Below, piece by piece: positions 1-64,000 of a stretch of 64,000 nucleotides of DNA. The number at the start of each line of letters is the position of its first letter. Within the stretch, counting starts at the first letter, position 1. The DNA is from Thalia democratica (lineage: Eukaryota). The stretch lies in the NCBI GenBank assembly GCA_965202585.1, contig OZ241828.1, positions 56,544,001-56,608,000 on the forward strand. Direction: 5' to 3'. The position numbers and the translations under genes were made by a program. A model generated the notes under the pieces. That model did not search any database and had not been told where the DNA came from. It saw only the letters and a program-made list of their open reading frames with translations.

Positions 1-1627
1 ATATTTTGTATTATAAACTTTTAAAATATGTGTTTTACTTTTAAGTGTTCTTGACTGTAGAAAAAAAAAATCAAGTTAGTTCATATGTTTGCAGACCTAA
101 AAGTTTTACTTTATTTGTAGTGTTTTTTTTTCTAAAAATATTGATGACGTGTTAAAAAATAACTTGTTTTAATTTACTCACATTTTAGATTATTAAAGCA
201 ATATTGTATACTTTGAGGTAATGAGTAAATAATTTTTAAACAGTAAACAATCGTAAAAATATCTAACAACTTTTTCAAAAAATTTAAAACTTCTTATTAA
301 TAAAAAAACTGTTTACTGAATACCATTAACAAACATTCAATTAAAACTTCATTATATTAAAGCTGGTAAACTACTTAATAAATAGTTTAAAACTCAAAGT
401 GAAATGTTATTGGAAAGCTTGTCATTTGTTTTGTTTTAGAAATTTATAGCTATGAAAACAGTTATATGTTAAAGTTTTATTTCAAACTTTTTTCGTTTAA
501 TATTTCTACACAAAGCTACTTTGAAATAATGTTTATTTATGTACTAAAATAAACTATTTTTTTTAGGTCAGTTCTTTTTTCAATGTTTTTCATTCAAAGT
601 GGATTATTTTCAAAAGTTAATGCAGGTAGTTATAGTTTTAATAGAATACAATAAAATTGTACCAATATTTATAATTAAAGCGTTAGAGCTCTTTGAATGC
701 CTTATTTCATCATAACTTTTGCAGCTATTTTCAATAACCAAAAAAAAAACTTTATTTGTTTCTAAAAGAAATTGTATGTTTTAGTTCTATTAAGAGCTTT
801 GAATTAATGTTTTAGAAGTTAACCAAGTTTTTTTTTAAGAATCAGAACATTTTAATATACAACTTACTTATTTCTCATTTTGTGTTCGAAACTAGGAATC
901 AGGTGTTGATACTATAAACAATAGAGTATTTTTGTTTTGTTAATCAAGAAAAAGCGTCAAATGTTTTTGGTACATAAGAGTATATTTAATAAGTTTACTT
1001 TATATACTTAACAAAACAAAACTAAATAAAAAATACCATGCATGTGTTTTACATCATACATAACAGTATTAACAGAGTGTTCCTACTAATATAAATTAAT
1101 TTCCAACTAACTTTTATGTGTCTAATTTATAAAGTAAAACTTTTTTTAAATCACTTTTACTACTAACATTGTAAAATATAAAAAAAATATACACAAGTTG
1201 TAACGATTTCTAATTAAAAGCAAAAAATATGAAGACAATCATAAATTAAAAGGTCGTTTCTAGTATTTATAAGTTATGTTTATATTGACAACAAAACGTT
1301 GCTCAGTCTACTAGACGTATATATGTAATTTAAAATATAGAAAAAGACAACTTTTTAAATGCTATTTGTTGTTGTAAATCTATTAAAAGTTTTTATTATC
1401 TTACAGTAATTAAATAAAAGAGCAAAAAATTTGCACTGTGTACGGTTTTTAAATATTTTTAGAGTTTGTTATTTTAAATAATTTTAAACTTTTATACAAC
1501 AGTGCTTTTTCTAATTTCAAAACCATTTACTAAAAAACCTAAGTACTTATACTATCATACAAGTACAAGTAATATGTTGGTAATACTTACCCGAATGTAA
1601 ATTTGAACTTTTTTTCTACGTTTGCAG

Positions 1628-4600
1628 AAGAAAATTTCAAGTTCATCGAAGTGGAACCAGGAGAAATTCCAGAGGAAGTTTGCCAGCACCAAGAAATGGA
1701 AATGCTTGTAGTTGATGAAAAAATAGAAAATAAAATAATACAAACTATCATTACTTCAGGAAATAAAAAAGACAAATGGTATCGTTTTAAAAGGGTTGAC
1801 GAAGGACTATCGGAGTGTCCAAACTTTCTAAAAGTTGTAAGGTCAGCAACCCAGGAAACAAGATTTTGCTCATCAATGTTAGCTAGATATTTCGCCATCT
1901 GCGAAACAAGCCGAGTAACTGAAAACACGAAAGCTCCTAATACGGACGTTTCTACTGGCAACTCATCATTGAGCACATCAAATATAGTTATCATCGTGGT
2001 CATTGTTCTTATTTTATGTATTGTTACTGTTTTGGGATTAGCATATAAATTATCTCCGCCACACGTCAAGGTAAGTACATAAATTCAGTATAAATTGTTA
2101 TATAAAAATGCTTCGACTTCTAACTTTATTTAACAAAAACACAGTAAATGTGGTTTTTACTTTTTGATTTTTAATTTTCTTTACTTTCTTATTAAACATT
2201 ATTTAATGTCTTGTTTAATTTTAACTTAAAATTATATTGAAAAATGTTTAAATTTATTAATAGTATTCTGTTGTTATCTTTAGTATGTTTTATGAGTAAC
2301 TAGCAATAATTTTTTTGCATTTTGATACTAAAAAATTGAAGAAAAAATAATTTAAATTTTAATACAGAATAACAATTTTTTATTCTTGCAGACTCAATTA
2401 GATAACATCTTCAAGCCGTTAATTCCCGTTAGTTATCTTGGTTTATTTTTATTTTATAATTTATAATTTTTTCAACTTTTTTATAGTAAAATTATCGTGA
2501 CAAAAATTTTATTTAACAACTATAAGTTATTAAAAAAAAAAAAAAAAAGATTAAGAAAAAGAAGATCATAAACTTTGATTATCTGTTTATTGTATTTTAA
2601 AATCTTTATAATACTTATATTTCTAGAGTTGCTTGACAAAGTTCTGCGTAAGAAGAAATCCAGTTAGTTTTGTTTAGTTTTTGTATTTTATTAATAAATA
2701 GTGAGAAAGTATTCAAAATCTGGGTTGTTAAAGCTGTCTTATGTTGTATTTGTTATTTTTATTTCAGAACAATATTAGTTTTTATACGAATGTTTTTTAA
2801 ATGTTAGATATTGAAAATAATAAACTTGAGCTGTTGATGATTAGTTGTGATTAATCAAGTATGTTTTAAACAATTAAATATATAAAATATGTAAATTAAA
2901 AGAGTTAATTAAAATATAACGTCGATCTTATGTATATAAACTATTATTTGTTAAGCAATGTGCAAATAATAATTTGTAAAATTTAATAGATTTTCGTAAT
3001 AAGATTTTGTATTGACAGTTTAGTAGCCAAGTTTTAGTTAAATAAAGTTAAATCAATATTAATTACAAATAATAAATAACAATTAAAAGTATTATGTATT
3101 TAGTAACAACAGTTTTCATAATACTAAGTTTTTTACAGTATCTTTAAAGTCCTTCTTTGTTTTTCCTACTTTAAAAAGCTACTTAAAAAGTAGAAAAGTT
3201 TAAACTAAATTATTTTTTTGATTAATAAATGTTCTTACAAAAACTTAAAAAAGTAATTGTGAAGTATTCTGTTTTTTTACATTTTTATAACAGACTAATC
3301 AAAATTTAGACAATACAACTTCTTAGAAGTAATTTCTCAAAAATCAATAAGTAAAGCGATTGTAACCTAATCAATTTTATTTATTTTTTGCAAATTTTAA
3401 AATATTCTTTAAAAATATGGTTAAAAGAAGTTTACAAAATATAGTTACTTTAAGTAATTATTTAATTACTTTTTCAATTTTACTTTTTTACTATCATGAT
3501 ATTTTTAATTAGATCAAAAATTACTTTTGTTTTCAAACAGCCAGTTAAACACTTATTTTATAGTATTTAGATTGTCATTAAACAGCATGTTTTTATAAGT
3601 TGTTTTAAATACTTATTATAAATTATTATATATTATTAAAGTTTATAATGTTATTAAACTTGAAGAGGTCATAATTTTTTGTCACTGAAACCCGGTTGTG
3701 AATAAAGTATTTATTTTGCACATATTTACTTATATAATATATTATATAAAAAGATACTCTTTCTTTAGCGGTTAAGCTGAAACTTTTGAAAAAAGTTTTA
3801 ATTTAAAACCAGTTGTTAAAAACATGTGTTCTGTCAGCAATTTATGCTAATTATAATTAGGCTTTGTGTAATATTTTGAAATTCGACAAAATATTTTTAT
3901 TTTTATTAGTGGAACTTGAGAAAAAAAAACCATAAAAATCTTTTTTTTTTACCTATTAGTTTTTTTCTTTACTCACTTTATAAAGTGCAACTATGTAAAA
4001 AATCATCTACAGTCTATCTTCATGACGTACTTTGACAGCTACAAAAGTACTTAAAATGTACTTGTTTCACCTATACAAAAACAATGAAATGTAGCACTCA
4101 TATTAGAAACTTGTAGTATTTTAGAATTTTATGCCTTTGTATCTTAGAACGTTCCATTTTTGGAGCTTGCTGAACAAGCAGCTCTGTAAAACTCCACCGC
4201 CCGTTGGTTTCTGTGCGAGAAGCTAAGACTTTAAAATAAAACCTAAGGAAAAATTTATAAATGAAAACATTTTGTACTGGTGTAGGAGGAGCTCTTTTAT
4301 ATTTAGGGTAGAGGGAAATTCTTAGATGTGTGGTTCAATCACGGTGATAAATAAAAACTCTGACACAAAGGTCGTAGTTAGGTTTCGCATTGAATCAAAA
4401 TTTTTCATTGTAATCAGTGTCATTCCGGCAGCTCCTGCGACAATGATTAGCATTGCTGCACAGTTAAGCCGATTTTTGTTGCGGATTGTGATACCCTGCT
4501 GCATAGGCAACTAATAATTTTAGGTTGCAATAATTTTTTTGTTGCTAAAGTTGTTAGTTGATATGTTGCTGCTTCTATAGCTATTATTTTATCTTTTTTT

Positions 4601-7600
4601 TGTTATCGTTGTTGTTAAAGTTATTATAAACAAAGGTATTTATTACTTTAATACAGACGGAAATGTACCATAAAAAATTTATAAGCATACTCGTTTCTCA
4701 TGCAGTACAAAATCGTTTCTACGACTTTATTTCTATTATTTTTAAATTAATTACAACCAGGAGGAAGCTTTAGAAATGCAAGAAATGAACGAAGTCGAAA
4801 TTGAGAACGAAGACAGAAGGTGCCAGAGTGGAAAAAAATTACAAGCTAGTGGGAGGTCTTTAGTGAGTAAGGAAGAAGAAGGTAACAATCAGGACGAAGT
4901 CAGAAACAAGGAAGGAAAGTCGAACGGAGGAAATAGCGAGGAAAGAAACGGTGGGATGGGCGACGCTGGAAGCTCAAGAGGAGAGCAGAAAAAATCATTC
5001 CAATTCAGACTCCAGGGAGTGCTGGGAAAGGTTTGAAAATAAATAAGCATATAGTTCTCTTGTTTTCATATAAATTACTATAAAAATATTTTGTTAATGT
5101 TGTCCTTTTTCATTGTTTTTAAACTTTGTTAGTCAATAGCAAAAGTTAAAACTAATAATGAGCTTAAAAATCAAATATTTTAGTAAACATTTAGATTTAA
5201 TAATTTTTTGATTATTCAAATATTTTTTTTCAAATATAACTATAAACCAAGGGAACCTATGGCACGGTCTTGAAGGCGTGGCACATTGAAGATGAGACCA
5301 GCTATGCCTTGAAACTTCAAATTGTTGATGACCAGTAAGTATGTTTTTTTTTCTATAAAACTAGAAGTTTAACTACTGAAAACTTTTATTATCATAACTT
5401 CCAAATATTTTGTAAGTATTTAATACATGTTATTTTACAACAATTAGCGTAACAAAATATTTATACTAATACATGTTTAATTGCTCATTTTATATGCACA
5501 GAAAAGTTTTTGAGTATCAATAAAAATAGAAACTAAGGGATATAAACACATTCTAATGTACTTTGTTTAAAACTTCTTATTACTTCGTTACTTCTTTATT
5601 AATAGTTTAGCTAAATTTAGGTAACTAAAGATACAGTTGTATCAGAAATATAGTTAAGGTCATCGATTTAAAATCATAAAATTTATGTAGGAAAAATTTC
5701 ATTTAGCTTAATTTAGTTTTTTTTTCTGTTTTAAATATAAATAAAAAGTTAAAAAGTTTTAGAAACTATTTGATCTTTCTCTAGTGTAATTCAGTTGTAC
5801 TATGGTCAAAAAAAAAAAAAAAAATCTAGAATTTGTTTTGGTTCCTAAATAGAACATTAACTTTTTTTTATCATATTTAACTTCATCTATAAAAAAATAT
5901 TGTAAAACTTTGTAAATATTCACTTTTTATGATGTTTTTTCTAATGAAACATGCTAAGCAATTAGTGCTTGAGCGATAAACTATCTTTGTTAAAATAGTA
6001 ACAATTATCACTTACAAATTGAAAAGGTCATCTAATCTCCCCTAAACCTTTTTGTTTCGAAAAAATAAAAAACATATAGATGTAGATATCTTTCAATAAA
6101 TAACTTTTGCAGCTACGGTAAAAGCCTGGTTAGAAATGAGGCGAAAGTTTTGGCCAAAATTCACCACACATCGATTGTGAAATACCACACTTTCTGGCTG
6201 GAAACACTTGATGACGAGTTCAAGTTTGTTATTCTATTTTTAATTAACTTAAAATATCTCATTCGATTTTTGAATACTAAACATTTATTCGTAGTTTTTT
6301 TTTAAATAAGTGTTTTTAAATATTTTTTTTATAATTAAATGATTATAAAAAGCAATGAAAGACTATCATTTTAGTATTTTTGTATAAATTATTTCAATTT
6401 TAATTATTTCACTGTTATTGAAGGGCTTAAATAAAAATTTAAAGAAAGTAGTAGAAGTTTATAATATCCGTCTTTACTTTCTTTACATTTTCAATTTTCA
6501 TTAATTGTTTAAAAAGCAAATTTTTCTAAGTACATATAACATAAGTTTGCAATTAATAAAAAAGTAACTAAGACTTAACTTAGGTTGTTGTTTTCTTGTA
6601 ATCGAAGTTTGTAAAATAGAAAAAGTTCTTTTTTTTTACATGTCATTTTTAAACTGATATGTTGATTAACTATTACAATATAGTCTTATAGTGCATCAGA
6701 AAGTTTTACTAGTTTACTCACTAGCTCATTTTCTAATGTTTTGTTAAAAGTTACTAAAAGTATTTTTTTGCTAAAGTCCCATAGTCAGCTATTATCAAAG
6801 TATTTTTTATATACATTTATTTGATAGATAATAAGACTATTTAAACCATAACCTTCTTTTATTAACGGTGAACATTTTAATTAAACAGTGAATTGTGTGC
6901 ATTTAAACGTGTATATGTTAAAACAATATTTAATTTCTAGAAAATACCTTTCTGAAAACCCAGCAGGAATGACAGGTGACGTCATTAAGCACTTAGAAAA
7001 ACAATTCACTCCGTCTAGTAAGTTGTTCCTATATAAATGTAAACAAAATAGTGCACTAGATGTTTTTTTATTATATCTTTGAAATAAAAATTTCAGTATT
7101 AATTTGCATTGTTATCAAAGGTTTTGCGTATTTTAAGGTTTGTTTAAATGTTTTGTATTGCATTTAAATCTTGTATATTTTTTTAACCCCGTAATTGAAA
7201 GAAATTCAAAAGCGTTAAAGCATGATTATGAAAAAAAAATGTTTTTAACCACTTTTCACAACAAAAAACAAATGTAAAACAAGTTTTTAATTTATTAAAG
7301 TTTATACTTAAACTAATTTGAGCTATTAATTTTTTATTTATGAAAGACAACATAACAAATCATTTCGCAGAGTCGAAGCTCTACATAATTCAAACACAAC
7401 TTTGTTCGTATGATATTTCTAAGTATATCCAAAGCAATGAGGTGTTGGATATAGCAACTGACCTCCGACTAGTCGATGAGGTATAGAGAGTTTGAATGAG
7501 TATAAAATGTTTTAATTCTTATATTAGTGAATTAACTATAGTTTATCGCCGATTTTATTGGTTGTTCATTCAGAGTTTTGTGTTTTAAATTAATAAAAAG

Positions 7601-10058
7601 ACACATGGTACAAAATTTATTTGCATTAATAATTGGTGAGCTTAATTTTCAGGCTTAAAACTTAACAGCGGGTCTTAGAATATATGGAATGCATGTAAAC
7701 CTACTGCTATACTGCAAGATATATAAGATGCATATTGTATTTTTGAACAAAGCAAATTAAACCTTAAAAAAAACAAATAATTAAGCTAACTTTGATAACA
7801 AACTAAAAAATTTGTTGTTTCTTTCAAGTTAAAAGTGAAATACACAATAAAGTATATAAAAAAATTTATACAGTATAACTTTAAATTTGGTTCTAAAAAC
7901 AACGATAAATAAAACATACATTCAGTTGTGTAAGACTTTTATAAGGCAAAAGTTTTAGACAAAACCCAGAAATTATTAAAAACTTTATATATCTCTAGGC
8001 CAGTATTACCAAACAATTCAAGTATCTTCTTCTAAATCTTTAAATAATTTATGATCTCTTAAAAAAACATTTAAGTATATTTCTTTAACTTTATATAACA
8101 GTTTTTTGTGAGTTATGAATTTAGCTGAAGATTAACAAAAAAAGTAAATATTAAAAATAATATCAAATGTTCAACCAATTAAACAATACAAAAGATCTGT
8201 GTTTTTAAAGTTTTACTAAAGCTTTTATTTTTTAGATAAAATTTTTGAAATATATTTTCATTTGAACCAGATAGTTTCAAAAAGTTTAAGGACGTATTAC
8301 TTAATGTTAAACATATAATGAAATATTCTTTCCAGCCATTTTTGAACTAATAGGTACGAAAAAAAAACTTTTAAATATACATTTTAATACTTCATATAAT
8401 ATTTTCCTTTTAAATCAAGCTGCAGATAAAAATAATGGTTTTTTAGTAGTTCAAGACAACATACAAAGATAGAATAAATTTAACTATAATACAGATTTTC
8501 AAGGGACTCGAATATTTGCATGATGACAGAAAACTTGTACACGCCGATATCAAACCTTCAAATGTTCTTTTGAATGACAAGCTTCAGGCTAAGATATGCG
8601 ATTTCGGTTTTGCAAAATACTTTGGTTTGTTTGTAATCAGACAACTAATGTATTTTTTTTTCTTATGACTTAGGTAAGTTTACAAAGTTTTAGGCTAAGT
8701 TTAAACAATTTAAAGAGAAAAATACAAACATGAAAATTATTTTAAATAAATTATAATCAAAATTATTTTAAATGAATTAAATTGTTTTGCTATTGATTTG
8801 CCTAAGTTTAAGATTCAAAGTACTAAATCAAAAAGATAAGTTTTAAGCCTTTAAACAAAGTTCAACTAATCAAGCATAACCGTTTAAGCAACCACACTAG
8901 TACTAAAGTTGCATTTCGCTTGAGATCGCGTTGATATGCCAAAAAACATTTACAATAAACCCTCTAAATAACAATATCAGCCATGGTTGTTGTTTCAATT
9001 AATAGAAGTGAATGAATAAAAATTTCTTCGCTAGCTTTTCCAAAACGTTTCACTAAATTTATTACGGAGACAATATTTTCGAATACTTTATTAGTACTTG
9101 TTTTAGGCCAAGCGTACAAATTTCCTTGGGAACGAAACCTTGTTATTCACACTAGAAATGTCGGTACTGACCTGTTTATGCCACCCGAACAGGTATTGTT
9201 TATATTATGAAAAAATCTTAAATTTTTTAGTAAATAAATTGTATAAATACTACTTCATAGTATATATTAACTCCATAAATTCAACTTTAAGATTAAAATT
9301 ACGTTTGCTTTCATTTTTATCATATAAGAACGTTTTAGCAACATTATCAGTATAAAATTTGTTCAAAAAATCAAAAAAAGTCTTAAAGTAAGCATTAGTT
9401 ATTAACCTCAAAAACTAATTAAAGTTATTATTTAGAAAAAAATCCGTACTATTTATTTTTTTTAGGAATAGAAAACAATTTTGCAAGAATCAATTATCCT
9501 AAAGATTTTACAAATGCTCGCTAAATATTGATATGCAAAATAATAATTTTTTCAGAAAACGAGACAGTTCAGCAGTGCGGTCGACGTCTACTCAGGCGCG
9601 TTGACCGCACTTTTGCTGCTGGCGAGAACGAGGGAGTCTGATACCAAAGCAGTTGTTGAAACTGCGAAATACTATAACAGGCTCCCTCTAGTGTTTGCGG
9701 GAAGAGGTCTCAGATACTTGGTAAGTTTCGTTAACTTTTTTTAATATTTTAACTTATGATAAAACAGATGGTTTATTGGTTTTTTAATAGTCTAGCTTTT
9801 ATTTTCAAGTTTCTATTTTCATGTTCTGCTTTTGATTTTTTTTGTATAAACTTTGGTTTCTTTATAAGCTTTATAGTAATCGTTGGCAAATAGTTAAAGT
9901 TTCATTTTTTACAGCAAAATTTACTGTTGATATGTCTTGATGTAGAGGTCAACAAGCGACCTACGGCAACTCAATTCTCTTCTACTTTAATGTTGTACAG
10001 GCAAATTGCGATTGAAGAATTCAGTACTAGAGGCCAAACTAGTAGTAATTTTATTTAA
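1628..10058 (+). CDS. Single-pass transmembrane Ser/Thr kinase with eIF2-alpha-kinase (PERK/PKR/GCN2)-like catalytic domain; 5' end not found
   Basis: Phase-consistent GT-AG exons: 1628-2070, 2392-2427, 2627-2647, 4761-5030, 5252-5334, 6113-6223, 6941-7017, 7371-7480, 8495-8624, 9107-9192, 9556-9720, 9915-10058 (TAA). TM segment [21 protein letters not shown]. Kinase motifs: [36 protein letters not shown], an insert exon, [44 protein letters not shown]. The two small exons at 2.4-2.6 kb are the least certain. Confidence 0.85.
3651..3705 (+). ncRNA. Degenerate minimal type I hammerhead ribozyme-like motif (UUGAAGA core variant) in a kinase intron
   Basis: ttattaaac-TTGAAGA-ggtc...gtcact-GAAAC-ccg-GTT-gtgaataa. 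Homologous to the minus-strand copy at 16951-17005; stems I and II are imperfect. Confidence 0.4.
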
Positions 10059-12050
10059 TTTAAGTAAATGTTTTTAATAGTATCAAAGTTAAAATTTATT
10101 TTTCGTTTAGTATTTAATAAGTAAAAGTTGTGTTAAATGTTTAAGTAGTGGAAGTTATCTTTTGTATATATATATTTTTTTGTTATAAAACTTATATACT
10201 TAAAATATATTTTATTAATTTCGTTTCTAAATTTCTTTTGTATTTTTAGCTTGAATTTGTTAAAAAAGAGTTTGAAATTTTTTAACATTATTGAAATTTA
10301 CACTCAAAACAACATTTAAATTAAAAGTCTTAAAAGTAGTTATATTTTTTTAGACCTTATAAAGTAATGATCTAAAATTTAATGAAATTTTAATATTAAC
10401 TTAAGTTTATAATTTATAATATATTTACATATATATTTTTTTAATTTAATATCGCTGTTATAAAGTTTTGATTAGGTTCGTTTTATGTTCTTTATTAACT
10501 TTTAATATCAAACTAAAGTTTACTTTAAAACATTTTTGAAATTAAGATTCTTAAATATGTAATACGTATTTTAAGTAGTCAACTTTTTAATTTTAAAGTA
10601 ATTTAATTGTTACGTTCACTTTTATTTTTGGCGTTTTGCCTTGTTAAGCTACAAAATAAATTTTCAGCTAGAAAACAATTTATTTTATTTATTTGTTTCT
10701 AAAGTTTGCTGAAATAGAAAAATTTACAATTATGTCTACATACCCTTTTACATTTTTATAGCTTAGAAAAACTCTATAAAATTTGTACTTAACACGTTAT
10801 TTTATTTTATACAATTTTTTTCTTAATAAGGTACAATCTGATATTATGGTTTTCAAAAGTATATGAAAATTTACTGTTATAAAGTTTACACTAATTCGTT
10901 TTTCAGTTTAGTTTAACTTTTTACTAATTTATAATGTTAAAAATTATAAGTAAATTTAATAAAAACCAAATGTGTAAATACTATAGTTATACAATCGAGT
11001 TATTTTTTAAACTTTTAAACAAAATGTAATTAACTAAAAATATTTTAGATAAATTTTGCTGTTGTATAGTTTTGTGTAGATTCTTAATGCATTCTTTGAT
11101 ACTTATATTTTGTTTTTGAAAAATATCTGTGACTTTTATGTTAGCTTTGTAAAATTGTATATTCAAATAGATAAACCTAGTTTTTTACTAATTACTAATT
11201 TTAATTTGTTTATACACATTTTTTGACTTAAATAGTTTAATATATTACCAGCTGAAATTTCTTTCTATCATCTTAAACTTAGTACCATGTGTTCTATTTT
11301 ACAGTTTTTTTTTTTTACATTCTTTTTAAGTTTATGTAGAGTTCGCTAAATGTTATTTTTTTAGGCAATTTTTATTAGTTAATTCTTAACGAAAAATTAA
11401 AGCTATCACATGTTATTTGTTGTGCTTTGAATATACGTAGTTGAAATTATTTTTGGGACCAAACTTTCTTTATTTTGTTTTTGTTATTAAACACAATTTC
11501 ATTAACAACTTATTTTTGTTATTTGTAGTTTATGCTAAATAACAATGTTAATTAATTTAATTAAAATCAAGTTTGAAAACATTTTAAAGTAGTGATTTTA
11601 AAATAATCACAATTAATTTTAAGGTAGTTTTAATTTAAACTTGTAATATCATAAATTTTGTTGAACAAAAGATTTGTTTTTAACGTGTTTTTGTTTATAA
11701 ATAATATTTTTAAGTATATCTAACTTGTAGTATTTTAAGAACCTAAGATCTACGGAGGATGTGCCCCGGAGTGGTAGACACATTATTGGCCATGCTAAAT
11801 CGTGGGTAGATTTTCTAGAGGGTAGCTTTGCTTTACTAGACTAGAGGGTTACTTAGGGTCCATGTTAGGTATACTTATGAGTCAATTACCAAATAAAAAC
11901 AAGAAAAGGCAATGTTTATTAATGAATTTTAAAAGCTTTAAAATCAATACAGCTATTATTATTATTCAAAAATAAAAGCTTGTAATAGTTTAAATTAGTA
12001 TCAGCTCTAATCAGCAGTTTAAAAATGTTATTTTATTTATCACTAATTAC

Positions 12051-12490
12051 TGTGTTCCAGTTCAACTGTGCAAAGCTAAATACAAAACTTGTGATCCGAC
12101 AAGCAACAAATATAAATCAGTTGTAAGTGAACTGATATCACTATCCAAAGCCAAATACACTATTTGTGTTCCAACAAGCAACAAATTCAAATAAAATTAA
12201 CTATTAATTAACTGATTTCACTACTCAAAGCCCAAATACAGAGTTGTATTCCAACAAGCAACAAAATCAAATCAAAACTAGCTATAAATAAACTGATTTC
12301 ACTATTCAAAGCCAAATACACTATTTGTGTTCCAACAAGCAACAAATTCAAATAAAAATAGCTAATATAAATTGGTTTTACTACTCAAAGCCAAAAAACA
12401 GAATTTGTATTCCAATAAGCAACAAGATCAAATGAACTTAGTTATAAGTGAACAGATTTCACTACTTAAAGTCAAATAAATAACTTGTAG
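12051..12490. repeat. Tandem array of about 5.5 copies of an ~80-bp unit
   Basis: The motif actgatttcactantcaaagccaaataca...ttgtrttccaacaagcaacaaa recurs near 12131, 12211, 12292, 12371 and 12452. Confidence 0.9.
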
Positions 12491-12569
12491 ACTGACGACA
12501 CTGAAGTGACTGCAAGCCAGTTATAAAAAAAACGTTTTTCCTAAGTTACATCATAACAAAACAGTATAA

Positions 12570-12612
12570 TAAGCACTGACGAGGTCTTTACCCGAAACTT
12601 ATTTGGCAAAAT
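12570..12612 (+). ncRNA. Hammerhead core remnant (same family as 19281)
   Basis: CTGACGA-ggtctttaccc-GAAAC. Stem II is imperfect and I see no convincing stem I. Confidence 0.3.
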
Positions 12613-15217
12613 AAATTTTTGAAAGAATAAATATATAACAATACAGTTTTAGACTTAATTATAAGTGAATCTCAATTAGCAAATGTTGATTATGATTGGC
12701 CGCAAAAGTTTTATTTTAATATTCAAAACTTAATATCAGCGAAGCTGGTCTGTTCGATAGGTCTGTTGTCATGGCGTAAATTTTCAGTTTTAATAACCAT
12801 TAAAAGCGAACAAGTTGACCTTTAATAGCAAGAGTTATTAGTTAAAACAAAAATTTTTTACCAATATCTTAAACTTAAATCAAATATTAAATCAATTATC
12901 CAATACATATTTATTTTTTTGTTTTAAGATAAAATAATTAACATGAAATTTGTTTTAGAGAACAGGTTTTTGTCTGAAAAATACTTGGATTGAAACATAG
13001 TTTTTCGATATTGTTATTTAAACTAGTTTAAACATTCTATTCAGCACTATTAGCTATCAACACGTAGCTTTTACAATATAAACTGGTATAATATTTTTAC
13101 ATTGAAAAAAATTAAGTTATTCTTTTTTTTTTCAATGCGTAAAATATAAATAAGTCTTGTAGTTGACTGAGGATATTTTAATAAATATTTCTAATAGGAG
13201 TAAATCTGACTAGGTTGAATAACATTTAAGTTGTATTCAGGTTAAGTAATACTTATAAACATCACTCTAAAAAATGAACTTTAATAATTTGTTTAACAAA
13301 CTTTATCCAAAGTTGGCATAACTGAGTTTTTTGTTTTAAAAACTGGTTTTGCTTCTTTCGGTAATAATCTATTTTTAAATTAAACAAATTTTTGATTTTT
13401 ATATTTTAAAAACTGATGATCGTGTTCGCGTAAAAAGATGGTAATCCTGTTCTCATAAATAGAGCACTTAGATGCATTTATTATAAGAAATATGATAGTA
13501 GTACAAGAAAGAGAAGATAAATAATATACACCAAATTTTATAAGTCTGTATCTATATAAATAAGGTTTGTTTATGTTTAAATTTGATAATGACTTGTTAC
13601 TAGCTAATGTTAATGATTAACTTTAAAGTACACATTAAAAACATACAAAATAAGTTTACGGGGTCTTTAGAAACAAACTTTTTCATATTTCAATAAACAT
13701 CCACAGTGATCATAAAAAGCTCGCCTACCAAAGTAGTAAATTAATGACTGAGCTACAACTATTTTTAACAAGTCGAAGTCATTTTAATAAGTTCAAGGAT
13801 AAACTTTATTGTTTTAGCCAAAAGTTTTGTTTCATAAATTGATTTGTAGGGGTGAGATAGAAAATGTTCAGTCTAAATTGCAGGTAATTTGTTTAGATGT
13901 TATTTAGATAAATTATTAAGATTAATCTTTTGAAGTAACTTCCAATTATAAAAAAAAACAAATTCTGACTCACTAGTTTGCCTATGTAAAAACATAGTTA
14001 TAGATCTATTCATTGTGCAAAGAGTTAAGCACATAAATGATAGGTTGAGATTACTATTTTAAGTAAACTTAAAATAAATAAACCTACATTTTTCTAAAGA
14101 TAAACATTAAATTTAAAAAAATGTATTTGCTAATAAAGGTTTTTTTATTAAATATGCATTTTTAGGCTTGGAAAATATTTTAAAAACAAAGTTTCTAATT
14201 ATAAAAAAAGAAGTGATTTGTTGTGAGCAATTTTTTTTATTAAGTTCATAGTGTGTAAGCGTTGCGGTACTTATTTTTTAATTTTTACAAATACATTTTT
14301 TAAGTAAAGTTTAGTTTGTGGTTAAGTTTATAAACTCAAAAATAAAAATTAAATTCTTAAATAGTTTATTTTACTTTTTATCATGTAGCTAAGTTTGTCT
14401 TAAACTGATTCAATTACACTAGTAAATAGAAAATGTATGTTATTATAAAATACTGTTAAAACTTATAATAAATACATGTCAGCTTCTTCAAATAAGTTGA
14501 AACTCATCTTTCAAATATTTTAATGCTGTTATGATTTATTGTTTATTTCGTTTTATAAGTTGGTTTGTTTTTAATTAGGTCTAATTTTTATTTCAACTAA
14601 ATTTAGTTGAAAGTCTGTTTAAAGATTATACTTTATTTTGATTTGTATGTTATTATATAAGTTTTTTAGTACATTTTGGATATCATTTTTAAGTTTACAA
14701 ATTACTTAAACAACTTTCGTTTAGTTTTTTTTCCTGATTTTATTAATTGTGTTGTATGTAAAACTTTAAAACTTAAATTATAAGCTTATAAGAAATTACA
14801 AAAACATGTGCTGTACGACTCGATATCTAAAAGGTTATTTTGTACATTAGATCCTTAGACCAAATTTTTGAGCGCTTTTCTTATAATATTATATATAACT
14901 TTAGAATATACATATTACAGCTTTAATTCAAACATTTTTAGCACTAAAATTATCAACACTTCATAGTTGTTTTCTAATAGTAAACAGTTAAACTTGCAAA
15001 ATAGCATAACGCACAAAACTTTTTGATAAATATAGTCTCAAACAGTAAATAGTTACTTTAGATCGAAATAATACTTTATTCAACAATAAAAACAAAACAT
15101 TTTGAAAAAAGCAAATCAACTAGGCAAGCGCAAATATACATCGAGACTTTCACGTCACAGATAGTTTGATTTTGACTTGCTTACGAGAGTGCGCGGGAAA
15201 GTTACTGTAAAAATACT

Positions 15218-16030
15218 TTACTGAGTGTTCTTGCCACCAAACGGCGCAGGAACTTCCACGACCGTGTACCTCGAATATTCGGTTGTTACGTCACAACTTT
15301 CAACCGACCAATCGCGTGCTTCCGCGTCGTAAACGCCTTTTTCCCGCTGCCGTCCAAGAAAACAACCACTCTGCTTCCCCGAACCGATACGGCACACCAA
15401 TCGAGGTCAACTGCTGCGGGCGGAATTCTCAGAAAAACGAAGCGATCGCAAACGGAGTCAAAGAACTCGCAGGTCGCAGGCCCGCCGCCGAACACAAACA
15501 ACTTGTTTCCGATCGCCGCCAGCTGACAGTTCGTTCTTTGCTCAATCATGCTCGGCATAAAAGCCCACTCGTCGGCCGCGCTGTCGTACGCTTCAACGCT
15601 CGACAAAATCCTCCATTTTGCGATGCCGACCCGATCCTGATATCCGCCGCACACCACAACCTTGCCTCTGAAAACCGCGCTTCCCGCTAGCGTCCTTGCT
15701 TCGCGCAGCCCTCTGACTTCCTCCAACCCGTGCCTTATCGCGTCAAATCTGACGCAGCGATCCTCTGACCATTCTTCAACATCGTAAAACACCAACGCGC
15801 CTATAACGTAGATGTGGCCCATGAAGGCGCACAAATCGAAGTAGGTTGCAACCAGGTCCAGGTCGGGCAGGTCTTGCCACTCTTGGCCACCTACCGGCAA
15901 CTTTTTTACCTGAACGTTTTGCGTGTTAATTACACTGCCACCGAAAACGTAAACGCAGCCGTCCACGCACGCCGAAGCCCAGAACTGCCGGTATTGAGGA
16001 AACTCCAAATCTGCGCATTTCGTTATTTGG
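15218..16030 (-). pseudogene. Kelch-repeat beta-propeller terminal exon with a 1-nt frameshift; upstream exons not found
   Basis: Kelch blades CVYVFGG, HIYVIG, KVVVCGG...VEAYDSAADEWAFMPSM, KLFVFGG. The natural C-terminus (YDAEARDWSVESCDVT...) continues in another frame (ORF 15218-15400) from about 15340. Candidate acceptor cag at 16031-16033; the frame is closed upstream with no ATG. Confidence 0.7.
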
Positions 16031-16494
16031 CTGCTCAACAAATCAAAAAAATTTACAAAAATAAGTCATGCTGAAATAATAAAATTAAAATTATGTATAA
16101 AAATATGCTATAAAAAATTACTCCATTAAAAATACTAACGCTGTTTTTAGAAACTTTTTTTTTGTAAACATACAAGTAAAGCGTCTTGGTCTAAAATAAA
16201 TGCACTTTGTTTATGATATTTATTTGTAAATAAATACATGCACAAAAACAAAAATATACATGAATAATTTTTAATTTAATTTTTTTGAATAAATTTTAAT
16301 AACTTTTTGTAACAATCTAAAAATTGACGAATTTTGAATTAAGTAATTTTATTTAAACTATGCGTACTTTTAAAAACATTTAATTATAAGTTATAATTAC
16401 AAAAAAAAACATACTTAATTTTTAACTACTAATAGTTTTGAAAATAAGATTTTTGAAGTTTGTCTATAATACATATTAAGATCAAATTTACACC

Positions 16495-16677
16495 AGGGTT
16501 TCTCAAAGTAGGTCATATGGCCCCCTTTGGGCCAAAGAGATGTCGTGACTAGTAAAGGGGCTACAGGAGACAATAAGGCCAAACCTTGAAACTTACAGTA
16601 AATATTTTTTAGTTGTCGATGAAGAGCAAATTTTTTTTATTTCAAAGGAGGCCAATTGACAATTTTTGGAAACCGTG
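16495..16677. mobile_element. Short degenerate hAT-type MITE
   Basis: Imperfect termini cagggtttctcaaa ... tttggaaaccgtg; no clear TSD. Confidence 0.4.
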
Positions 16678-16950
16678 GTCTATATATTGGTACTATAAGC
16701 TTCTATATTCTGAACATATTATGTACATATGATTTTCAAATTAAAGGCTTTTTTAAATAATAAGTTATTTAAACAATAAGTTATTAAAGAGATGTGTTAG
16801 GTAAACTAGAGTTAGAACAGTATACTTTTTTTTTTAAGTAAACTGTAAGAGGTTACTCGTATTTTGTTAAAAAGAAACTTTTAAATAGTCGAAAATGTTC
16901 ATTGTTTTTACTTAATAATAGCCATTTAAATAGGGAGTGCAAATTATATA

Positions 16951-17005
16951 TTTTATTTACGACCCGGTTTCGGTGACAAAAACTTCCGACCTCTTCAAGT
17001 AAATT
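16951..17005 (-). ncRNA. Minimal type I hammerhead ribozyme-like motif with U at core position 3
   Basis: The minus strand reads UUUAC-UUGAAGA-GGU(cggaaguuuuuguc)ACC-GAAAC-CGG-GUC-GUAAA. Stem I is UUUAC/GUAAA, stem II is GGU/ACC, and there is a GUC cleavage triplet. Confidence 0.55.
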
Positions 17006-17694
17006 AAAATAGTAATAAAAAATTTAACTATGAAATTATAAACTATTTTACATACTTTTCTAACTTAATGTCTGTATAACCACTTGAATTATATTTTTGA
17101 CCCTTACAAGCATTCTTTCGTTTTTTGGTACTACTAGTTTTAAAGCTATCATTAACGCTGTTATGTTTTTATCACATAAACAATTATTATTCTTAATACT
17201 TGTTAGTGGCAAAAGTGATTGAAGACCATTTGATAATAATTTAAATTTTGTTATAAATAGTTATAAAATTAAAAATTGTATTTAGTAACTTAATTTTGTT
17301 CTTTGTAAACTTTTTACGTAACGGTAAAATGTTTTAGTAGTGCTATTGCACTACACACAATGTGTGCAAATCAAATAAACATAACTAAATTATTAAACAG
17401 TTTAAAATGAACTTTAAAATAAGATCAAGTATAAACTTTCGGCAAACTTTAATTTATGATCCTTATGGCTAGTTTCTAGTTCTAAATAGATAAATATAAC
17501 CATAAAGCTACAGAACTTTCAAAGATTACTGGGTTTCGTTTATAAACAAAATGCGAGTAATCTCTAAATCAGCTATTTGAAACTAATTTAGTTATTTTTT
17601 GTTCATTTTTGCTTAATAATGGTTTTGAATTAGAAAATCATATGTACTTGAAATAGTCATAACGGTATAGGGCAAAGCCATAACTTGAAATAGT

Positions 17695-17823
17695 CTGCGT
17701 GCAAAATTGTCTGTTCGTGCAAAAATATACCTTCGTGCAAAAGTGTCTTCGTGCAAAAATTAACCTTCGAGCAATTTTGTCTACGTGCAATTTTGTACGC
17801 TCGCGCAATTTAGACAGCTACCC
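17695..17823. mobile_element. Right-end fragment of the cttcgtgcaaaa-repeat MITE family (see 56778)
   Basis: About seven 18-19 bp units containing cttcgtgcaaaa, ending in tagacagctaccc, which resembles tagatacccaccc at 57170-57182. Confidence 0.65.
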
Positions 17824-18501
17824 ATCCGGACAAGTTGGGCAAGATTTTTCAGTAAACATGTCCGGATAACCAAAAATCCGGATAAGTACAAAAAAATCAA
17901 TTTTTAATAAAATAATATAACTGCCCCATGTAATGAATGCAATGCATAAAAGAAGTGTTATAATAAAAACACTTATATAGTAGTTGTGAGTGATATATAA
18001 TAAAATGATAAATAATAAAATCTAAATTTTAAATTAATCAATTTATTCTTTTAAAGTAGAAAAACATCAGATTTGCTAACCATCTGCAACAATATACGTT
18101 TTTTGAGGGTCAAGCAAATAAAATTTATCATTTGTACCTCCAACTGCCCTAACTATCAATTTTGAAAAAATATAAATTTTTGTTTAAGAGAAAATATAAA
18201 TTAAAAAAATTAATTTACTTAATTAAAAATTACTAACTGACTTACTTTACATGCTTACAGATTAATAATAACTAAGCTAGTTTTGAACAAAGATAAAATG
18301 TAATCTTTAGTAATATTATTACCTCATAATAATGAACAAAATTGTAGAATATATAAAATCACTTTAAAATTTCTTACAGTATAAGAGCTTAAATATTTGT
18401 ATCATACAAAAATGTTAGAGTTTAATATTGAAATTTTTTTGAATATTCTTCTGACTGAAACTGTCTGGATAAGTGAGCGTCCGGATAAGTGAATAGGACT
18501 G
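17824..18501. mobile_element. Tc1/pogo (Tigger)-like MITE remnant
   Basis: Right end ccggataagtgaataggactg followed by TA (reverse complement TA-CAGT...). Internal ccggataa repeats; the left TIR is truncated to atccggac. Confidence 0.5.
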
Positions 18502-18505
18502 TACT

Positions 18506-19215
18506 ATTAACTACATTTTTATTTAAGCAATGTTTACTTTGAAAATTAACTAGAAGACAAAAGAAAGCTACATACAGCTTTTTATTATTTTTTTTCTGTT
18601 TTTTGATTTTGAAACTTAACTAAAATTTAAACTTAACCATAAATTCTATTTTAATATTAAAATTAAGTTTTTTTTTGAGTAGAACATTGTTTTTAACTAA
18701 AAGTTTTTATATAATTTTAAAGTTTATATATTAAAGTTAAAATATATAGTTTGAAGATAAAGTTTGTCTTGGACATGACTATAAACTGTATCTTGATGTA
18801 TGACTCAATAACCGAAAGGTTTTTTCGTACACCAGGTCCTTGGACCAAATATTTAAGCGCTTTTTTTTCGTTCAATAAACAATAATATAAAAAGCATTCA
18901 AGCAAAATTTCATAATTTCACAGCTATTACAAGCACGAAATTGTTTAAAATTTCAATAATTTAGTCCCAATTAAAATTAGGTACATTAAAATTCATCTCA
19001 ACTTAAAGCTCACTTAATTGTACCATTAACTACATTTTTACTTAAGCAATGTTTATACTTTGAAAATAAACTAGATGAAAAAAGAAAGCAACATACAGCT
19101 TTTTATTATTATTCTTGTTGTTACATTGAGTTTGAAACTAAACTAAAATTTAAACTTTACTTTAAATTCAATCTTAACATTAAAATTAGTTTTTTAATAA
19201 TAGTTTTGAGTAAAA
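18506..19215. repeat. Diverged direct repeat of about 190 bp (18506-18690 and 19025-19215)
   Basis: attaactacatttttayttaagcaatgttt...aaagaaagcwacatacagcttttt occurs twice, offset 519 bp. Confidence 0.8.
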
Positions 19216-19280
19216 ATTTGTTTTTATTTAATTGTTTAAATGCTATTTTCCATGGCTGTTACTTATCTTTTTAGATTTAT

Positions 19281-19345
19281 TTAAGAACTGACGAGGTCTT
19301 TGACCGAAACTTAGTTTGTAAAAAAAAGTCTTAAAAGAATAAATT
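19281..19345 (+). ncRNA. Hammerhead core with perfect stem II
   Basis: CTGACGA-GGTC-ttt-GACC-GAAAC at about 19288-19310. Stem I pairing (tttaaga/tcttaaa) is offset, so the ribozyme is probably decayed. Confidence 0.45.
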
Positions 19346-19959
19346 CATCCATTAAAATATGATAAAAAAGCATTTATGTATGAGTTAAATTTTATGGCTA
19401 AATCAATAATGTAACCACTACTTTATAACTTACATTTTTGTTTGAAACTAACCTTTTTAAAAAATGTTCGAAATATTTAGATTAAAAATACATCATTATG
19501 AGAAGTTTTGAAACTGACTTTATTTGCTTAAACTTTTTTTATTAGAAAATGAACAAAAACACATTTTACAAGAAAATTTTTGTTTTGAATTACTTAGTTT
19601 TTTATTAAATCATATAAAAAACAACATTTATGTCAGGTAAGATAACTAAAAGTACTTTTATGTAATATACTATATTTTTAAGTAAATTTTCGGACTCGAT
19701 TAATTAAAAATAATTTAATTTTTTTAACTTAAATTAAGTAAAAACTTTTTATATAAGTAGGTTTTAATTTATTGTAAGGAAAGTATACTAATCTACTAGG
19801 TCAAATAGCAAGTAAGAAAAACAGTTAAGGTCAAAACACTTAAAAAACTATAAATTTTTAATATATCTATTCTAGACTAATAAATGTAATAAAAAGAAAA
19901 AGTAACTTTTTGAAAATTAATTTTGTTAAGCACTACAAATATAATTTTTGGCTATCAGA

Positions 19960-20860
19960 ATATACCGTCAAGCCTTCGTTGAACTTCATGAGATCGAAGC
20001 CACCTCATTTGTAATTACCCTTTTTACCGGTCTACTGTCAGTTCGTATTATTAATGACCATACTCTACTTTAAAAATGCTTAAAAGCCAAGTGTACCCCA
20101 CGGAGCTCCTGGAAAAAGTGTGACGTACCTGGTTGGATGGGGTAGTTTTTAGATAAGAAGGCCAGAGGTTGCATTTCTCCATCTTTTCCTTCATGTTCTA
20201 ACACTGCGCCGACATGACTGTCCGATGCGTCAGTGAATAGGATCAGAGGTTATGTGTAGTCCTCACAGCTTATTGTTGCTACTTCAATTAATATAGCTAT
20301 CGTGTCATGGTAAGCTTGAGTTCGACTGTCCGAAAGTTTAACAACTTTCCTATTGCTGTTTATAAGTATCCCTGAAATTTCTGTAGGTGGTGTCGTTACT
20401 TTAGCTAAATAAGGAATTATTTGTGGTAATAACTGACCATACCAATAAACCATTTTAACTTTTTTCTTGTTTTTGGTAATGGTAATTTTTTGATAACTTT
20501 GACCTTAGCTTACATAAAATCAATACCGTCAACACTGACTGAGTGTCTTAAAAATTCTATTTTATTTTCGCAAAGGAACATTTAGCTTTGCTTAAAAACA
20601 GTTCATTTTTTGAAAGTGTTTCTAAAACCTGTATCAAATGAGCAATATGGTAGTCCCAGGAGCATGAGAATCTAAGAATGTCGTCTGAGTAGATAAAAGT
20701 AAAGGGCTCTACATGATAAAGTTATACAATCCATAAACTGCTGATAACGTGTTTGTGCGTTTTGCAAGCCGAAAGACCTTACCTTAGGGACAAACACTTC
20801 CAAGGTTAGTGACAATCAGGGCGTCGCGTGAATTTCGGTTGTTTTGTGATTAAAGTATTT
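19960..20860 (-). mobile_element. Ty3/Gypsy LTR-retrotransposon pol remnant (RT + RNase H)
   Basis: Minus-strand translation across stops and frameshifts: SFGLQNAQTRYQQFMD, FIYSDDIL, KCSFAK-IEFLRH, LILFTDASDSHVGAVLEH...PLAFLSK, ELRGVHLAFKHF, IRTDSRP. Confidence 0.85.
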
Positions 20861-23100
20861 AAGTTTGTGTTTGAAATTTGAGTTAGTTAGAGCATTCTGG
20901 TATCTGGTTATTGATTCATTGAAAATTTCTTTGGTTTTTGACAGTCTATTAAGTCTTTTTTCGATCATTTTTGGGAGACTCTTTTTGATAATGGACGGGT
21001 GGTTCGAATATTTGTTAATATCATTGGTGTTGAAAATTTCTTTTTGGTATGGTTTAAATGTATTATTAGTAGTATCTAGATCAGGGGTCGGCAGGCAGTT
21101 GGTGGTCGCGGGCCAAATTTCAAGTTTCCAAAGTCTACGCGGGCCGCAGTTTTAGTTTTAGTGACATTTGAATAGTCTTATGGCTTTATTTTTAGTCACA
21201 CTAGAGAAAAACTTTACTTTTATTAACCTTATTATTTAAAATGACTTTTAGCTATACATAGAATGCATATTCAAATTAATATTCATTAGATTATGATTTA
21301 CATTGACTAATGTACTTTAATAAATATGTACTAATATTGTTAATAAAATATGTACTTCCATAAGCACTTAATAAGTTAAACTTAATACTTTTTTAATTTT
21401 TCTTACGACCTAACTCTCTATAAAAACCTAACATGAAAGACAATTTATGGGTTACTTCTATACATTTGTTATATCATCAACACTTTTTCATATTTCAAAG
21501 AATATTTACTTCGAAAAAAGTTTTTGCGAGTTAAATAATTTACACTCATTAAGAAATTTAGTAATTAGTTAACATAACAAAATTAATACATGTTTGTATT
21601 CCAGAAAGCTAAAACAAATGATTTAACATAATTAATTCTGAAATACTTTAATAAAATATTCTATTAGTAATTAGACTTTTACATGGTTGCCACTAAAAAG
21701 CAAAAATGTCTGAGATGTATCAAACCAGCTTAAATTTATTAAAACTTGAAAAAGCTAATAAATAGTTGTTAATCAAGCTTAAATACCTAGTTAAAATATC
21801 ATCATTATCAAAAAGTACACAAAGTGTAAGAAAACAAGAAAAAAATGCAATTAGTAAACTACACAACAGTCATAAAAACTATTCTGAGAATTGGAAGATT
21901 TCTTAAAAATGTTTGAAATAAAAGCTTCACACACACCTGAGTTTTCAAGCTTTCAAAATAGCTTGTTTGTGTAGCAATTCAGTTAGTATAAAGTTCACTA
22001 CATAAAGAAATAACAAAGGTTATTAACAGTAAATAAACTACATGCCAAAAATACATAAGTCAGCTGGAATGGACAATTGAGTTTGTTAAACAAGTTTAAC
22101 AAAAGTATAAAAATTTATTTAGTCATTAGCAAAGTAGAAATTTTATTTTTATTAAGCATGATAGCAATTCTTTATTTGCAATAAGAATATTGCATTTAAA
22201 AATATTAATTGTAAAATATAAGACGAGCTACAAGAATAAATAAGCGTTAGTTAGGAGTTATTGCGAGAAACAATAAAAAAAATCACCAAAGTCATTTCCG
22301 ACAAAGCACATTATTATCTTCAGTAACTACAGAATAATCAGAAAAAATTGTTAAGGCAAGTAATAAAGTAGAAAAATTTATTACCTAAAATAAGTTATCG
22401 TTTATAATTGAAAACTTTTATAAAGAATTGATGTTGGCGGTAATGAAAAACTTTTGTTTATTTCTTTAATGACAACATGAAGTCGTGTTTAGGAAATGCA
22501 TTAAGGTTATAAAGTCGCATAAATCAAATAAGGACTTTAATCAAACTGTTAACATGAGAGCACTGATAGAAAAACTATTGCTCATCTGAGAATTTTTATT
22601 AGAGATGTTTTTACTAACTTTGACAATTTGGTAGAATTTCTTTGTTTAGTTCCAATGCGAAGCACAACAATCGTTGAAAATTTTCAAGTAAAAGTGCAAT
22701 GTACCAATACGGAGTTTTTGGAAGTACAATTCTTTCTTTTATTTTTAGTATAAAGTTTAATTAAAGTTTTAAAAAATGTCTTAAAACATTTATCAATATT
22801 AAAAAATACTGTTAAGCTACTATAATAAATTTTTAAATAAAAAAACATTTATTTGGTAATTTTTTTTGAGTTAAATCGAAATTTCATTACTTTAAATGTA
22901 AAAACTGTTTGAAACTATAGGTTTTTCAAAAATTCTCAAATTCAAGCTTTTTTCTAGAATTTTTAACCGTAAATTCACAAATTCAAAGCTTTTCCGGGAT
23001 TCAACTTTTTTGGCAACACTGATTGTTCATTCTTTAATGTACACAATAATTTAAATAATATTTTGAATTATATCAGCTGCAAGACTTAAAATTTAACATA

Positions 23101-23488
23101 TATTAAAACTTAAACTAACACTGTGGATTGAGTAAAACATACATCATAAGTTTAATTTGCCACTCTTTCAAGCAAAAAAGCCAGCCTTAGTAGGGGTAGG
23201 GAGTACTTGGGTGATGTTTGCTAGACACATGAGGAGTCTTGATTTAGATGTGTTTTGGTCTAATTAAGAAGAATTAAAAAAAAAATTTAACTTATATTAA
23301 AACTTAAACTAACACTGTGGATTGAGTAAAATATACATCATAAGTTTAATTTGCCACTCTTTCAAGCAAAAAAGCCAGCCTTAGTAGGGGTAGGGAGTAC
23401 TTGGGTGATGTTTGCTAGACACATGAGGAGTCTTGATTTAGATGTGTTTTGGTCTAATTAAGAAGAATTAAAAAAAAAATTAAAAAAA
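23101..23488. repeat. Near-perfect 194-bp tandem duplication spanning the left junction of the nested transposon
   Basis: Units start at 23101 and 23295. Each contains the TSD agccttagt plus the first ~100 bp of the TIR. Confidence 0.9.
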
Positions 23489-26052
23489 TTCCTAAAAAAA
23501 AACTGCACCTCAAAAAACTGATCTGGACCCCAAAAATCACATAATTTTTGATTTTTCGACTTAAATAGTAATAAAGTCACTCATAGATGTCCTAGACTTA
23601 TATATTATATCTTAAATGAAAGCTAATAATTATAGGCATACCTTTAATGACATTTAAACTGCTTTTGATATATTATGACGTCATAATTACACAAAATATG
23701 CAAATTTTGACTGTAAAATGGAATTTTTTCTATTATAAAAAGCAAATTCTTCTGCTGGTTTTATTTTTAGTTTCTATGATTTTGAATGACGAATTCTGAA
23801 GTCAATCAACCAGAAAGATATTACTAAGTCATTTCAATTGTTTGTTGATAAAGATATAAAAAAACACTCTAAACCACTTTTAGATATTATGTTTACTGAG
23901 AGCACCTGGGTAAAAGTAAAAGAATTAGACATATATTATAAGAACTACATGTAAATTTATTAAAATTAGTGTTATTTTATTTTTTTATTATAAAGCAGGG
24001 TTGCCACTTTACCTGAATCCTGGAAAAACCTGGAATTTGATAAATTTTGAAAAAAAACCTGGTAAAACCTGGAATTTTTAACAATTTTAACATGTTCAGT
24101 AGTATATTAAAATGTTAAACCCAACTTCTGAGATATGTTGTAAAATTCTTAAGAAGATGTGTCTCCATGCCGCTCAAGTTTTTGATCGCCAAACAAGTAG
24201 AGAATATGGTTTTGGAAAGTTTTGTTTGTCAAATCCACCACGTGCTACTGAGCTCAACCTATTAAGTAATGAAGAACTGGTTGGACCCCCAACAAACAAC
24301 TTGGAATCTGAAAGACACCTTGCTGGTTTTGGAAGGCGAGCAGCAGTGGCAAAGTTTAGGAACCAACGATTCACAGCAAAAGGGATAAGAAATGACTGTA
24401 CATTACTTATATCTGATTCTTTTCAAACTAAACATGAAAAAAAAATTAATAAAGTTGTTCAATTTCTGAATGAGATGGAGCAAAGGTGGGTAGCAGATCA
24501 AAAAAATTTAAAGCTCAAACAGATAAATGAAAAAAATTGAAAAAAGGAAAAAAAGGAATCAATATGTGCAGAAACGTCTCAAACTGTGTAAAAGTTGGGG
24601 TGGGCCTGTAGTGAGCGTGGAAGAGCTGCGTTCTATTTAAAAACTCATCCTCATCGAAATGAAGTTATTGTTCGTAATGAGTTAATTTACTTTAGAGAGT
24701 CTCACAAATCTGAAGTGTTATACAATCCAGAACTTTTTAATATAAAAATAAAACTCACAAAGAAAGGCTTCTAAACTTATGTGCTCATGTTGCAGATGAG
24801 TGCTCTCTATGTTCTTTACCAACAAAAAATGATGCATTATTAATTGTAGGGGGTTCTTCCCCCAATATACAGAAAGAAAAAAATGAAGATATTATGGAAG
24901 GGAATTTTTATGTCACATTAATTATTGAAGGGTCATCAGACACATGGTATATTGCTATGTGTGAAGGTAAAAATGATGATGGGACTTTTAAGATGGACCA
25001 CCTCATGAGAGTTCAAGACAGAAGTAATTCGAAGTGGAAACACCCACCTAAACGTGATTTGCTAAACTTGCATTTAGATTCTATTCTTGATTGTAAAGTT
25101 GGAGGGGAATGAGGTGTTTCTAATGAAAGATCTATTACTTTTTCACTGAGAAACCATGTCCAAATAGATTTAATAGTAGAACAGATGTCTTTTACATAAA
25201 GTTAAAAAGTAGTTTTTATGTATTTTTATTAGTATTATGTACATATAGTCAGTTAGATTTTTATCAATCATTTGACAGTTATTTTATACTAGTATTTTTA
25301 AAAGTATCAGTCATTTTGCAGTAATCTTAAGTGTTAATACTAAATGATACAGTGCAATGTTCGTTTTATTATGCAATGTTTTTTATTTCTTTATTATACT
25401 AGTCTCTATTTATTTTGCAATCATTAACTTAATGTTTAATGTCATACAACATTGTGTTGCCTATAATAAATTATAACTTTTTTTTATTTCGTTATGTTGT
25501 TGTAATGCAAATTGAATAACATTCTTAGGTTATTTTTAAATACTTATAGCTAAATGAATTATGACATCTAATATCCCAATAATATACATACAACATCACC
25601 TAAATTTTAAAGGTAAGTAAGTATATCTACAAAGTTTTATTTTAAAATATTTTGTTTTAATTAGATTAGACAACTAGCTATGCTTTTAATTTTTCAAAAC
25701 GCACCATTTTACAGATAAAATTTACATTTTTTGTGTGATTATGACGTCATAATATTCCAAAAGCAGTTGAAATGTCATTAAGTGTATGCCTATAATTATT
25801 AGCTTTAATTTAAGATATAAAATATAAGTCTAGGACGTGTATGAGTGACTTTATTACTATTTAAGTCAAAAAATCAAAAATTATGTGGTTTTTGGGGTCC
25901 AGATCAGTTTTTTGGGGTGCAGTTTTTTTTTTAGGAATATTTTTAATTTTTTTTTTTAATTTTTCTTAATGATACCAAAACACATCTAAATCAAGACTCC
26001 TCATATGGATTTTACAACATGACCAAAAAAATGTGCTGTACTCCCTACCCCT
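23386..26052 (+). mobile_element. Unclassified cut-and-paste DNA transposon with ~330-bp TIRs and a 9-bp TSD, nested in the hAT
   Basis: Ends aggggtagggagtac / gtactccctacccct; TSD agccttagt (23377-23385, 26053-26061); long TIRs at 23386-23700 and 25725-26052. Frameshifted coding remnant at 24112-25110 (PTNNLESERHLAGF...FTAKGIRNDCTL). Confidence 0.85.
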
Positions 26053-27550
26053 AGCCTTAGTCAACAAAAACATTCCTGATATTTTTGTATACAAAAAACA
26101 ATTCTAGCCAAAAACTTAAAAAATGGCTTAGTTGGCCTGAGATTTGAAGTTTTCAAATAGTGATAGTCTGAGTGTGTGGCAATGTTTAGTTGTTTATTTG
26201 CTTGAATTTGAACTATTTTGATTAACAATGTACAAACTTTATAAATTTACCATCCCTATATCTAGTTTATATTAAATAGGTAGCTGGAAAAAAACAGCGA
26301 TTGTGTGTATTGATATGCAAGGCATAAAAATTAACTTAGCTTGAAAAAAACAATGTTTGAAAAATGGACTGTATACCTAACAAAAACTATATCAACTTAT
26401 GTCATATACATTATTTTAAATGTGTCTGTATAAATTTAGATATGACATGTATAAATAACAATGTTAGAAAAGTATGCATAAACTAAACTTAAACTAACTA
26501 AAGTATTAAATAAAAAGTGGTTTAAAATATGAGCATTTTTTTAAGTTGGTGTGTATAGAAAACTTATAAAAAATTCAAATGTGTCAAACCAAAAATCAGA
26601 TGAACCTTATTTCTTATTACATTGTTATTTTAAATGTATTCAAACTAAAATATAACACTTATAAATAAAAAAATTATAAAAGAAACTGAGGTATAAAAAA
26701 TATTAAAAAAGCATATCTAAGCTATAATGAAATGACTCTTAAGTTAATTACTGTGCATTACTTTTATACAAAATGGAAAATATTTGCATTTAGTTTATTT
26801 AATAAATAGGTATTATATAACCAGCTTATTAAATCCAAGCACTCTTGACACTCTTTTTTCAGATAATTACTTACTGTTGTAAAAAAGAAGTAATTATGAA
26901 ACTGAGAAACATATCCTATTAGAACGCTAATCTTTCTTTTTCACATTTTTAAACTAAAGCAGTAATTACTTGAAATTGTTTTAAAATGTTATAGAGAGAC
27001 TCAAATTCAAACTAATCAAATTAAGTCTAATTACCGGAAAAATTTAACTAGAAATATAATTTTACTCAGCGGGCCACATTTACATGCTCGCGGGCCACAA
27101 ACTTTTCTTTCGCGGGCCGCATGTCATTCAAAAAAATAACATGCTCGCGGGCCGCAGATTTACCCTTCGCGGGCCGCAATTGGCCCGCGGGCCGCAGTTT
27201 GCCGACCCCTGATCTAGATATATATATAGGAAATTGCATTTAGTCGCACCTATATCAATGGTTATTTTAAAACCGAGTTCATTAAAAGTTTTTATTGTGT
27301 TGTTTTTTAGTCTTTCTAGCTCTTATTAACTTTTTCTGCTTATTATTGCGAGACCGTCATCCCTATAGAGTCCGATACTTTATAGCTGTAGAAGTGCCTA
27401 TGTTTCCTAAGACATACAGGCCTACCAGGTCGCAAAGTTCCGCGCCGAAGAATGAACTCATTGGTACATCAAATTGGCTGTTACTGTCTTTTTTTACCCA
27501 TGTTCTTTTATTATAAATGACAATTGTTTTGCATGTATGCTCTATTAGCT

Positions 27551-28638
27551 TTTAAATATGTAACTGTTTAACGTTATTATTGGAAAATAATAAAATATTA
27601 AAAAGCTGTCATTTGGTTTAAACATCACTATTTTAAAGGTTTTTATTGTAGTAATGATTATTTGATGAAACATTTTTATAAATTTCTTTATTCTAAGTTC
27701 TAGCCAGTGATTTACCGGGTCCAGCGAATATTTAACTAAAGTTTAATGAACTAAAATGTTTATTAATGTTTGCTTAAACTTCAATCCACTAAGTTTTTTA
27801 TCAATCTTGTATCTTCTTGTACCTTTAAAATTTAACTGGTACGCCTAATTAAGTACTAGATTATGAAAAATAGAAATTCACGTAAATATTGATCATGCTT
27901 TTATTAAATTGTGTTTTACTCCTGCTTATTTGTTGTTTAGCATTTTTTTTTCACATTTCAACTAACTATCCTAGTAGAAAACACAACAATAAAGGATAAA
28001 GCGGTGTGGTGCTCTCAGGAAAAGAAGACTGTGGTTTTCATAGTCAACATTAGCAATACTGGGTTTAAATAAGAGTGATTTAAAGTATTTAAGTTGAACT
28101 TTACTCATTTTGTTTGTACGTATCTATCGTGGTTACCACAATCTCAGGTCAATTTGGTTAACCAGAACAGTTCAGGCTATAAATTTTAAAACCATCTGGT
28201 TTATTTTGATTAGATTTTTGAACAAAGCATTTTTCGAATAAAAATGCGCAATATACCGGCAGTGCGTACCGAGGGAAACGTACCTAGTTGGCTTATATTT
28301 CAATGGTAAGATGCTGTACTTTATATTTTCTATGCTTTACGATTTACTGGCGTCTTTTCAGGGAACTTTTTGGTACAAATTATTTTTGATTTTTTAAATT
28401 GATAGCTTTAAAAAATATATTACTTTTCTTGTCAATTGAATTCGGAACTTTAGTTAAACTTTTGCTGGACCCGGTAAGTCACTGGCTAGAACTTAAAATA
28501 AAAAAAATTATAAAAATGTATCATCAAATAATCATTACTACAATAAAAACTTTTAAAATAGTGATGTTTAAACCAAATAACAACACTTTAATATTTTATT
28601 GTTTTCTAGTAATAACGTTAAACAGTTACATATTTAAA
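27551..28638. repeat. Inverted repeat with ~190-bp arms (27551-27744, 28446-28638) and a ~700-bp spacer
   Basis: tttaaatatgtaactgtttaacgttatta...tagccagtgatttaccgggtccagc is mirrored by gctggacccggtaagtcactggcta...taataacgttaaacagttacatatttaaa. Confidence 0.85.
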
Positions 28639-28912
28639 TGCGTAAGAGATAAATCCTTCAACGACTTGCTGTATTTCTTACACAATATTGAGAACTTTGT
28701 TTTTATATGAAAACATACCCGAAAAGGATAAAAAAAATTGTCTTTAGCCTAATAATTTTTTTTGTGTGAAAATTCGCATCAGTACTTACTCGTTGGAGTT
28801 CTTTTGTCGCCGTCTGTTTAAAAGTAAAATGTATCAATAAAGTCATTAAAAAAAAAACTTGTTGTGTTTGATTATTACGTAGGTTGCAGAAATTCCAACA
28901 AAAAAACAAAAC

Positions 28913-28922
28913 TATATAAAAA
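28913..28922 (+). promoter_or_regulatory. Candidate TATA box
   Basis: tatataaaaa lies about 20-28 nt before the protease ATG; weak evidence in AT-rich DNA. Confidence 0.3.
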
Positions 28923-28940
28923 GTTTTTCACAAAAAGCAA

Positions 28941-30530
28941 ATGGCGTCGGACGTATCAAAAATCGCTTTTTGTTTCTTCCTCGTCCTCGTACAAGCAAAC
29001 TGCCAGGTGAGGCTTGCAGAAGTAGTGAACTCCAAGGAAGAGTATCCTTACCACGCCTACATCGAAACCGTTTACCGGGACGCAGATAGGAACTTGTATT
29101 TGAGGGGCGGCGGTTGCGGAGGGGTGATAGTGAGCCGGCACTATGTGCTGACTGCAGCCCACTGTGTGGCAGGGACAATGGAGACAGAAGGACGGCGGAT
29201 GATTCCGCGCCTGAGCGCCATACTTTACTTTGGAATGCTCAAACGCGACATTGTCGACGGTTTCAAACAGCGAATAATCGTAAATCTCGACGAAGACTTT
29301 ATGTTGCACCACCAAGCGCAAACCCATTACAACTCCGACATCGCGTTGATTCACACCGATAAGATCGACATCGACAACGTCGAGATAGCCAGGGCCGTGC
29401 TGGGCAACCCATTGAGCTTGAGTCAGAACGGATGGGAATGCGATGTTAGCGGGTGGGGACGTTCCACTCTGGAAGAAATAATAGCGGGGAAAAACTCGCC
29501 AGTGCTGAAGTCAGCCAGAAACACTATCAGAAACACTAACCAGCCTTTAAACTTGGAAATTCTCGTCAAAGGCGAGTCTTCAATTCACCGGATGTGGCCG
29601 CTGGTGCACGACAACGCAACTAAAAACTACTCGTACGACCTCTCCGGGGAAAAGGCGCAGACGACGATCGCCCCCTCCCCCATGCCCGGAGATTCAGGCG
29701 GCCCGCTGTCGTGCTACCCCCGTTCCAGGTCATTCAATTACGGCCAGCACAAGTCGGTGTACGGGGTTCTTAAGGGGGGCCCGGCGGGGGTCGGCGGCGG
29801 CCACGGCGAGCCGGCAAAGTACACCAGGATCGCCTATCACCACGAATGGATCGCCGACCGCATGAGAGGGCACGAAGGGGAGAGAGCTTTGCTGGACGGC
29901 AGGGACGCTGTCATGGGCCAGTTCCCTTACCAGGCCGCCGTTTTCGACGAGGGCTACGACGTTTTCAAGTGCTCGGGTGCCGTCGTAAGTAAATTTTGGG
30001 TTCTGTCGGGCGCTTCGTGCTTCGAGAAGAACGATGTTGTTTTTGCGGGGGAAGTGGACCACGCAACTTTAAAAAACCCTAAACGCCAGATGCTTATTTG
30101 CGATGAACCATCTCTTACGAGAAACGACCTCCAGCTGTGCAGGGTTGCAAATGGGTTCAAGTTCCACAAGTTTTTAAAAAAAATCGACTTGGAGCCGGAA
30201 GATTTCGTTCCGGTCGAATGCCAGTTTGCCAGCTGGGACTTGAACGCTGATGACAACACTTATTACAAGTACTTGACGTGGAAGAAGGCAAATCTCAACA
30301 GAAACGATCAAAACGGTGGACACTTGGACGTCGAAGAGGTCAATTTGTTTCGTGTCGGTCGAAATGACCGGACGAGCGCGGGAGCGGCGCTGGTGTGCAG
30401 CGGCGCGGGCGGAGGCAGGTACTTGATCGGCATGAGCGAACGAACTGGGGTGGATGCGAGGTTCGTCGACATCAAAGAATACGCTGAGTGGATTAATCAA
30501 CATACTCGACTTACAGCCGAGTTGGAATGA
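28941..30530 (+). CDS. Secreted tandem S1 (chymotrypsin-fold) protease, 529 aa, intronless; N-terminal domain has an intact triad, C-terminal domain is inactive
   Basis: Signal peptide MASDVSKIAFCFFLVLVQANC. Domain 1 has LTAAHC, SDIAL, VSGWG, GDSGGP and YTRI..HHEWI. Domain 2 has GQFPYQA, CSGAVVS..WVLSGASC (His lost), TSAGAALVC (Ser motif lost) and YAEWI. AATAAA-like signal at about 30613. Confidence 0.93.
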   Translation: MASDVSKIAFCFFLVLVQANCQVRLAEVVNSKEEYPYHAYIETVYRDADRNLYLRGGGCGGVIVSRHYVLTAAHCVAGTMETEGRRMIPRLSAILYFGMLKRDIVDGFKQRIIVNLDEDFMLHHQAQTHYNSDIALIHTDKIDIDNVEIARAVLGNPLSLSQNGWECDVSGWGRSTLEEIIAGKNSPVLKSARNTIRNTNQPLNLEILVKGESSIHRMWPLVHDNATKNYSYDLSGEKAQTTIAPSPMPGDSGGPLSCYPRSRSFNYGQHKSVYGVLKGGPAGVGGGHGEPAKYTRIAYHHEWIADRMRGHEGERALLDGRDAVMGQFPYQAAVFDEGYDVFKCSGAVVSKFWVLSGASCFEKNDVVFAGEVDHATLKNPKRQMLICDEPSLTRNDLQLCRVANGFKFHKFLKKIDLEPEDFVPVECQFASWDLNADDNTYYKYLTWKKANLNRNDQNGGHLDVEEVNLFRVGRNDRTSAGAALVCSGAGGGRYLIGMSERTGVDARFVDIKEYAEWINQHTRLTAELE

Positions 30531-30769
30531 TACTGACTAACGTATCAACAAGTACTATGAAATATTTAACTATATCAGGATTTTGAGTTTAAAGTAAAAA
30601 ATGAAACTAAAGTAATAAACTAGAAATTAGCAAAATTTGTTGCAGTTTTTTTTTTTACTCATCACATATAGTTTGTTTGACTTAGATAGTTTAATAGTTT
30701 AATATAATTAAATACGTAATGTATAACTTAAACACTTTTCGGTAAGACTTTTTATGTGCGGTTTTATAC

Positions 30770-30840
30770 CAGGGGTTGGAAAACTGCGGCTCGCGAGCCA
30801 AATACGGCCCTCGAAGCCAAAATCTGCGGCCCGCAAGGTG
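30770..30840. mobile_element. Isolated hAT-type terminal fragment
   Basis: caggggttggaaaactgcggctcgcgagcc...tgcggcccgc resembles the termini at 30942 and 27211. Confidence 0.6.
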
Positions 30841-30941
30841 ATTTTTAGCTTAAATCATATTTTTAAAAACAATAAAAATAAAAAGTTTTGTAATAAAAAC
30901 TTAAAGTTAGACTCTTATTTCAATTAGCACTCTTACTAGTG

Positions 30942-33138
30942 CAGGGGTCGGCAAACTGCGGCCCGTGGGCCAACTGCGGCCCTCGAAGAATAAATTTGTG
31001 CCCGCGAACACGTTTTTTTGATAGGCTGCGGTCCGCGAAAGAAAATTCTGCGGCCCGCGAGCATGTTAACGTGGTTCGCTGAGCAAAAATATATTTTAAA
31101 TCAAATTTTTTTCTGTAATTTGGTTTAATTCGGTTAGCTTCGTTTTAAATCCCTGTATAACATTTCAAAAAAAAAAACTTCATTGTTTTGGCTTACAAAT
31201 GATACAAAGACAAATTAGCATTCGACCAGTTTTTTTCTCAGATTCATAATAAGCTTCTTCTTACAACATCAAGTTATTATCTGAAAAAAAAGTGTTAAGA
31301 GTGCTTAGATTTAATAAGCTATTCATAAAGTACCTAGTTAGTAAATAAACTATAAACAAATGTTTTCCATTATGCTCAAAAGTAATGCACTGTAATTAAC
31401 TAAAATATTGTTTCTTTACAATTTAGGTATTTTGTTTAACATGCATTTATTCATAAGTTTTATTTATAGATGTTTTATATTTTTAAGTTATATTTGAGTG
31501 TGCACAAAAACATTTAAAATACAATTTTAATAAAAAGTAAGGTTTATTTTGATCTATTCTTGACACATTTTGATTTTTGAAAAGTTTTCTTTGCATTTTA
31601 AATTAATTTCTTTGCACACCAATGTACAAAGATTCTCAGTTTTTGAACCACTTTTTATAAAATACTTAGTTAGATTAAGTTTAGTTTATGCATTTTTTTT
31701 GTTGTCGTTGCTTCTACATGTGATACTACATGTTGCATATGCTGATTTTATTATTACACAGAATTTTTTTTGAAACTACCTATTTAGGAATGGTAAATTT
31801 ATTAGGTCTATAAATTAATAATTAAGTATTTCAAATTTAAGCTAATAAGCAACTTAATATTGCCACACATTTAGACTAAGTCAGAGTAGTTTGAAGACTT
31901 TTCAAATCTACTCACAGTGTTGGTTTGATTATAGCATATTTTATATTTTAAGTCTTGCAGCTGCTATAGTTTAAAATATTATCTATATTAATTGTATACA
32001 TACAAAAGTGACAATTAGTGTTCCCAAAAAAAAAAATAAATTCTGGAAAAGCTTAAAATTGACTAGTTATGCTAAAAAAGCCTTGAAAAACCTGAAATTT
32101 GAGAACTTTGAAAAAAAAAAGCACGAGTTTTAAACAATTTTTAGATGTAATTAATGAAACTTAAAGTTGACACAAAAAATCTAACATATGAATAATTTTT
32201 TATTAAAATTACACATTTAAAGTAACTTAACAGGACCTTTTTAATGATGCTACATTATTTAAGACAGTTTTTTATCTTTAATTTTACACTAAAAAAGACC
32301 CAAACAATTTTAATTTTGAAAAACTAGGAAGAAACTCAGAAAACCTAAAAAAAATTTTAAAAATCTTTTCGGCAACCCTGGAACTGTTTACATTCTTTCT
32401 AAGGGATAAAAATGGGAAAAAAAAATTTTTTGTTTGACACATGTCATGTTTATACAGCACATAAAAACTATGTTTTTACAAAAAAAGCCAGAAAGAAGAT
32501 GGTAGATTATAAAAATATATATTTTCTATAATTGAAACTTATACAACTTTTGTGGTTTATTAAACTGCTTTGCGTTTATCCTTTTTTCAACTTCAAAATG
32601 GCTTTGTTTAATTCAACTGATCAATGAACTTAGTATTTAAATTTTTATACTAGTTATTAGTGTTGCTACACACTACTAAGGTTATCTAAACCTTGTTTAA
32701 ATTTTGTAAAAGTCAGGTAATTTGGTTCTTTTATTACTAATACTACACAAAATGGATTAAGTCAGTTTTAAAATTTAGGCATGAAGACTAGCTTTTTTAA
32801 CTTAAAAAAGATTGCCAACCTGAAATTTGTATTCTTTTAAAGTTAATTATTTAAGTTCAACTTTTTAAGTATTTGAGGTAATTAACATTTTATTAAGACT
32901 AAATATATTGTCTATGTAATTTATATTCCGATAAACATGTATTTATTAAAAAGGCATTGTAGCTAAAAAGCTAAAAGTCATGAAAAATAATAAACTGAAT
33001 AAAAGTAAAACTTTTATTAATGTAACTAAAGATAAAATTAAAACATTATCTAATGTCACTAAAACTAAAACTGCGGTCTGCGAAGATTTTTTAAATTTTA
33101 AATTTGGCCCGCGAGCACTAACTGCATGCCGACCCCTG
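30942..33138 (-). mobile_element. Non-autonomous copy of the same hAT family, inverted relative to 21082-27211
   Basis: TIRs caggggtcggca / tgccgacccctg. 30942-31100 matches the reverse complement of 27070-27211, and 31950-32120 matches the reverse complement of 22920-23100. The TSD is degenerate (tactagtg / ccctattg). Confidence 0.85.
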
Positions 33139-35562
33139 CCCTATTGCATTAAAACTTTCAAACAAATATTACTTACAAAAAGCTTTCTCTACTTAAAATC
33201 TCTATACGGAAAACAGCTAAACCTACATTAAATATTACATTGCATCGTGTTATTAATAAATGTAACAGTCTCGTATTTTTCTAAAACTTTATTACTTTTC
33301 ATGTAAAACTTATGAAATTACTTAGCTTAATAAAATATGTTTTGTTAAAAAACTTTTGTTTATGAACATTAGTTAAAGGTTTTCATGTTTTACATATTAT
33401 TCTTTTTTTTTTTGTTTATAAATTTTTGAACAGTTTTTGAAAAGCTTATGACAAGAAATTCTAAAATAATTAAATGCTTTTTTTTTGTTAGTGCTCGATT
33501 GTATTAAATAATCTAAAATTTTAATTAAATTCCATTTTAAATGCTATAATACACTTGTTTATTAAAAATAAACTAATATTTTTCGCTGCCTATTTATGTT
33601 TTTTACTTATTGTTTTTACCAAAACAATACTTGTTGAAAATTAAAAAATAGTATTTGTTCGAATTTGGCCACAAAATTCAAATCACTTAAATCAAATTTG
33701 GTATGACTTTTTTTAAATTTAAACTGTAACAGGATATCAAATTACATTTGGTAACTGTTTTGATTTAATGGATTTTTTTTGGAAAACTCTGTTAATCCAA
33801 GCGTTTGAAAGAAAGCTCTCAAAGTCACGTGTTTTACTGATGCAATTTTACACTTGCATACTAAGGCCATATATAAAGACTAACCAGCTGGAGCAATGAT
33901 CATTACAGACCACCTTGCTGCTGCTAACATGTAGTTCAATTTCAACTAGACACCTTGTGTTATTTGTTGCTTATTGTAAACCTTTTTTTTTACAATTTTA
34001 TTTCGTTTTTTAATATAAATACTAAATAGATAAACGTAATAATATTTTAAACATTTCTTAAAGCATATTCTTTTAAAATTGATCGTGTTTAACGGTTTTG
34101 ACTCCATTTATTTAAAACATTCTAAACTAGAGTTTCTATATTATTAATGTTGTTTACATGGTTCTTTAATACAATACTTTCATTCAACGTCATACCTCTA
34201 GTTTTTATAACAGCATATATAGTAGCTATTCAGTATCATTAAGTTCTTAGTTGAGTTTGATATTAAGTATGTGTTATAGTGTGGTATTTAAGGTACACTA
34301 TAACCATATAAGTTTCTATTTAAGTATAACAACATCTATGGGTTACGGAAAATTTACAAACTACCAAGTTAAAAAACTGAACGCTTTTTTTTTGTTTTCC
34401 AGTTAAAAATTTCTCGAGAAATTATTTATTGGTTCATACTGTATTACGTATTAGTCCAAGGAGAAATGTTTTTATAAAGTTCAGCTGACAATTTTAACCA
34501 AAAAATTTTTGCATAAGCAAAATTTATAATGCTTTTAGTTACTTTATTTGAAATTTTAACTGAATTGTTGATTGTTATACTTATAGTATCTGTTTTCATT
34601 TTTAAACAAATTAATATACTATTTTAGAAATTTATTTTCAAGTAGTAAAACTCTTCAGTCTCGTATATGGTTTAATGAAAGTTACCTATTTTAAAATTAC
34701 TTATACAAAATATGTTTACTCAAGCTATTGTTTATTCAACAAGTTTTTATTATTCTAAATAGTTTAACTAGAAAAAATACAACATTTTATTTAAGTTATT
34801 TAAAGTACTGAATAGTTAATACTTGAAAAAGTAACTAGCTACCCTTTCTAACCAACTTAGGTTTTAATTAACTAACTAACCTTTTACAAAATTGATTAAA
34901 TTGTGCATAAAAACTAAAAGAAGGTAAATTTTTTTTTGTTATTTGAATGTAAGCAAATAAGTAAAATTTGTGAGGAGGTTTTTAAAAAATTAGTTTTTGT
35001 AATCACACATTTGTTTCCTGTTTAGTACTGTTGTTTGTCAAAATACAAAATAATTATGTAATGTCCCTAACACTTGCAACAGATTAGAGCATACTAAAAT
35101 AAACTTTGTGAGTTGAAACGGATGTCTGTGATATATTAAGCACATTATTTGATAAAAGCTTCTGAAAAACAGTTTCTTGCATTGTTTATTGTCTTTTAAG
35201 CGTTTTGAGTAACATTTTGTTGTTTGAAGTTAATTTTAAAGTTTCTGTCTTTCTTTTTTAAAAAGAACATTGTGCTAAATTGATTGAGTTTATTCACTAG
35301 TCATTTTTTATAAAACTTTGACTTTTTGTTTTACCTTTTTAAATTGAAGTAGATGTTCTTAAAGACTTTCTAAAAGAAATGTAAAATAAATAATTGAGTT
35401 TTGAACTTCTTGTTATAAAAATAGATTGTAAGACTTTATAAAAATGTTTTAGTATATATACTTTCATATATTAAACTGTGTTTCAAAATTTATGCTTAAG
35501 TTTAAATTACTATTGATGTTTTGAAAATTTGAAACAAATGAAAAATATTTGATATTATAAAG

Positions 35563-35872
35563 TAGGGCGAGCAACGTTTTTAGTCTGCGGGCTAGATGTG
35601 GAAAGATTTAGTTGTTGGCTGGTAGGAGCATTTCATTTAATTAACTATATTATCTAATTTATTTCGAAAAAATTCTAGTAATATTGTAGTTTATTTTGCT
35701 CCTAACTTCAAATAACGGAATATCTAGTATAAGTTTCAAAGTTTGCTTTAGCGGGCTAAATTCAAATAATTGTGGGTCGGAATCAAATTAAGTTTTTAAA
35801 ACTTTGGTTATTAAGTCAGTAGTTTTCAATCTTCGGGCTGGATCTGGCCTACAGGCCGTACGTTGCCTACCT
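35563..35872. mobile_element. Old degenerate hAT-like MITE
   Basis: Ends tagggcgagcaacg ... cgttgcctacct, with decayed gcgggc subterminal repeats. Confidence 0.45.
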
Positions 35873-38800
35873 CTATTCTAAAGGTATAATACTCATATAA
35901 GTGGTATACGAAAAATGAAATAAAAACCGGTTTTACATGTGTTTTATTGTAAATTCCCATAAGTTGTATATATTGTAATTTCTTATAATACGTCGAGCGC
36001 TCTACCTATTCAAACAAAACAACATTAATTGAAATTTAAAATTCAACTTATTATGTAAATTATTATTGGAAATGAAAATAAGTAAACTTTCAAAGAAGTA
36101 AATAGCAAAATTTGCATTTTTGTTCAGCAAAACTAAATAGTACCAAGTATATAAGTTTGGAAACTATTATTTTTTATAAAAAATGCAACTTTTTTTGAGA
36201 CTAGCTTAAGTTGAGCTATTTGACAAATAATTTTGATAGCAAAAAATGACCGATTTTGTTAGTAAGTTGTTGTTTTTATTATCTTTTGGTATTATCTTTT
36301 AATTGATTAGCACAGTTTGTTTGCTGTATGGAACAAGTATTTAAAAACATAGGTTTTTGGTTTTTTGGTTTTTACAGCTTTTAGTTGTTGAATGCTAACA
36401 CATAACTACTAGATTTTTTAAAAGTTTTAGTTGTTTAATTTCTTCCAAATTAGTTTTAAGAGTAAAAAGAAGTAATCAAGTTAGACTAAAAACAAATTCA
36501 TTAAAAAAATTGGTTACTAAATGATCCTAAGAAATTTTAACTTAAACTAAAAGTGAATTTTAATAAATTTTAGTCTTTTTTTAATAAAATATATATGTGG
36601 ACTAGTTTGCATTAACAAAAATTAACTAAATACTAAATTATTAACTGAATAAAAGCAATATTTCCTATTAAAAATTATATCATAAAGAAAATCATCTATA
36701 CTTATTAATGGAAATATTTTACCAAAATTGACAAAATAAATGTGTCATTTTCTAAATTTTAGTAATAAAAAGTGTTCTTTATAGTCTTTCGAACTGATTA
36801 TATGATTGAATAAAATAACTATTAAATAAAATTATGACAAAACAAAAATTACTGTAACCAAAAATTTTAAACACTTCCTAGTGAAAAAATAAGTTGTATT
36901 ACCAAGTTTTATCACAGTTTGGTTTATAATATCGTTTGTATTTTTAATTATTGAAACAAAAGACTATAAACTAGATTAACTTTTTGCTTTGAAATTACTT
37001 TTGTAATTAAAAAGTTTTAAACTTTGTAAAAACAAAAGTAAGAATAAAATACTATTTTTTAATAAAATTAATTTTTCCACAAAAAATTCTAATGTCTTAA
37101 AAGAATTTGTAAGTTTTGTGGCTATTATTCGTGTCTAATTAAATGTTTGTATTACTAGTGTTGCAACGAAAGTTCACGGTAATTAACTAAAATACTTTTT
37201 TATACAAAAACTAGACAAACTACCACTAAAAGATCGTTTGAGATTATCTTAAAATTAAGAAAACAAAGTTTTTCTTCTTTAAGACATAGTTTAAGTTAAC
37301 TTGGTGGCAAGAAAACCAAAATTTGTTTTTGGACAAACAAATTAAAACAAAACGTTTTTTTAATAAAAACAGTTCTCCGAAAACTTTATATCTGATCGTT
37401 TTGAGTGCGTTTAATCTTTTGCTTTCAACAATTACAATAATTCATAATTTCTAGTACATAAGTATATGCGAAACCATAGCTACATACTTACATAAGTTTG
37501 TGTTTGTTATTTAGCGTTTTGTGTAAATATTTATTTTGCTTAAACTATAAATAGTAGTTACAAGATACTTATTAATAACGACAATTCAAGCCCACTCAAT
37601 TAATTTATTTTTAAATACTCTCCTTGCTGAAAAGTACCATACAGTTGTTATAAAACATGTTCAATGAAGGTTGATGCATGTTTTTGTACATCGCTTATCT
37701 TGAAACAATTTTTACGTCTGTCATATTTGTTATAAATATATATTAAAATCATCATAAATGTTTATTTGATTTTACTGCAACTTAAATTTATACTTTATAT
37801 GAAAAAAAAGATTTTAAGTAATTGTGTGAAATTAAACATTAGTGCATAATTAAGTAAAGACTAAAAAGATATATAAAAGTGTTAGTTTTAACTTTTTTAT
37901 TTATATATATTTAGACAAGGAGTTTTTAATGGTCTGGACAAGTATTTTTATAAATACCATTTAATCAAAATCTAAATAGATAAAATATATTTTTTATATA
38001 AAAGTAAAAAACAAGTATAAATTAAGCTAGATACTATTATTAATTAAAAATATATAGTTTTCTCCTGGTTTATTATTCGAAAACCTACTTTAACTGATTT
38101 TAAAAGAGTTTTTTTATTCAAGAAAAGTTGAAGTCTTGGATAGTATATAACAAAACAATTTTTAAATATAATTTCTGAAGTGTTAAATCTTAAAGTTTAA
38201 AAGAAAAAAAAGATTACCAAAACATAAGCTTTTAATAATAAAAAACATGGCATAAGCAAACTATTATATATTTTTCAAATCTACACATCTAATACAAATC
38301 TCTACTTTCAATGAGGGATTTTCTAGTACGATAACCAATGGTTTATTCTTTTTAATGAATAATTATATGTTTTTTGAAGGAAGCTATTGAAGTTAAACAA
38401 GAAATTTATGTTTAAAGGGTAACAATGGTTTAATCATCTATGAGCTACTTTTTTACGCTTTGCGTAATTATGAGTGGTGTCTAAATTTGTAAAATGTGTA
38501 GTAATCAAGATTTGAAAAGCTTTTAATTTGACAAAAAAATAAATTTTTGCATTGAAATATTTTCATCAGTCAATAAACTTATTTATCTTTTTCAGATAAG
38601 GTTTATCAAAACTTATTTGTTAAAAGAATATTCTTGATATCAATAAAAACATCTGCTGAAAGGGCAAGTTTGAACAACCGTTGTAACTTTTTATCTAGTA
38701 TAAATCAACTTTGAAATTTTAAACCCTCGCAAACCCTGATTGCGGTAAGCCGAGCAATTTGTAATGTTTGTGATAAACTCAAGCGCTTAAGTGGCTTACT

Positions 38801-39754
38801 GCAGTGAAGCTTTTTATCTTCAATTATAATAGTTCAGAGGTTTTTGATATTTTTCAGCGTAAAACTGAAGCTAATCAATGAAATGTGCGAATGTGTTTAA
38901 AAAATGTAAATTTCATAAATAACTTGTGGCGCTAAAAGTTAACTGATTGAAGAGAGTAATTTTTAATGCGGAAAATATTGTGTGTTACAACTGAAAAAGA
39001 TTAAGATTTAAACAAAAGTTGAATTTAGTTAAAATTCTTTAGCTTTGAACAAGTAATTTTTTTTGATCAAATTAAAAATATAAACACTATGAGTAGCTCT
39101 TTGTAAAAATAATTAACAAATAATGTTTTACAAGTGTGTATCTATATAAACTAAAAATGTATCATTATATCTATTAGAAATGTGAATCATAACAGTACAT
39201 TTAAGTTATAGAAAAGTTAAAACTACAAAAAGTAAGTAATGTTTTTCTAAAATAAAACTTAAATATGTAAACATAAACTAAGGAGAAAACTTAGTACCTT
39301 TTAGTAACTTAATTGCTTTTAACAATACGGAAGTAAATAAAAAGGAAATAAACAACATTGCGGAAACAAATATCTAAAGTTTAAGTAGCATTATAGTTTT
39401 TATTAGATGTAATATAATTTATTTAACTAGAACTTATTAATTTCAAAACAAAATGTTTAAAATCACATTATTTTAAATAAACAATTCGTTTAACATAACC
39501 TAAACAAACTGTAATTATAACATACGGTGATTAAGCTATTACGATATATTAAACTTTTTCGTCATTCATTATATTTTGCAACTTTTTCTTTTTCTTGCAA
39601 TGTAGTCATATATTTCTTTTTATATAAGTTTTACAATTTTTCCTTTGATGGTCTTAAAGCCTTTAAAACAAAATATCATTATGAGAAAGTTTAGTTTCCC
39701 TCAAACAATTAGCATGAGTTGGTCAACTCAAAAACCCTCGACCCTGAAAACGAG

Positions 39755-39953
39755 TGACGTCACGTGCGGTCATTGAAGCGTGACATCTGCCGTCGTAACA
39801 GACCGAAATCACCGACGTGGAACGGCGGTTTTTCTCAACTCTCTCAAACTTTTTCTAGCCGACGGGAAAACAGTTTCAGTAAAAAAACAAGCTTCTGCAG
39901 GATATGCACTAAGAGCAGAAAACCTTAATAAAAATTCGTGAAAAACTATAAAA
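39755..39953 (+). promoter_or_regulatory. Putative promoter of the fasciclin gene
   Basis: CpG-retaining patch containing TGACGTCA (CRE, 39755-39762) overlapping CACGTG (E-box, 39761-39766); tataaaa at 39947-39953. Confidence 0.4.
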
Positions 39954-39992
39954 ACTTAAATAGCCAAAGAAATATATTTACAGTAAAAAAGC

Positions 39993-42900
39993 ATGAAGCT
40001 TGTATATTTTGTGTTTTGTGCAGTTTGCTTGATAACCTGTCGCGCAAGCAACAAACTCAGCTTGGAGAAATCTGAAAAAATTCAGCAGTTCCTCGAGGAA
40101 GTGAAAGAACAAGAAAGCAACCTCGTCGGAGGAGCCGCCCGGAGGTCCGAGGTCGTCAGCAAGCCGCCCTCAAGCCCGCCCTCCCTCCAAATACGGGCGG
40201 GGACCGAAGAAGAGGCGGGGGAGATCGTCAGGAGGCTGAGCGCCCACTTCGACGTCGCCATTGACAACGTGGGCGGCGACGGGTTCGTGAGCTTCAGGAA
40301 CATGAACCTCGAACTCCGCAAGAAAAGCGAAATGAGCGCGGACGAAGCGATTGAAGGTCAGCGTCCAAGTTGGACTAAAAGGTGAGAATATTTGTACAAC
40401 AATTATATTATTAACATAACGAGGTAGAATTATTATATAAAATATGTTTTAAACAGCTTTTTGAAGTTTTCTTTACAATAAAGCTTAAAAGCATGATTAA
40501 TAGAAGCTTAAGAAAAGCGTTTGTAAATAAATTTAACAATTAAAACTTAAAAGTATGATAAACCGATGCTTTTAATAAATAAATTTAAAAATCTCACTGT
40601 TAGTCAATTAGAAAAAAATAAAGAAAGTGCGTATTTTATTACCAACTAAGTCGATCAGTATATTGCGACTAAGTTCAATGAAGTTTTTATGTCAAAAATG
40701 TCAAAAACACTTTATATTTATTTGATGTTTTGTTAAAGCTTTTGTTTTTAATAAGATAAAACTTATCACTATAATAAGATAAGATAGAAGGACTTGCTGC
40801 TGAGTGATAAGTTTTCATCTAATTTGTTTTAAACTAATTTTAATGACAGTTTTGCAGTTAACTTCGCTTGAGGCTGTCGTATTTATTTACAAAATAGTTG
40901 ACGCTTTAAAACTTGATAAACAAATATTTTTTTTCTAATTAAGCATTGGTTTCATAAGACGTTATGAACCTAAAAATAACAATAAAAGTTAGAATGAAGA
41001 TAAATGTCTGATTAAATATAGTTTTGTCAACAATAGTATGTTTTGCTTTTTTAGTCAGTCAAAATAACTCGAGACTTGTGTTATATGATAACAGTGTAAA
41101 AACGTTATTTTTTTTTTACTATGTAAAAAATTCACTCAAATTGTATTCATTTCCAACATTTTTAGAAAAAACTACAAGCAATAATAAATCTTTTTAAATA
41201 TGTACTTAAAATAAGTTCACTATAAAAGGTCTCAATAAAAAACTCAATAACAAAGCTTTAGTACTTAATCGAAACGCCGTTGCGTTAAAATAATATTTAA
41301 AATTGGAAAGTGTCGATATTGAAAATTATGGTCATTAGTCGATACTAAGCTTTTAATAGGAAGCAATTTAGAAACAACTTAGCTTTCTTTTCTTTGCACA
41401 AACACCAGACAAACATCCGTTTGACAGTGAAATAGTTTCCTTTTGTTTAAAAAAGTCAATGCTTGCTATAAGTGTTTAAAATCACAAAAACCTTGAGTCG
41501 TATTTTACTATGTTCAATAAGTATATACAGTACCAGTAAATGTAATTATTATTGTTACTTGATATATTTTTAAACAAGTTTCATAGTTTAGCATAAATTT
41601 CAGCTTTAAATACTTCTAATTTATATCAACTCATCTAAAAAAAGGTGTTACGTTAAAAACTGTTTCTGCTTATATAGTTTCTATTTTTTTAATATTGCCA
41701 CTAACAAACATTGTTTTAAAACTGCGTTTGTTTGAAAATATAACTGTAGGACTATTCAGACAACATTGTTTTTAAATTTTACAATGTATTATAAAATCAT
41801 AAGCAGCTATAGAAAAGTAAATGTATAAAACTACCTGATTAATGAACAGAGTAGCTTTTTATTTGAATGTAACTCAAGCATACCACTAAGTCACATTATC
41901 AAAAGATGATTAAATAATGCTTCAAAGTATCATGGTGGTCTTTCTAATTTCAAATTAAGTTTTAATTTTCCGCTTTGATGTATGATTAAAACTGATTGAG
42001 AAGATAAACAAGATTATAAACTTAATTAATTTTTGTGTTAAGCGTGTTAGAGTATTTAAATTTTTATACTACAAAATGTTTATGATATATTTTCATTAAA
42101 GGCTATAACCATTTAATGTTTTTTTGTATAGATTAATTAATTAAAAGAAGTTATTAATATTTTTACAAAGAAGACAACAATGCACTTGTATCAAAAAAAC
42201 CACTCGGAATCAAATAAAACTTAAAACAATTATTAGCACTCAAAGTTTTTTACTTGAAAAGAACCAGGTCTTTTATTAAAAAATACTCGCTTTGAAACTG
42301 AATTAAACTGCCTTTTTTGACTCTGTCAAACAACAAACAAAAAACAAGCAATAAATCACAGTAGTCTGACAGCATCGAAAAAGATCAAAAGTTATTAAAT
42401 GGACTTTTGAACGCAAGATCATTACTGTGCTTTTCTGGCAACTTTTTAATTTATCAACGGTTTATTTGTGTTCTGAGGTTTATCTGAACATAATCGCGCT
42501 AAATTGTGTGTTTACCAACCAACTTAACGTTTTAGATATTTATCTTTAAACGGCCGTGTTATATGCTTATTATATTTAAGTGTTGAAATTATAGTTGTAA
42601 CAGTAAAAAGCTAACATTTGTTCTAGAAAAGGTTCAAAGTACTTTCAAAACTTTCTGAATAATTTATAAAGTTCACTTCGAACTTTAAGCAATAAATATT
42701 TCATGCTACTTCAAAAGCATACTAAGTTTCCAATGAAATAGTTGAACTTGATATAGATATTAAAATAATTCCTTAAAATTTAAAACTTTGTTTTTTGTTT
42801 TTATTAAGTTTTACGAAATATTTAAACTCTTCAGTAACGCAAATGTGTATTGAAAGTTATTGTTTACACAGCCGTTTATTTTATTTCCTCCCTTTTGTAT

Positions 42901-45900
42901 GAGAAAATGCTCTTAAAAAATTTGTCTAAGAAAACTTTAAAAGCTTATTTATGACTAATAACGATTTTATAGTTAAAGTAGCAAACTAAGCCGATACCTT
43001 TTGATGAGAAAGGCGGTTATCAGTATCAAAAATACCTAGTTAAATATAGATGATTAATATAAATTGAAAGCAAAACTTTTTTTATAAATGCTGACAGGTC
43101 CTATTTAAACAGTCGATTTCAACTAGAATAGTTCTATTGTTCTGTATTCTTAAACACATGCATTAAACCTTTACATGTTTTGTGTTTTTATAATCAGTTA
43201 AAATATTTAACCAGACAATGGCATTGAGGCGCCTGCTTTAATCTTTTAATTTTTTCGAATTTTTCAAACTATCGGTACAAAGTAACTATTGTTTTCACCG
43301 ATTGTTTACATTACCCGTTTCGCTAATATGGACATTAGCTCGTTTGATAAAGTTCAATTTGGTAGCCAAAGTTTCATGAACTATTTAATTAAGATTAACA
43401 TCTTGCTTCTTTTTGCTGTCTTTTCGTTTTTGTTTAACACCGTACTTTTTTAGCTTTTTCTAAAAGTTTAAAGGTTTAAAACGAAATGACGCTTGTGCTT
43501 ACGTGACTAAAAATTTAAGAACATTTTAACGTTTACATTAAAAAAAAAACTTATCTTATAATGAAAAACACTAAAAGTTGTGCTATATATGTTTTAAAAA
43601 GTGCCTGAAACTGTTTAATTATGGCAAAAAAAATTTAGAAGTTTTTATTGTCCATGGTGTAATGTTCATTCTTGATTTTATTATTCTGTTTATTAAGGTT
43701 ATAATTTTTTATTGGGCTTAAGTAAATAAAGACTTTATTTTATATGCTTATCAGCTAAGTCTCATACTACAATCACAAAAAAAAAAATTAATGACGCTTC
43801 ATATTAAAAATTGAATATCTGCACGACCGTGTTAATAAAACTCATCGTAACACCAACTTACTATATCTACCAGCAACAAAATTTTAAACTGCATCTAACC
43901 TTACCCTGTGGTGTTTTACTTTTTAAAAACAACTTTTATTTCTATTGTCTACAGCACAGCTTGTATTAAAAAGCGGTTTTAATACCTATCATCAAGACAA
44001 AGTGCTGAGAAAACGTTTTAACACCTCCCATTTCGAAGAGACAATTGTAAACATTTTATTGTCAAGTCTGTTTACGGCAACTTTTCTTTTGAGTGAGTAA
44101 CGCAAACGGGTTTTAATCCAATTCAAAATTGTAATTATTCTCACTTACTTGCTCGCACTTGCGATAATTATACCAGTCTGACCCGATGAACTGAGATTTA
44201 ACTGTAAATCGGATAAATTTTTTGGTTTTATTTCGAAGAGTTTAAACATTTTACGATCTTTTTATGTACATTTTTAATAAAGGACCACCCAGCTTTCAAA
44301 GTAACTTATATCTGTAACATGAATATTTTCAAATAGCTACATATAAAAACAATGCTATAATTGGAAAACTGCTTTTATATTAAGTTTCATGTGCTTTTGA
44401 GTTATGGTTTGAAAAAAAAATCATTGTAAGCTAATTATTTTAATACGAATACTTAAAAATATAGATGAATGTGCGTGTATATTTTTACTTAAATGATATT
44501 TGTTCTTGCGGTCAAAACCATATAAACGATTAATCAAAACAACAAAGTAGAACTAACAATCATTTTTATATATTACTAACAATACTTCAAACGAACATTA
44601 TCTACGTTTAAAATTTTGATGATAAATTACCGAAAACATCAGTGTAATTTCGTACCAGCTTGCGAAGATCTTAGTCACAAATTCCATAACTAATTTGACC
44701 AACTTTGTTTTTATAGTAGTTTTGAAATGGGTAAAGCTGCTAAGTTTTTTTTTTATACGAGCGGCCGATTTACAAACATTTTTTCTTAGTTTTTCAACTG
44801 AGTATTACGGGGTATTGTGATACTTGAAACTTTGTTTGATATATATCTAAATCATAATTGAATTTTAATGGTGTCTAAACATTTGATAGTATAGACTTAC
44901 AATGGTAATGTTTTATTTTCTTTACAAATTAGAGTATATGTTTAAAATTGCTTAAAGTGTAACAAAAAGTTTTGTTAATGCTTAATTATTTTTTTGTTCA
45001 AAAAATAAATTTTAAAAACTAGCTTTCTCATTAAAAAAAAACTAAAAGTACCTACGGGTTGAAAATTAAAACTTTTAATATTTTAACAAAAAACATCGGC
45101 GAAAGTCAGCAGAGCAGAAGCCTGGACTTTCGTTTGCCGTGAGACAAGCTCAATACAATAGGGTTGATCACGCCAATTCGACCATCAGACCACAAGTTTC
45201 GGTAGACTGAGACCGGTTTCGTCCTTATTAGGACTCATCAGTCAGTCACAACCGAAAAACTTGTAGTCGTCAATCTACAAACGGTTTATGTTGTTTTAAA
45301 CGTTGCACGGCAAATGACAATGCTGACGTCACTGATCATTGCTAGCAAATAGTTGATTCATGTGAAAGCATGATAAACCGTTTGTAGATTGACGACTACA
45401 AGTTTTTCGGTTGTGACTGACTGATGAGTCCTAATAAGGACGAAACCGGTCTCAGTCTACCGAAACTTGTGGTCTGATGGTCGAATTGGCGTGATCAACC
45501 CTGTTGTTTTAATATTTTATATATAAAAAACTAAAATTATCAACAATAGTGTTTCTGAGTTACAAATTTAATTATTTGGATATTTTTCATGCTAATAAAA
45601 AGTATTTAGATATTTAACATGTTAATTATGAAACATTTTAAGGTATAAAATGATTCCTTACGAATTTTTTAGCATAATAAGACAAATGTTTGACATAAAA
45701 AAATACTTATGTAGTTAAAACATTATTTGTAATTTATATATATTTTATCTAAGTTAACGAGACAAAACTTTTTTTTACAAAAGGTTTATTCTGAAATAAT
45801 GATACATAAAAACTAAAAAAATTCTAATTAATTATACTGGATTATCTTGTAACAACTCTTTTTATTGATTACAATAGTTTTAAGTAATTTTATTAATTAA

Positions 45901-48900
45901 GTTAGAATAACAAATTTTCAGTATTTAAATAAAAGCAAACTTTTAATCGCTTTAGAAAATAAAATTTACTTATTTATTTCGTAACACCTACAGAAAAATC
46001 TTTTGAAATTAAAATCACGTTTGGTATTCTTTAGACTTTTAGAGAACATACTTTAAAGTAACGCGTAGTAAATATTTCATAACATTATATACATTCAAAG
46101 GTAACAACTAATTAAAACACAGGTCGCACGTGTGTAAATACGAATCAACCGACTTCTACCACTTTCCAGTGAAGTTGGTTGCCTACCTGAAACCTTCGGT
46201 CAAGTGCTGGCAGAACAAAATAAAAAACAAGTTCGTCTGCTTGAAGAGGTTGGAAAATTTCACAACTTTATAAAATTACAGTTATTAAGTTAAAAACTAT
46301 GCAAAAACTGATAAAACATTGGTAAAAATTTTGTTAAATTTAGAAAGGTATGTTGCACAAGTTTAAATTTTATATAATGCTATATAATTATAGTTAACAA
46401 TCTATAATAAATAGATGTCTTAATAGCACAAAATTACAGTTATTAACTTCTGAGATTTTTAATGATGATGCAATTTTTCACAGCTACGGAAACGGAAGGA
46501 ACATTCCGACCGGCAGGATCGCTTGGAGCTGCTGTGAGAAATTTGTTTTCAGTAAAGCGAGAGGCTACTGCGTCAGGAAACAAAAGAATAAAGGTTTCAA
46601 AACAAGAAGCTTTATTTCTTGTATATTTATATTAATAGGCGATTGAAACTTTGTTACAAAAATTTTAAATAGTTGAGTTACTAAATGGTGATTAATTTTG
46701 TATTGAGTTTTTTGTTTTTAATCATTGACTGTCAGTTGTTTTTACCAAACTTACATTCTATTAATTGTATAGTCATGTTTGATAAAGTTGAGTTCTACTG
46801 TTTTTTCGAAGGTTAATTACATTAATAATATAATAAGATTTACAGAGATTTAAAACTTAAAAATAAAGTAATTATCGAATGTACTTATAGGGAATTTTAA
46901 GTTTTTTTTTTTTGTTTTGAACCCAACAAAACAACTAACTTTATTTTATAAAACACAAGAAATTATTTTTTTTGTTAATTTAAGTAAATTAGATAAATTT
47001 TACATGCTTATTTATACTTTAGATTAAATACCATCTCTATAATCAGCTGAAAATGTCAATAATATTCCTCTGATCAAAAATAAATTGCAAAACTGTCAAT
47101 TTTGTTTTTCACATGTTTCTATGCAGATATACATAACAACTAGTGGCATTATAAATAAAAGGTGTCATAAATGCACGGAGCGTCACTTTTGAATAAACCA
47201 AAACTTTTTAATTAAAAATCCTATTTTAAAATGAATAAGCAAACTGTTTTTTACTTATTGGAAAACAGTGTTTTAAAATAAAAAAGTGACGTTTCGTGCA
47301 TTTGTGACTCGTTCCCTTTCAAATATAGTTATTAGAGAAGTTTAATTTAAAAAACAAATTCTTGTTTAACTTAAAAATAAATAAAAAATAGTAAAGAAGG
47401 CCAGTCTCGCCTTCAACCAGCCGATACAAGTTTCAACTATCGACGAGAGGGGACTGTTCCAAAAGAGCAAGGAAAAAAAGAAGCGCAAGAAGAAGAAGAA
47501 AGGAAAGAAAAGCAGAAGAAAAAACAAGAAGAGGCGAAAGAAGTCGAGCAGGAAGAGGAGCGAACAAGTTGAGAGGAAGAGGAGCGAACAAGTTGAGAGG
47601 AAAATATTCACAAGCTTCAGAGCAGAACACACCAACGGTAATTGTTTTCAAAACATTTTCGTTGAAAATTTTTATCTAACTTTGCTATTTTTTAATTTTT
47701 AAATATCTTTAAACAACTTGCTAGCAGAGTTTCAAGTCAATCAAGCATAGAATTTAAAAAAATAAATAAGACAAACAATCTAAGGCTGATTTTACTGAAT
47801 TTCTTTTATCTAATGCGAATTTTAAATACTTACTTTGCCATACATCTACTAAAGCATCAGTTAACATAATCAGTAGAAAATAAAATGCTACAGATGATTT
47901 TTTGGTTAGTCAAACTAAAATACATTTTTTTGCAAATTTTTTCTAACAGAAAACGCAGAATATTTGAAAAACATAGCTGGAAACTCAATTATAGAAGATA
48001 AACTGGTTGGGTTCGACTCTTTTGAAAATAATAACGTTTACAAAGTGAGTTTTACGATATGATATTTTAAAACCATTAACTAGCAAGATAAGATGAAAGC
48101 TCAAAAATATTTTAGAACAATCTAAAGATTGGATTTTTTACTAATAAATTTCAGCTTTAATATAAATATTAAAGGCCACATATTTACAACATGTTGAATA
48201 AAAGTTTTTAAAAATACTTGTTGCTAATACAAATTAGCTTTTATAACACAAAAAAGGAAATGTCGCTAATTTTACTATATTTTTTAGAGCGTTTTTAGTT
48301 AGCAAAGTACATAAACTAGTCATTATATTTATTATATGCTCGAAAAGTCTTCTACAAAAATAAGTAGACGTGAGCCAATTCAAACTATCTCAAAAAAAAA
48401 AAAACTTAAGGCACAGTCAGGAATGACAATAAGACTGAACAGCTTCCATAACGATGTTTGGACGGCAAACTGCCAGAAAATAACCCAACCCGACTTCTGG
48501 ACGTCTGACACCGCCGTCGTCCACAAAACATCAGGAATCCTGTCCAATGTTCAGGATTCCGTTGCTAGTTACCTGAGCATGAGAAGCAGCTCATTTTATA
48601 TTTTTCTAAAAGGTTCTTATTGAATTTATATTAAAATTTAAGTAGTCGTACCCTTGAGTACTTTGAATAAAGTATTAACTTGCGTACTTAAAAGAAAGTG
48701 TTTACCTAAAAACTACGTTTTTAAGAGATAAGTTACTGCATATTAAAATTAATCAATTATTGTAAAAGAATATTAAGTATTTTTTACACACTTTAAAGCG
48801 CTTTCCAAAGTTGAAGGCTTGATTAGCTTGCTGGAGTCAAATGAACACCCCGTGACCCTTTTTGCGCCGACAAACTCGGCATTCGAAAACTATTCGTTTG

Positions 48901-51900
48901 ACGAAGAATCTGTAGAATGTTTGAATGAAGTAATCGAAAGTCACATTGTTGACGGAGTTTTTTGCTCAGTTGCAGCCGGTTTGTTTAAAATTTAAATAAA
49001 TAGCAATTGTTATAATTTGTAGAGTATTTTAATTTATAAACATGAAACGCTTGGGTTTCCCTATATTAATTTCAACACTTCAACTATTAAATAACCCCTT
49101 AAAAGTCAAAATTTATATGATATTTGTCTTAAATGATTTTATATTTTCAAAAGACGATAAATTGTAAAAAACTAACTTATAAGGCGGATAAATTTTAAAG
49201 CGGTTAACAATTATATATGCTATTACTAAATACTTATTTACTATCTACTATTTAGTGTAGTAAAACTTAACAATAAAAAAAGTTATTAAAGTTTTTATCA
49301 TAACATTCTACTTAAAAAAAACTTTATTACAAGTTTTGATCACTCTTACTTGTTTAACAATCTATGTAGTTTTTTGAAAACAATCTAAATTTATGACTTT
49401 TCTCAAAAATAATTTTATCATTTTGATAAATGATATTCATCATAAAGTTTCAAAAATAAGATAAAAAATATTGAATTCTGTTTTAAAATAGGTATAAATC
49501 TTGTCACAATCAATGGTCATTTATTAAAAACACGAGTTGACGACTTCACAATTCATATCAACCAATCAAAACTGATAAATCGTGATGTCATGGCAACAAA
49601 CGGAGTTATTCATAGTGTTGACAGTTTGATAACAAAAGGTAACTCATTTAACATTTTTTGTATGGATAATTTTTTTTTCATTTTGTAAAGTTTGTTTAAA
49701 CCTTTCTAGAACTATACTTAGAAAGTATATAAAAGATTTGTTTTTATAACAAGAACATATTTGTAATTAGTAGACAAAACTTCTCCTACTAAAATACTTA
49801 CTAAAAACTGTTAAATATTTTACTAAGTTGTGTTTGTTTGTATTTAGGCAAAAAAATTACCGTACTTGACAAGATTAATAGTGCTTACTTCAATTTTAAA
49901 CGTAATATACTGTTTACTAATAAGTTCTAATATACTAAATCAATTATGTTACTAGCGTCAAAAATATTTGAAGTAAATAGCTTAAAAAAAAATCTGTAAA
50001 ACTTTTTATACTTTAAAAAATATTAAAGTTTTATGAACAACATTATTTTTTTAATCTTTAAAATTAATTGAATCACAATAACAGTGCGGACAATTGCGGA
50101 CGTTTTAAGAGAAGAAAAAGGATTCAGTGACTTCTATGATTATTTTCAATCTTCAGGGAAACTGGATTCTCTCAGCAAAATGAGGAATATAACTTTGTTC
50201 GCTGTGAGAAATCGTGCTTTTCAGGTTTTTAATTACCAATTGTTATATAAAAAAGGCTAAAAAAAAAGCTACGATATACTTTTCCACTACATTCATTAAC
50301 AGTACAAAGAAGAATTTATATTAAATGTTTAAATAAGTTGTTTAAAAATTATTCATTCAAATTTTTCAAAAGTAATGAAAATAGTTTCAATACTTTTTAG
50401 AGTAATAAGAATACCTATGAAGTTGCTGCAATGTTTTTCCATTAACAAAAAACAAGCAAAATAAAAAACATAATGAGTTTTTTGAAAAAGAATATTATAA
50501 AACGAATAAGATGTTTTTATTATGATGTGTTTTTTTTATTACTGACTACTTTTCATTGGACAAATTATATTTAAATATAAATAGACTAATAGTAAATTAA
50601 AATATTTTCAGAGTAACAAGAAATTTGATGACGTCAACCAGCTCAAATATCACGTGACAAATTTTGTCGACCTCGCCGATCTCCGTCACCCTCCAGTGAC
50701 GAAAGTTGTGACGTCACGAGAAGGGGAACATCCCGTTTACGCGACTTCTTACAACAGCAGGGGTAGCGGGTTTGTCGTCGCGGTTCAGTGCACACGCGTT
50801 GCCAGGCAACAAACTTCCGGTTCATGCGCCGGAAACCTGATAGAAGTCGAACAGGTTGCAAGATCGTAGTTTGTATTTTTTTCGTTTGAGAGACATTTAA
50901 ATGAAAATTTTTTATTTGTTTTTTTTTATATTGGTTTCGGTTTAGCTATACTACAATATTAATAAAAATACTATTAATGAACTACATATCGTTCAGCTTT
51001 GGAATTTATTTATATTTTTGATTTAATTTTCAAAAAAAATGTAGGTAAATATCCCTTTATCTAATTTTAAGCATTATTTTTACAGCTGTTTAAAGTTCCA
51101 AAGCGTAATTTATTAGAAGTCATCGAAGATTCAAAGAACGGAAACTTCTCAATGCTTCTTCAAATTATCAGGCTGCACAAACTAGAATACGTTAGTTAAA
51201 GTTTATATAACTTTTTAATTTATATTAAAGTTAAATTTATATTCCTAAAAAACTTGATACTATTAGTAGTACAATTTTATTTTGAGTTTATATATTTACA
51301 ACTATTTCACGTTTATACGATGATAACAAGAAAATAAAGTTATAACTATAAGCTTCTTGTAACTCTATACAAGTTCACGATAGTAGTTGGAAAACAAAAA
51401 ACTTATTACTATAAGTAGTATATAAAACAACTTAAAAGTGTTTTTTAAACAGCTGCTGATGAGAAATGAACCAGTCACCTTTTTAGCTCCAACCAACAAC
51501 CAGTTCAAACAGCTGAGTAGGAAAGTGTGGAACAAGCACTTTGCTAAGAAGGAGTCCGCAAGAAGAATAATCACATTCCACCTGCTACCAGGTATGTACT
51601 ACAATTTATATTATATTCAATTTAAAGGTTTACTAAGAAAACTTTTCATCTTATTGTGTTTTGAGCTGTGTAATTAAGTAATTTAGTTAATACAGTGTAA
51701 ATTTTGTGTTAAAAAGGTATATTTTAGTTCACGGAATTTATTACTTCGGTTTATTAGCAGTAACATATATCAATTAAATAAAGTAACCTACCGAAAATAA
51801 AATGAGATCTTTTTTTGTTTGCAAACAAACACATGCAGTTTTAAAATCGTAAAAACTGAAAAAGAAAACTTAAAGGCATTAACATGTGATAATTATAAAC

Positions 51901-52145
51901 CAGGTTACTACTGTTTCGATGAGCTGATGCAGCGGTCGCACAAAATTAAAACTTTGAACGGTCAGCACGTGACCGCGTGCCCCAAAACCCCCAACTACGT
52001 CATGTTCGGCAGGAGGAGAAACGCGCTGAGGGTGCGCACCGTCACGCCTGACTTGCTGGCGCGTAACGGCATCGTGCACGCCGTAGACAACATCCTCGTG
52101 CCCAAGTACTATGACGTCACAAAGTACCCGAACAAGAAGGGATAG
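39993..52145 (+). CDS. TGFBI/periostin-like secreted fasciclin protein (signal peptide, EMI-like Cys domain, polybasic insert, four FAS1 repeats), 787 aa
   Basis: Phase-consistent exons: 39993-40381, 46123-46248, 46484-46593, 47392-47637, 47950-48044, 48411-48612, 48799-48978, 49492-49638, 50085-50224, 50612-50854, 51086-51190, 51453-51591, 51904-52145 (2364 nt total). Motifs HVC...WSCC...YC, TLFAPTNSAF, DVMATNGVIHSVD, ITLFAVRNRAF, TFLAPTNNQF, DLLARNGIVHAVDNIL. Confidence 0.9.
45192..45264 (-). ncRNA. Type I hammerhead ribozyme (minus-strand copy)
   Basis: Exact reverse complement of 45398-45470. Confidence 0.88.
45398..45470 (+). ncRNA. Type I hammerhead ribozyme (plus-strand copy)
   Basis: Stem I GACUGA/UCAGUC, extended by UCGGU/ACCGA and ACAAGUU/AACUUGU; core CUGAUGA; stem II GUCC-UAAUAA-GGAC; GAAAC; palindromic short stem III ACCGGU; GUC triplet with predicted cleavage after 45451. 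Confidence 0.9.
47161..47316. mobile_element. Small MITE of the same family as 56778, in fasciclin intron 3
   Basis: gtcataaatgcacggagcgtcactttt is mirrored by aaaagtgacgtttcgtgcatttgtgac; the right end gttccc matches the gggaac terminus at 56778. Confidence 0.65.
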
Positions 52146-53596
52146 ACGATGTTCGGTCTTGGTGCGAGATTTAGAGTTCTTATCAAAAAAGTATTGCTGA
52201 CTACAGGACAGTGATGCCTGAGTAGAAATTTGAAAATCGGATTGAAAGTAAAAAAAACAATAGAAATGATATGTGCTAGGAATGTTGAGTTTTTAACAAA
52301 GAACTTATGTAATAATAAAACTGCGGGGATAAATTTTAAGATTTTTTTATAACTATAACCAGCAATTTCATGAGATTTTTTTATTTAGGTTTCAGTAGAT
52401 TTTTAATTGAAATAAAACCAAAAAGAGTTTTTAAATAATAAATATTATACAAACTTGTTTTTGAGAAGGTTGAAACATTTTTTTTATGAGATTATTTATA
52501 TTTATTATCAAAAATGTTTGTTAAATTTAGTCATATCTCAAAAATTCTTTTACTTTTTGTTCTTATTTATATACTTTTGGTCAAAATAACTAATAGTCAA
52601 GAAATAACAGCAAAACCAACTTCTATTTTGTCTTATAAGTTTATTTTTTAGTTCTACCAGTTATTTTAAATCAATTTTTTTTTTGAGAAAACTAAAGAAA
52701 GTACTAAGACATTAATAAAAAGTCATCAAAAAATAATTTCCTTCTTTAATAAACTAGTTGCATTCTGTTACATTTATTATTTTTACAATATTACTTTGTT
52801 ATATGAATAATTTTTAAATGAAAGTCTATATTATTTTGCTGGCAAAATAAACTTATACAAACTGCATAAAAACAGAGTAATTTTTATACAATTTATACAA
52901 TTTTCAAAGTCTACTCAAACGTATGTTTTTTTTAATAAAGAATAAAAACAGCAAACCGTTTATTGTACCTCAATTTTCAAATGAAAAGTTAATTTAAAAT
53001 CACTTAAGATAGAACATATTTTTATAATTTAAATGCTTGTAGTTGTTAAAACTAATCATTTAACAATGCTTTTCAAACATTTACGTTTTTTACATTATGT
53101 TATTAAGCAAAAAAATCATCAGGGTTTCAATTTAATTGTAATTTTAAATGAATAAAGTTTACCAAAAACAAAAATTTTTCAACTTTTATAGTAGCTCAAC
53201 CAACTTTCATAAAGAAAATAAATAAAAACGTAAAATTACTAAAGTATTTTTTTTTTGTAATCTGAAATATTAGATAAATTATTTTATTTTTTTGATTTTA
53301 TCTGCTCTAAAGAAAACTTTATGATTTATGAGCAATATTAAATTTCTTTTTTTATTACACTAGTTGCATTTTATTCTACTGTTTTTTAAATTTATTTGTA
53401 TAGTAGTTAGTCGTAATTTTTTTCATTGAAGCTCTTTGATATTTTGCTGGCAAAATAAATTACTGCAAATTTTACAAAACCTTACTTGTGCTTTTAGTTT
53501 TGATAAATTAAGAAGTTTATCAGCGTGTAAAATAATATTATTAGAGAACTAAAAAAAAATATTACTGATGATAATGTAAATAGGAATGTCATAATA

Positions 53597-54000
53597 AGTT
53601 GCCGTGCAATAGTAAATACATAGTTTACTTGATAAAACAGCTGGTTTTGAATACGATCAGTGAAAACATCGGCGTAAGTCTATCAGGTCAAAGCCTGGAC
53701 CTGGAGTTACCTGTACCATGAGACAAACTAAAGTTAAAACACGTAAGTCACACGTAAGTCCAGGCTTTGACCTGAGAGACTTACGTCGATGTTATCATTG
53801 ATCGTATTCAAAACCAGCTGTTTTATCAAGTAAACTATGTATTAACTATTGCACGGCAACTAGAAAACCCTGACATTACTGACCATGCCAGCAAACGGTT
53901 GCTACATGGTAAAATGATAAACTGACTGACGAGTATCAATAAGAAGGTTTCAAACTTCCGAAGGTTTGTGGTCTGATGGTCGAAGTTGTATGATCATATC
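53597..54000 (+). mobile_element. Older relative of the 45.1-kb hammerhead element, also with an internal inversion
   Basis: 104-bp inverted arms at 53597-53700 and 53758-53861. Shares aaaacatcggcg..aagcctggac..tgagacaa, ttgcacggcaa..tgataaac and gtggtctgatggtcgaa with 45086-45506. Decayed core tgaCTGACGAgt at 53926-53932, with GAAA lost. Confidence 0.75.
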
Positions 54001-55627
54001 TCTATGTTAATGTATTTCCCTATACACAGAAGTTAAATCTAATCGAAGCACATAACAATTATTTTAGTAATTAATTTGCCTGATTCGGTGCATTTAAATT
54101 AAAACACTACAAAAAAAAATTGAGAAAAGTCTCATTTCAATTAGAGTTCTATATTGTATGTTAATGTATTTAAACAGAAGTAGTAGTACACTTAGGTAGT
54201 CAACTGATTGATAGTTTTATATTAAATTGTTTGACTATTTCCTATTCTATAATAATTTCTTAACCTTTAATATATTTAGCTACATTTATATTATATAACA
54301 GTTTCAAAGTTTAATAATAAAAACAGTTTTTTTTAAGGTTTTTTTGTTGTCCTCCAAACTTAGTGATACCTGTAAATATTGTATTTGATTAGACTTTTTA
54401 GTGTTGTAGAAATTGACACCAATACCAAACTAACTAGTGCAAAATGCAACTACAACTGTTGCAAAACACACAAACATTAAAAAGGTATAAAAAACAACAA
54501 TAGACGGTTTTAACAGTTTAACATAAAATGCATTAATTGAGGTAAAATGTACTTAAACCTAGCTAAGTTGTAAACTTAAAATATTAAGATTCTTTAATAA
54601 ATAATAGTTACTATTTTATCAAGAACTTTAATTAAAATCTTTAGGTTTAGTTAAAACAGATACCAGTAGGTTTTTAGTTCCGTAACTATTTTATTTTAAA
54701 TTGTTTTAATGTTTTCAATTTTTATCTATATTTTCAATAAAACTAATGTAATTCACCTAAACTTTTTATCGACGGTTATATTTCAAGATTTTCATAAAAC
54801 TATAACGTTGACTTAAAACAGTATTTTTTTCATTTTAAAGCATAAATAATGAAAATAAAAACTACCACAATGTAACTTATTCTTTGTTTATTCTTGGAAT
54901 GATATATTCAGTTCCTTTATATAAACTTAAAGCAATTTCAAAATTAATTAAAATGAAGAACTAAAAAACGTTTATGTCTAATAATCTTTTTAATTCTGAT
55001 TAAACTTTTTATAACTTTTGTTTTTATTCAAAATTGCTTTCAAAGAACTGATGGATCATGGAAAGTGGTACCCATTTCATTTATGTAACACCAATCATCA
55101 GCTAGACTGTGAGATTTTCATGTTAAACAAGAGTATACGATTGAAATTTGATAAAAGTACAACTATTCAACACTGTCTTCAGTTGTCTTATAGAATTTTA
55201 TTTTGCGAACAAGCTAGTAAAACTATGATCTTAAGTATAAAAAAAACTTGAAGTTTTTCGCCAATGAAACTTTAATTTTCTATTGAAACAATTCTTTAGT
55301 ATAAGCTAAAATTTATTTATCTATATGTTAGTTGGAGCTAAGAACATGATTGGTTCATTTCTCATCAACAAATGTTTAAAGTTTATACATGTAGATACTG
55401 CTAATAATGTAAAGTTTTTCCTTCAGAATTTAAGTTTACCTTTAAAGTTAAATAGTTGTAAACGAGTTGAAGTAGTTAAAAGTTATAAGTTTTAACTTGA
55501 AGATACTATACTACTAATAGTTATTAAAATAAAGTTACAATCACTTAATGAACTTTATAAGGACCCTATTTTGAAAAAAATTGTTTACATTTTATAACAA
55601 TGTAAACGTAAAACAATCATGAAGAAA

Positions 55628-58600
55628 TCTGCCAGCACTTGACCGAAGGTTTCAGGTAGGCAACCAGCTTCACTGGAAAGTGGTAGAAGTCGGTTGATTC
55701 GTATTTACACACGTGCGACCTGTGTTTTAATTAGTTGTTTGTTTTTAATATAAAATAATTTAATTCTATTATAGAGATTGGGTAATGGGATTGGGATATA
55801 TACGGAGACTGTGGGCTACTTAAGTCATTAGTACTATTCATACAACTTAATACTACTTAATTAAATTACTGATTCTACTATAGTCTACTTTACACAAATC
55901 ATAAAGACAGTTCGGGTAATGTATCTATTATATAAAACAACCACAAAACATTATTATAACAACTTTGTTTCAAAAATATGAGTTATTTTTATTATTTACT
56001 TAAAATAAATAAATTTTATAAACAATTATTTATTAGTTGTTGTGTTTGAATAAAGAAAACTCTATGAAATAATTGCTACTGGCAGTTAAAAGTTTCAAGC
56101 TTAACATGTTCTCAAAATAATGCGTTAATTGGTTTCTAACACTTAGTAAGATAATTGTTAATGGAAATATTTTTTTTCTAATGAGATTAAAAGTTTGCTT
56201 TTGTTAAAGTAATAAAAAATTGTAATTCTAAATACTTAATAAAATAAACTAAAACTATTGTACTCAAAAAAAGTATTGTTAAAAAACAAGCCAATTTTAT
56301 TTTTTAGACTTTATCTTTTAAATAATTAAAACCTTATGTATAAAAATACTTTACCTAGTTGTTTTAGACAAAAAACACATATAAGTTACAAAACAAGTTT
56401 TAAACTACATCAGTATTTCGTTATGTCAAATTTTTATCGTACTGTGCCAAACTCTTTCGTAAGGAATTATTGTATAGCTATAAAATGTTTGATGACTAAC
56501 ATGTTAAATATCTAAATAAATTTTACTTATATATAAAATATCCAAAACATCTAAACTTATAACGCAGTAACACTATTGCTGATAATTTTATTATCAAATA
56601 TGCTATATTCAATATCTTTAAGTTTTATTTTCAAGCTATAGGTACTTTTAGTTTTATGTTTTGAAAATTTAACGGGTTATGTGTTTTTAATTATTTAAGC
56701 GAACATAATAAAATTATGCATTAACAAAATTGTATATAACACTTTAAGCAATTCTAAACATTTACTCTAATTTGTAAGGGAACGGGTCAAATATGCACGA
56801 AGACATTTTTGCACAAAGGGTCAAATATGTACGAAGGGACACTTTCGCACTAAGACTTTTTTGCACAATAAGTTACAAAAATATATATCTTAAGAAAAAT
56901 AATAAATAAATAAATCAACTAAAAGAAAAGGAATAAAATACCGACCGATGGTAAAGGGTTAGGAGTAATAGTGACAGTAAAAAAAAATAATAAAATAAAG
57001 TTAATAACAACAATTTTTTTTTCAACCCGCACAAGTGTTTTTGTGTAAAATAAACCCCTTTTGTGAAAACGAAGCCAAGCAAAAGTGTCTTCTAACATAT
57101 TTGACTCTTCGTGCAAAAGCGTCTTCGTGCTAGTTGACCCTTCGTGCAAAAGTGTCCGTTCGTGCATTTTAGATACCCACCCAATTTGTAAACCTTAAGT
57201 TTATACTATTGTATGCATAAACATCATTAAACAAATTACACACAACGCTTTGTGAAAAAATAAGTTGATAAGTAAACAACAATATTACGCTATATTTGTT
57301 TTAAAAACTATTAAAAAGTCTGTAAATCGGCAATTCGCATAAAAAACTGCCAGCAGCCTTAACTACTTCAAAACTACTATAAAAAGCAAAATAGACCATC
57401 TTAGTTATGAAATTTGTGACTAAAATAAAAGTTTTTGGTGATTTTTCAACAAAATTTGAAAAAGCATCATCGATAATGCTCGTTTGAACTATTGTTAATA
57501 ACAAATAAGATTGATTGTTAGTTCTACTTTGTTGTTTTGATTAATCGTTTATATGTGACAAAAGTAAAAAATAAAAATAAATAAAAATATACATGCACGT
57601 TTGATCTACCTTGATAAGTCTTCGTATATAAAGATCTATCTAACAAAATTTGGTTATAGATTTTGAGAATTAATAAAGAAATAATAATAAACAAATAAAC
57701 AAAAGTATTTTCCAAGTACAAGGCTAATCTTATCATTAATTATCTTAAAACAGTTTTGTTACAGATACAAGTTACTTTTGAAATTTGGGTGGTCCTTTAT
57801 TATCAAAAAGGTATATAAAAAGATCGAAATAATTTTGAATTGTTTGAATTTAAAACCAACAGATTAATCCTATTATCAGTTTAAGCGCAGTTCACCGGTT
57901 CAGACTGGTATAATTATCGCAAGCGCGAGCAAGTAAGTGAGAATAATTACAATTTTGAATTGGATTAAAACCCGTTTGCGTTACTCACTCAAAAGAAAAG
58001 TTGCCGTAAACAGAACTGATAATAAAATGTTTACAATTGTCTCCTCGAAATGGGAGGCGTTGAAACGTTTTCTCAGCTCATTGTCTTGATGATACGTATC
58101 AAAACCGCTATGCAATACTAGCAAGATGTGCTGCAGACAATAAAAATAAAAGTTGTTTTCTAAAGTGTGAAATACCACAGGGTAAGGTTAGATGCAGTTT
58201 AAGAGTTAGTTGCTGGTAGATTTAGTAACTTGATATTACGATGAGTTTTATTAACACGGTCGTGCAGATATTGAATTTCTAATATAAATCGTCAAAAAAC
58301 TAAAACTTTATCAGGTTTTATTTTTTAATTTTAGTATAAAGCATATACCTTAAAGTCTTTTATTACTTAAATCCTATGGAAAATAAAAAAACTTTAACGA
58401 ACAGAATATCAATATTTAGAATTGTACTGCATGCAAAAACCGGTACTTTATGGAAAATAACGATAATTATTTTTTCTATATTATTTAGTTTCATACAGTA
58501 TCAAAAAATATGTAATACAACTTATTGCGTTGTATCTTCAAAAAAAAAAATTTAACGTTAAACAGTCCTAACATACTAAGTCACGTAGCAAGGGAGTTAT

Positions 58601-61600
58601 TTACTTTAACACGCACTTTTAGAAGAAAAAAAGAACGATATTGAACAATAATAAAAAGTATACACAGCAAATAAAAAGCAAGATGTTAATCTTAATTGAA
58701 TAGTTCATGAAATTTTGGCTACCTAATTGAACTTTATCAAAATAGCTGCTGTTCATATTAGCGAAACGGGTAATGTAAACAATCGGTGAAAACAATAGTT
58801 ACTTTGTGCCGATTATTTGAACAATTCGAATAAAAAAAGATTAAAACAGGCGCCTTAATGCCAATTTCTTTTTGGTTAAGAATTTAGAGTGATTATCAAT
58901 AAAATTTAAATATTTTTTGCATGTGTTTGAGACTGGCGAGCAATAGAATTGTTCTGAATTAAATCGAATGTTTGATTAAGACATTTCAGCACCTATAAAT
59001 GCAACTCTGCTGTTTTAGTTAGATAAGTATTCACTATAACCTGGACATTTATATACTGGTAATAGTGTTTTACTAGAAAAAGATATCAGCTTAGTTTTCT
59101 ATTCTTAATTCTAAAATCACAACTAGCCGTTAAATAAGCTTTTAAAGTTTTAAATACAACAATTTTTTCAAGATCTGTTTCTAACACAAACGGGAGGAAA
59201 TAAAACAAACGGCTGTGTAAACAATAATTTTGAATACACAATTTCATTACTTAACAGTTTAAATTGTTTCGTAAAGTTTAATAAATACAAAAACCAAGGT
59301 TTCAAATTTTAAAGATGTCTGTTAAATTCTGACTAAAGTTCAACTGCTTACTTTAACGTGCTGAATGCTTTAAAAGTAGCATAAAGTAGTTGTTACTTAA
59401 AGTTTGAACTGAACTTTATTAATTATTTGGAAAGATTTAAAGGTTTTGTGAGTTTTTTATTCGAACAAATATTAACCTTTTATTCTTAAACAACGAAAGT
59501 ACTCAAAAAAGAACTGATATAAGCATATAACACGGCCGTTTAAAGATTAATATCTAAAACGTTAACTAGTCTCATTCAAGTTGGTTGGTAAACACACAAT
59601 TTAGCGCGACTATATTCAGATAAACCTCGGAACACAAATAAACCGTTGATAAATTAAAAAGTTGCCAGAAAAGCACATTAACGATCTTGCGTTAAAAAGT
59701 CCATTTAACTACTTTTGATCTTTGTCGATGCTGTCAAACTACTCTGATTTATTTTTATTTGTTTGTTGTTTTGAAAAGTCGAAAAAAAAGGTGGTTTAAT
59801 TCAGTATCAAAGCGAAACTTTTTCCGATAAAAGACCTGATTCTTTTTAAGTAAAAACACCTTAGGTGTTAATGGTTGTTTTTAATTTATTTAATTTTGAG
59901 TTGCTTTTGTGATACAAATTCGTTGTTTACTTCTTTATGAAATTTTTGATAACTTATCTTAATAAGATATTACAAACAAAAAAATCAAACGGTTTTAAAA
60001 TTTAATGAAAAATGTAGTATAAAAACAATTTAATATAAAAGTCTAGTTACTTTAACACTCTTAACATAAAAATTAATTGAGTTTATAATTTTGTTTATTT
60101 TCTCAATCTGTTTTAGTCATACATCAAAGAGGAAAATAAAAACTTTGTTTGAAATTAGAAAGACCACCATGATACTTTATAGCAATTTTTTTTTGAAAAT
60201 TACTTTTAATCATAGTTGTTTAATGTGAATTTGTGATATGCTTGAGTTACATTTAAATTAAAAGTTACTTTGTTCATTAATTAGGTAATTTTTTACACTT
60301 ACTCTTACATAACTGTTTATAAAGTGAAAATACATTGTAAAGTTTATATAAGCTGTTGTCGAAATAGTCCTACATTTAAATATATTTTTTGTACAAATTA
60401 AATTAAAAAAAAAATTTTTGTTGACAATACTTTAAAATCTAAAAAATATTCAGTATAAGCAGGTTTTAACGTAAAACTTTCCTTAAAAAGATAAAGGTGA
60501 AAAAGATCAGAAGTGTTTAAAGCTGAAACTTATGCTAAACTATAAAACTTGTATGAAATATGTATCAAGTAACAATAGAATTTACATTTATTAATTACCG
60601 GTACTGTATGTGCTTATTGAACATAATAAAATACGACTCCAGGTTTTTGAGGTTTTAAAAACTTATAGCAAGCATTAGCTTTTTCAAACAAAAGGAAACT
60701 CTTTCACTGTCCAACGGGTGTTTGTGCAAAGAAAAGAAAGCTAAGTTGTTGTTAAATCGCTTCCTATTTAGAGCTTAGTTTTGACTAATGACCATAATAT
60801 CAAATTTCGACACTTTCTTATTTTAAATATTCATTATAACGCAATGGAGTTTGCAATTAATAGCAAGTATTTAAAGCTTTATTAGTGAGCTTTTTGTTGT
60901 GAGTTTTTTAGTAACTTTATTCAAAATACAAATTTAAAAAGGTTCACTATTGCTTTTGGTTATTTATAGAAATTTTGCAAACAAAAATAATTTAAGTGAA
61001 AAAAAAAATTAAACTTTTTATTCTGTTATATAATAACACAAGTCTCGAGTTAATTGAAAAAGCAAAACAGACTAAAAATTTTCTTCGAAATATTATTTTG
61101 TCATTACAAAGAATCGTTGTTAGATTAAATTCTTATTGTTAATAAAACTATACTAAATCAAACATTTATCATCGTTCTAACTTTTATTGTTGTTTTTAGG
61201 TTTACTACGTCCTATGAAACTAATGCTTAATTAAAAAAAAATATTTATTTATCAAGTTTTAAAGCGTCAACTATTTTGTAAATAAATACGACAGCCTCAA
61301 GCGAAGTTAACTGCAAAACTGTCATTAAAATTAATTTAAAACAAGTTAGATGAAAACTTATCACTCAGCAGCAAGTCCTTCTATCTTATCTTATTATAGT
61401 GATAAGTTTTATTTTATTAAAAACAAAAGCTATACCAAAATATCAAATTAGTGTTTTTGATAAAAACAGTTGTTGACATAAAAACTTCGTTGAACTTACT
61501 CGCAATACACTGATCAAATTAGTTGATAATAATGTGCACTTTATAAAAATCAGTTTTTTGTTCAACTAATTAACAGTATTATTTTCATAACTTAATTCTT

Positions 61601-63450
61601 AAAAGCATCTATTAATCATGCTTTTTAAGTTTCATAATCTGTAAAGTATTTTTGAAAAATTTTTTTGAAATGTTATTTATATAATAATTCAACCTAATTA
61701 TGCTGATAATATCATTGTTGTACAAATATTCTCACCTTTTCGTCTAACTTAGACTCTGACCTTCAATCGCTTTTCTTGCGTACTTCGAAGTTCATGAAAC
61801 TTGTTTTGGTTTTAGATCATCAAAACGACAAAAAATATAAGTTTGTATAAAAAGAAATACACGACTACATTTCAATTAAAAAAATAACGTTGTAAAATGT
61901 AATGACTGAAAAGTTCTCGAACAAGTCGTCTTATATTAATCGTCGTATGTTATGAACTATTATTTAGGTTTCAAAAAACGATTTTTGCATTTAAAACAAC
62001 GTCATTTTAAACGTTTTTTTTTAATTTAGTTAATCAAGTTAATATTTTTTAATTAAACAAAATTTATTATATCTTTTGAAAAATAAAATGCTACTTTAAT
62101 TTTAGAAGTTTATACATTTCGCATTGTTATGTGTTTCCTATTATTTTAACTTTCGTTTTTTAAAAAGCAAATAAGTTGTTAAAAAAAATCTACATTTTAT
62201 CTTAACTTATGAATATTTATACACGTTTTATTTTCGAAAATCAGTATATCTTTTTTTTGTATTTTAAACTTTTTTATAACATAAATGTGCTGGTATGATT
62301 TGTACGTCTAATAGTTTTAAAACAATACTTTATTTACTTCATAGAAAACACTTGGTAAATTGTTTTAGTTGTTTTGAAAATATTAAAAATATATAAACTA
62401 GTTGGAAAATAAATGCTTAAAACAATAGTTACAGTAAATAAATAAGATACTAGTAAGAACAAAAAAAAATATAGTATTCAGTAATTGAACTAGTTTATTG
62501 CTTTTAATATTGCAGCGATTCTTACTTAGTCTACTTTAATTTTGGTCAAAAAAAATTTATATGTTCAGAGTTTTAAAATTTTAATTAAGTCTCGATTATA
62601 GAAAAAACTCTAAATATTTCTTAGTTGTGACAAAAAAAAACTCTGCAAAAAAAAAAAACTCACTTCAATCAGTTAGCTTTAAATACCACAAATTTTTTTA
62701 GAACATTTATAATTTATAACACATACGCATATTTCATACGTTAGCTTCAGTTTTTACGCTGAAAAACATCAAAGACCTCTGAAATATCATAATTGAAGAT
62801 GAAAAGCTTCACTGCAGTAAGCTACTTAAGCGCTTGAGTTTATCACAAACATTACAAACTGCTCGGCTTACCGCAATCAGGGTTTGCGAGGGTTTAAAAT
62901 TTCAAAGTTAATTTAGAGTAGATAAATTAATAAAACGGTTATTCGAGCATGACGTTAAACGGAAATTTTTAATGATAATAGTAATATTATATAAGTCAAA
63001 TCATAATTGTAACATAATTTTATAAAGAAGTTTATTGACTGATGAGAAAATTTTATTTTGAAAATTTGATTAGTCGTCAAATAAAAACTTTGCAAAACTT
63101 GATTACTACACAGCTTTTAAGTTGAAATCAATCTTAATTATGCAAACCGTAATAAGGTAGCTCATAGATAATTAAACCATGGTTTTGTTTATTAACCTAA
63201 ATATAAGTGTTGGACTTAGTTTTAGCAGCTTCCTACATAAAACTTATAGTTGTTTATTAAAAAATTAAACCATTCGTCATCTTAATGTTTTTCTACTGGT
63301 AAATCCCTAATTTAAAGAAGATAATAATGCTGGATATAAAGATTAATAAAATAACAAAATTTTGCATATGTTTTTATTTTTAAGTTTTAAAATATCTAAG
63401 TTGTTATTAACGAAAAAAAATTAACTTTTTCTCTTTGTAACTCAAAGTTT
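55628..63450 (-). pseudogene. Inverted, decayed partial duplicate of the fasciclin gene 5' region (upstream DNA, exon 1 remnant, intron 1, part of exon 2)
   Basis: Reverse-complement matches: 62650-63450 to ~38150-38960; 61720-61800 to the exon 1 3' end and donor (aaaag/gtgagaat) with a 20-nt deletion between aagcga repeats; 56050-61700 to intron 1 (40400-46085); 55628-55739 to 46103-46214, followed by a TGA soon after. Confidence 0.85.
56778..57182. mobile_element. 405-bp MITE with 9-bp TSD (Mutator-like signature)
   Basis: TSD aatttgtaa (56769-56777, 57183-57191); imperfect TIRs gggaacgggtcaaatatgcacga / tcgtgcattttagatacccaccc. Paralogous empty sites near 44925 and 63820 carry one aatttgtaa. 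Confidence 0.85.
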
Positions 63451-63487
63451 TACACTTTCAAAAGTTCTTTAAAAGATTAACTCATCA

Positions 63488-63900
63488 AAATTATTTATAA
63501 GGAATTTTGTATAGCAGTAAAATGTTTAATGACTAACATGTCAAATATCTAAATATATTTTATCAATATAAAAAATATCCAAAACATCTAACTTTGTATT
63601 GCAGTAATACCATTGTTAATAGTTTTGTTTTTAAACAGGCTATATTCAAAATGTTTTAAGTTTTAGTTTATACTTAAAGTAGCTATAGATATTTTTAGTT
63701 TTATATTTTGAATATTCAATGTTTTATGTGTTCCAAATTGTTTATGTGAACCAAATAAAAAAGCTTATGCATTAACAAAAGTATATGTTACAACTTAAAC
63801 AATTCTAAACATATACGATAATTTGTAAAGAAAAACAGAACTAACTTCTTAATTTTATACTACTATATGCATAAACATCATTAAAACTCGATTAAGTTTC
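63488..63900 (-). repeat. Third copy of part of fasciclin intron 1
   Basis: Direct match to 56455-56777 plus 57192-57230 without the MITE (taaggaatt...gactaacatg..aaatatctaaat...gcataaacatcattaaa). Confidence 0.8.
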
Positions 63901-64000
63901 TACTGTATATTAATAAAATATGTTTCAGATATAAAAAACTCTGCTGTATTCAGTTACAAAACTAAGAAAAATATCCTGTAGGCAGTATGTCTTAAAATTA

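What the first reader, a model, noticed from the sequence alone, without database searches (positions are those of the whole stretch)
1628..10058. Possible lectin-receptor / eIF2-alpha-kinase chimera
The kinase domain has eIF2AK hallmarks (KYHTFWLE, insert between subdomains IV and V, LYI..QLC, HT..VGT.LFMPPEQ). The ectodomain next to the membrane does not look like the PERK luminal domain. Its four cysteines and spacing ([27 protein letters not shown]), followed by a Ser/Thr stalk, resemble a degenerate C-type lectin fold. A surface lectin-like receptor wired to a translation-arrest kinase is not a standard animal architecture and could be a lineage-specific pattern-recognition system. The lectin call is pattern recognition only.
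Basis: partly seen in the sequence, partly recalled or inferred. Interest (0 to 1): 0.72.

Follow-up and report, generated by a model that had tools for sequence, protein, structure and literature searches.

The report
Lectin-fold receptor with stress-kinase-like domain
This salp (pelagic tunicate) gene appears to encode a membrane receptor with a small lectin-shaped outer domain and an inner protein kinase that partly resembles the translation-arrest (eIF2-alpha) kinases. It belongs to a fast-diversifying gene family whose design I did not find described for animals.

Summary
Window 583-10058 (+) holds an intact 11-exon, 568-codon gene. All introns are GT-AG and the phases are compatible.

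- **Layout:** short signal peptide, one 4-Cys domain of about 93 aa, Ser/Thr stalk, TM helix, low-complexity juxtamembrane, kinase.
- **Ectodomain:** two independent AlphaFold models (pLDDT 84) match only C-type lectin-like domains (Z up to 8.8; top 50 rows all CTLDs). The domain is compact and lacks the Ca2+/sugar loop. No member hits Pfam Lectin_C. It is therefore lectin-fold, not a shown lectin.
- **Kinase:** it is catalytically complete but non-RD (HAD). Its alphaC-beta4 exon hits eIF2-alpha kinases first (family profile: HRI 2.6e-5, then PERK, PKR). It has a beta4-beta5 insert exon and a PERK-like P+1 loop. Its C-lobe matches no solved kinase.
- **Not done:** no whole-domain phylogeny could be run, and eIF2-alpha as substrate is not shown.
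- **Family:** there are 17 paralogous ecto exons in the genome, and 12 (this gene among them) have kinase exons 6-11 kb downstream. Kinase dN/dS is 0.06-0.18. Four genes with 96-99% identical kinases carry two near-identical and two very different CTLDs (19-34% identical between types).
- **Expression:** no RNA data exist.

The scan noted this family twice before on other DNA of this genome (s1-311121, s1-301102).

The parts
583..625 (+). Putative signal-peptide exon. ATG at 583 gives a 14-aa hydrophobic leader ending VNA, with a phase-1 donor that fits exon A.
   Evidence: The donor phase fits the phase-1 start of exon A. Homologous leader exons lie upstream of the ecto exon in at least 7 paralogues, some with longer classic signal peptides. 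This is inferred; there is no RNA.
1628..1908 (+). Compact C-type lectin-like domain, about 93 aa with 4 conserved Cys (first part of exon A).
   Evidence: AlphaFold gives pLDDT 84.2 and pTM 0.76. The Foldseek PDB top 50 are all CTLDs. VIA wide gives Z 8.8 to mannose-receptor CRD4 with 89 of 97 residues aligned, and all 50 listed rows are CTLDs. AFDB clusters are mostly C-type lectin entries. Cys18, Cys63 and Cys91 are invariant and Cys80 is nearly invariant in 22 sequences.
1909..1983 (+). Ser/Thr/Asn-rich stalk with one NSS sequon.
   Evidence: Read directly from the sequence. Its length varies among paralogues.
1984..2070 (+). Transmembrane helix (21 hydrophobic residues), a basic/Pro stop-transfer stretch (KLSPPHVK), and a GTAAGT donor.
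   Evidence: The SPPHVK end of the exon is conserved in most paralogues.
4761..5030 (+). Exon B: acidic/Gly/Ser/Lys-rich juxtamembrane segment (about 80 aa), then beta1 and the first two residues (G-K) of the Gly-rich loop.
   Evidence: Phase 0 to phase 0 with CAG/GT sites. It is 72% identical at the protein level at the collinear place on Tara contig L027. It has no Pfam hit.
5252..5334 (+). Exon C: the rest of the Gly-rich loop (G-K-G-T-Y-G-T-V across the B/C junction) and the beta3 Lys (YALK).
   Evidence: It is found in every paralogue examined except C1:29.69M exon set gaps noted elsewhere.
6113..6223 (+). Exon D: alphaC Glu and beta4, carrying the eIF2AK-type signature (..[13 protein letters not shown]).
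   Evidence: A single-sequence PDB search gave 23 hits, 20 of them eIF2AKs (PERK 0.0029, HRI 0.0039, GCN2 0.0088). The family profile's top 9 hits are HRI 2.6e-5, then PERK x3 and PKR x5.
6941..7017 (+). Exon E: insert between beta4 and beta5 (25 whole codons plus split codons).
   Evidence: Among the phase-compatible candidate exons it has the best splice sites, TAG acceptor and GTAAGT donor. It is 100% identical at the protein level in the closest paralogue and 48% identical in C1:30.39/30.78M. It gives 25-32 extra residues relative to CDK5 and Aurora (14 relative to CHK2) in local alignments.
7371..7480 (+). Exon F: beta5 (LYIIQTQLC), the hinge and alphaD.
   Evidence: It has no PDB hit on its own or as a profile.
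8450..8624 (+). Exon G: alphaE, the non-RD catalytic loop (HADIKPSN) and DFG.
   Evidence: Pfam Pkinase 2.1e-15. The best PDB hits among kinases are MEK1, so this exon does not discriminate the family. Paralogues have HAD, HGD, HSD or HCD.
9107..9192 (+). Exon H: extended activation segment and P+1 loop ([15 protein letters not shown]).
   Evidence: The family profile hits the LYK3 RLK at 0.04 and PERK at 0.045-0.063.
9556..9720 (+). Exon I: alphaF-alphaG region (DVYSGAL...), strongly divergent.
   Evidence: It is conserved among paralogues. No solved kinase is matched by the single sequence or the profile.
9915..10058 (+). Exon J: alphaH-alphaI with the conserved Arg (KRPTA), a C-terminal tail, and a TAA stop at 10056-10058.

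Best explanation
The region is an intact gene for a 568-aa type-I single-pass receptor kinase of a salp. From N to C terminus it has a short signal peptide and one compact four-cysteine C-type-lectin-like domain without the long Ca2+/carbohydrate-binding loop. A Ser/Thr-rich stalk, a TM helix and a low-complexity juxtamembrane segment of about 90 aa follow. The C-terminal part is a catalytically complete but non-RD Ser/Thr kinase. Its N-lobe (alphaC-beta4 signature, beta4-beta5 insert) and P+1 loop look derived from the eIF2-alpha kinase (PEK) family. Its C-lobe has diverged beyond recognition. Shown here are the gene structure, the CTLD fold, the kinase catalytic residues, the local eIF2AK signature, the multigene family, purifying selection on the kinase, and very divergent ectodomains on near-identical kinases. 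Inferred mechanism: the CTLD binds an extracellular ligand, more likely a protein or a Ca2+-independent ligand than a classical sugar. Binding brings receptors together. The kinases then activate by dimerisation, as PKR and PERK do, and being non-RD they may not need activation-loop phosphorylation. They phosphorylate a cytoplasmic substrate. eIF2-alpha is a candidate substrate, not the default. The family pattern fits a self/non-self or microbe recognition repertoire. Its features are many copies, damaged copies, swapped or diversified ectodomains and non-RD kinases.
For: - **Gene model:** 11 exons, all GT-AG, compatible phases, no stop codon.
- **Architecture:** 12 of the 17 paralogous ecto exons (this gene among them) have a kinase catalytic exon 6-11 kb downstream on the same strand. 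The full exon series is recovered in the paralogues. Tara contig L027 is collinear through exons A and B.
- **CTLD fold:**. It was replicated with a model built without the window's clade: pLDDT 84.3, best hit CD72 CTLD at Z 8.8 with 92 residues aligned, and all 50 listed rows CTLDs.
- **Kinase:** Pfam Pkinase 2.1e-15. The eIF2AK signature is in exon D. The insert is supported. The P+1 loop resembles PERK.
- **Selection:** kinase omega is 0.06-0.18. CTLD omega is 0.28-0.95 in the four pairs with measurable dS, and 3 non-synonymous against 0 synonymous changes in a fifth.
- **Ectodomain diversity:** kinases 96-99% identical are paired with CTLDs 19-34% identical between ecto types; two of the four genes share an 88% identical CTLD.
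Against: - Splicing, including the signal-peptide exon, is therefore inferred.
- The 14-aa leader is weak as a signal peptide.
- Fold matches are moderate (Foldseek E about 1e-2, Z below 9), and no family member hits Pfam Lectin_C at E<=1.
- Kinase family assignment rests on short exons. Exon G is best matched by MEK1. Exons F and I match no solved kinase. The exon H profile ties PERK with a plant RLK.
- The HRD of all canonical eIF2AKs is HAD here.
- The alphaG region that docks eIF2-alpha in PKR (established knowledge) is not recognisably conserved.
- About 5 of the 11 paralogues examined carry stops, frameshifts or truncations, so some of the family is decaying.
Confidence: 0.62

Rival explanations
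1. It is a true eIF2-alpha kinase at the cell surface. Ligand binding to the CTLD dimerises the kinase, which phosphorylates eIF2-alpha Ser51 and triggers translation arrest and the integrated stress response.
For: eIF2AKs rank first for the alphaC-beta4 exon. There is a beta4-beta5 insert. The profile HxxxVGTxLFMPPE aligns to PERK HTGQVGTKLYMSPE. The type-I topology is the same as PERK's.
Against: The alphaF-alphaG exon has no detectable likeness to any solved eIF2AK. The catalytic loop is non-RD, unlike PERK, PKR, HRI and GCN2. No whole-domain test was possible.
Confidence: 0.25
2. It is an ER-resident, PERK-like stress sensor. The CTLD would face the ER lumen, sensing for example glycoproteins, and not the cell exterior.
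For: PERK, the only membrane-bound animal eIF2AK, has the same type-I topology with a luminal sensor (established knowledge). PERK is among the top hits.
Against: A mucin-like Ser/Thr stalk and a highly diversified multigene ectodomain are typical of surface receptors, not of a housekeeping ER sensor. No ER retention motif was seen. The ectodomain is not the PERK/IRE1 luminal fold.
Confidence: 0.08
3. This copy is a non-functional or unexpressed relic of a decaying family, or exon A and the kinase exons are separate transcription units that lie next to each other.
For: There is no RNA evidence. Several paralogues have stops, a frameshift or missing 3' exons. CTLD omega against the closest paralogue is about 0.95.
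Against: All 11 exons of this copy are open with canonical splice sites and matching phases. Kinase omega is 0.18 against the closest paralogue. CTLD omega is 0.28 against the Tara contig. The ecto exon and the kinase exons are linked at 12 loci, whereas kinase-exon hits occur about once per 6 Mb.
Confidence: 0.07

Closest known systems
PERK (EIF2AK3) and the other eIF2-alpha kinases (HRI, PKR, GCN2)
   Same: Like PERK it is a type-I membrane protein with a cytoplasmic kinase. It shares the alphaC-beta4 signature, an insert between beta4 and beta5, the LYI.Q.QLC-type beta5, and the HT..VGT..MPPEQ activation/P+1 segment.
   Different: The sensor domain is a compact CTLD, not the PERK/IRE1 luminal domain. 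The catalytic loop is HAD, not HRD. The insert is short (about 35 residues between WLE and LYI). The alphaF-alphaG region is not recognisably eIF2AK-like. It is a family of 17 or more loci and not a single-copy housekeeping gene.
[quoted passage not shown] 2000, as cited in PMC2680970)
   Same: It is an animal single-pass receptor with a CTLD ectodomain and a cytoplasmic protein kinase.
   Different: Sweet Tooth has four CTLDs and a tyrosine kinase. The salp protein has one compact CTLD and a Ser/Thr-type (KPSN) PEK-like kinase.
Plant C-type lectin receptor-like kinases and non-RD RLKs (PMC7758398)
   Same: The layout is lectin-type ectodomain, TM, Ser/Thr kinase. The catalytic loop is non-RD, as in many plant immune RLKs (own knowledge). 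The P+1 profile hit to LYK3 ties with PERK.
   Different: Plant C-type LecRLKs are single-copy with a calcium-dependent-type lectin domain and an RLK/Pelle kinase. Here the alphaC-beta4 exon points to PEK and the CTLD lacks the Ca2+ loop.
NK-cell and myeloid C-type lectin-like receptors (CD72, LOX-1, NKR-P1, Ly49, CLEC family)
   Same: They are among the best structural matches. They also have a CTLD without a requirement for Ca2+/sugar binding, and they form clustered multigene families with diversified ectodomains.
   Different: Those receptors are type-II proteins that signal through ITAM/ITIM motifs or adaptors. This protein is type-I with its own kinase, and the domain is shorter (about 93 aa against 115-130).

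Membership tests
[quoted passage not shown] | CTLD fold (beta1-alpha1-beta1'-alpha2-beta2-beta3-beta4-beta5) | tested here: met
   Two independent AlphaFold models (pLDDT 84.2 and 84.3) have this order of elements. All top-50 rows of the Foldseek PDB search and of both VIA wide searches are CTLDs, with Z up to 8.8 and 89-96 residues aligned.
[quoted passage not shown] | Four conserved Cys placed for the alpha1-beta5 and beta3-loop disulfides | tested here: met
   Cys18, Cys63 and Cys91 are invariant and Cys80 is nearly invariant. They lie in alpha1, at the start of beta3, after beta4 and in beta5 of the model. Disulfide geometry itself was not measured.
Canonical C-type lectin CRD (Ca2+-dependent sugar binding) | Long loop region with EPN/QPD and WND Ca2+/sugar motifs | tested here: not met
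   Only about 9 residues join beta2 (residues 50-55) and beta3 (residues 65-70). No such motif occurs in the alignment. The domain is about 93 aa against 115-156 for the matched CRDs.
Canonical C-type lectin CRD (Ca2+-dependent sugar binding) | Match to Pfam Lectin_C (PF00059) | tested here: not met
   None of the 21 family ectodomains hits Lectin_C at E<=1.
eIF2-alpha kinases (PEK: PERK, PKR, HRI, GCN2) | Active protein-kinase core (Gly loop, beta3 Lys, alphaC Glu, catalytic Asp/Asn, DFG) | tested here: met
   [24 protein letters not shown] and DFG are all present. Pfam Pkinase scores 2.1e-15 on exon G.
eIF2-alpha kinases (PEK: PERK, PKR, HRI, GCN2) | Family-specific alphaC-beta4 sequence | tested here: met
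   For exon D alone, 20 of 23 PDB hits are eIF2AKs. For the family profile, the top 9 distinct sequences are HRI (2.6e-5), PERK and PKR.
eIF2-alpha kinases (PEK: PERK, PKR, HRI, GCN2) | Insert between beta4 and beta5 | tested here: met
   Exon E is conserved in paralogues. There are 25-32 extra residues relative to CDK5 and Aurora, and 14 relative to CHK2. The insert is short compared with canonical eIF2AKs, and it depends on an inferred splice.
eIF2-alpha kinases (PEK: PERK, PKR, HRI, GCN2) | HRD catalytic loop (RD kinase) | tested here: not met
   The window gene has HAD. Paralogues have HAD, HGD, HSD or HCD.
eIF2-alpha kinases (PEK: PERK, PKR, HRI, GCN2) | alphaG region conserved for eIF2-alpha docking | tested here: inconclusive
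   Exon I, alone and as a family profile, matches no solved kinase at E<=10. The region has diverged, and this does not prove loss of docking.
eIF2-alpha kinases (PEK: PERK, PKR, HRI, GCN2) | Whole kinase domain groups with PEK in a phylogeny | not testable with these tools
A staggered exon alignment failed in MAFFT.
eIF2-alpha kinases (PEK: PERK, PKR, HRI, GCN2) | Phosphorylates eIF2-alpha Ser51 | not testable with these tools
   This needs a biochemical assay.
PERK specifically | PERK/IRE1-type luminal sensor domain | tested here: not met
   The ectodomain is a single CTLD. No PERK or IRE1 luminal structure appears among the fold matches.

The most novel reading that the evidence does not exclude
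Salps carry a hypervariable repertoire of surface receptors in which a lectin-fold sensor is wired directly to an eIF2-alpha kinase. Recognition of an extracellular ligand (microbe, virus, or non-self tissue in these chain-forming colonial animals) would then shut down translation in the cell directly. That would be a PKR-like defence triggered from outside the cell, evolved in a chordate by putting a CTLD exon on a PERK-type kinase and then shuffling ectodomain exons over a conserved kinase cassette.
Probability: 0.2. Interest if true: 0.85.

Novelty: new variant of a known kind. Interest (0 to 1): 0.66.

Why it matters
Animal receptor kinases are almost all tyrosine kinases or TGF-beta-type Ser/Thr kinases. 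The eIF2-alpha kinases are known as intracellular or ER stress sensors. A chordate family that joins a lectin-fold ectodomain to a PEK-like, non-RD kinase would be a new receptor design. Conserved kinases carrying very different ectodomains point the same way. Such a design would be convergent with plant lectin receptor kinases, and it is a candidate innate-immune or allorecognition repertoire in tunicates, the sister group of vertebrates. If the kinase still targets eIF2-alpha, it would link surface recognition directly to translational control. If it does not, it shows how a stress kinase was recruited into receptor signalling.

Tried and rejected
- **Whole-domain kinase classification.** The spliced protein has no reference, so it was not sent to any search or fold tool. 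I tried exon fragments of 10 genes placed on a full-length intronless Wee1/Myt1-like template. In a local MAFFT preview the fragments piled up on one another, so I dropped this approach.
- **PDB searches with exon F, exon I and their family profiles.** No kinase hit was found.
- **Exon G in the PDB.** MEK1 and MAPKs fill the list, so this exon does not discriminate.
- **L055 (C2:14.03 Mb).** This compact RD kinase shares the LRL[VI]DE[FV]KT motif with the family, and its exon-I-like piece is 30% identical over 50 aa to exon I of this gene. Its top PDB hit is GCN2 at 4.6e-15. That score comes from two matched stretches in full-length GCN2. Other GCN2 constructs score about 1e-9, like CDK1 and JNK. 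In BLASTP the window kinase is no closer to L055 than to MEK, CDK5 or Aurora. I rejected it as evidence.
- **RNA evidence.** No RNA run holds the stretch.
- **More distant kinase-family loci.** I did not try another route.
- **Signal-peptide search.** A strict search in the 11.6 kb upstream found nothing convincing. The exon at 583-625 was found only through paralogue conservation.
- **A 118-nt block conserved with two paralogues, across the window start.** It has no conserved ORF or fitting donor phase. It may be a 5' UTR or promoter.
- **tblastx of the D-F intron against distant paralogues.** This gave nothing. Exon E was found by enumerating splice sites and phases.
- **Literature.** Five searches found no description of a CTLD plus eIF2AK-like receptor in animals.

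Full report
**Setting.** The window is G000:C4:56544001-56608000 of an 802-Mb genome with about 25% G+C. Earlier notes of this scan call it a salp, a pelagic tunicate. Related DNA occurs in Tara Oceans marine metagenomes.

**Observation.** Base 1628 is the first base after a TTTGCAG acceptor, and 10058 is the last base of the TAA stop.

**Gene model.** I derived the model from open frames, GT-AG sites, intron phases and paralogue conservation.
- Exons: 583-625, 1628-2070, 4761-5030, 5252-5334, 6113-6223, 6941-7017, 7371-7480, 8450-8624, 9107-9192, 9556-9720, 9915-10058.
- The phases fit throughout, and the 1,707-nt CDS gives 568 residues without a stop.
- Exon 6941-7017 was needed to reconcile the phase-2 end of exon D with the phase-1 start of exon F. 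Among the phase-compatible candidates it has the best splice sites. It is 100% identical at the protein level in the closest paralogue, whose neighbouring A-B intron is 88% identical at the DNA level. It is 48% identical in two more distant paralogues.
- The leader exon 583-625 was found because exon A starts in phase 1 at an acceptor conserved in all paralogues. A short hydrophobic ORF with a phase-1 donor recurs upstream of the ecto exon in at least 7 paralogues, in some as a classic 21-24-aa signal peptide. In this gene the leader is only 14 aa, so this exon is the weakest part of the model.
- No RNA evidence could be obtained. No RNA run holds the stretch.

**Do the ecto/TM exon and the kinase exons belong to one gene?**
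- The ecto exon has 17 copies in the genome.
- For 12 of them, this gene included, a kinase catalytic-loop exon lies 6-11 kb downstream on the same strand. Kinase-exon matches are otherwise about one per 6 Mb.
- In the 11 paralogues fetched, most or all of the exon series A to J is recovered in order.
- A 4.4-kb Tara contig is collinear with window 970-5139 at 76-81% DNA identity. Exon A is 70% and exon B 72% identical at the protein level.
- This is strong comparative evidence for the fused architecture, though it is not RNA proof.

**Ectodomain.**
- Sequence searches find only ORF-sized homologues from marine metagenomes.
- Pfam finds nothing, not even Lectin_C at E<=1, in any of 21 members.
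- An AlphaFold model from a 21-sequence alignment (pLDDT 84.2, pTM 0.76) has the order beta-alpha-beta-alpha-beta-beta-beta-beta.
- Foldseek against the PDB lists 50 C-type lectin-like domains in its top 50 (LOX-1, mannose-receptor CRD4, SPL-1, and others). E is about 1e-2 and TM by query reaches 0.68.
- An aligner that does not depend on Foldseek gives Z 8.8 to mannose-receptor CRD4, with 89 of 97 residues aligned. All 50 listed rows are again CTLDs.
- AlphaFold DB clusters agree.
- As a control I folded a distant subfamily without the window's clade (14 sequences, pLDDT 84.3). It has the same topology, its best match is the CD72 CTLD (Z 8.8, 92 residues aligned), and all 50 rows are CTLDs.
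- The four conserved Cys sit where the two canonical CTLD disulfides sit.
- The domain is compact at about 93 aa. Only about 9 residues stand where canonical lectins have the long loop with the Ca2+ and sugar motifs.
- It is therefore a lectin-like fold, and Ca2+-dependent sugar binding is unlikely. The PERK/IRE1 luminal fold is excluded.

**Kinase.**
- The catalytic residues are complete: Gly loop, YALK, alphaC Glu, catalytic Asp and Asn, DFG.
- The loop is HAD, and the paralogues have HAD, HGD, HSD or HCD. The whole family is non-RD, unlike PERK, PKR, HRI and GCN2.
- Because the domain is split over nine exons and the spliced protein has no reference, I could test only exon by exon.
  - Exon D (alphaC-beta4) gave 23 PDB hits, 20 of them eIF2AKs. 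A profile of seven family members improved this: HRI 2.6e-5, then three PERK and five PKR sequences before any other kinase.
  - The exon H profile ties a plant LysM RLK (0.04) with PERK (0.045).
  - Exon G prefers MEK1.
  - Exons F and I match no solved kinase, alone or as profiles.
- Local alignments to intronless CDK5 and Aurora genes of the same genome show 25-32 extra residues between beta4 and beta5. The CHK2 alignment shows 14. Smaller inserts lie before alphaE and in the activation segment.
- I read this as probable descent from the PEK family, at about 0.6. The C-lobe is remodelled, so eIF2-alpha cannot be assumed as the substrate.
- The LYI.Q.QLC motif is not unique to eIF2AKs. Wee1/Myt1-like genes of this genome have LFIQMELC and are also non-RD. 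Human Wee1 and Myt1 did not appear among the exon D hits.

**Family dynamics.**
- Between paralogue pairs the kinase exons have dN/dS of 0.06-0.18.
- The CTLD has 0.95 (closest paralogue), 0.34-0.40, 3 non-synonymous against 0 synonymous changes in one pair, and 0.28 against the Tara contig. Counts are small. Both parts are constrained, the ectodomain less so.
- Four genes (C105:~101 kb, C1:82.5 Mb, C1:83.76 Mb, C105:~10 kb) have 96-99% identical kinase exons. Two of them share an 88% identical CTLD. Between the three ecto types the CTLDs are only 21-34% identical.
- This needs either exchange of the ecto exon between genes or gene conversion confined to the kinase half.
- About 5 of the 11 paralogues examined carry a stop, a frameshift or a truncated 3' end. 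The family therefore evolves by birth and death. The window copy is intact.
- The exon D profile detects about 23 strong kinase-family loci (E below 1e-8), more than have a detectable CTLD exon.

**Mechanism.**
- Shown: the domain order, the type-I topology implied by leader, TM helix and basic stop-transfer stretch, a complete catalytic core, and constraint on both domains.
- Inferred:
  - A ligand binds the CTLD.
  - Receptors cluster.
  - The kinase activates by dimerisation in the PKR/PERK manner (established for those kinases).
  - A cytoplasmic substrate is phosphorylated.
- A surface location is suggested by the Ser/Thr stalk and the ectodomain diversity. It is not shown, and an ER location like PERK's remains possible.
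- An immune or allorecognition role is suggested by the family pattern and by the association of non-RD kinases with pattern-recognition signalling (own knowledge). It is speculation.

**Comparison with what is known.**
- The closest kinases are the eIF2AKs. The closest topology is PERK's.
- The closest receptor designs are Hydra Sweet Tooth, a tyrosine kinase with four CTLDs (PMC2680970), and the plant C-type lectin receptor-like kinases (PMC7758398).
- The closest ectodomain structures are NK-cell and myeloid CTLD receptors.
- Five literature searches found no CTLD plus PEK-like receptor in animals.
- The same family was noted twice before by this scan on other DNA of this genome. One of those copies was described as having a dead kinase. 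The copy here has a complete catalytic core.

**Verdict.** The lectin-fold call and the chimeric architecture are supported. The eIF2AK call is partly supported. Function is open. I rate it a new variant of a known kind (receptor kinases), with interest 0.66.

Noticed in passing
window 28941-30530 (+): An intronless 529-aa ORF lies in a locally G+C-rich stretch (43% against 25%). It has a signal peptide and two trypsin-like serine-protease domains. The first has the TAAHC and GDSGGP motifs. The second appears to lack the catalytic motifs.
   Followed up: no
window 15286-16041 (-): A 251-aa open frame in a stretch of 35% G+C has Kelch-repeat-like sequence. It is probably one exon of a Kelch-domain gene on the minus strand.
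   Followed up: no
L056 (G000:C4:56836000-56840000); similar hits at C4:56866440, C4:56925270 and C133:49214; L057 (C9:29.73 Mb): Several intronless ORFs of 646-647 aa and one of 469 aa encode divergent Wee1/Myt1-like non-RD kinases (HLDVKPDN, LFIQMELC). They have long Ser-rich N-terminal regions. Three of them lie 0.3 Mb from this window.
   Followed up: partly
L055 (G000:C2:14029500-14032700): A compact RD kinase gene with short introns shares the LRL[VI]DE[FV]KT motif with the receptor family. Its exon-I-like piece is 30% identical over 50 aa to exon I of this gene. It could be a cytoplasmic cousin or ancestor of the family. Its apparent GCN2 top hit is an artefact of two matched stretches.
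   Followed up: partly
L008 last 80 bases plus window 1-36: A 118-nt block is 75-78% identical to a block about 1.3 kb upstream of the ecto exon in paralogues C1:30.39 Mb and C1:30.78 Mb. It has no conserved ORF. It may be a 5' UTR exon or promoter of the family.
   Followed up: partly
G000 loci (for example C4:33321785, C4:32724323, C5:64476735, C8:64332809, C4:74306154, C1:92403145): About ten further loci match the family's exon D profile at E 1e-9 to 1e-12 but have no detected CTLD exon. The kinase cassette may be joined to other ectodomains or to none.
   Followed up: no
L007 (G000:C1:29683000-29692999), exon I region near 4687-4749: The closest paralogue (kinase 98% identical) loses similarity after about 14 residues of exon I, and no exon J was found. 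It may be a recently truncated copy.
   Followed up: partly
window 45086-54000: Hammerhead retrozyme insertions already described by earlier notes of this scan (s1-306603, s1-306604). They are unrelated to this gene.
   Followed up: no

Follow-up and report, generated by a model that had tools for sequence, protein, structure and literature searches.

The 64,000-nt window of the Thalia democratica genome carries, at positions 45085-45508, two partial copies of a 336-nt monomer arranged head to head, each with an intact type I hammerhead. The family to which this insertion belongs is very probably a non-autonomous, non-coding retrozyme with a 336-nt unit, whose copies insert when a template exceeding one unit in length undergoes target-primed reverse transcription of the Penelope type. 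It fits the known class of animal non-LTR retrozymes, to which it adds a new member from a marine host.

Anatomy of the 45-kb insertion and of a relative at 53.6 kb

As reference, we took one natural monomer out of a tandem array (L031:6280-6615) and rotated it so that it begins after the cleavage site. Blastn against this monomer placed the segments A, B, C and H, into which a preliminary description had divided the sequence, exactly where that description had put them. The features of the window are as follows.

45073-45085, no strand: left target-site duplication (TSD), 13 bp, TTTTAATATTTTA; the same 13-mer flanks the entire head-to-head structure
45085-45297, minus strand: minus arm, monomer 249-336 then 1-130 (H then A); 94-95% identity by blastn against the natural monomer
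45189-45259, minus strand: type I hammerhead of the minus arm, predicted cleavage between 45211 and 45210; Rfam HH9, 38.8 bits, E 3e-8 locally
45085-45157, minus strand: tail segment, monomer ~58-130, with a stable hairpin whose stem is CGAAAGUC/GACUUUCG; from end positions, monomer fold and alignment
45292-45508, plus strand: plus arm, monomer 176-336 then 1-57 (B then H); 99.4% and 96.5% identity by blastn
45403-45473, plus strand: type I hammerhead of the plus arm, predicted cleavage between 45451 and 45452; Rfam HH9, 38.8 bits
45507-45519, no strand: right TSD, 13 bp, overlapping the final 2 nt of the plus arm
53597-53738, minus strand: inverted arm of a diverged, old relative, made up of A, C and the first part of B; inverted repeat, 73% identity to monomer 56-148 by blastn
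53749-53996, plus strand: plus arm of this relative, in the order A-C-B-H, with its end close to monomer ~48-57; 70-73% identical to the monomer by blastn

The final base of the left TSD is shared with the end of the element, forming a microhomology. The outer (3') end of the minus arm is the “long” end at ~130 and includes the ~76-nt tail, as in 12 of the 13 two-armed insertions described below, whereas the outer (3') end of the plus arm is the “short” end; the tail segment is present only at the former. The two arms constitute a 146-nt inverted repeat with 97% complementarity; in a read-through transcript they would form a 146-bp hairpin. They differ at 4.8% of their shared sites, more than the family average, which may reflect either two templates or an older copy. 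The whole structure would represent a single Penelope-type insertion event. With a single cleavage site on each strand, it cannot yield unit-length RNA, neither monomer nor circle.

The relative at 53.6 kb contains an inverted repeat of 104 nt (53597-53700 against 53758-53861, 95% complementary), the inverted arm of which the preliminary description had missed. The hammerhead of its plus arm has lost the cleavage site, the GAAA and part of helix II through deletion, and it also lacks the extension of helix I; a hammerhead search of this copy at E<=10 gave no match. The closest other match in the genome has only 77% identity. Judged by its sequence, this copy is an ancient, decayed relative with a dead ribozyme.

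Host DNA fills the 8 kb from one copy to the other; it includes exons of a fasciclin-domain gene and belongs to no element. The 45-kb insertion lies upstream of this gene's detected exons, ~3 kb from the first ones, and the relative lies downstream, ~1.5 kb from the last. The former is hairpin-forming and would have been dead on arrival, and the consequence for the window itself is modest.

The 336-nt monomer and its hammerhead ribozyme

Genome search with the monomer revealed head-to-tail arrays with a period of 336 nt, comprising 7.0 copies with 100% matches at C5:12.36 Mb and 3.1 copies with 99% matches at C10:3.33 Mb. These hammerhead-to-hammerhead arrays of up to seven perfect units bear out the closed circular order H-A-C-B-H that had been deduced from the permuted copies in the window. 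The hammerhead-bearing monomer, previously estimated at ~330-350 nt, is thus a real non-coding unit of 336 nt, which occurs both in head-to-tail arrays and as dispersed, TSD-flanked insertions. A first-look genome search gave more than 2060 candidate copies at 97-100% identity, dispersed over all large contigs. Translation of a trimer revealed no stop-free stretch longer than 61 codons, and the monomer has no LTR, primer-binding site (PBS) or polypurine tract (PPT); its GC content is 43.5%, compared to a background of ~27%. Differences amount to 0.45% within an insertion versus 2.06% between insertions, and two or more cleavage sites on the same strand occur in about 5 of 17 insertions. In a marine metatranscriptome, contigs cover the monomer over its full length, and one runs across the junction from 336 to 1; these are assembled contigs only, the DNA runs of the same sample also hold the element, and DNA carry-over may contribute.

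At the Rfam gathering thresholds, no match was found in the whole window, and the hammerheads emerge only under E-value thresholds, with 38.8 bits for both 45-kb arms (E 2.5e-6 for the whole window) against a gathering score of 52 bits for HH9. Nevertheless, both arms possess the full conserved core (CUGAUGA ... GAAA) and the NUH triplet (GUC) at the cleavage site, which the Rfam alignment shows to be intact in the minus arm. According to the Rfam structure line, helices I and II are paired and helix I is open. The fold of 45398-45470 has an energy of -27.8 kcal/mol (z -4.7). The motif was identical over its full length in 113 fetched copies, and most variants lie in loop 2; the diversity of the hammerhead is not lower than that of the rest of the monomer, and the differences cluster at a few polymorphic sites.

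Compared to Hammerhead_HH9 (RF02275, clan CL00010), the element shares the type I topology, the conserved core, the extended helix I and a 4-bp helix II with a 6-nt loop. It differs in lacking the helix III hairpin loop of the model (a 5-nt gap). Moreover, HH9 proper is a conserved single-copy motif of amniotes, whereas the present element is a repeat. A closed helix III hairpin is absent from the element: helix III is the palindrome ACCGGU (45444-45450 in the plus arm), which cannot close beyond one A-U pair. Passages of PMC4209133 and PMC7229834 describe such a palindromic helix III as a known dimer-dependent variant. Efficient self-cleavage would therefore require two paired ribozymes, as in multimeric transcripts. 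In a cofold of two hammerhead segments, alternative pairings dominate.

Insertion architecture and the resident Penelope-like elements

About 18 independent insertions were compared, taken from the best-matching genome matches (~20 loci) and hence a biased sample. Thirteen of the 18 are flanked by TSDs of 12-16 bp, and five have no clear TSD. The outer ends are fixed, the inner 5' truncation points are random, and a tail of ~76 nt is present on one side only. An end at ~52-63 is paired with an end at ~130-136 in 12 of the 13 two-armed insertions (centred at ~57 and ~133); were both ends independent, 12 pairings out of 12 would have p~2e-4. The largest example, an insertion of 2.9 kb, holds ~9 monomers with 100% identity (1.5 on one arm and 7.6 on the other) inside one 13-bp TSD. 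Every insertion spans the junction between 336 and 1, indicating that the templates were longer than one unit and not cleaved linear monomers, in agreement with the preliminary description. To judge by the structure of the copies, the head-to-head arms combined with a one-sided tail are a Penelope-like insertion signature. A compensatory change (A-U to U-A) in the tail hairpin was seen once, in the plus arm of the 53.6-kb copy, and the other arm of that copy loses the stem; covariation of this hairpin is too thin to serve as evidence.

The genome also harbors intact Penelope-like elements (PLEs), which encode a reverse transcriptase (RT) with a GIY-YIG domain, 779-964 aa in length. The resident families A and B form head-to-head or tandem insertions with TSDs of 12-13 bp and one-sided tails of 69-130 nt. 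PLE hallmarks according to passages of Craig et al. (2021, PMC8557442; see also Cervera & de la Pena 2014, PMC4209133) include tandems of partial copies, an inverted neighbouring copy truncated at its 5' end, an extension on one side and a TSD. The 336-nt element shares all four, the TSDs being ~12-16 bp. The tail of ~76 nt compares with 30-40 bp cited for PLEs in the same passages. In contrast to the element, PLEs possess an RT/GIY-YIG ORF, and hammerhead searches in the loci of the three sampled resident families (A, B and C, out of 568 GIY-YIG candidates) found none. A PLE origin of retrozymes has been put forward (bioRxiv 10.64898/2026.07.22.740005).

The link to Penelope elements drawn in the preliminary description thus stands as far as the insertion architecture is concerned, namely the arms, the ~76-nt tail and the 12-16-bp TSDs, but not on the basis offered for it, a Penelope RT remnant in the window. 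Neither tblastn nor a profile search revealed a convincing remnant: with six resident PLE proteins as queries, tblastn against the window found no match at E<=1e-3, and what appeared at E<=5 was noise. The best RT profile match (20819-21151, 8.9 bits, E 0.025) lies 24 kb away and is unconfirmed, and Pfam finds nothing there.

Proposed life cycle and relation to known retrozymes

We propose a life cycle that would start with the transcription of master copies bearing two or more cleavage sites on one strand. Paired hammerheads would excise unit-length RNA by self-cleavage, and a ligase of the cell could close this RNA into a circle. Within the circle, a hammerhead on its own would be poorly active, thereby stabilising the circle. 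The template, either a circle or an uncleaved multimer, would be longer than one unit. A staggered break would provide two 3'-OH ends at a distance of 12-16 bp, and both would prime cDNA synthesis via 2-4-nt microhomology, one at ~57 and the other at ~133. These priming sites would correspond to U-rich UUGUU sites on either side of the stable hairpin. The order of priming is putative, as is a PLE source of the enzyme. The two cDNAs would extend inward over variable distances and then be joined. The product would have its arms head to head, the 76-nt tail on one side only, an inner junction that varies in position and a single TSD enclosing everything.

A bolder version, which we regard as speculative and rather doubtful, holds that the 57/133 end pairing around the hairpin records two coupled primings by a Penelope RT/EN complex that reads the hairpin structure. 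Hammerhead retrozymes would then be mobilised in trans by young hammerhead-free PLEs without shared sequence, and the hammerhead would serve the processing of its own RNA, not the PLE transposition cycle.

Three other readings have to be weighed against this proposal. The same retroelement could move with circles being irrelevant, the template being a long uncleaved transcript of a multimeric array and any circles dead-end by-products. We consider this unlikely, yet well worth keeping in view: it explains the cleavage junction in every insertion equally well, source arrays of up to 7-8 units exist, and a palindromic helix III predicts slow cleavage according to passages of PMC4209133. By analogy, however, animal retrozymes of the same size and with the same hammerhead are reported to be ~50% circles in axolotl tissues (passages of PMC7229834), which would argue for a circular template. 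Moreover, rolling reverse transcription on a circle would explain homogeneous multi-unit insertions without equally long homogeneous sources.

It is far less probable that the copies are solo pseudo-LTRs (pLTRs) or 3' ends of an ORF-bearing Penelope-like element, with the permutation merely a pLTR arrangement. Passages of PMC4209133 and PMC8557442 do describe PLE pLTRs that bear hammerheads and form tandem and inverted structures, and the three families were sampled from a much larger set of candidates. Had the preliminary description's alternative applied, genomic copies would always be 3' ends of ORF-bearing Penelope elements, yet no RT/GIY-YIG ORF was found in or next to the copies, and none of the 18 independent insertions adjoins an ORF. 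Likewise, a sensitive blastn comparison (word size 7) of the monomer with 24 PLE loci detected no similarity to families A, B and C, the sole match being a decayed retrozyme copy near a PLE (L048:1230-1340). The 336-nt period with up to seven perfect units and the lack of coding capacity also speak against pLTRs. Least probable of all, to the point of being scarcely tenable, is satellite DNA spread at the DNA level by unequal exchange or reintegrating extrachromosomal circles, with the hammerhead as a passenger. Tandem arrays and a very high copy number would suit a satellite, but dispersal on all large contigs would not, and the individual 12-16-bp TSDs, fixed outer ends, random inner truncations and head-to-head arms mark the copies as products of target-primed reverse transcription rather than recombination.

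As a retrozyme, the family is closest to the amphibian 330-350-nt repeats (newt satellite 2 and axolotl Rtz_331), which in passages of Cervera & de la Pena (2020, PMC7229834) have the same unit size and a type I hammerhead, and likewise a dimer-dependent helix III of one base pair with a palindromic tetraloop. Animal non-LTR retrozymes in general are described there as units of 170-400 bp repeated head to tail, every one of them with a type I hammerhead; like the present family, they lack an ORF, LTR, PBS and PPT, have a GC content below 45-50% and are flanked by TSDs of more than 4 bp. The host lineage differs; these passages do not mention tunicates. RNA circles were seen in the amphibian retrozymes, whereas the 336-nt family is known here from genome copies and assembled contigs. 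The plant LTR retrozymes (Cervera et al. 2016, PMC4918200) are also non-autonomous, hammerhead-delimited and thought to move via circular RNA. In contrast to the 336-nt element, however, they have type III hammerheads, LTRs with PBS and PPT, 4-bp TSDs, Gypsy-type mobilisation, units of 600-1000 nt and a high GC content.

Altogether, these results add a retrozyme family that is very young, high in copy number and hosted by a widespread marine animal, whose lineage is absent from the searched passages of the retrozyme papers. They also provide copy-by-copy structural evidence for Penelope-type integration, in which multi-unit arrays arise from a single event and the ends are paired; the retrozyme passages searched contain no such description of head-to-head arms, 57/133 ends and arrays within one TSD. 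According to passages of PMC8557442, no in vitro system has so far been established for the PLE transposition cycle, and a 336-nt substrate with two sharp priming sites would therefore be a practical tool. If coupled priming and mobilisation in trans are true, it would be a compact substrate for dissecting the mechanism of PLE integration. For the organism itself, the family predicts an abundant small circular RNA in Thalia democratica.

The 336-nt monomer and its copies in the window

Genome-wide search (801 Mb) with the B and H segments, the latter being the hammerhead tail, returned more than 2060 first-look candidates, of which those scored lie on all large contigs with identities of 97-100%. 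Several runs of candidates are spaced at 335-337 bp, and Tandem Repeats Finder gave a period of 336 nt at C5:12.36 Mb (7.0 copies, 100% matches) and C10:3.33 Mb (3.1 copies, 99%), both on contigs of the same genome. One natural unit, rotated to start right after the cleavage site, was used as the reference for mapping. The closed segment order H-A-C-B-H deduced in the preliminary description holds, as the arms of the 45-kb copy map in this way on the natural unit, the size of which is 336 nt. The monomer has a GC content of 43.5%, compared to ~27% in the DNA around, and its longest stop-free stretch is at most 61 codons when read as a trimer. Its predicted fold reaches -107 kcal/mol, with a z-score of -4.3 against shuffles. 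The string TTGCTTAGTGG at monomer ~160-170 (L031:6630-6640) agrees with the consensus of the Pol III A box at 10 of 11 positions; a B box at the proper spacing was not seen.

Paired arms and conserved blocks of the retrozyme copies
45152-45297 / 45365-45510: inverted repeat of the 45-kb copy, 146-nt arms, 97% complementary, 67-nt spacer
53597-53700 / 53758-53861: head-to-head arms of the 53.6-kb copy, 95% complementary
45466-45479 and 53965-53978 in the window, L048:~1250 and L033:~900 at two other loci: 14-nt block CUUGUGGUCUGAUG

The young 45-kb copy (45085-45508) is a compact foldback with a complete type I hammerhead in each arm. These arms match Rfam Hammerhead_HH9 with 38.8 bits, under the gathering score of 52 bits, at an E-value of 3e-8 for the local stretch and 2.5e-6 for the whole 64-kb window. 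The core CUGAUGA...GAAA and the GUC cleavage triplet are present, helix II consists of 4 bp and a 6-nt loop, helix I is extended, and helix III is the palindrome ACCGGU, which within one molecule can close no more than a single A-U pair over the tetraloop CCGG. The predicted cleavage sites are 45451|45452 (plus strand) and 45211|45210 (minus strand). As each strand has a single cleavage site, this copy was unable to yield monomers from the moment it inserted; its read-through RNA would be expected to form a long hairpin.

The 53.6-kb copy shares 70-73% identity with the young monomer and 77% with its best other genomic match, and is an old relative. Its hammerhead is inactivated: helix II is incomplete, the helix I extension, GAAA and cleavage site have been lost, and no hammerhead match is obtained even at E<=10. 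The block CUUGUGGUCUGAUG, which corresponds to monomer 15-28 directly downstream of the ribozyme, is invariant among the young copies and three old, otherwise decayed relatives.

A further hammerhead-like string at 19280-19345 (+) combines CUGACGA with a 4-bp helix II and GAAAC, followed downstream by a GUC; its helix I pairs poorly, no Rfam match was found for it at E<=0.05 over the whole window, and it is probably non-functional. A different hammerhead variant near L034:9841 (-), from another repeat family, resembles that of the monomer in helix II and differs from it in helix I; its helix III is again palindromic (CGAUCG). The window also contains four exon-like ORFs at 48819-52145 (+) with Pfam Fasciclin matches (E 1e-7 to 1e-3), indicating a multi-exon FAS1-repeat gene between the two retrozyme copies, an intronless ORF of 529 aa at 28941-30530 (+) that encodes a trypsin domain (E 1.6e-30), and an ORF of 251 aa at 15286-16041 (-) with Kelch repeats (E 1.9e-17).

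Architecture of the insertions

Mapping of the monomer onto ~18 independent insertions, sampled from the best-matching genome hits, revealed that most are built from a pair of arms in head-to-head orientation. Their inner junctions fall at arbitrary monomer positions, resembling 5' truncation, and the outer ends are confined to two narrow zones, monomer 52-63 and 130-136, each directly preceded by TTGTT. One end of each kind is present in 12 of the 13 two-armed insertions; the chance of 12 out of 12 mixed-end insertions, were the ends picked independently, is ~2e-4. The 76 nt that separate the two end sites contain a stable predicted hairpin, which is present at only one end of the insertion because one arm stops near 57 and the other near 133. 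The 45-kb copy fits this pattern exactly: its minus arm comprises monomer 249-336 and 1-130, its plus arm 176-336 and 1-57, and its target-site duplication is a 13-mer at 45073-45085, repeated at 45507-45519. Duplications of 12-16 bp surround the whole structure in 13 of 18 insertions, with an overlap of 2-4 nt between duplication and element ends.

The array on contig C5 spans 2.9 kb, with 1.5 units in one arm and 7.6 in the other, all 100% identical, and is enclosed as a whole by a single 13-bp duplication. Arrays are thus formed at insertion, not by later amplification. Sequence difference is 0.45% within insertions versus 2.06% between them. The 336|1 junction is intact in every mapped insertion, which rules out a cleaved linear monomer as the template and points to a circular template or a multimer left uncleaved. 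At least two cleavage sites on the same strand, as a master copy requires, are present in about 5 of 17 insertions.

Penelope-like elements and a proposed scheme of insertion

The genome has 568 candidate GIY-YIG matches, with open frames of up to 964 aa, and three Penelope-like element (PLE) families among them were compared with the monomer.

Penelope-like elements of the genome and a weak match in the window
L047:3337-10000 (C7:24.117-24.124 Mb): PLE family A, 964-aa ORF with RVT_1 and GIY-YIG
L048: PLE family B, 918 aa
PLE family C, 821 aa
20819-21151 (-), window: 111 open codons, weak match (8.9 bits, E 0.025) to the RT-EN linker in resident Penelope-like proteins

At L047, full-length units of family A follow one another head to tail in a perfect array, with a period of 3580 bp and 100% identity. 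Insertions of families A and B show the same head-to-head and tandem arrangements as the retrozyme, along with duplications of 12-13 bp and tails of 69-130 nt at one end, so that this genome contains young enzymes leaving exactly such scars. PLE insertions are marked by partial tandems, adjacent inverted 5'-truncated copies and one-ended extensions, according to the account in PMC8557442, and the inverted arms and one-sided tail are common to the retrozyme insertions. The sampled PLE loci show no similarity to the monomer. Rfam (E<=0.01 over 70 kb) and two motif scans gave no hammerhead in them, nor did Rfam at E<=10 in the non-coding termini of families A and B. In one family A insertion (L055:2444-7316), both arms end at the same unit position and the DNA on its two sides forms an inverted repeat of its own over at least 40 bp; the locus represents either insertion into a palindrome or an artefact of assembly. 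The Penelope RT remnant previously noted in the window could not be confirmed. Its only trace is the 8.9-bit profile match at 20819-21151 (-), a stretch 24 kb from the 45-kb copy and without a Pfam match, which may be what had been so named.

In the scheme we propose, transcripts of array-type master copies would be cut into single units, which a cellular ligase would circularise. A PLE RT/EN would then take a template longer than one unit, with both 3'-OH ends of a staggered break serving as primers, one near monomer 57 and the other near 133, and the two cDNAs would be joined in the middle. The end products are observed, and the steps from transcription to insertion are inferred from them.

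Marine occurrence and relation to known retrozymes

Contigs from one marine metatranscriptome run cover the entire monomer, some without differences, and one spans the 336->1 junction; being assembled, they carry no information on ends, strand or circularity. As this RNA is at contig level and a DNA run of the same sample also contains the element, expression is no more than likely. Marine or seawater metagenomes from at least 7 studies (public runs X12-X27) contain the portion of the monomer that is specific to the family, indicating that the host is a widespread or common planktonic or marine animal.

Every feature testable here fits an animal non-LTR retrozyme as outlined in PMC7229834, in agreement with the preliminary assignment, and the nearest known type described there is the amphibian retrozyme of 330-350 nt, compared to 336 nt here. 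The hammerheads of amphibian retrozymes and PLEs, as summarized in PMC7229834 and PMC4209133, are dimer-dependent: they cleave efficiently only as two paired ribozymes, for example in multimeric transcripts, and have low activity in a lone monomer or circle. Their palindromic helix III is matched by that of the 336-nt monomer. A PLE origin of such elements is already argued in a 2026 preprint (bioRxiv 10.64898/2026.07.22.740005). The retrozyme papers cited, including PMC7229834, make no mention of tunicates, and a full-text literature search on hammerhead-bearing retrotransposons of tunicates yielded only papers with titles on other subjects. Some added interest lies in the paired 57/133 ends, in the arrays contained within one duplication, and in the lack of hammerheads in the resident PLEs sampled.
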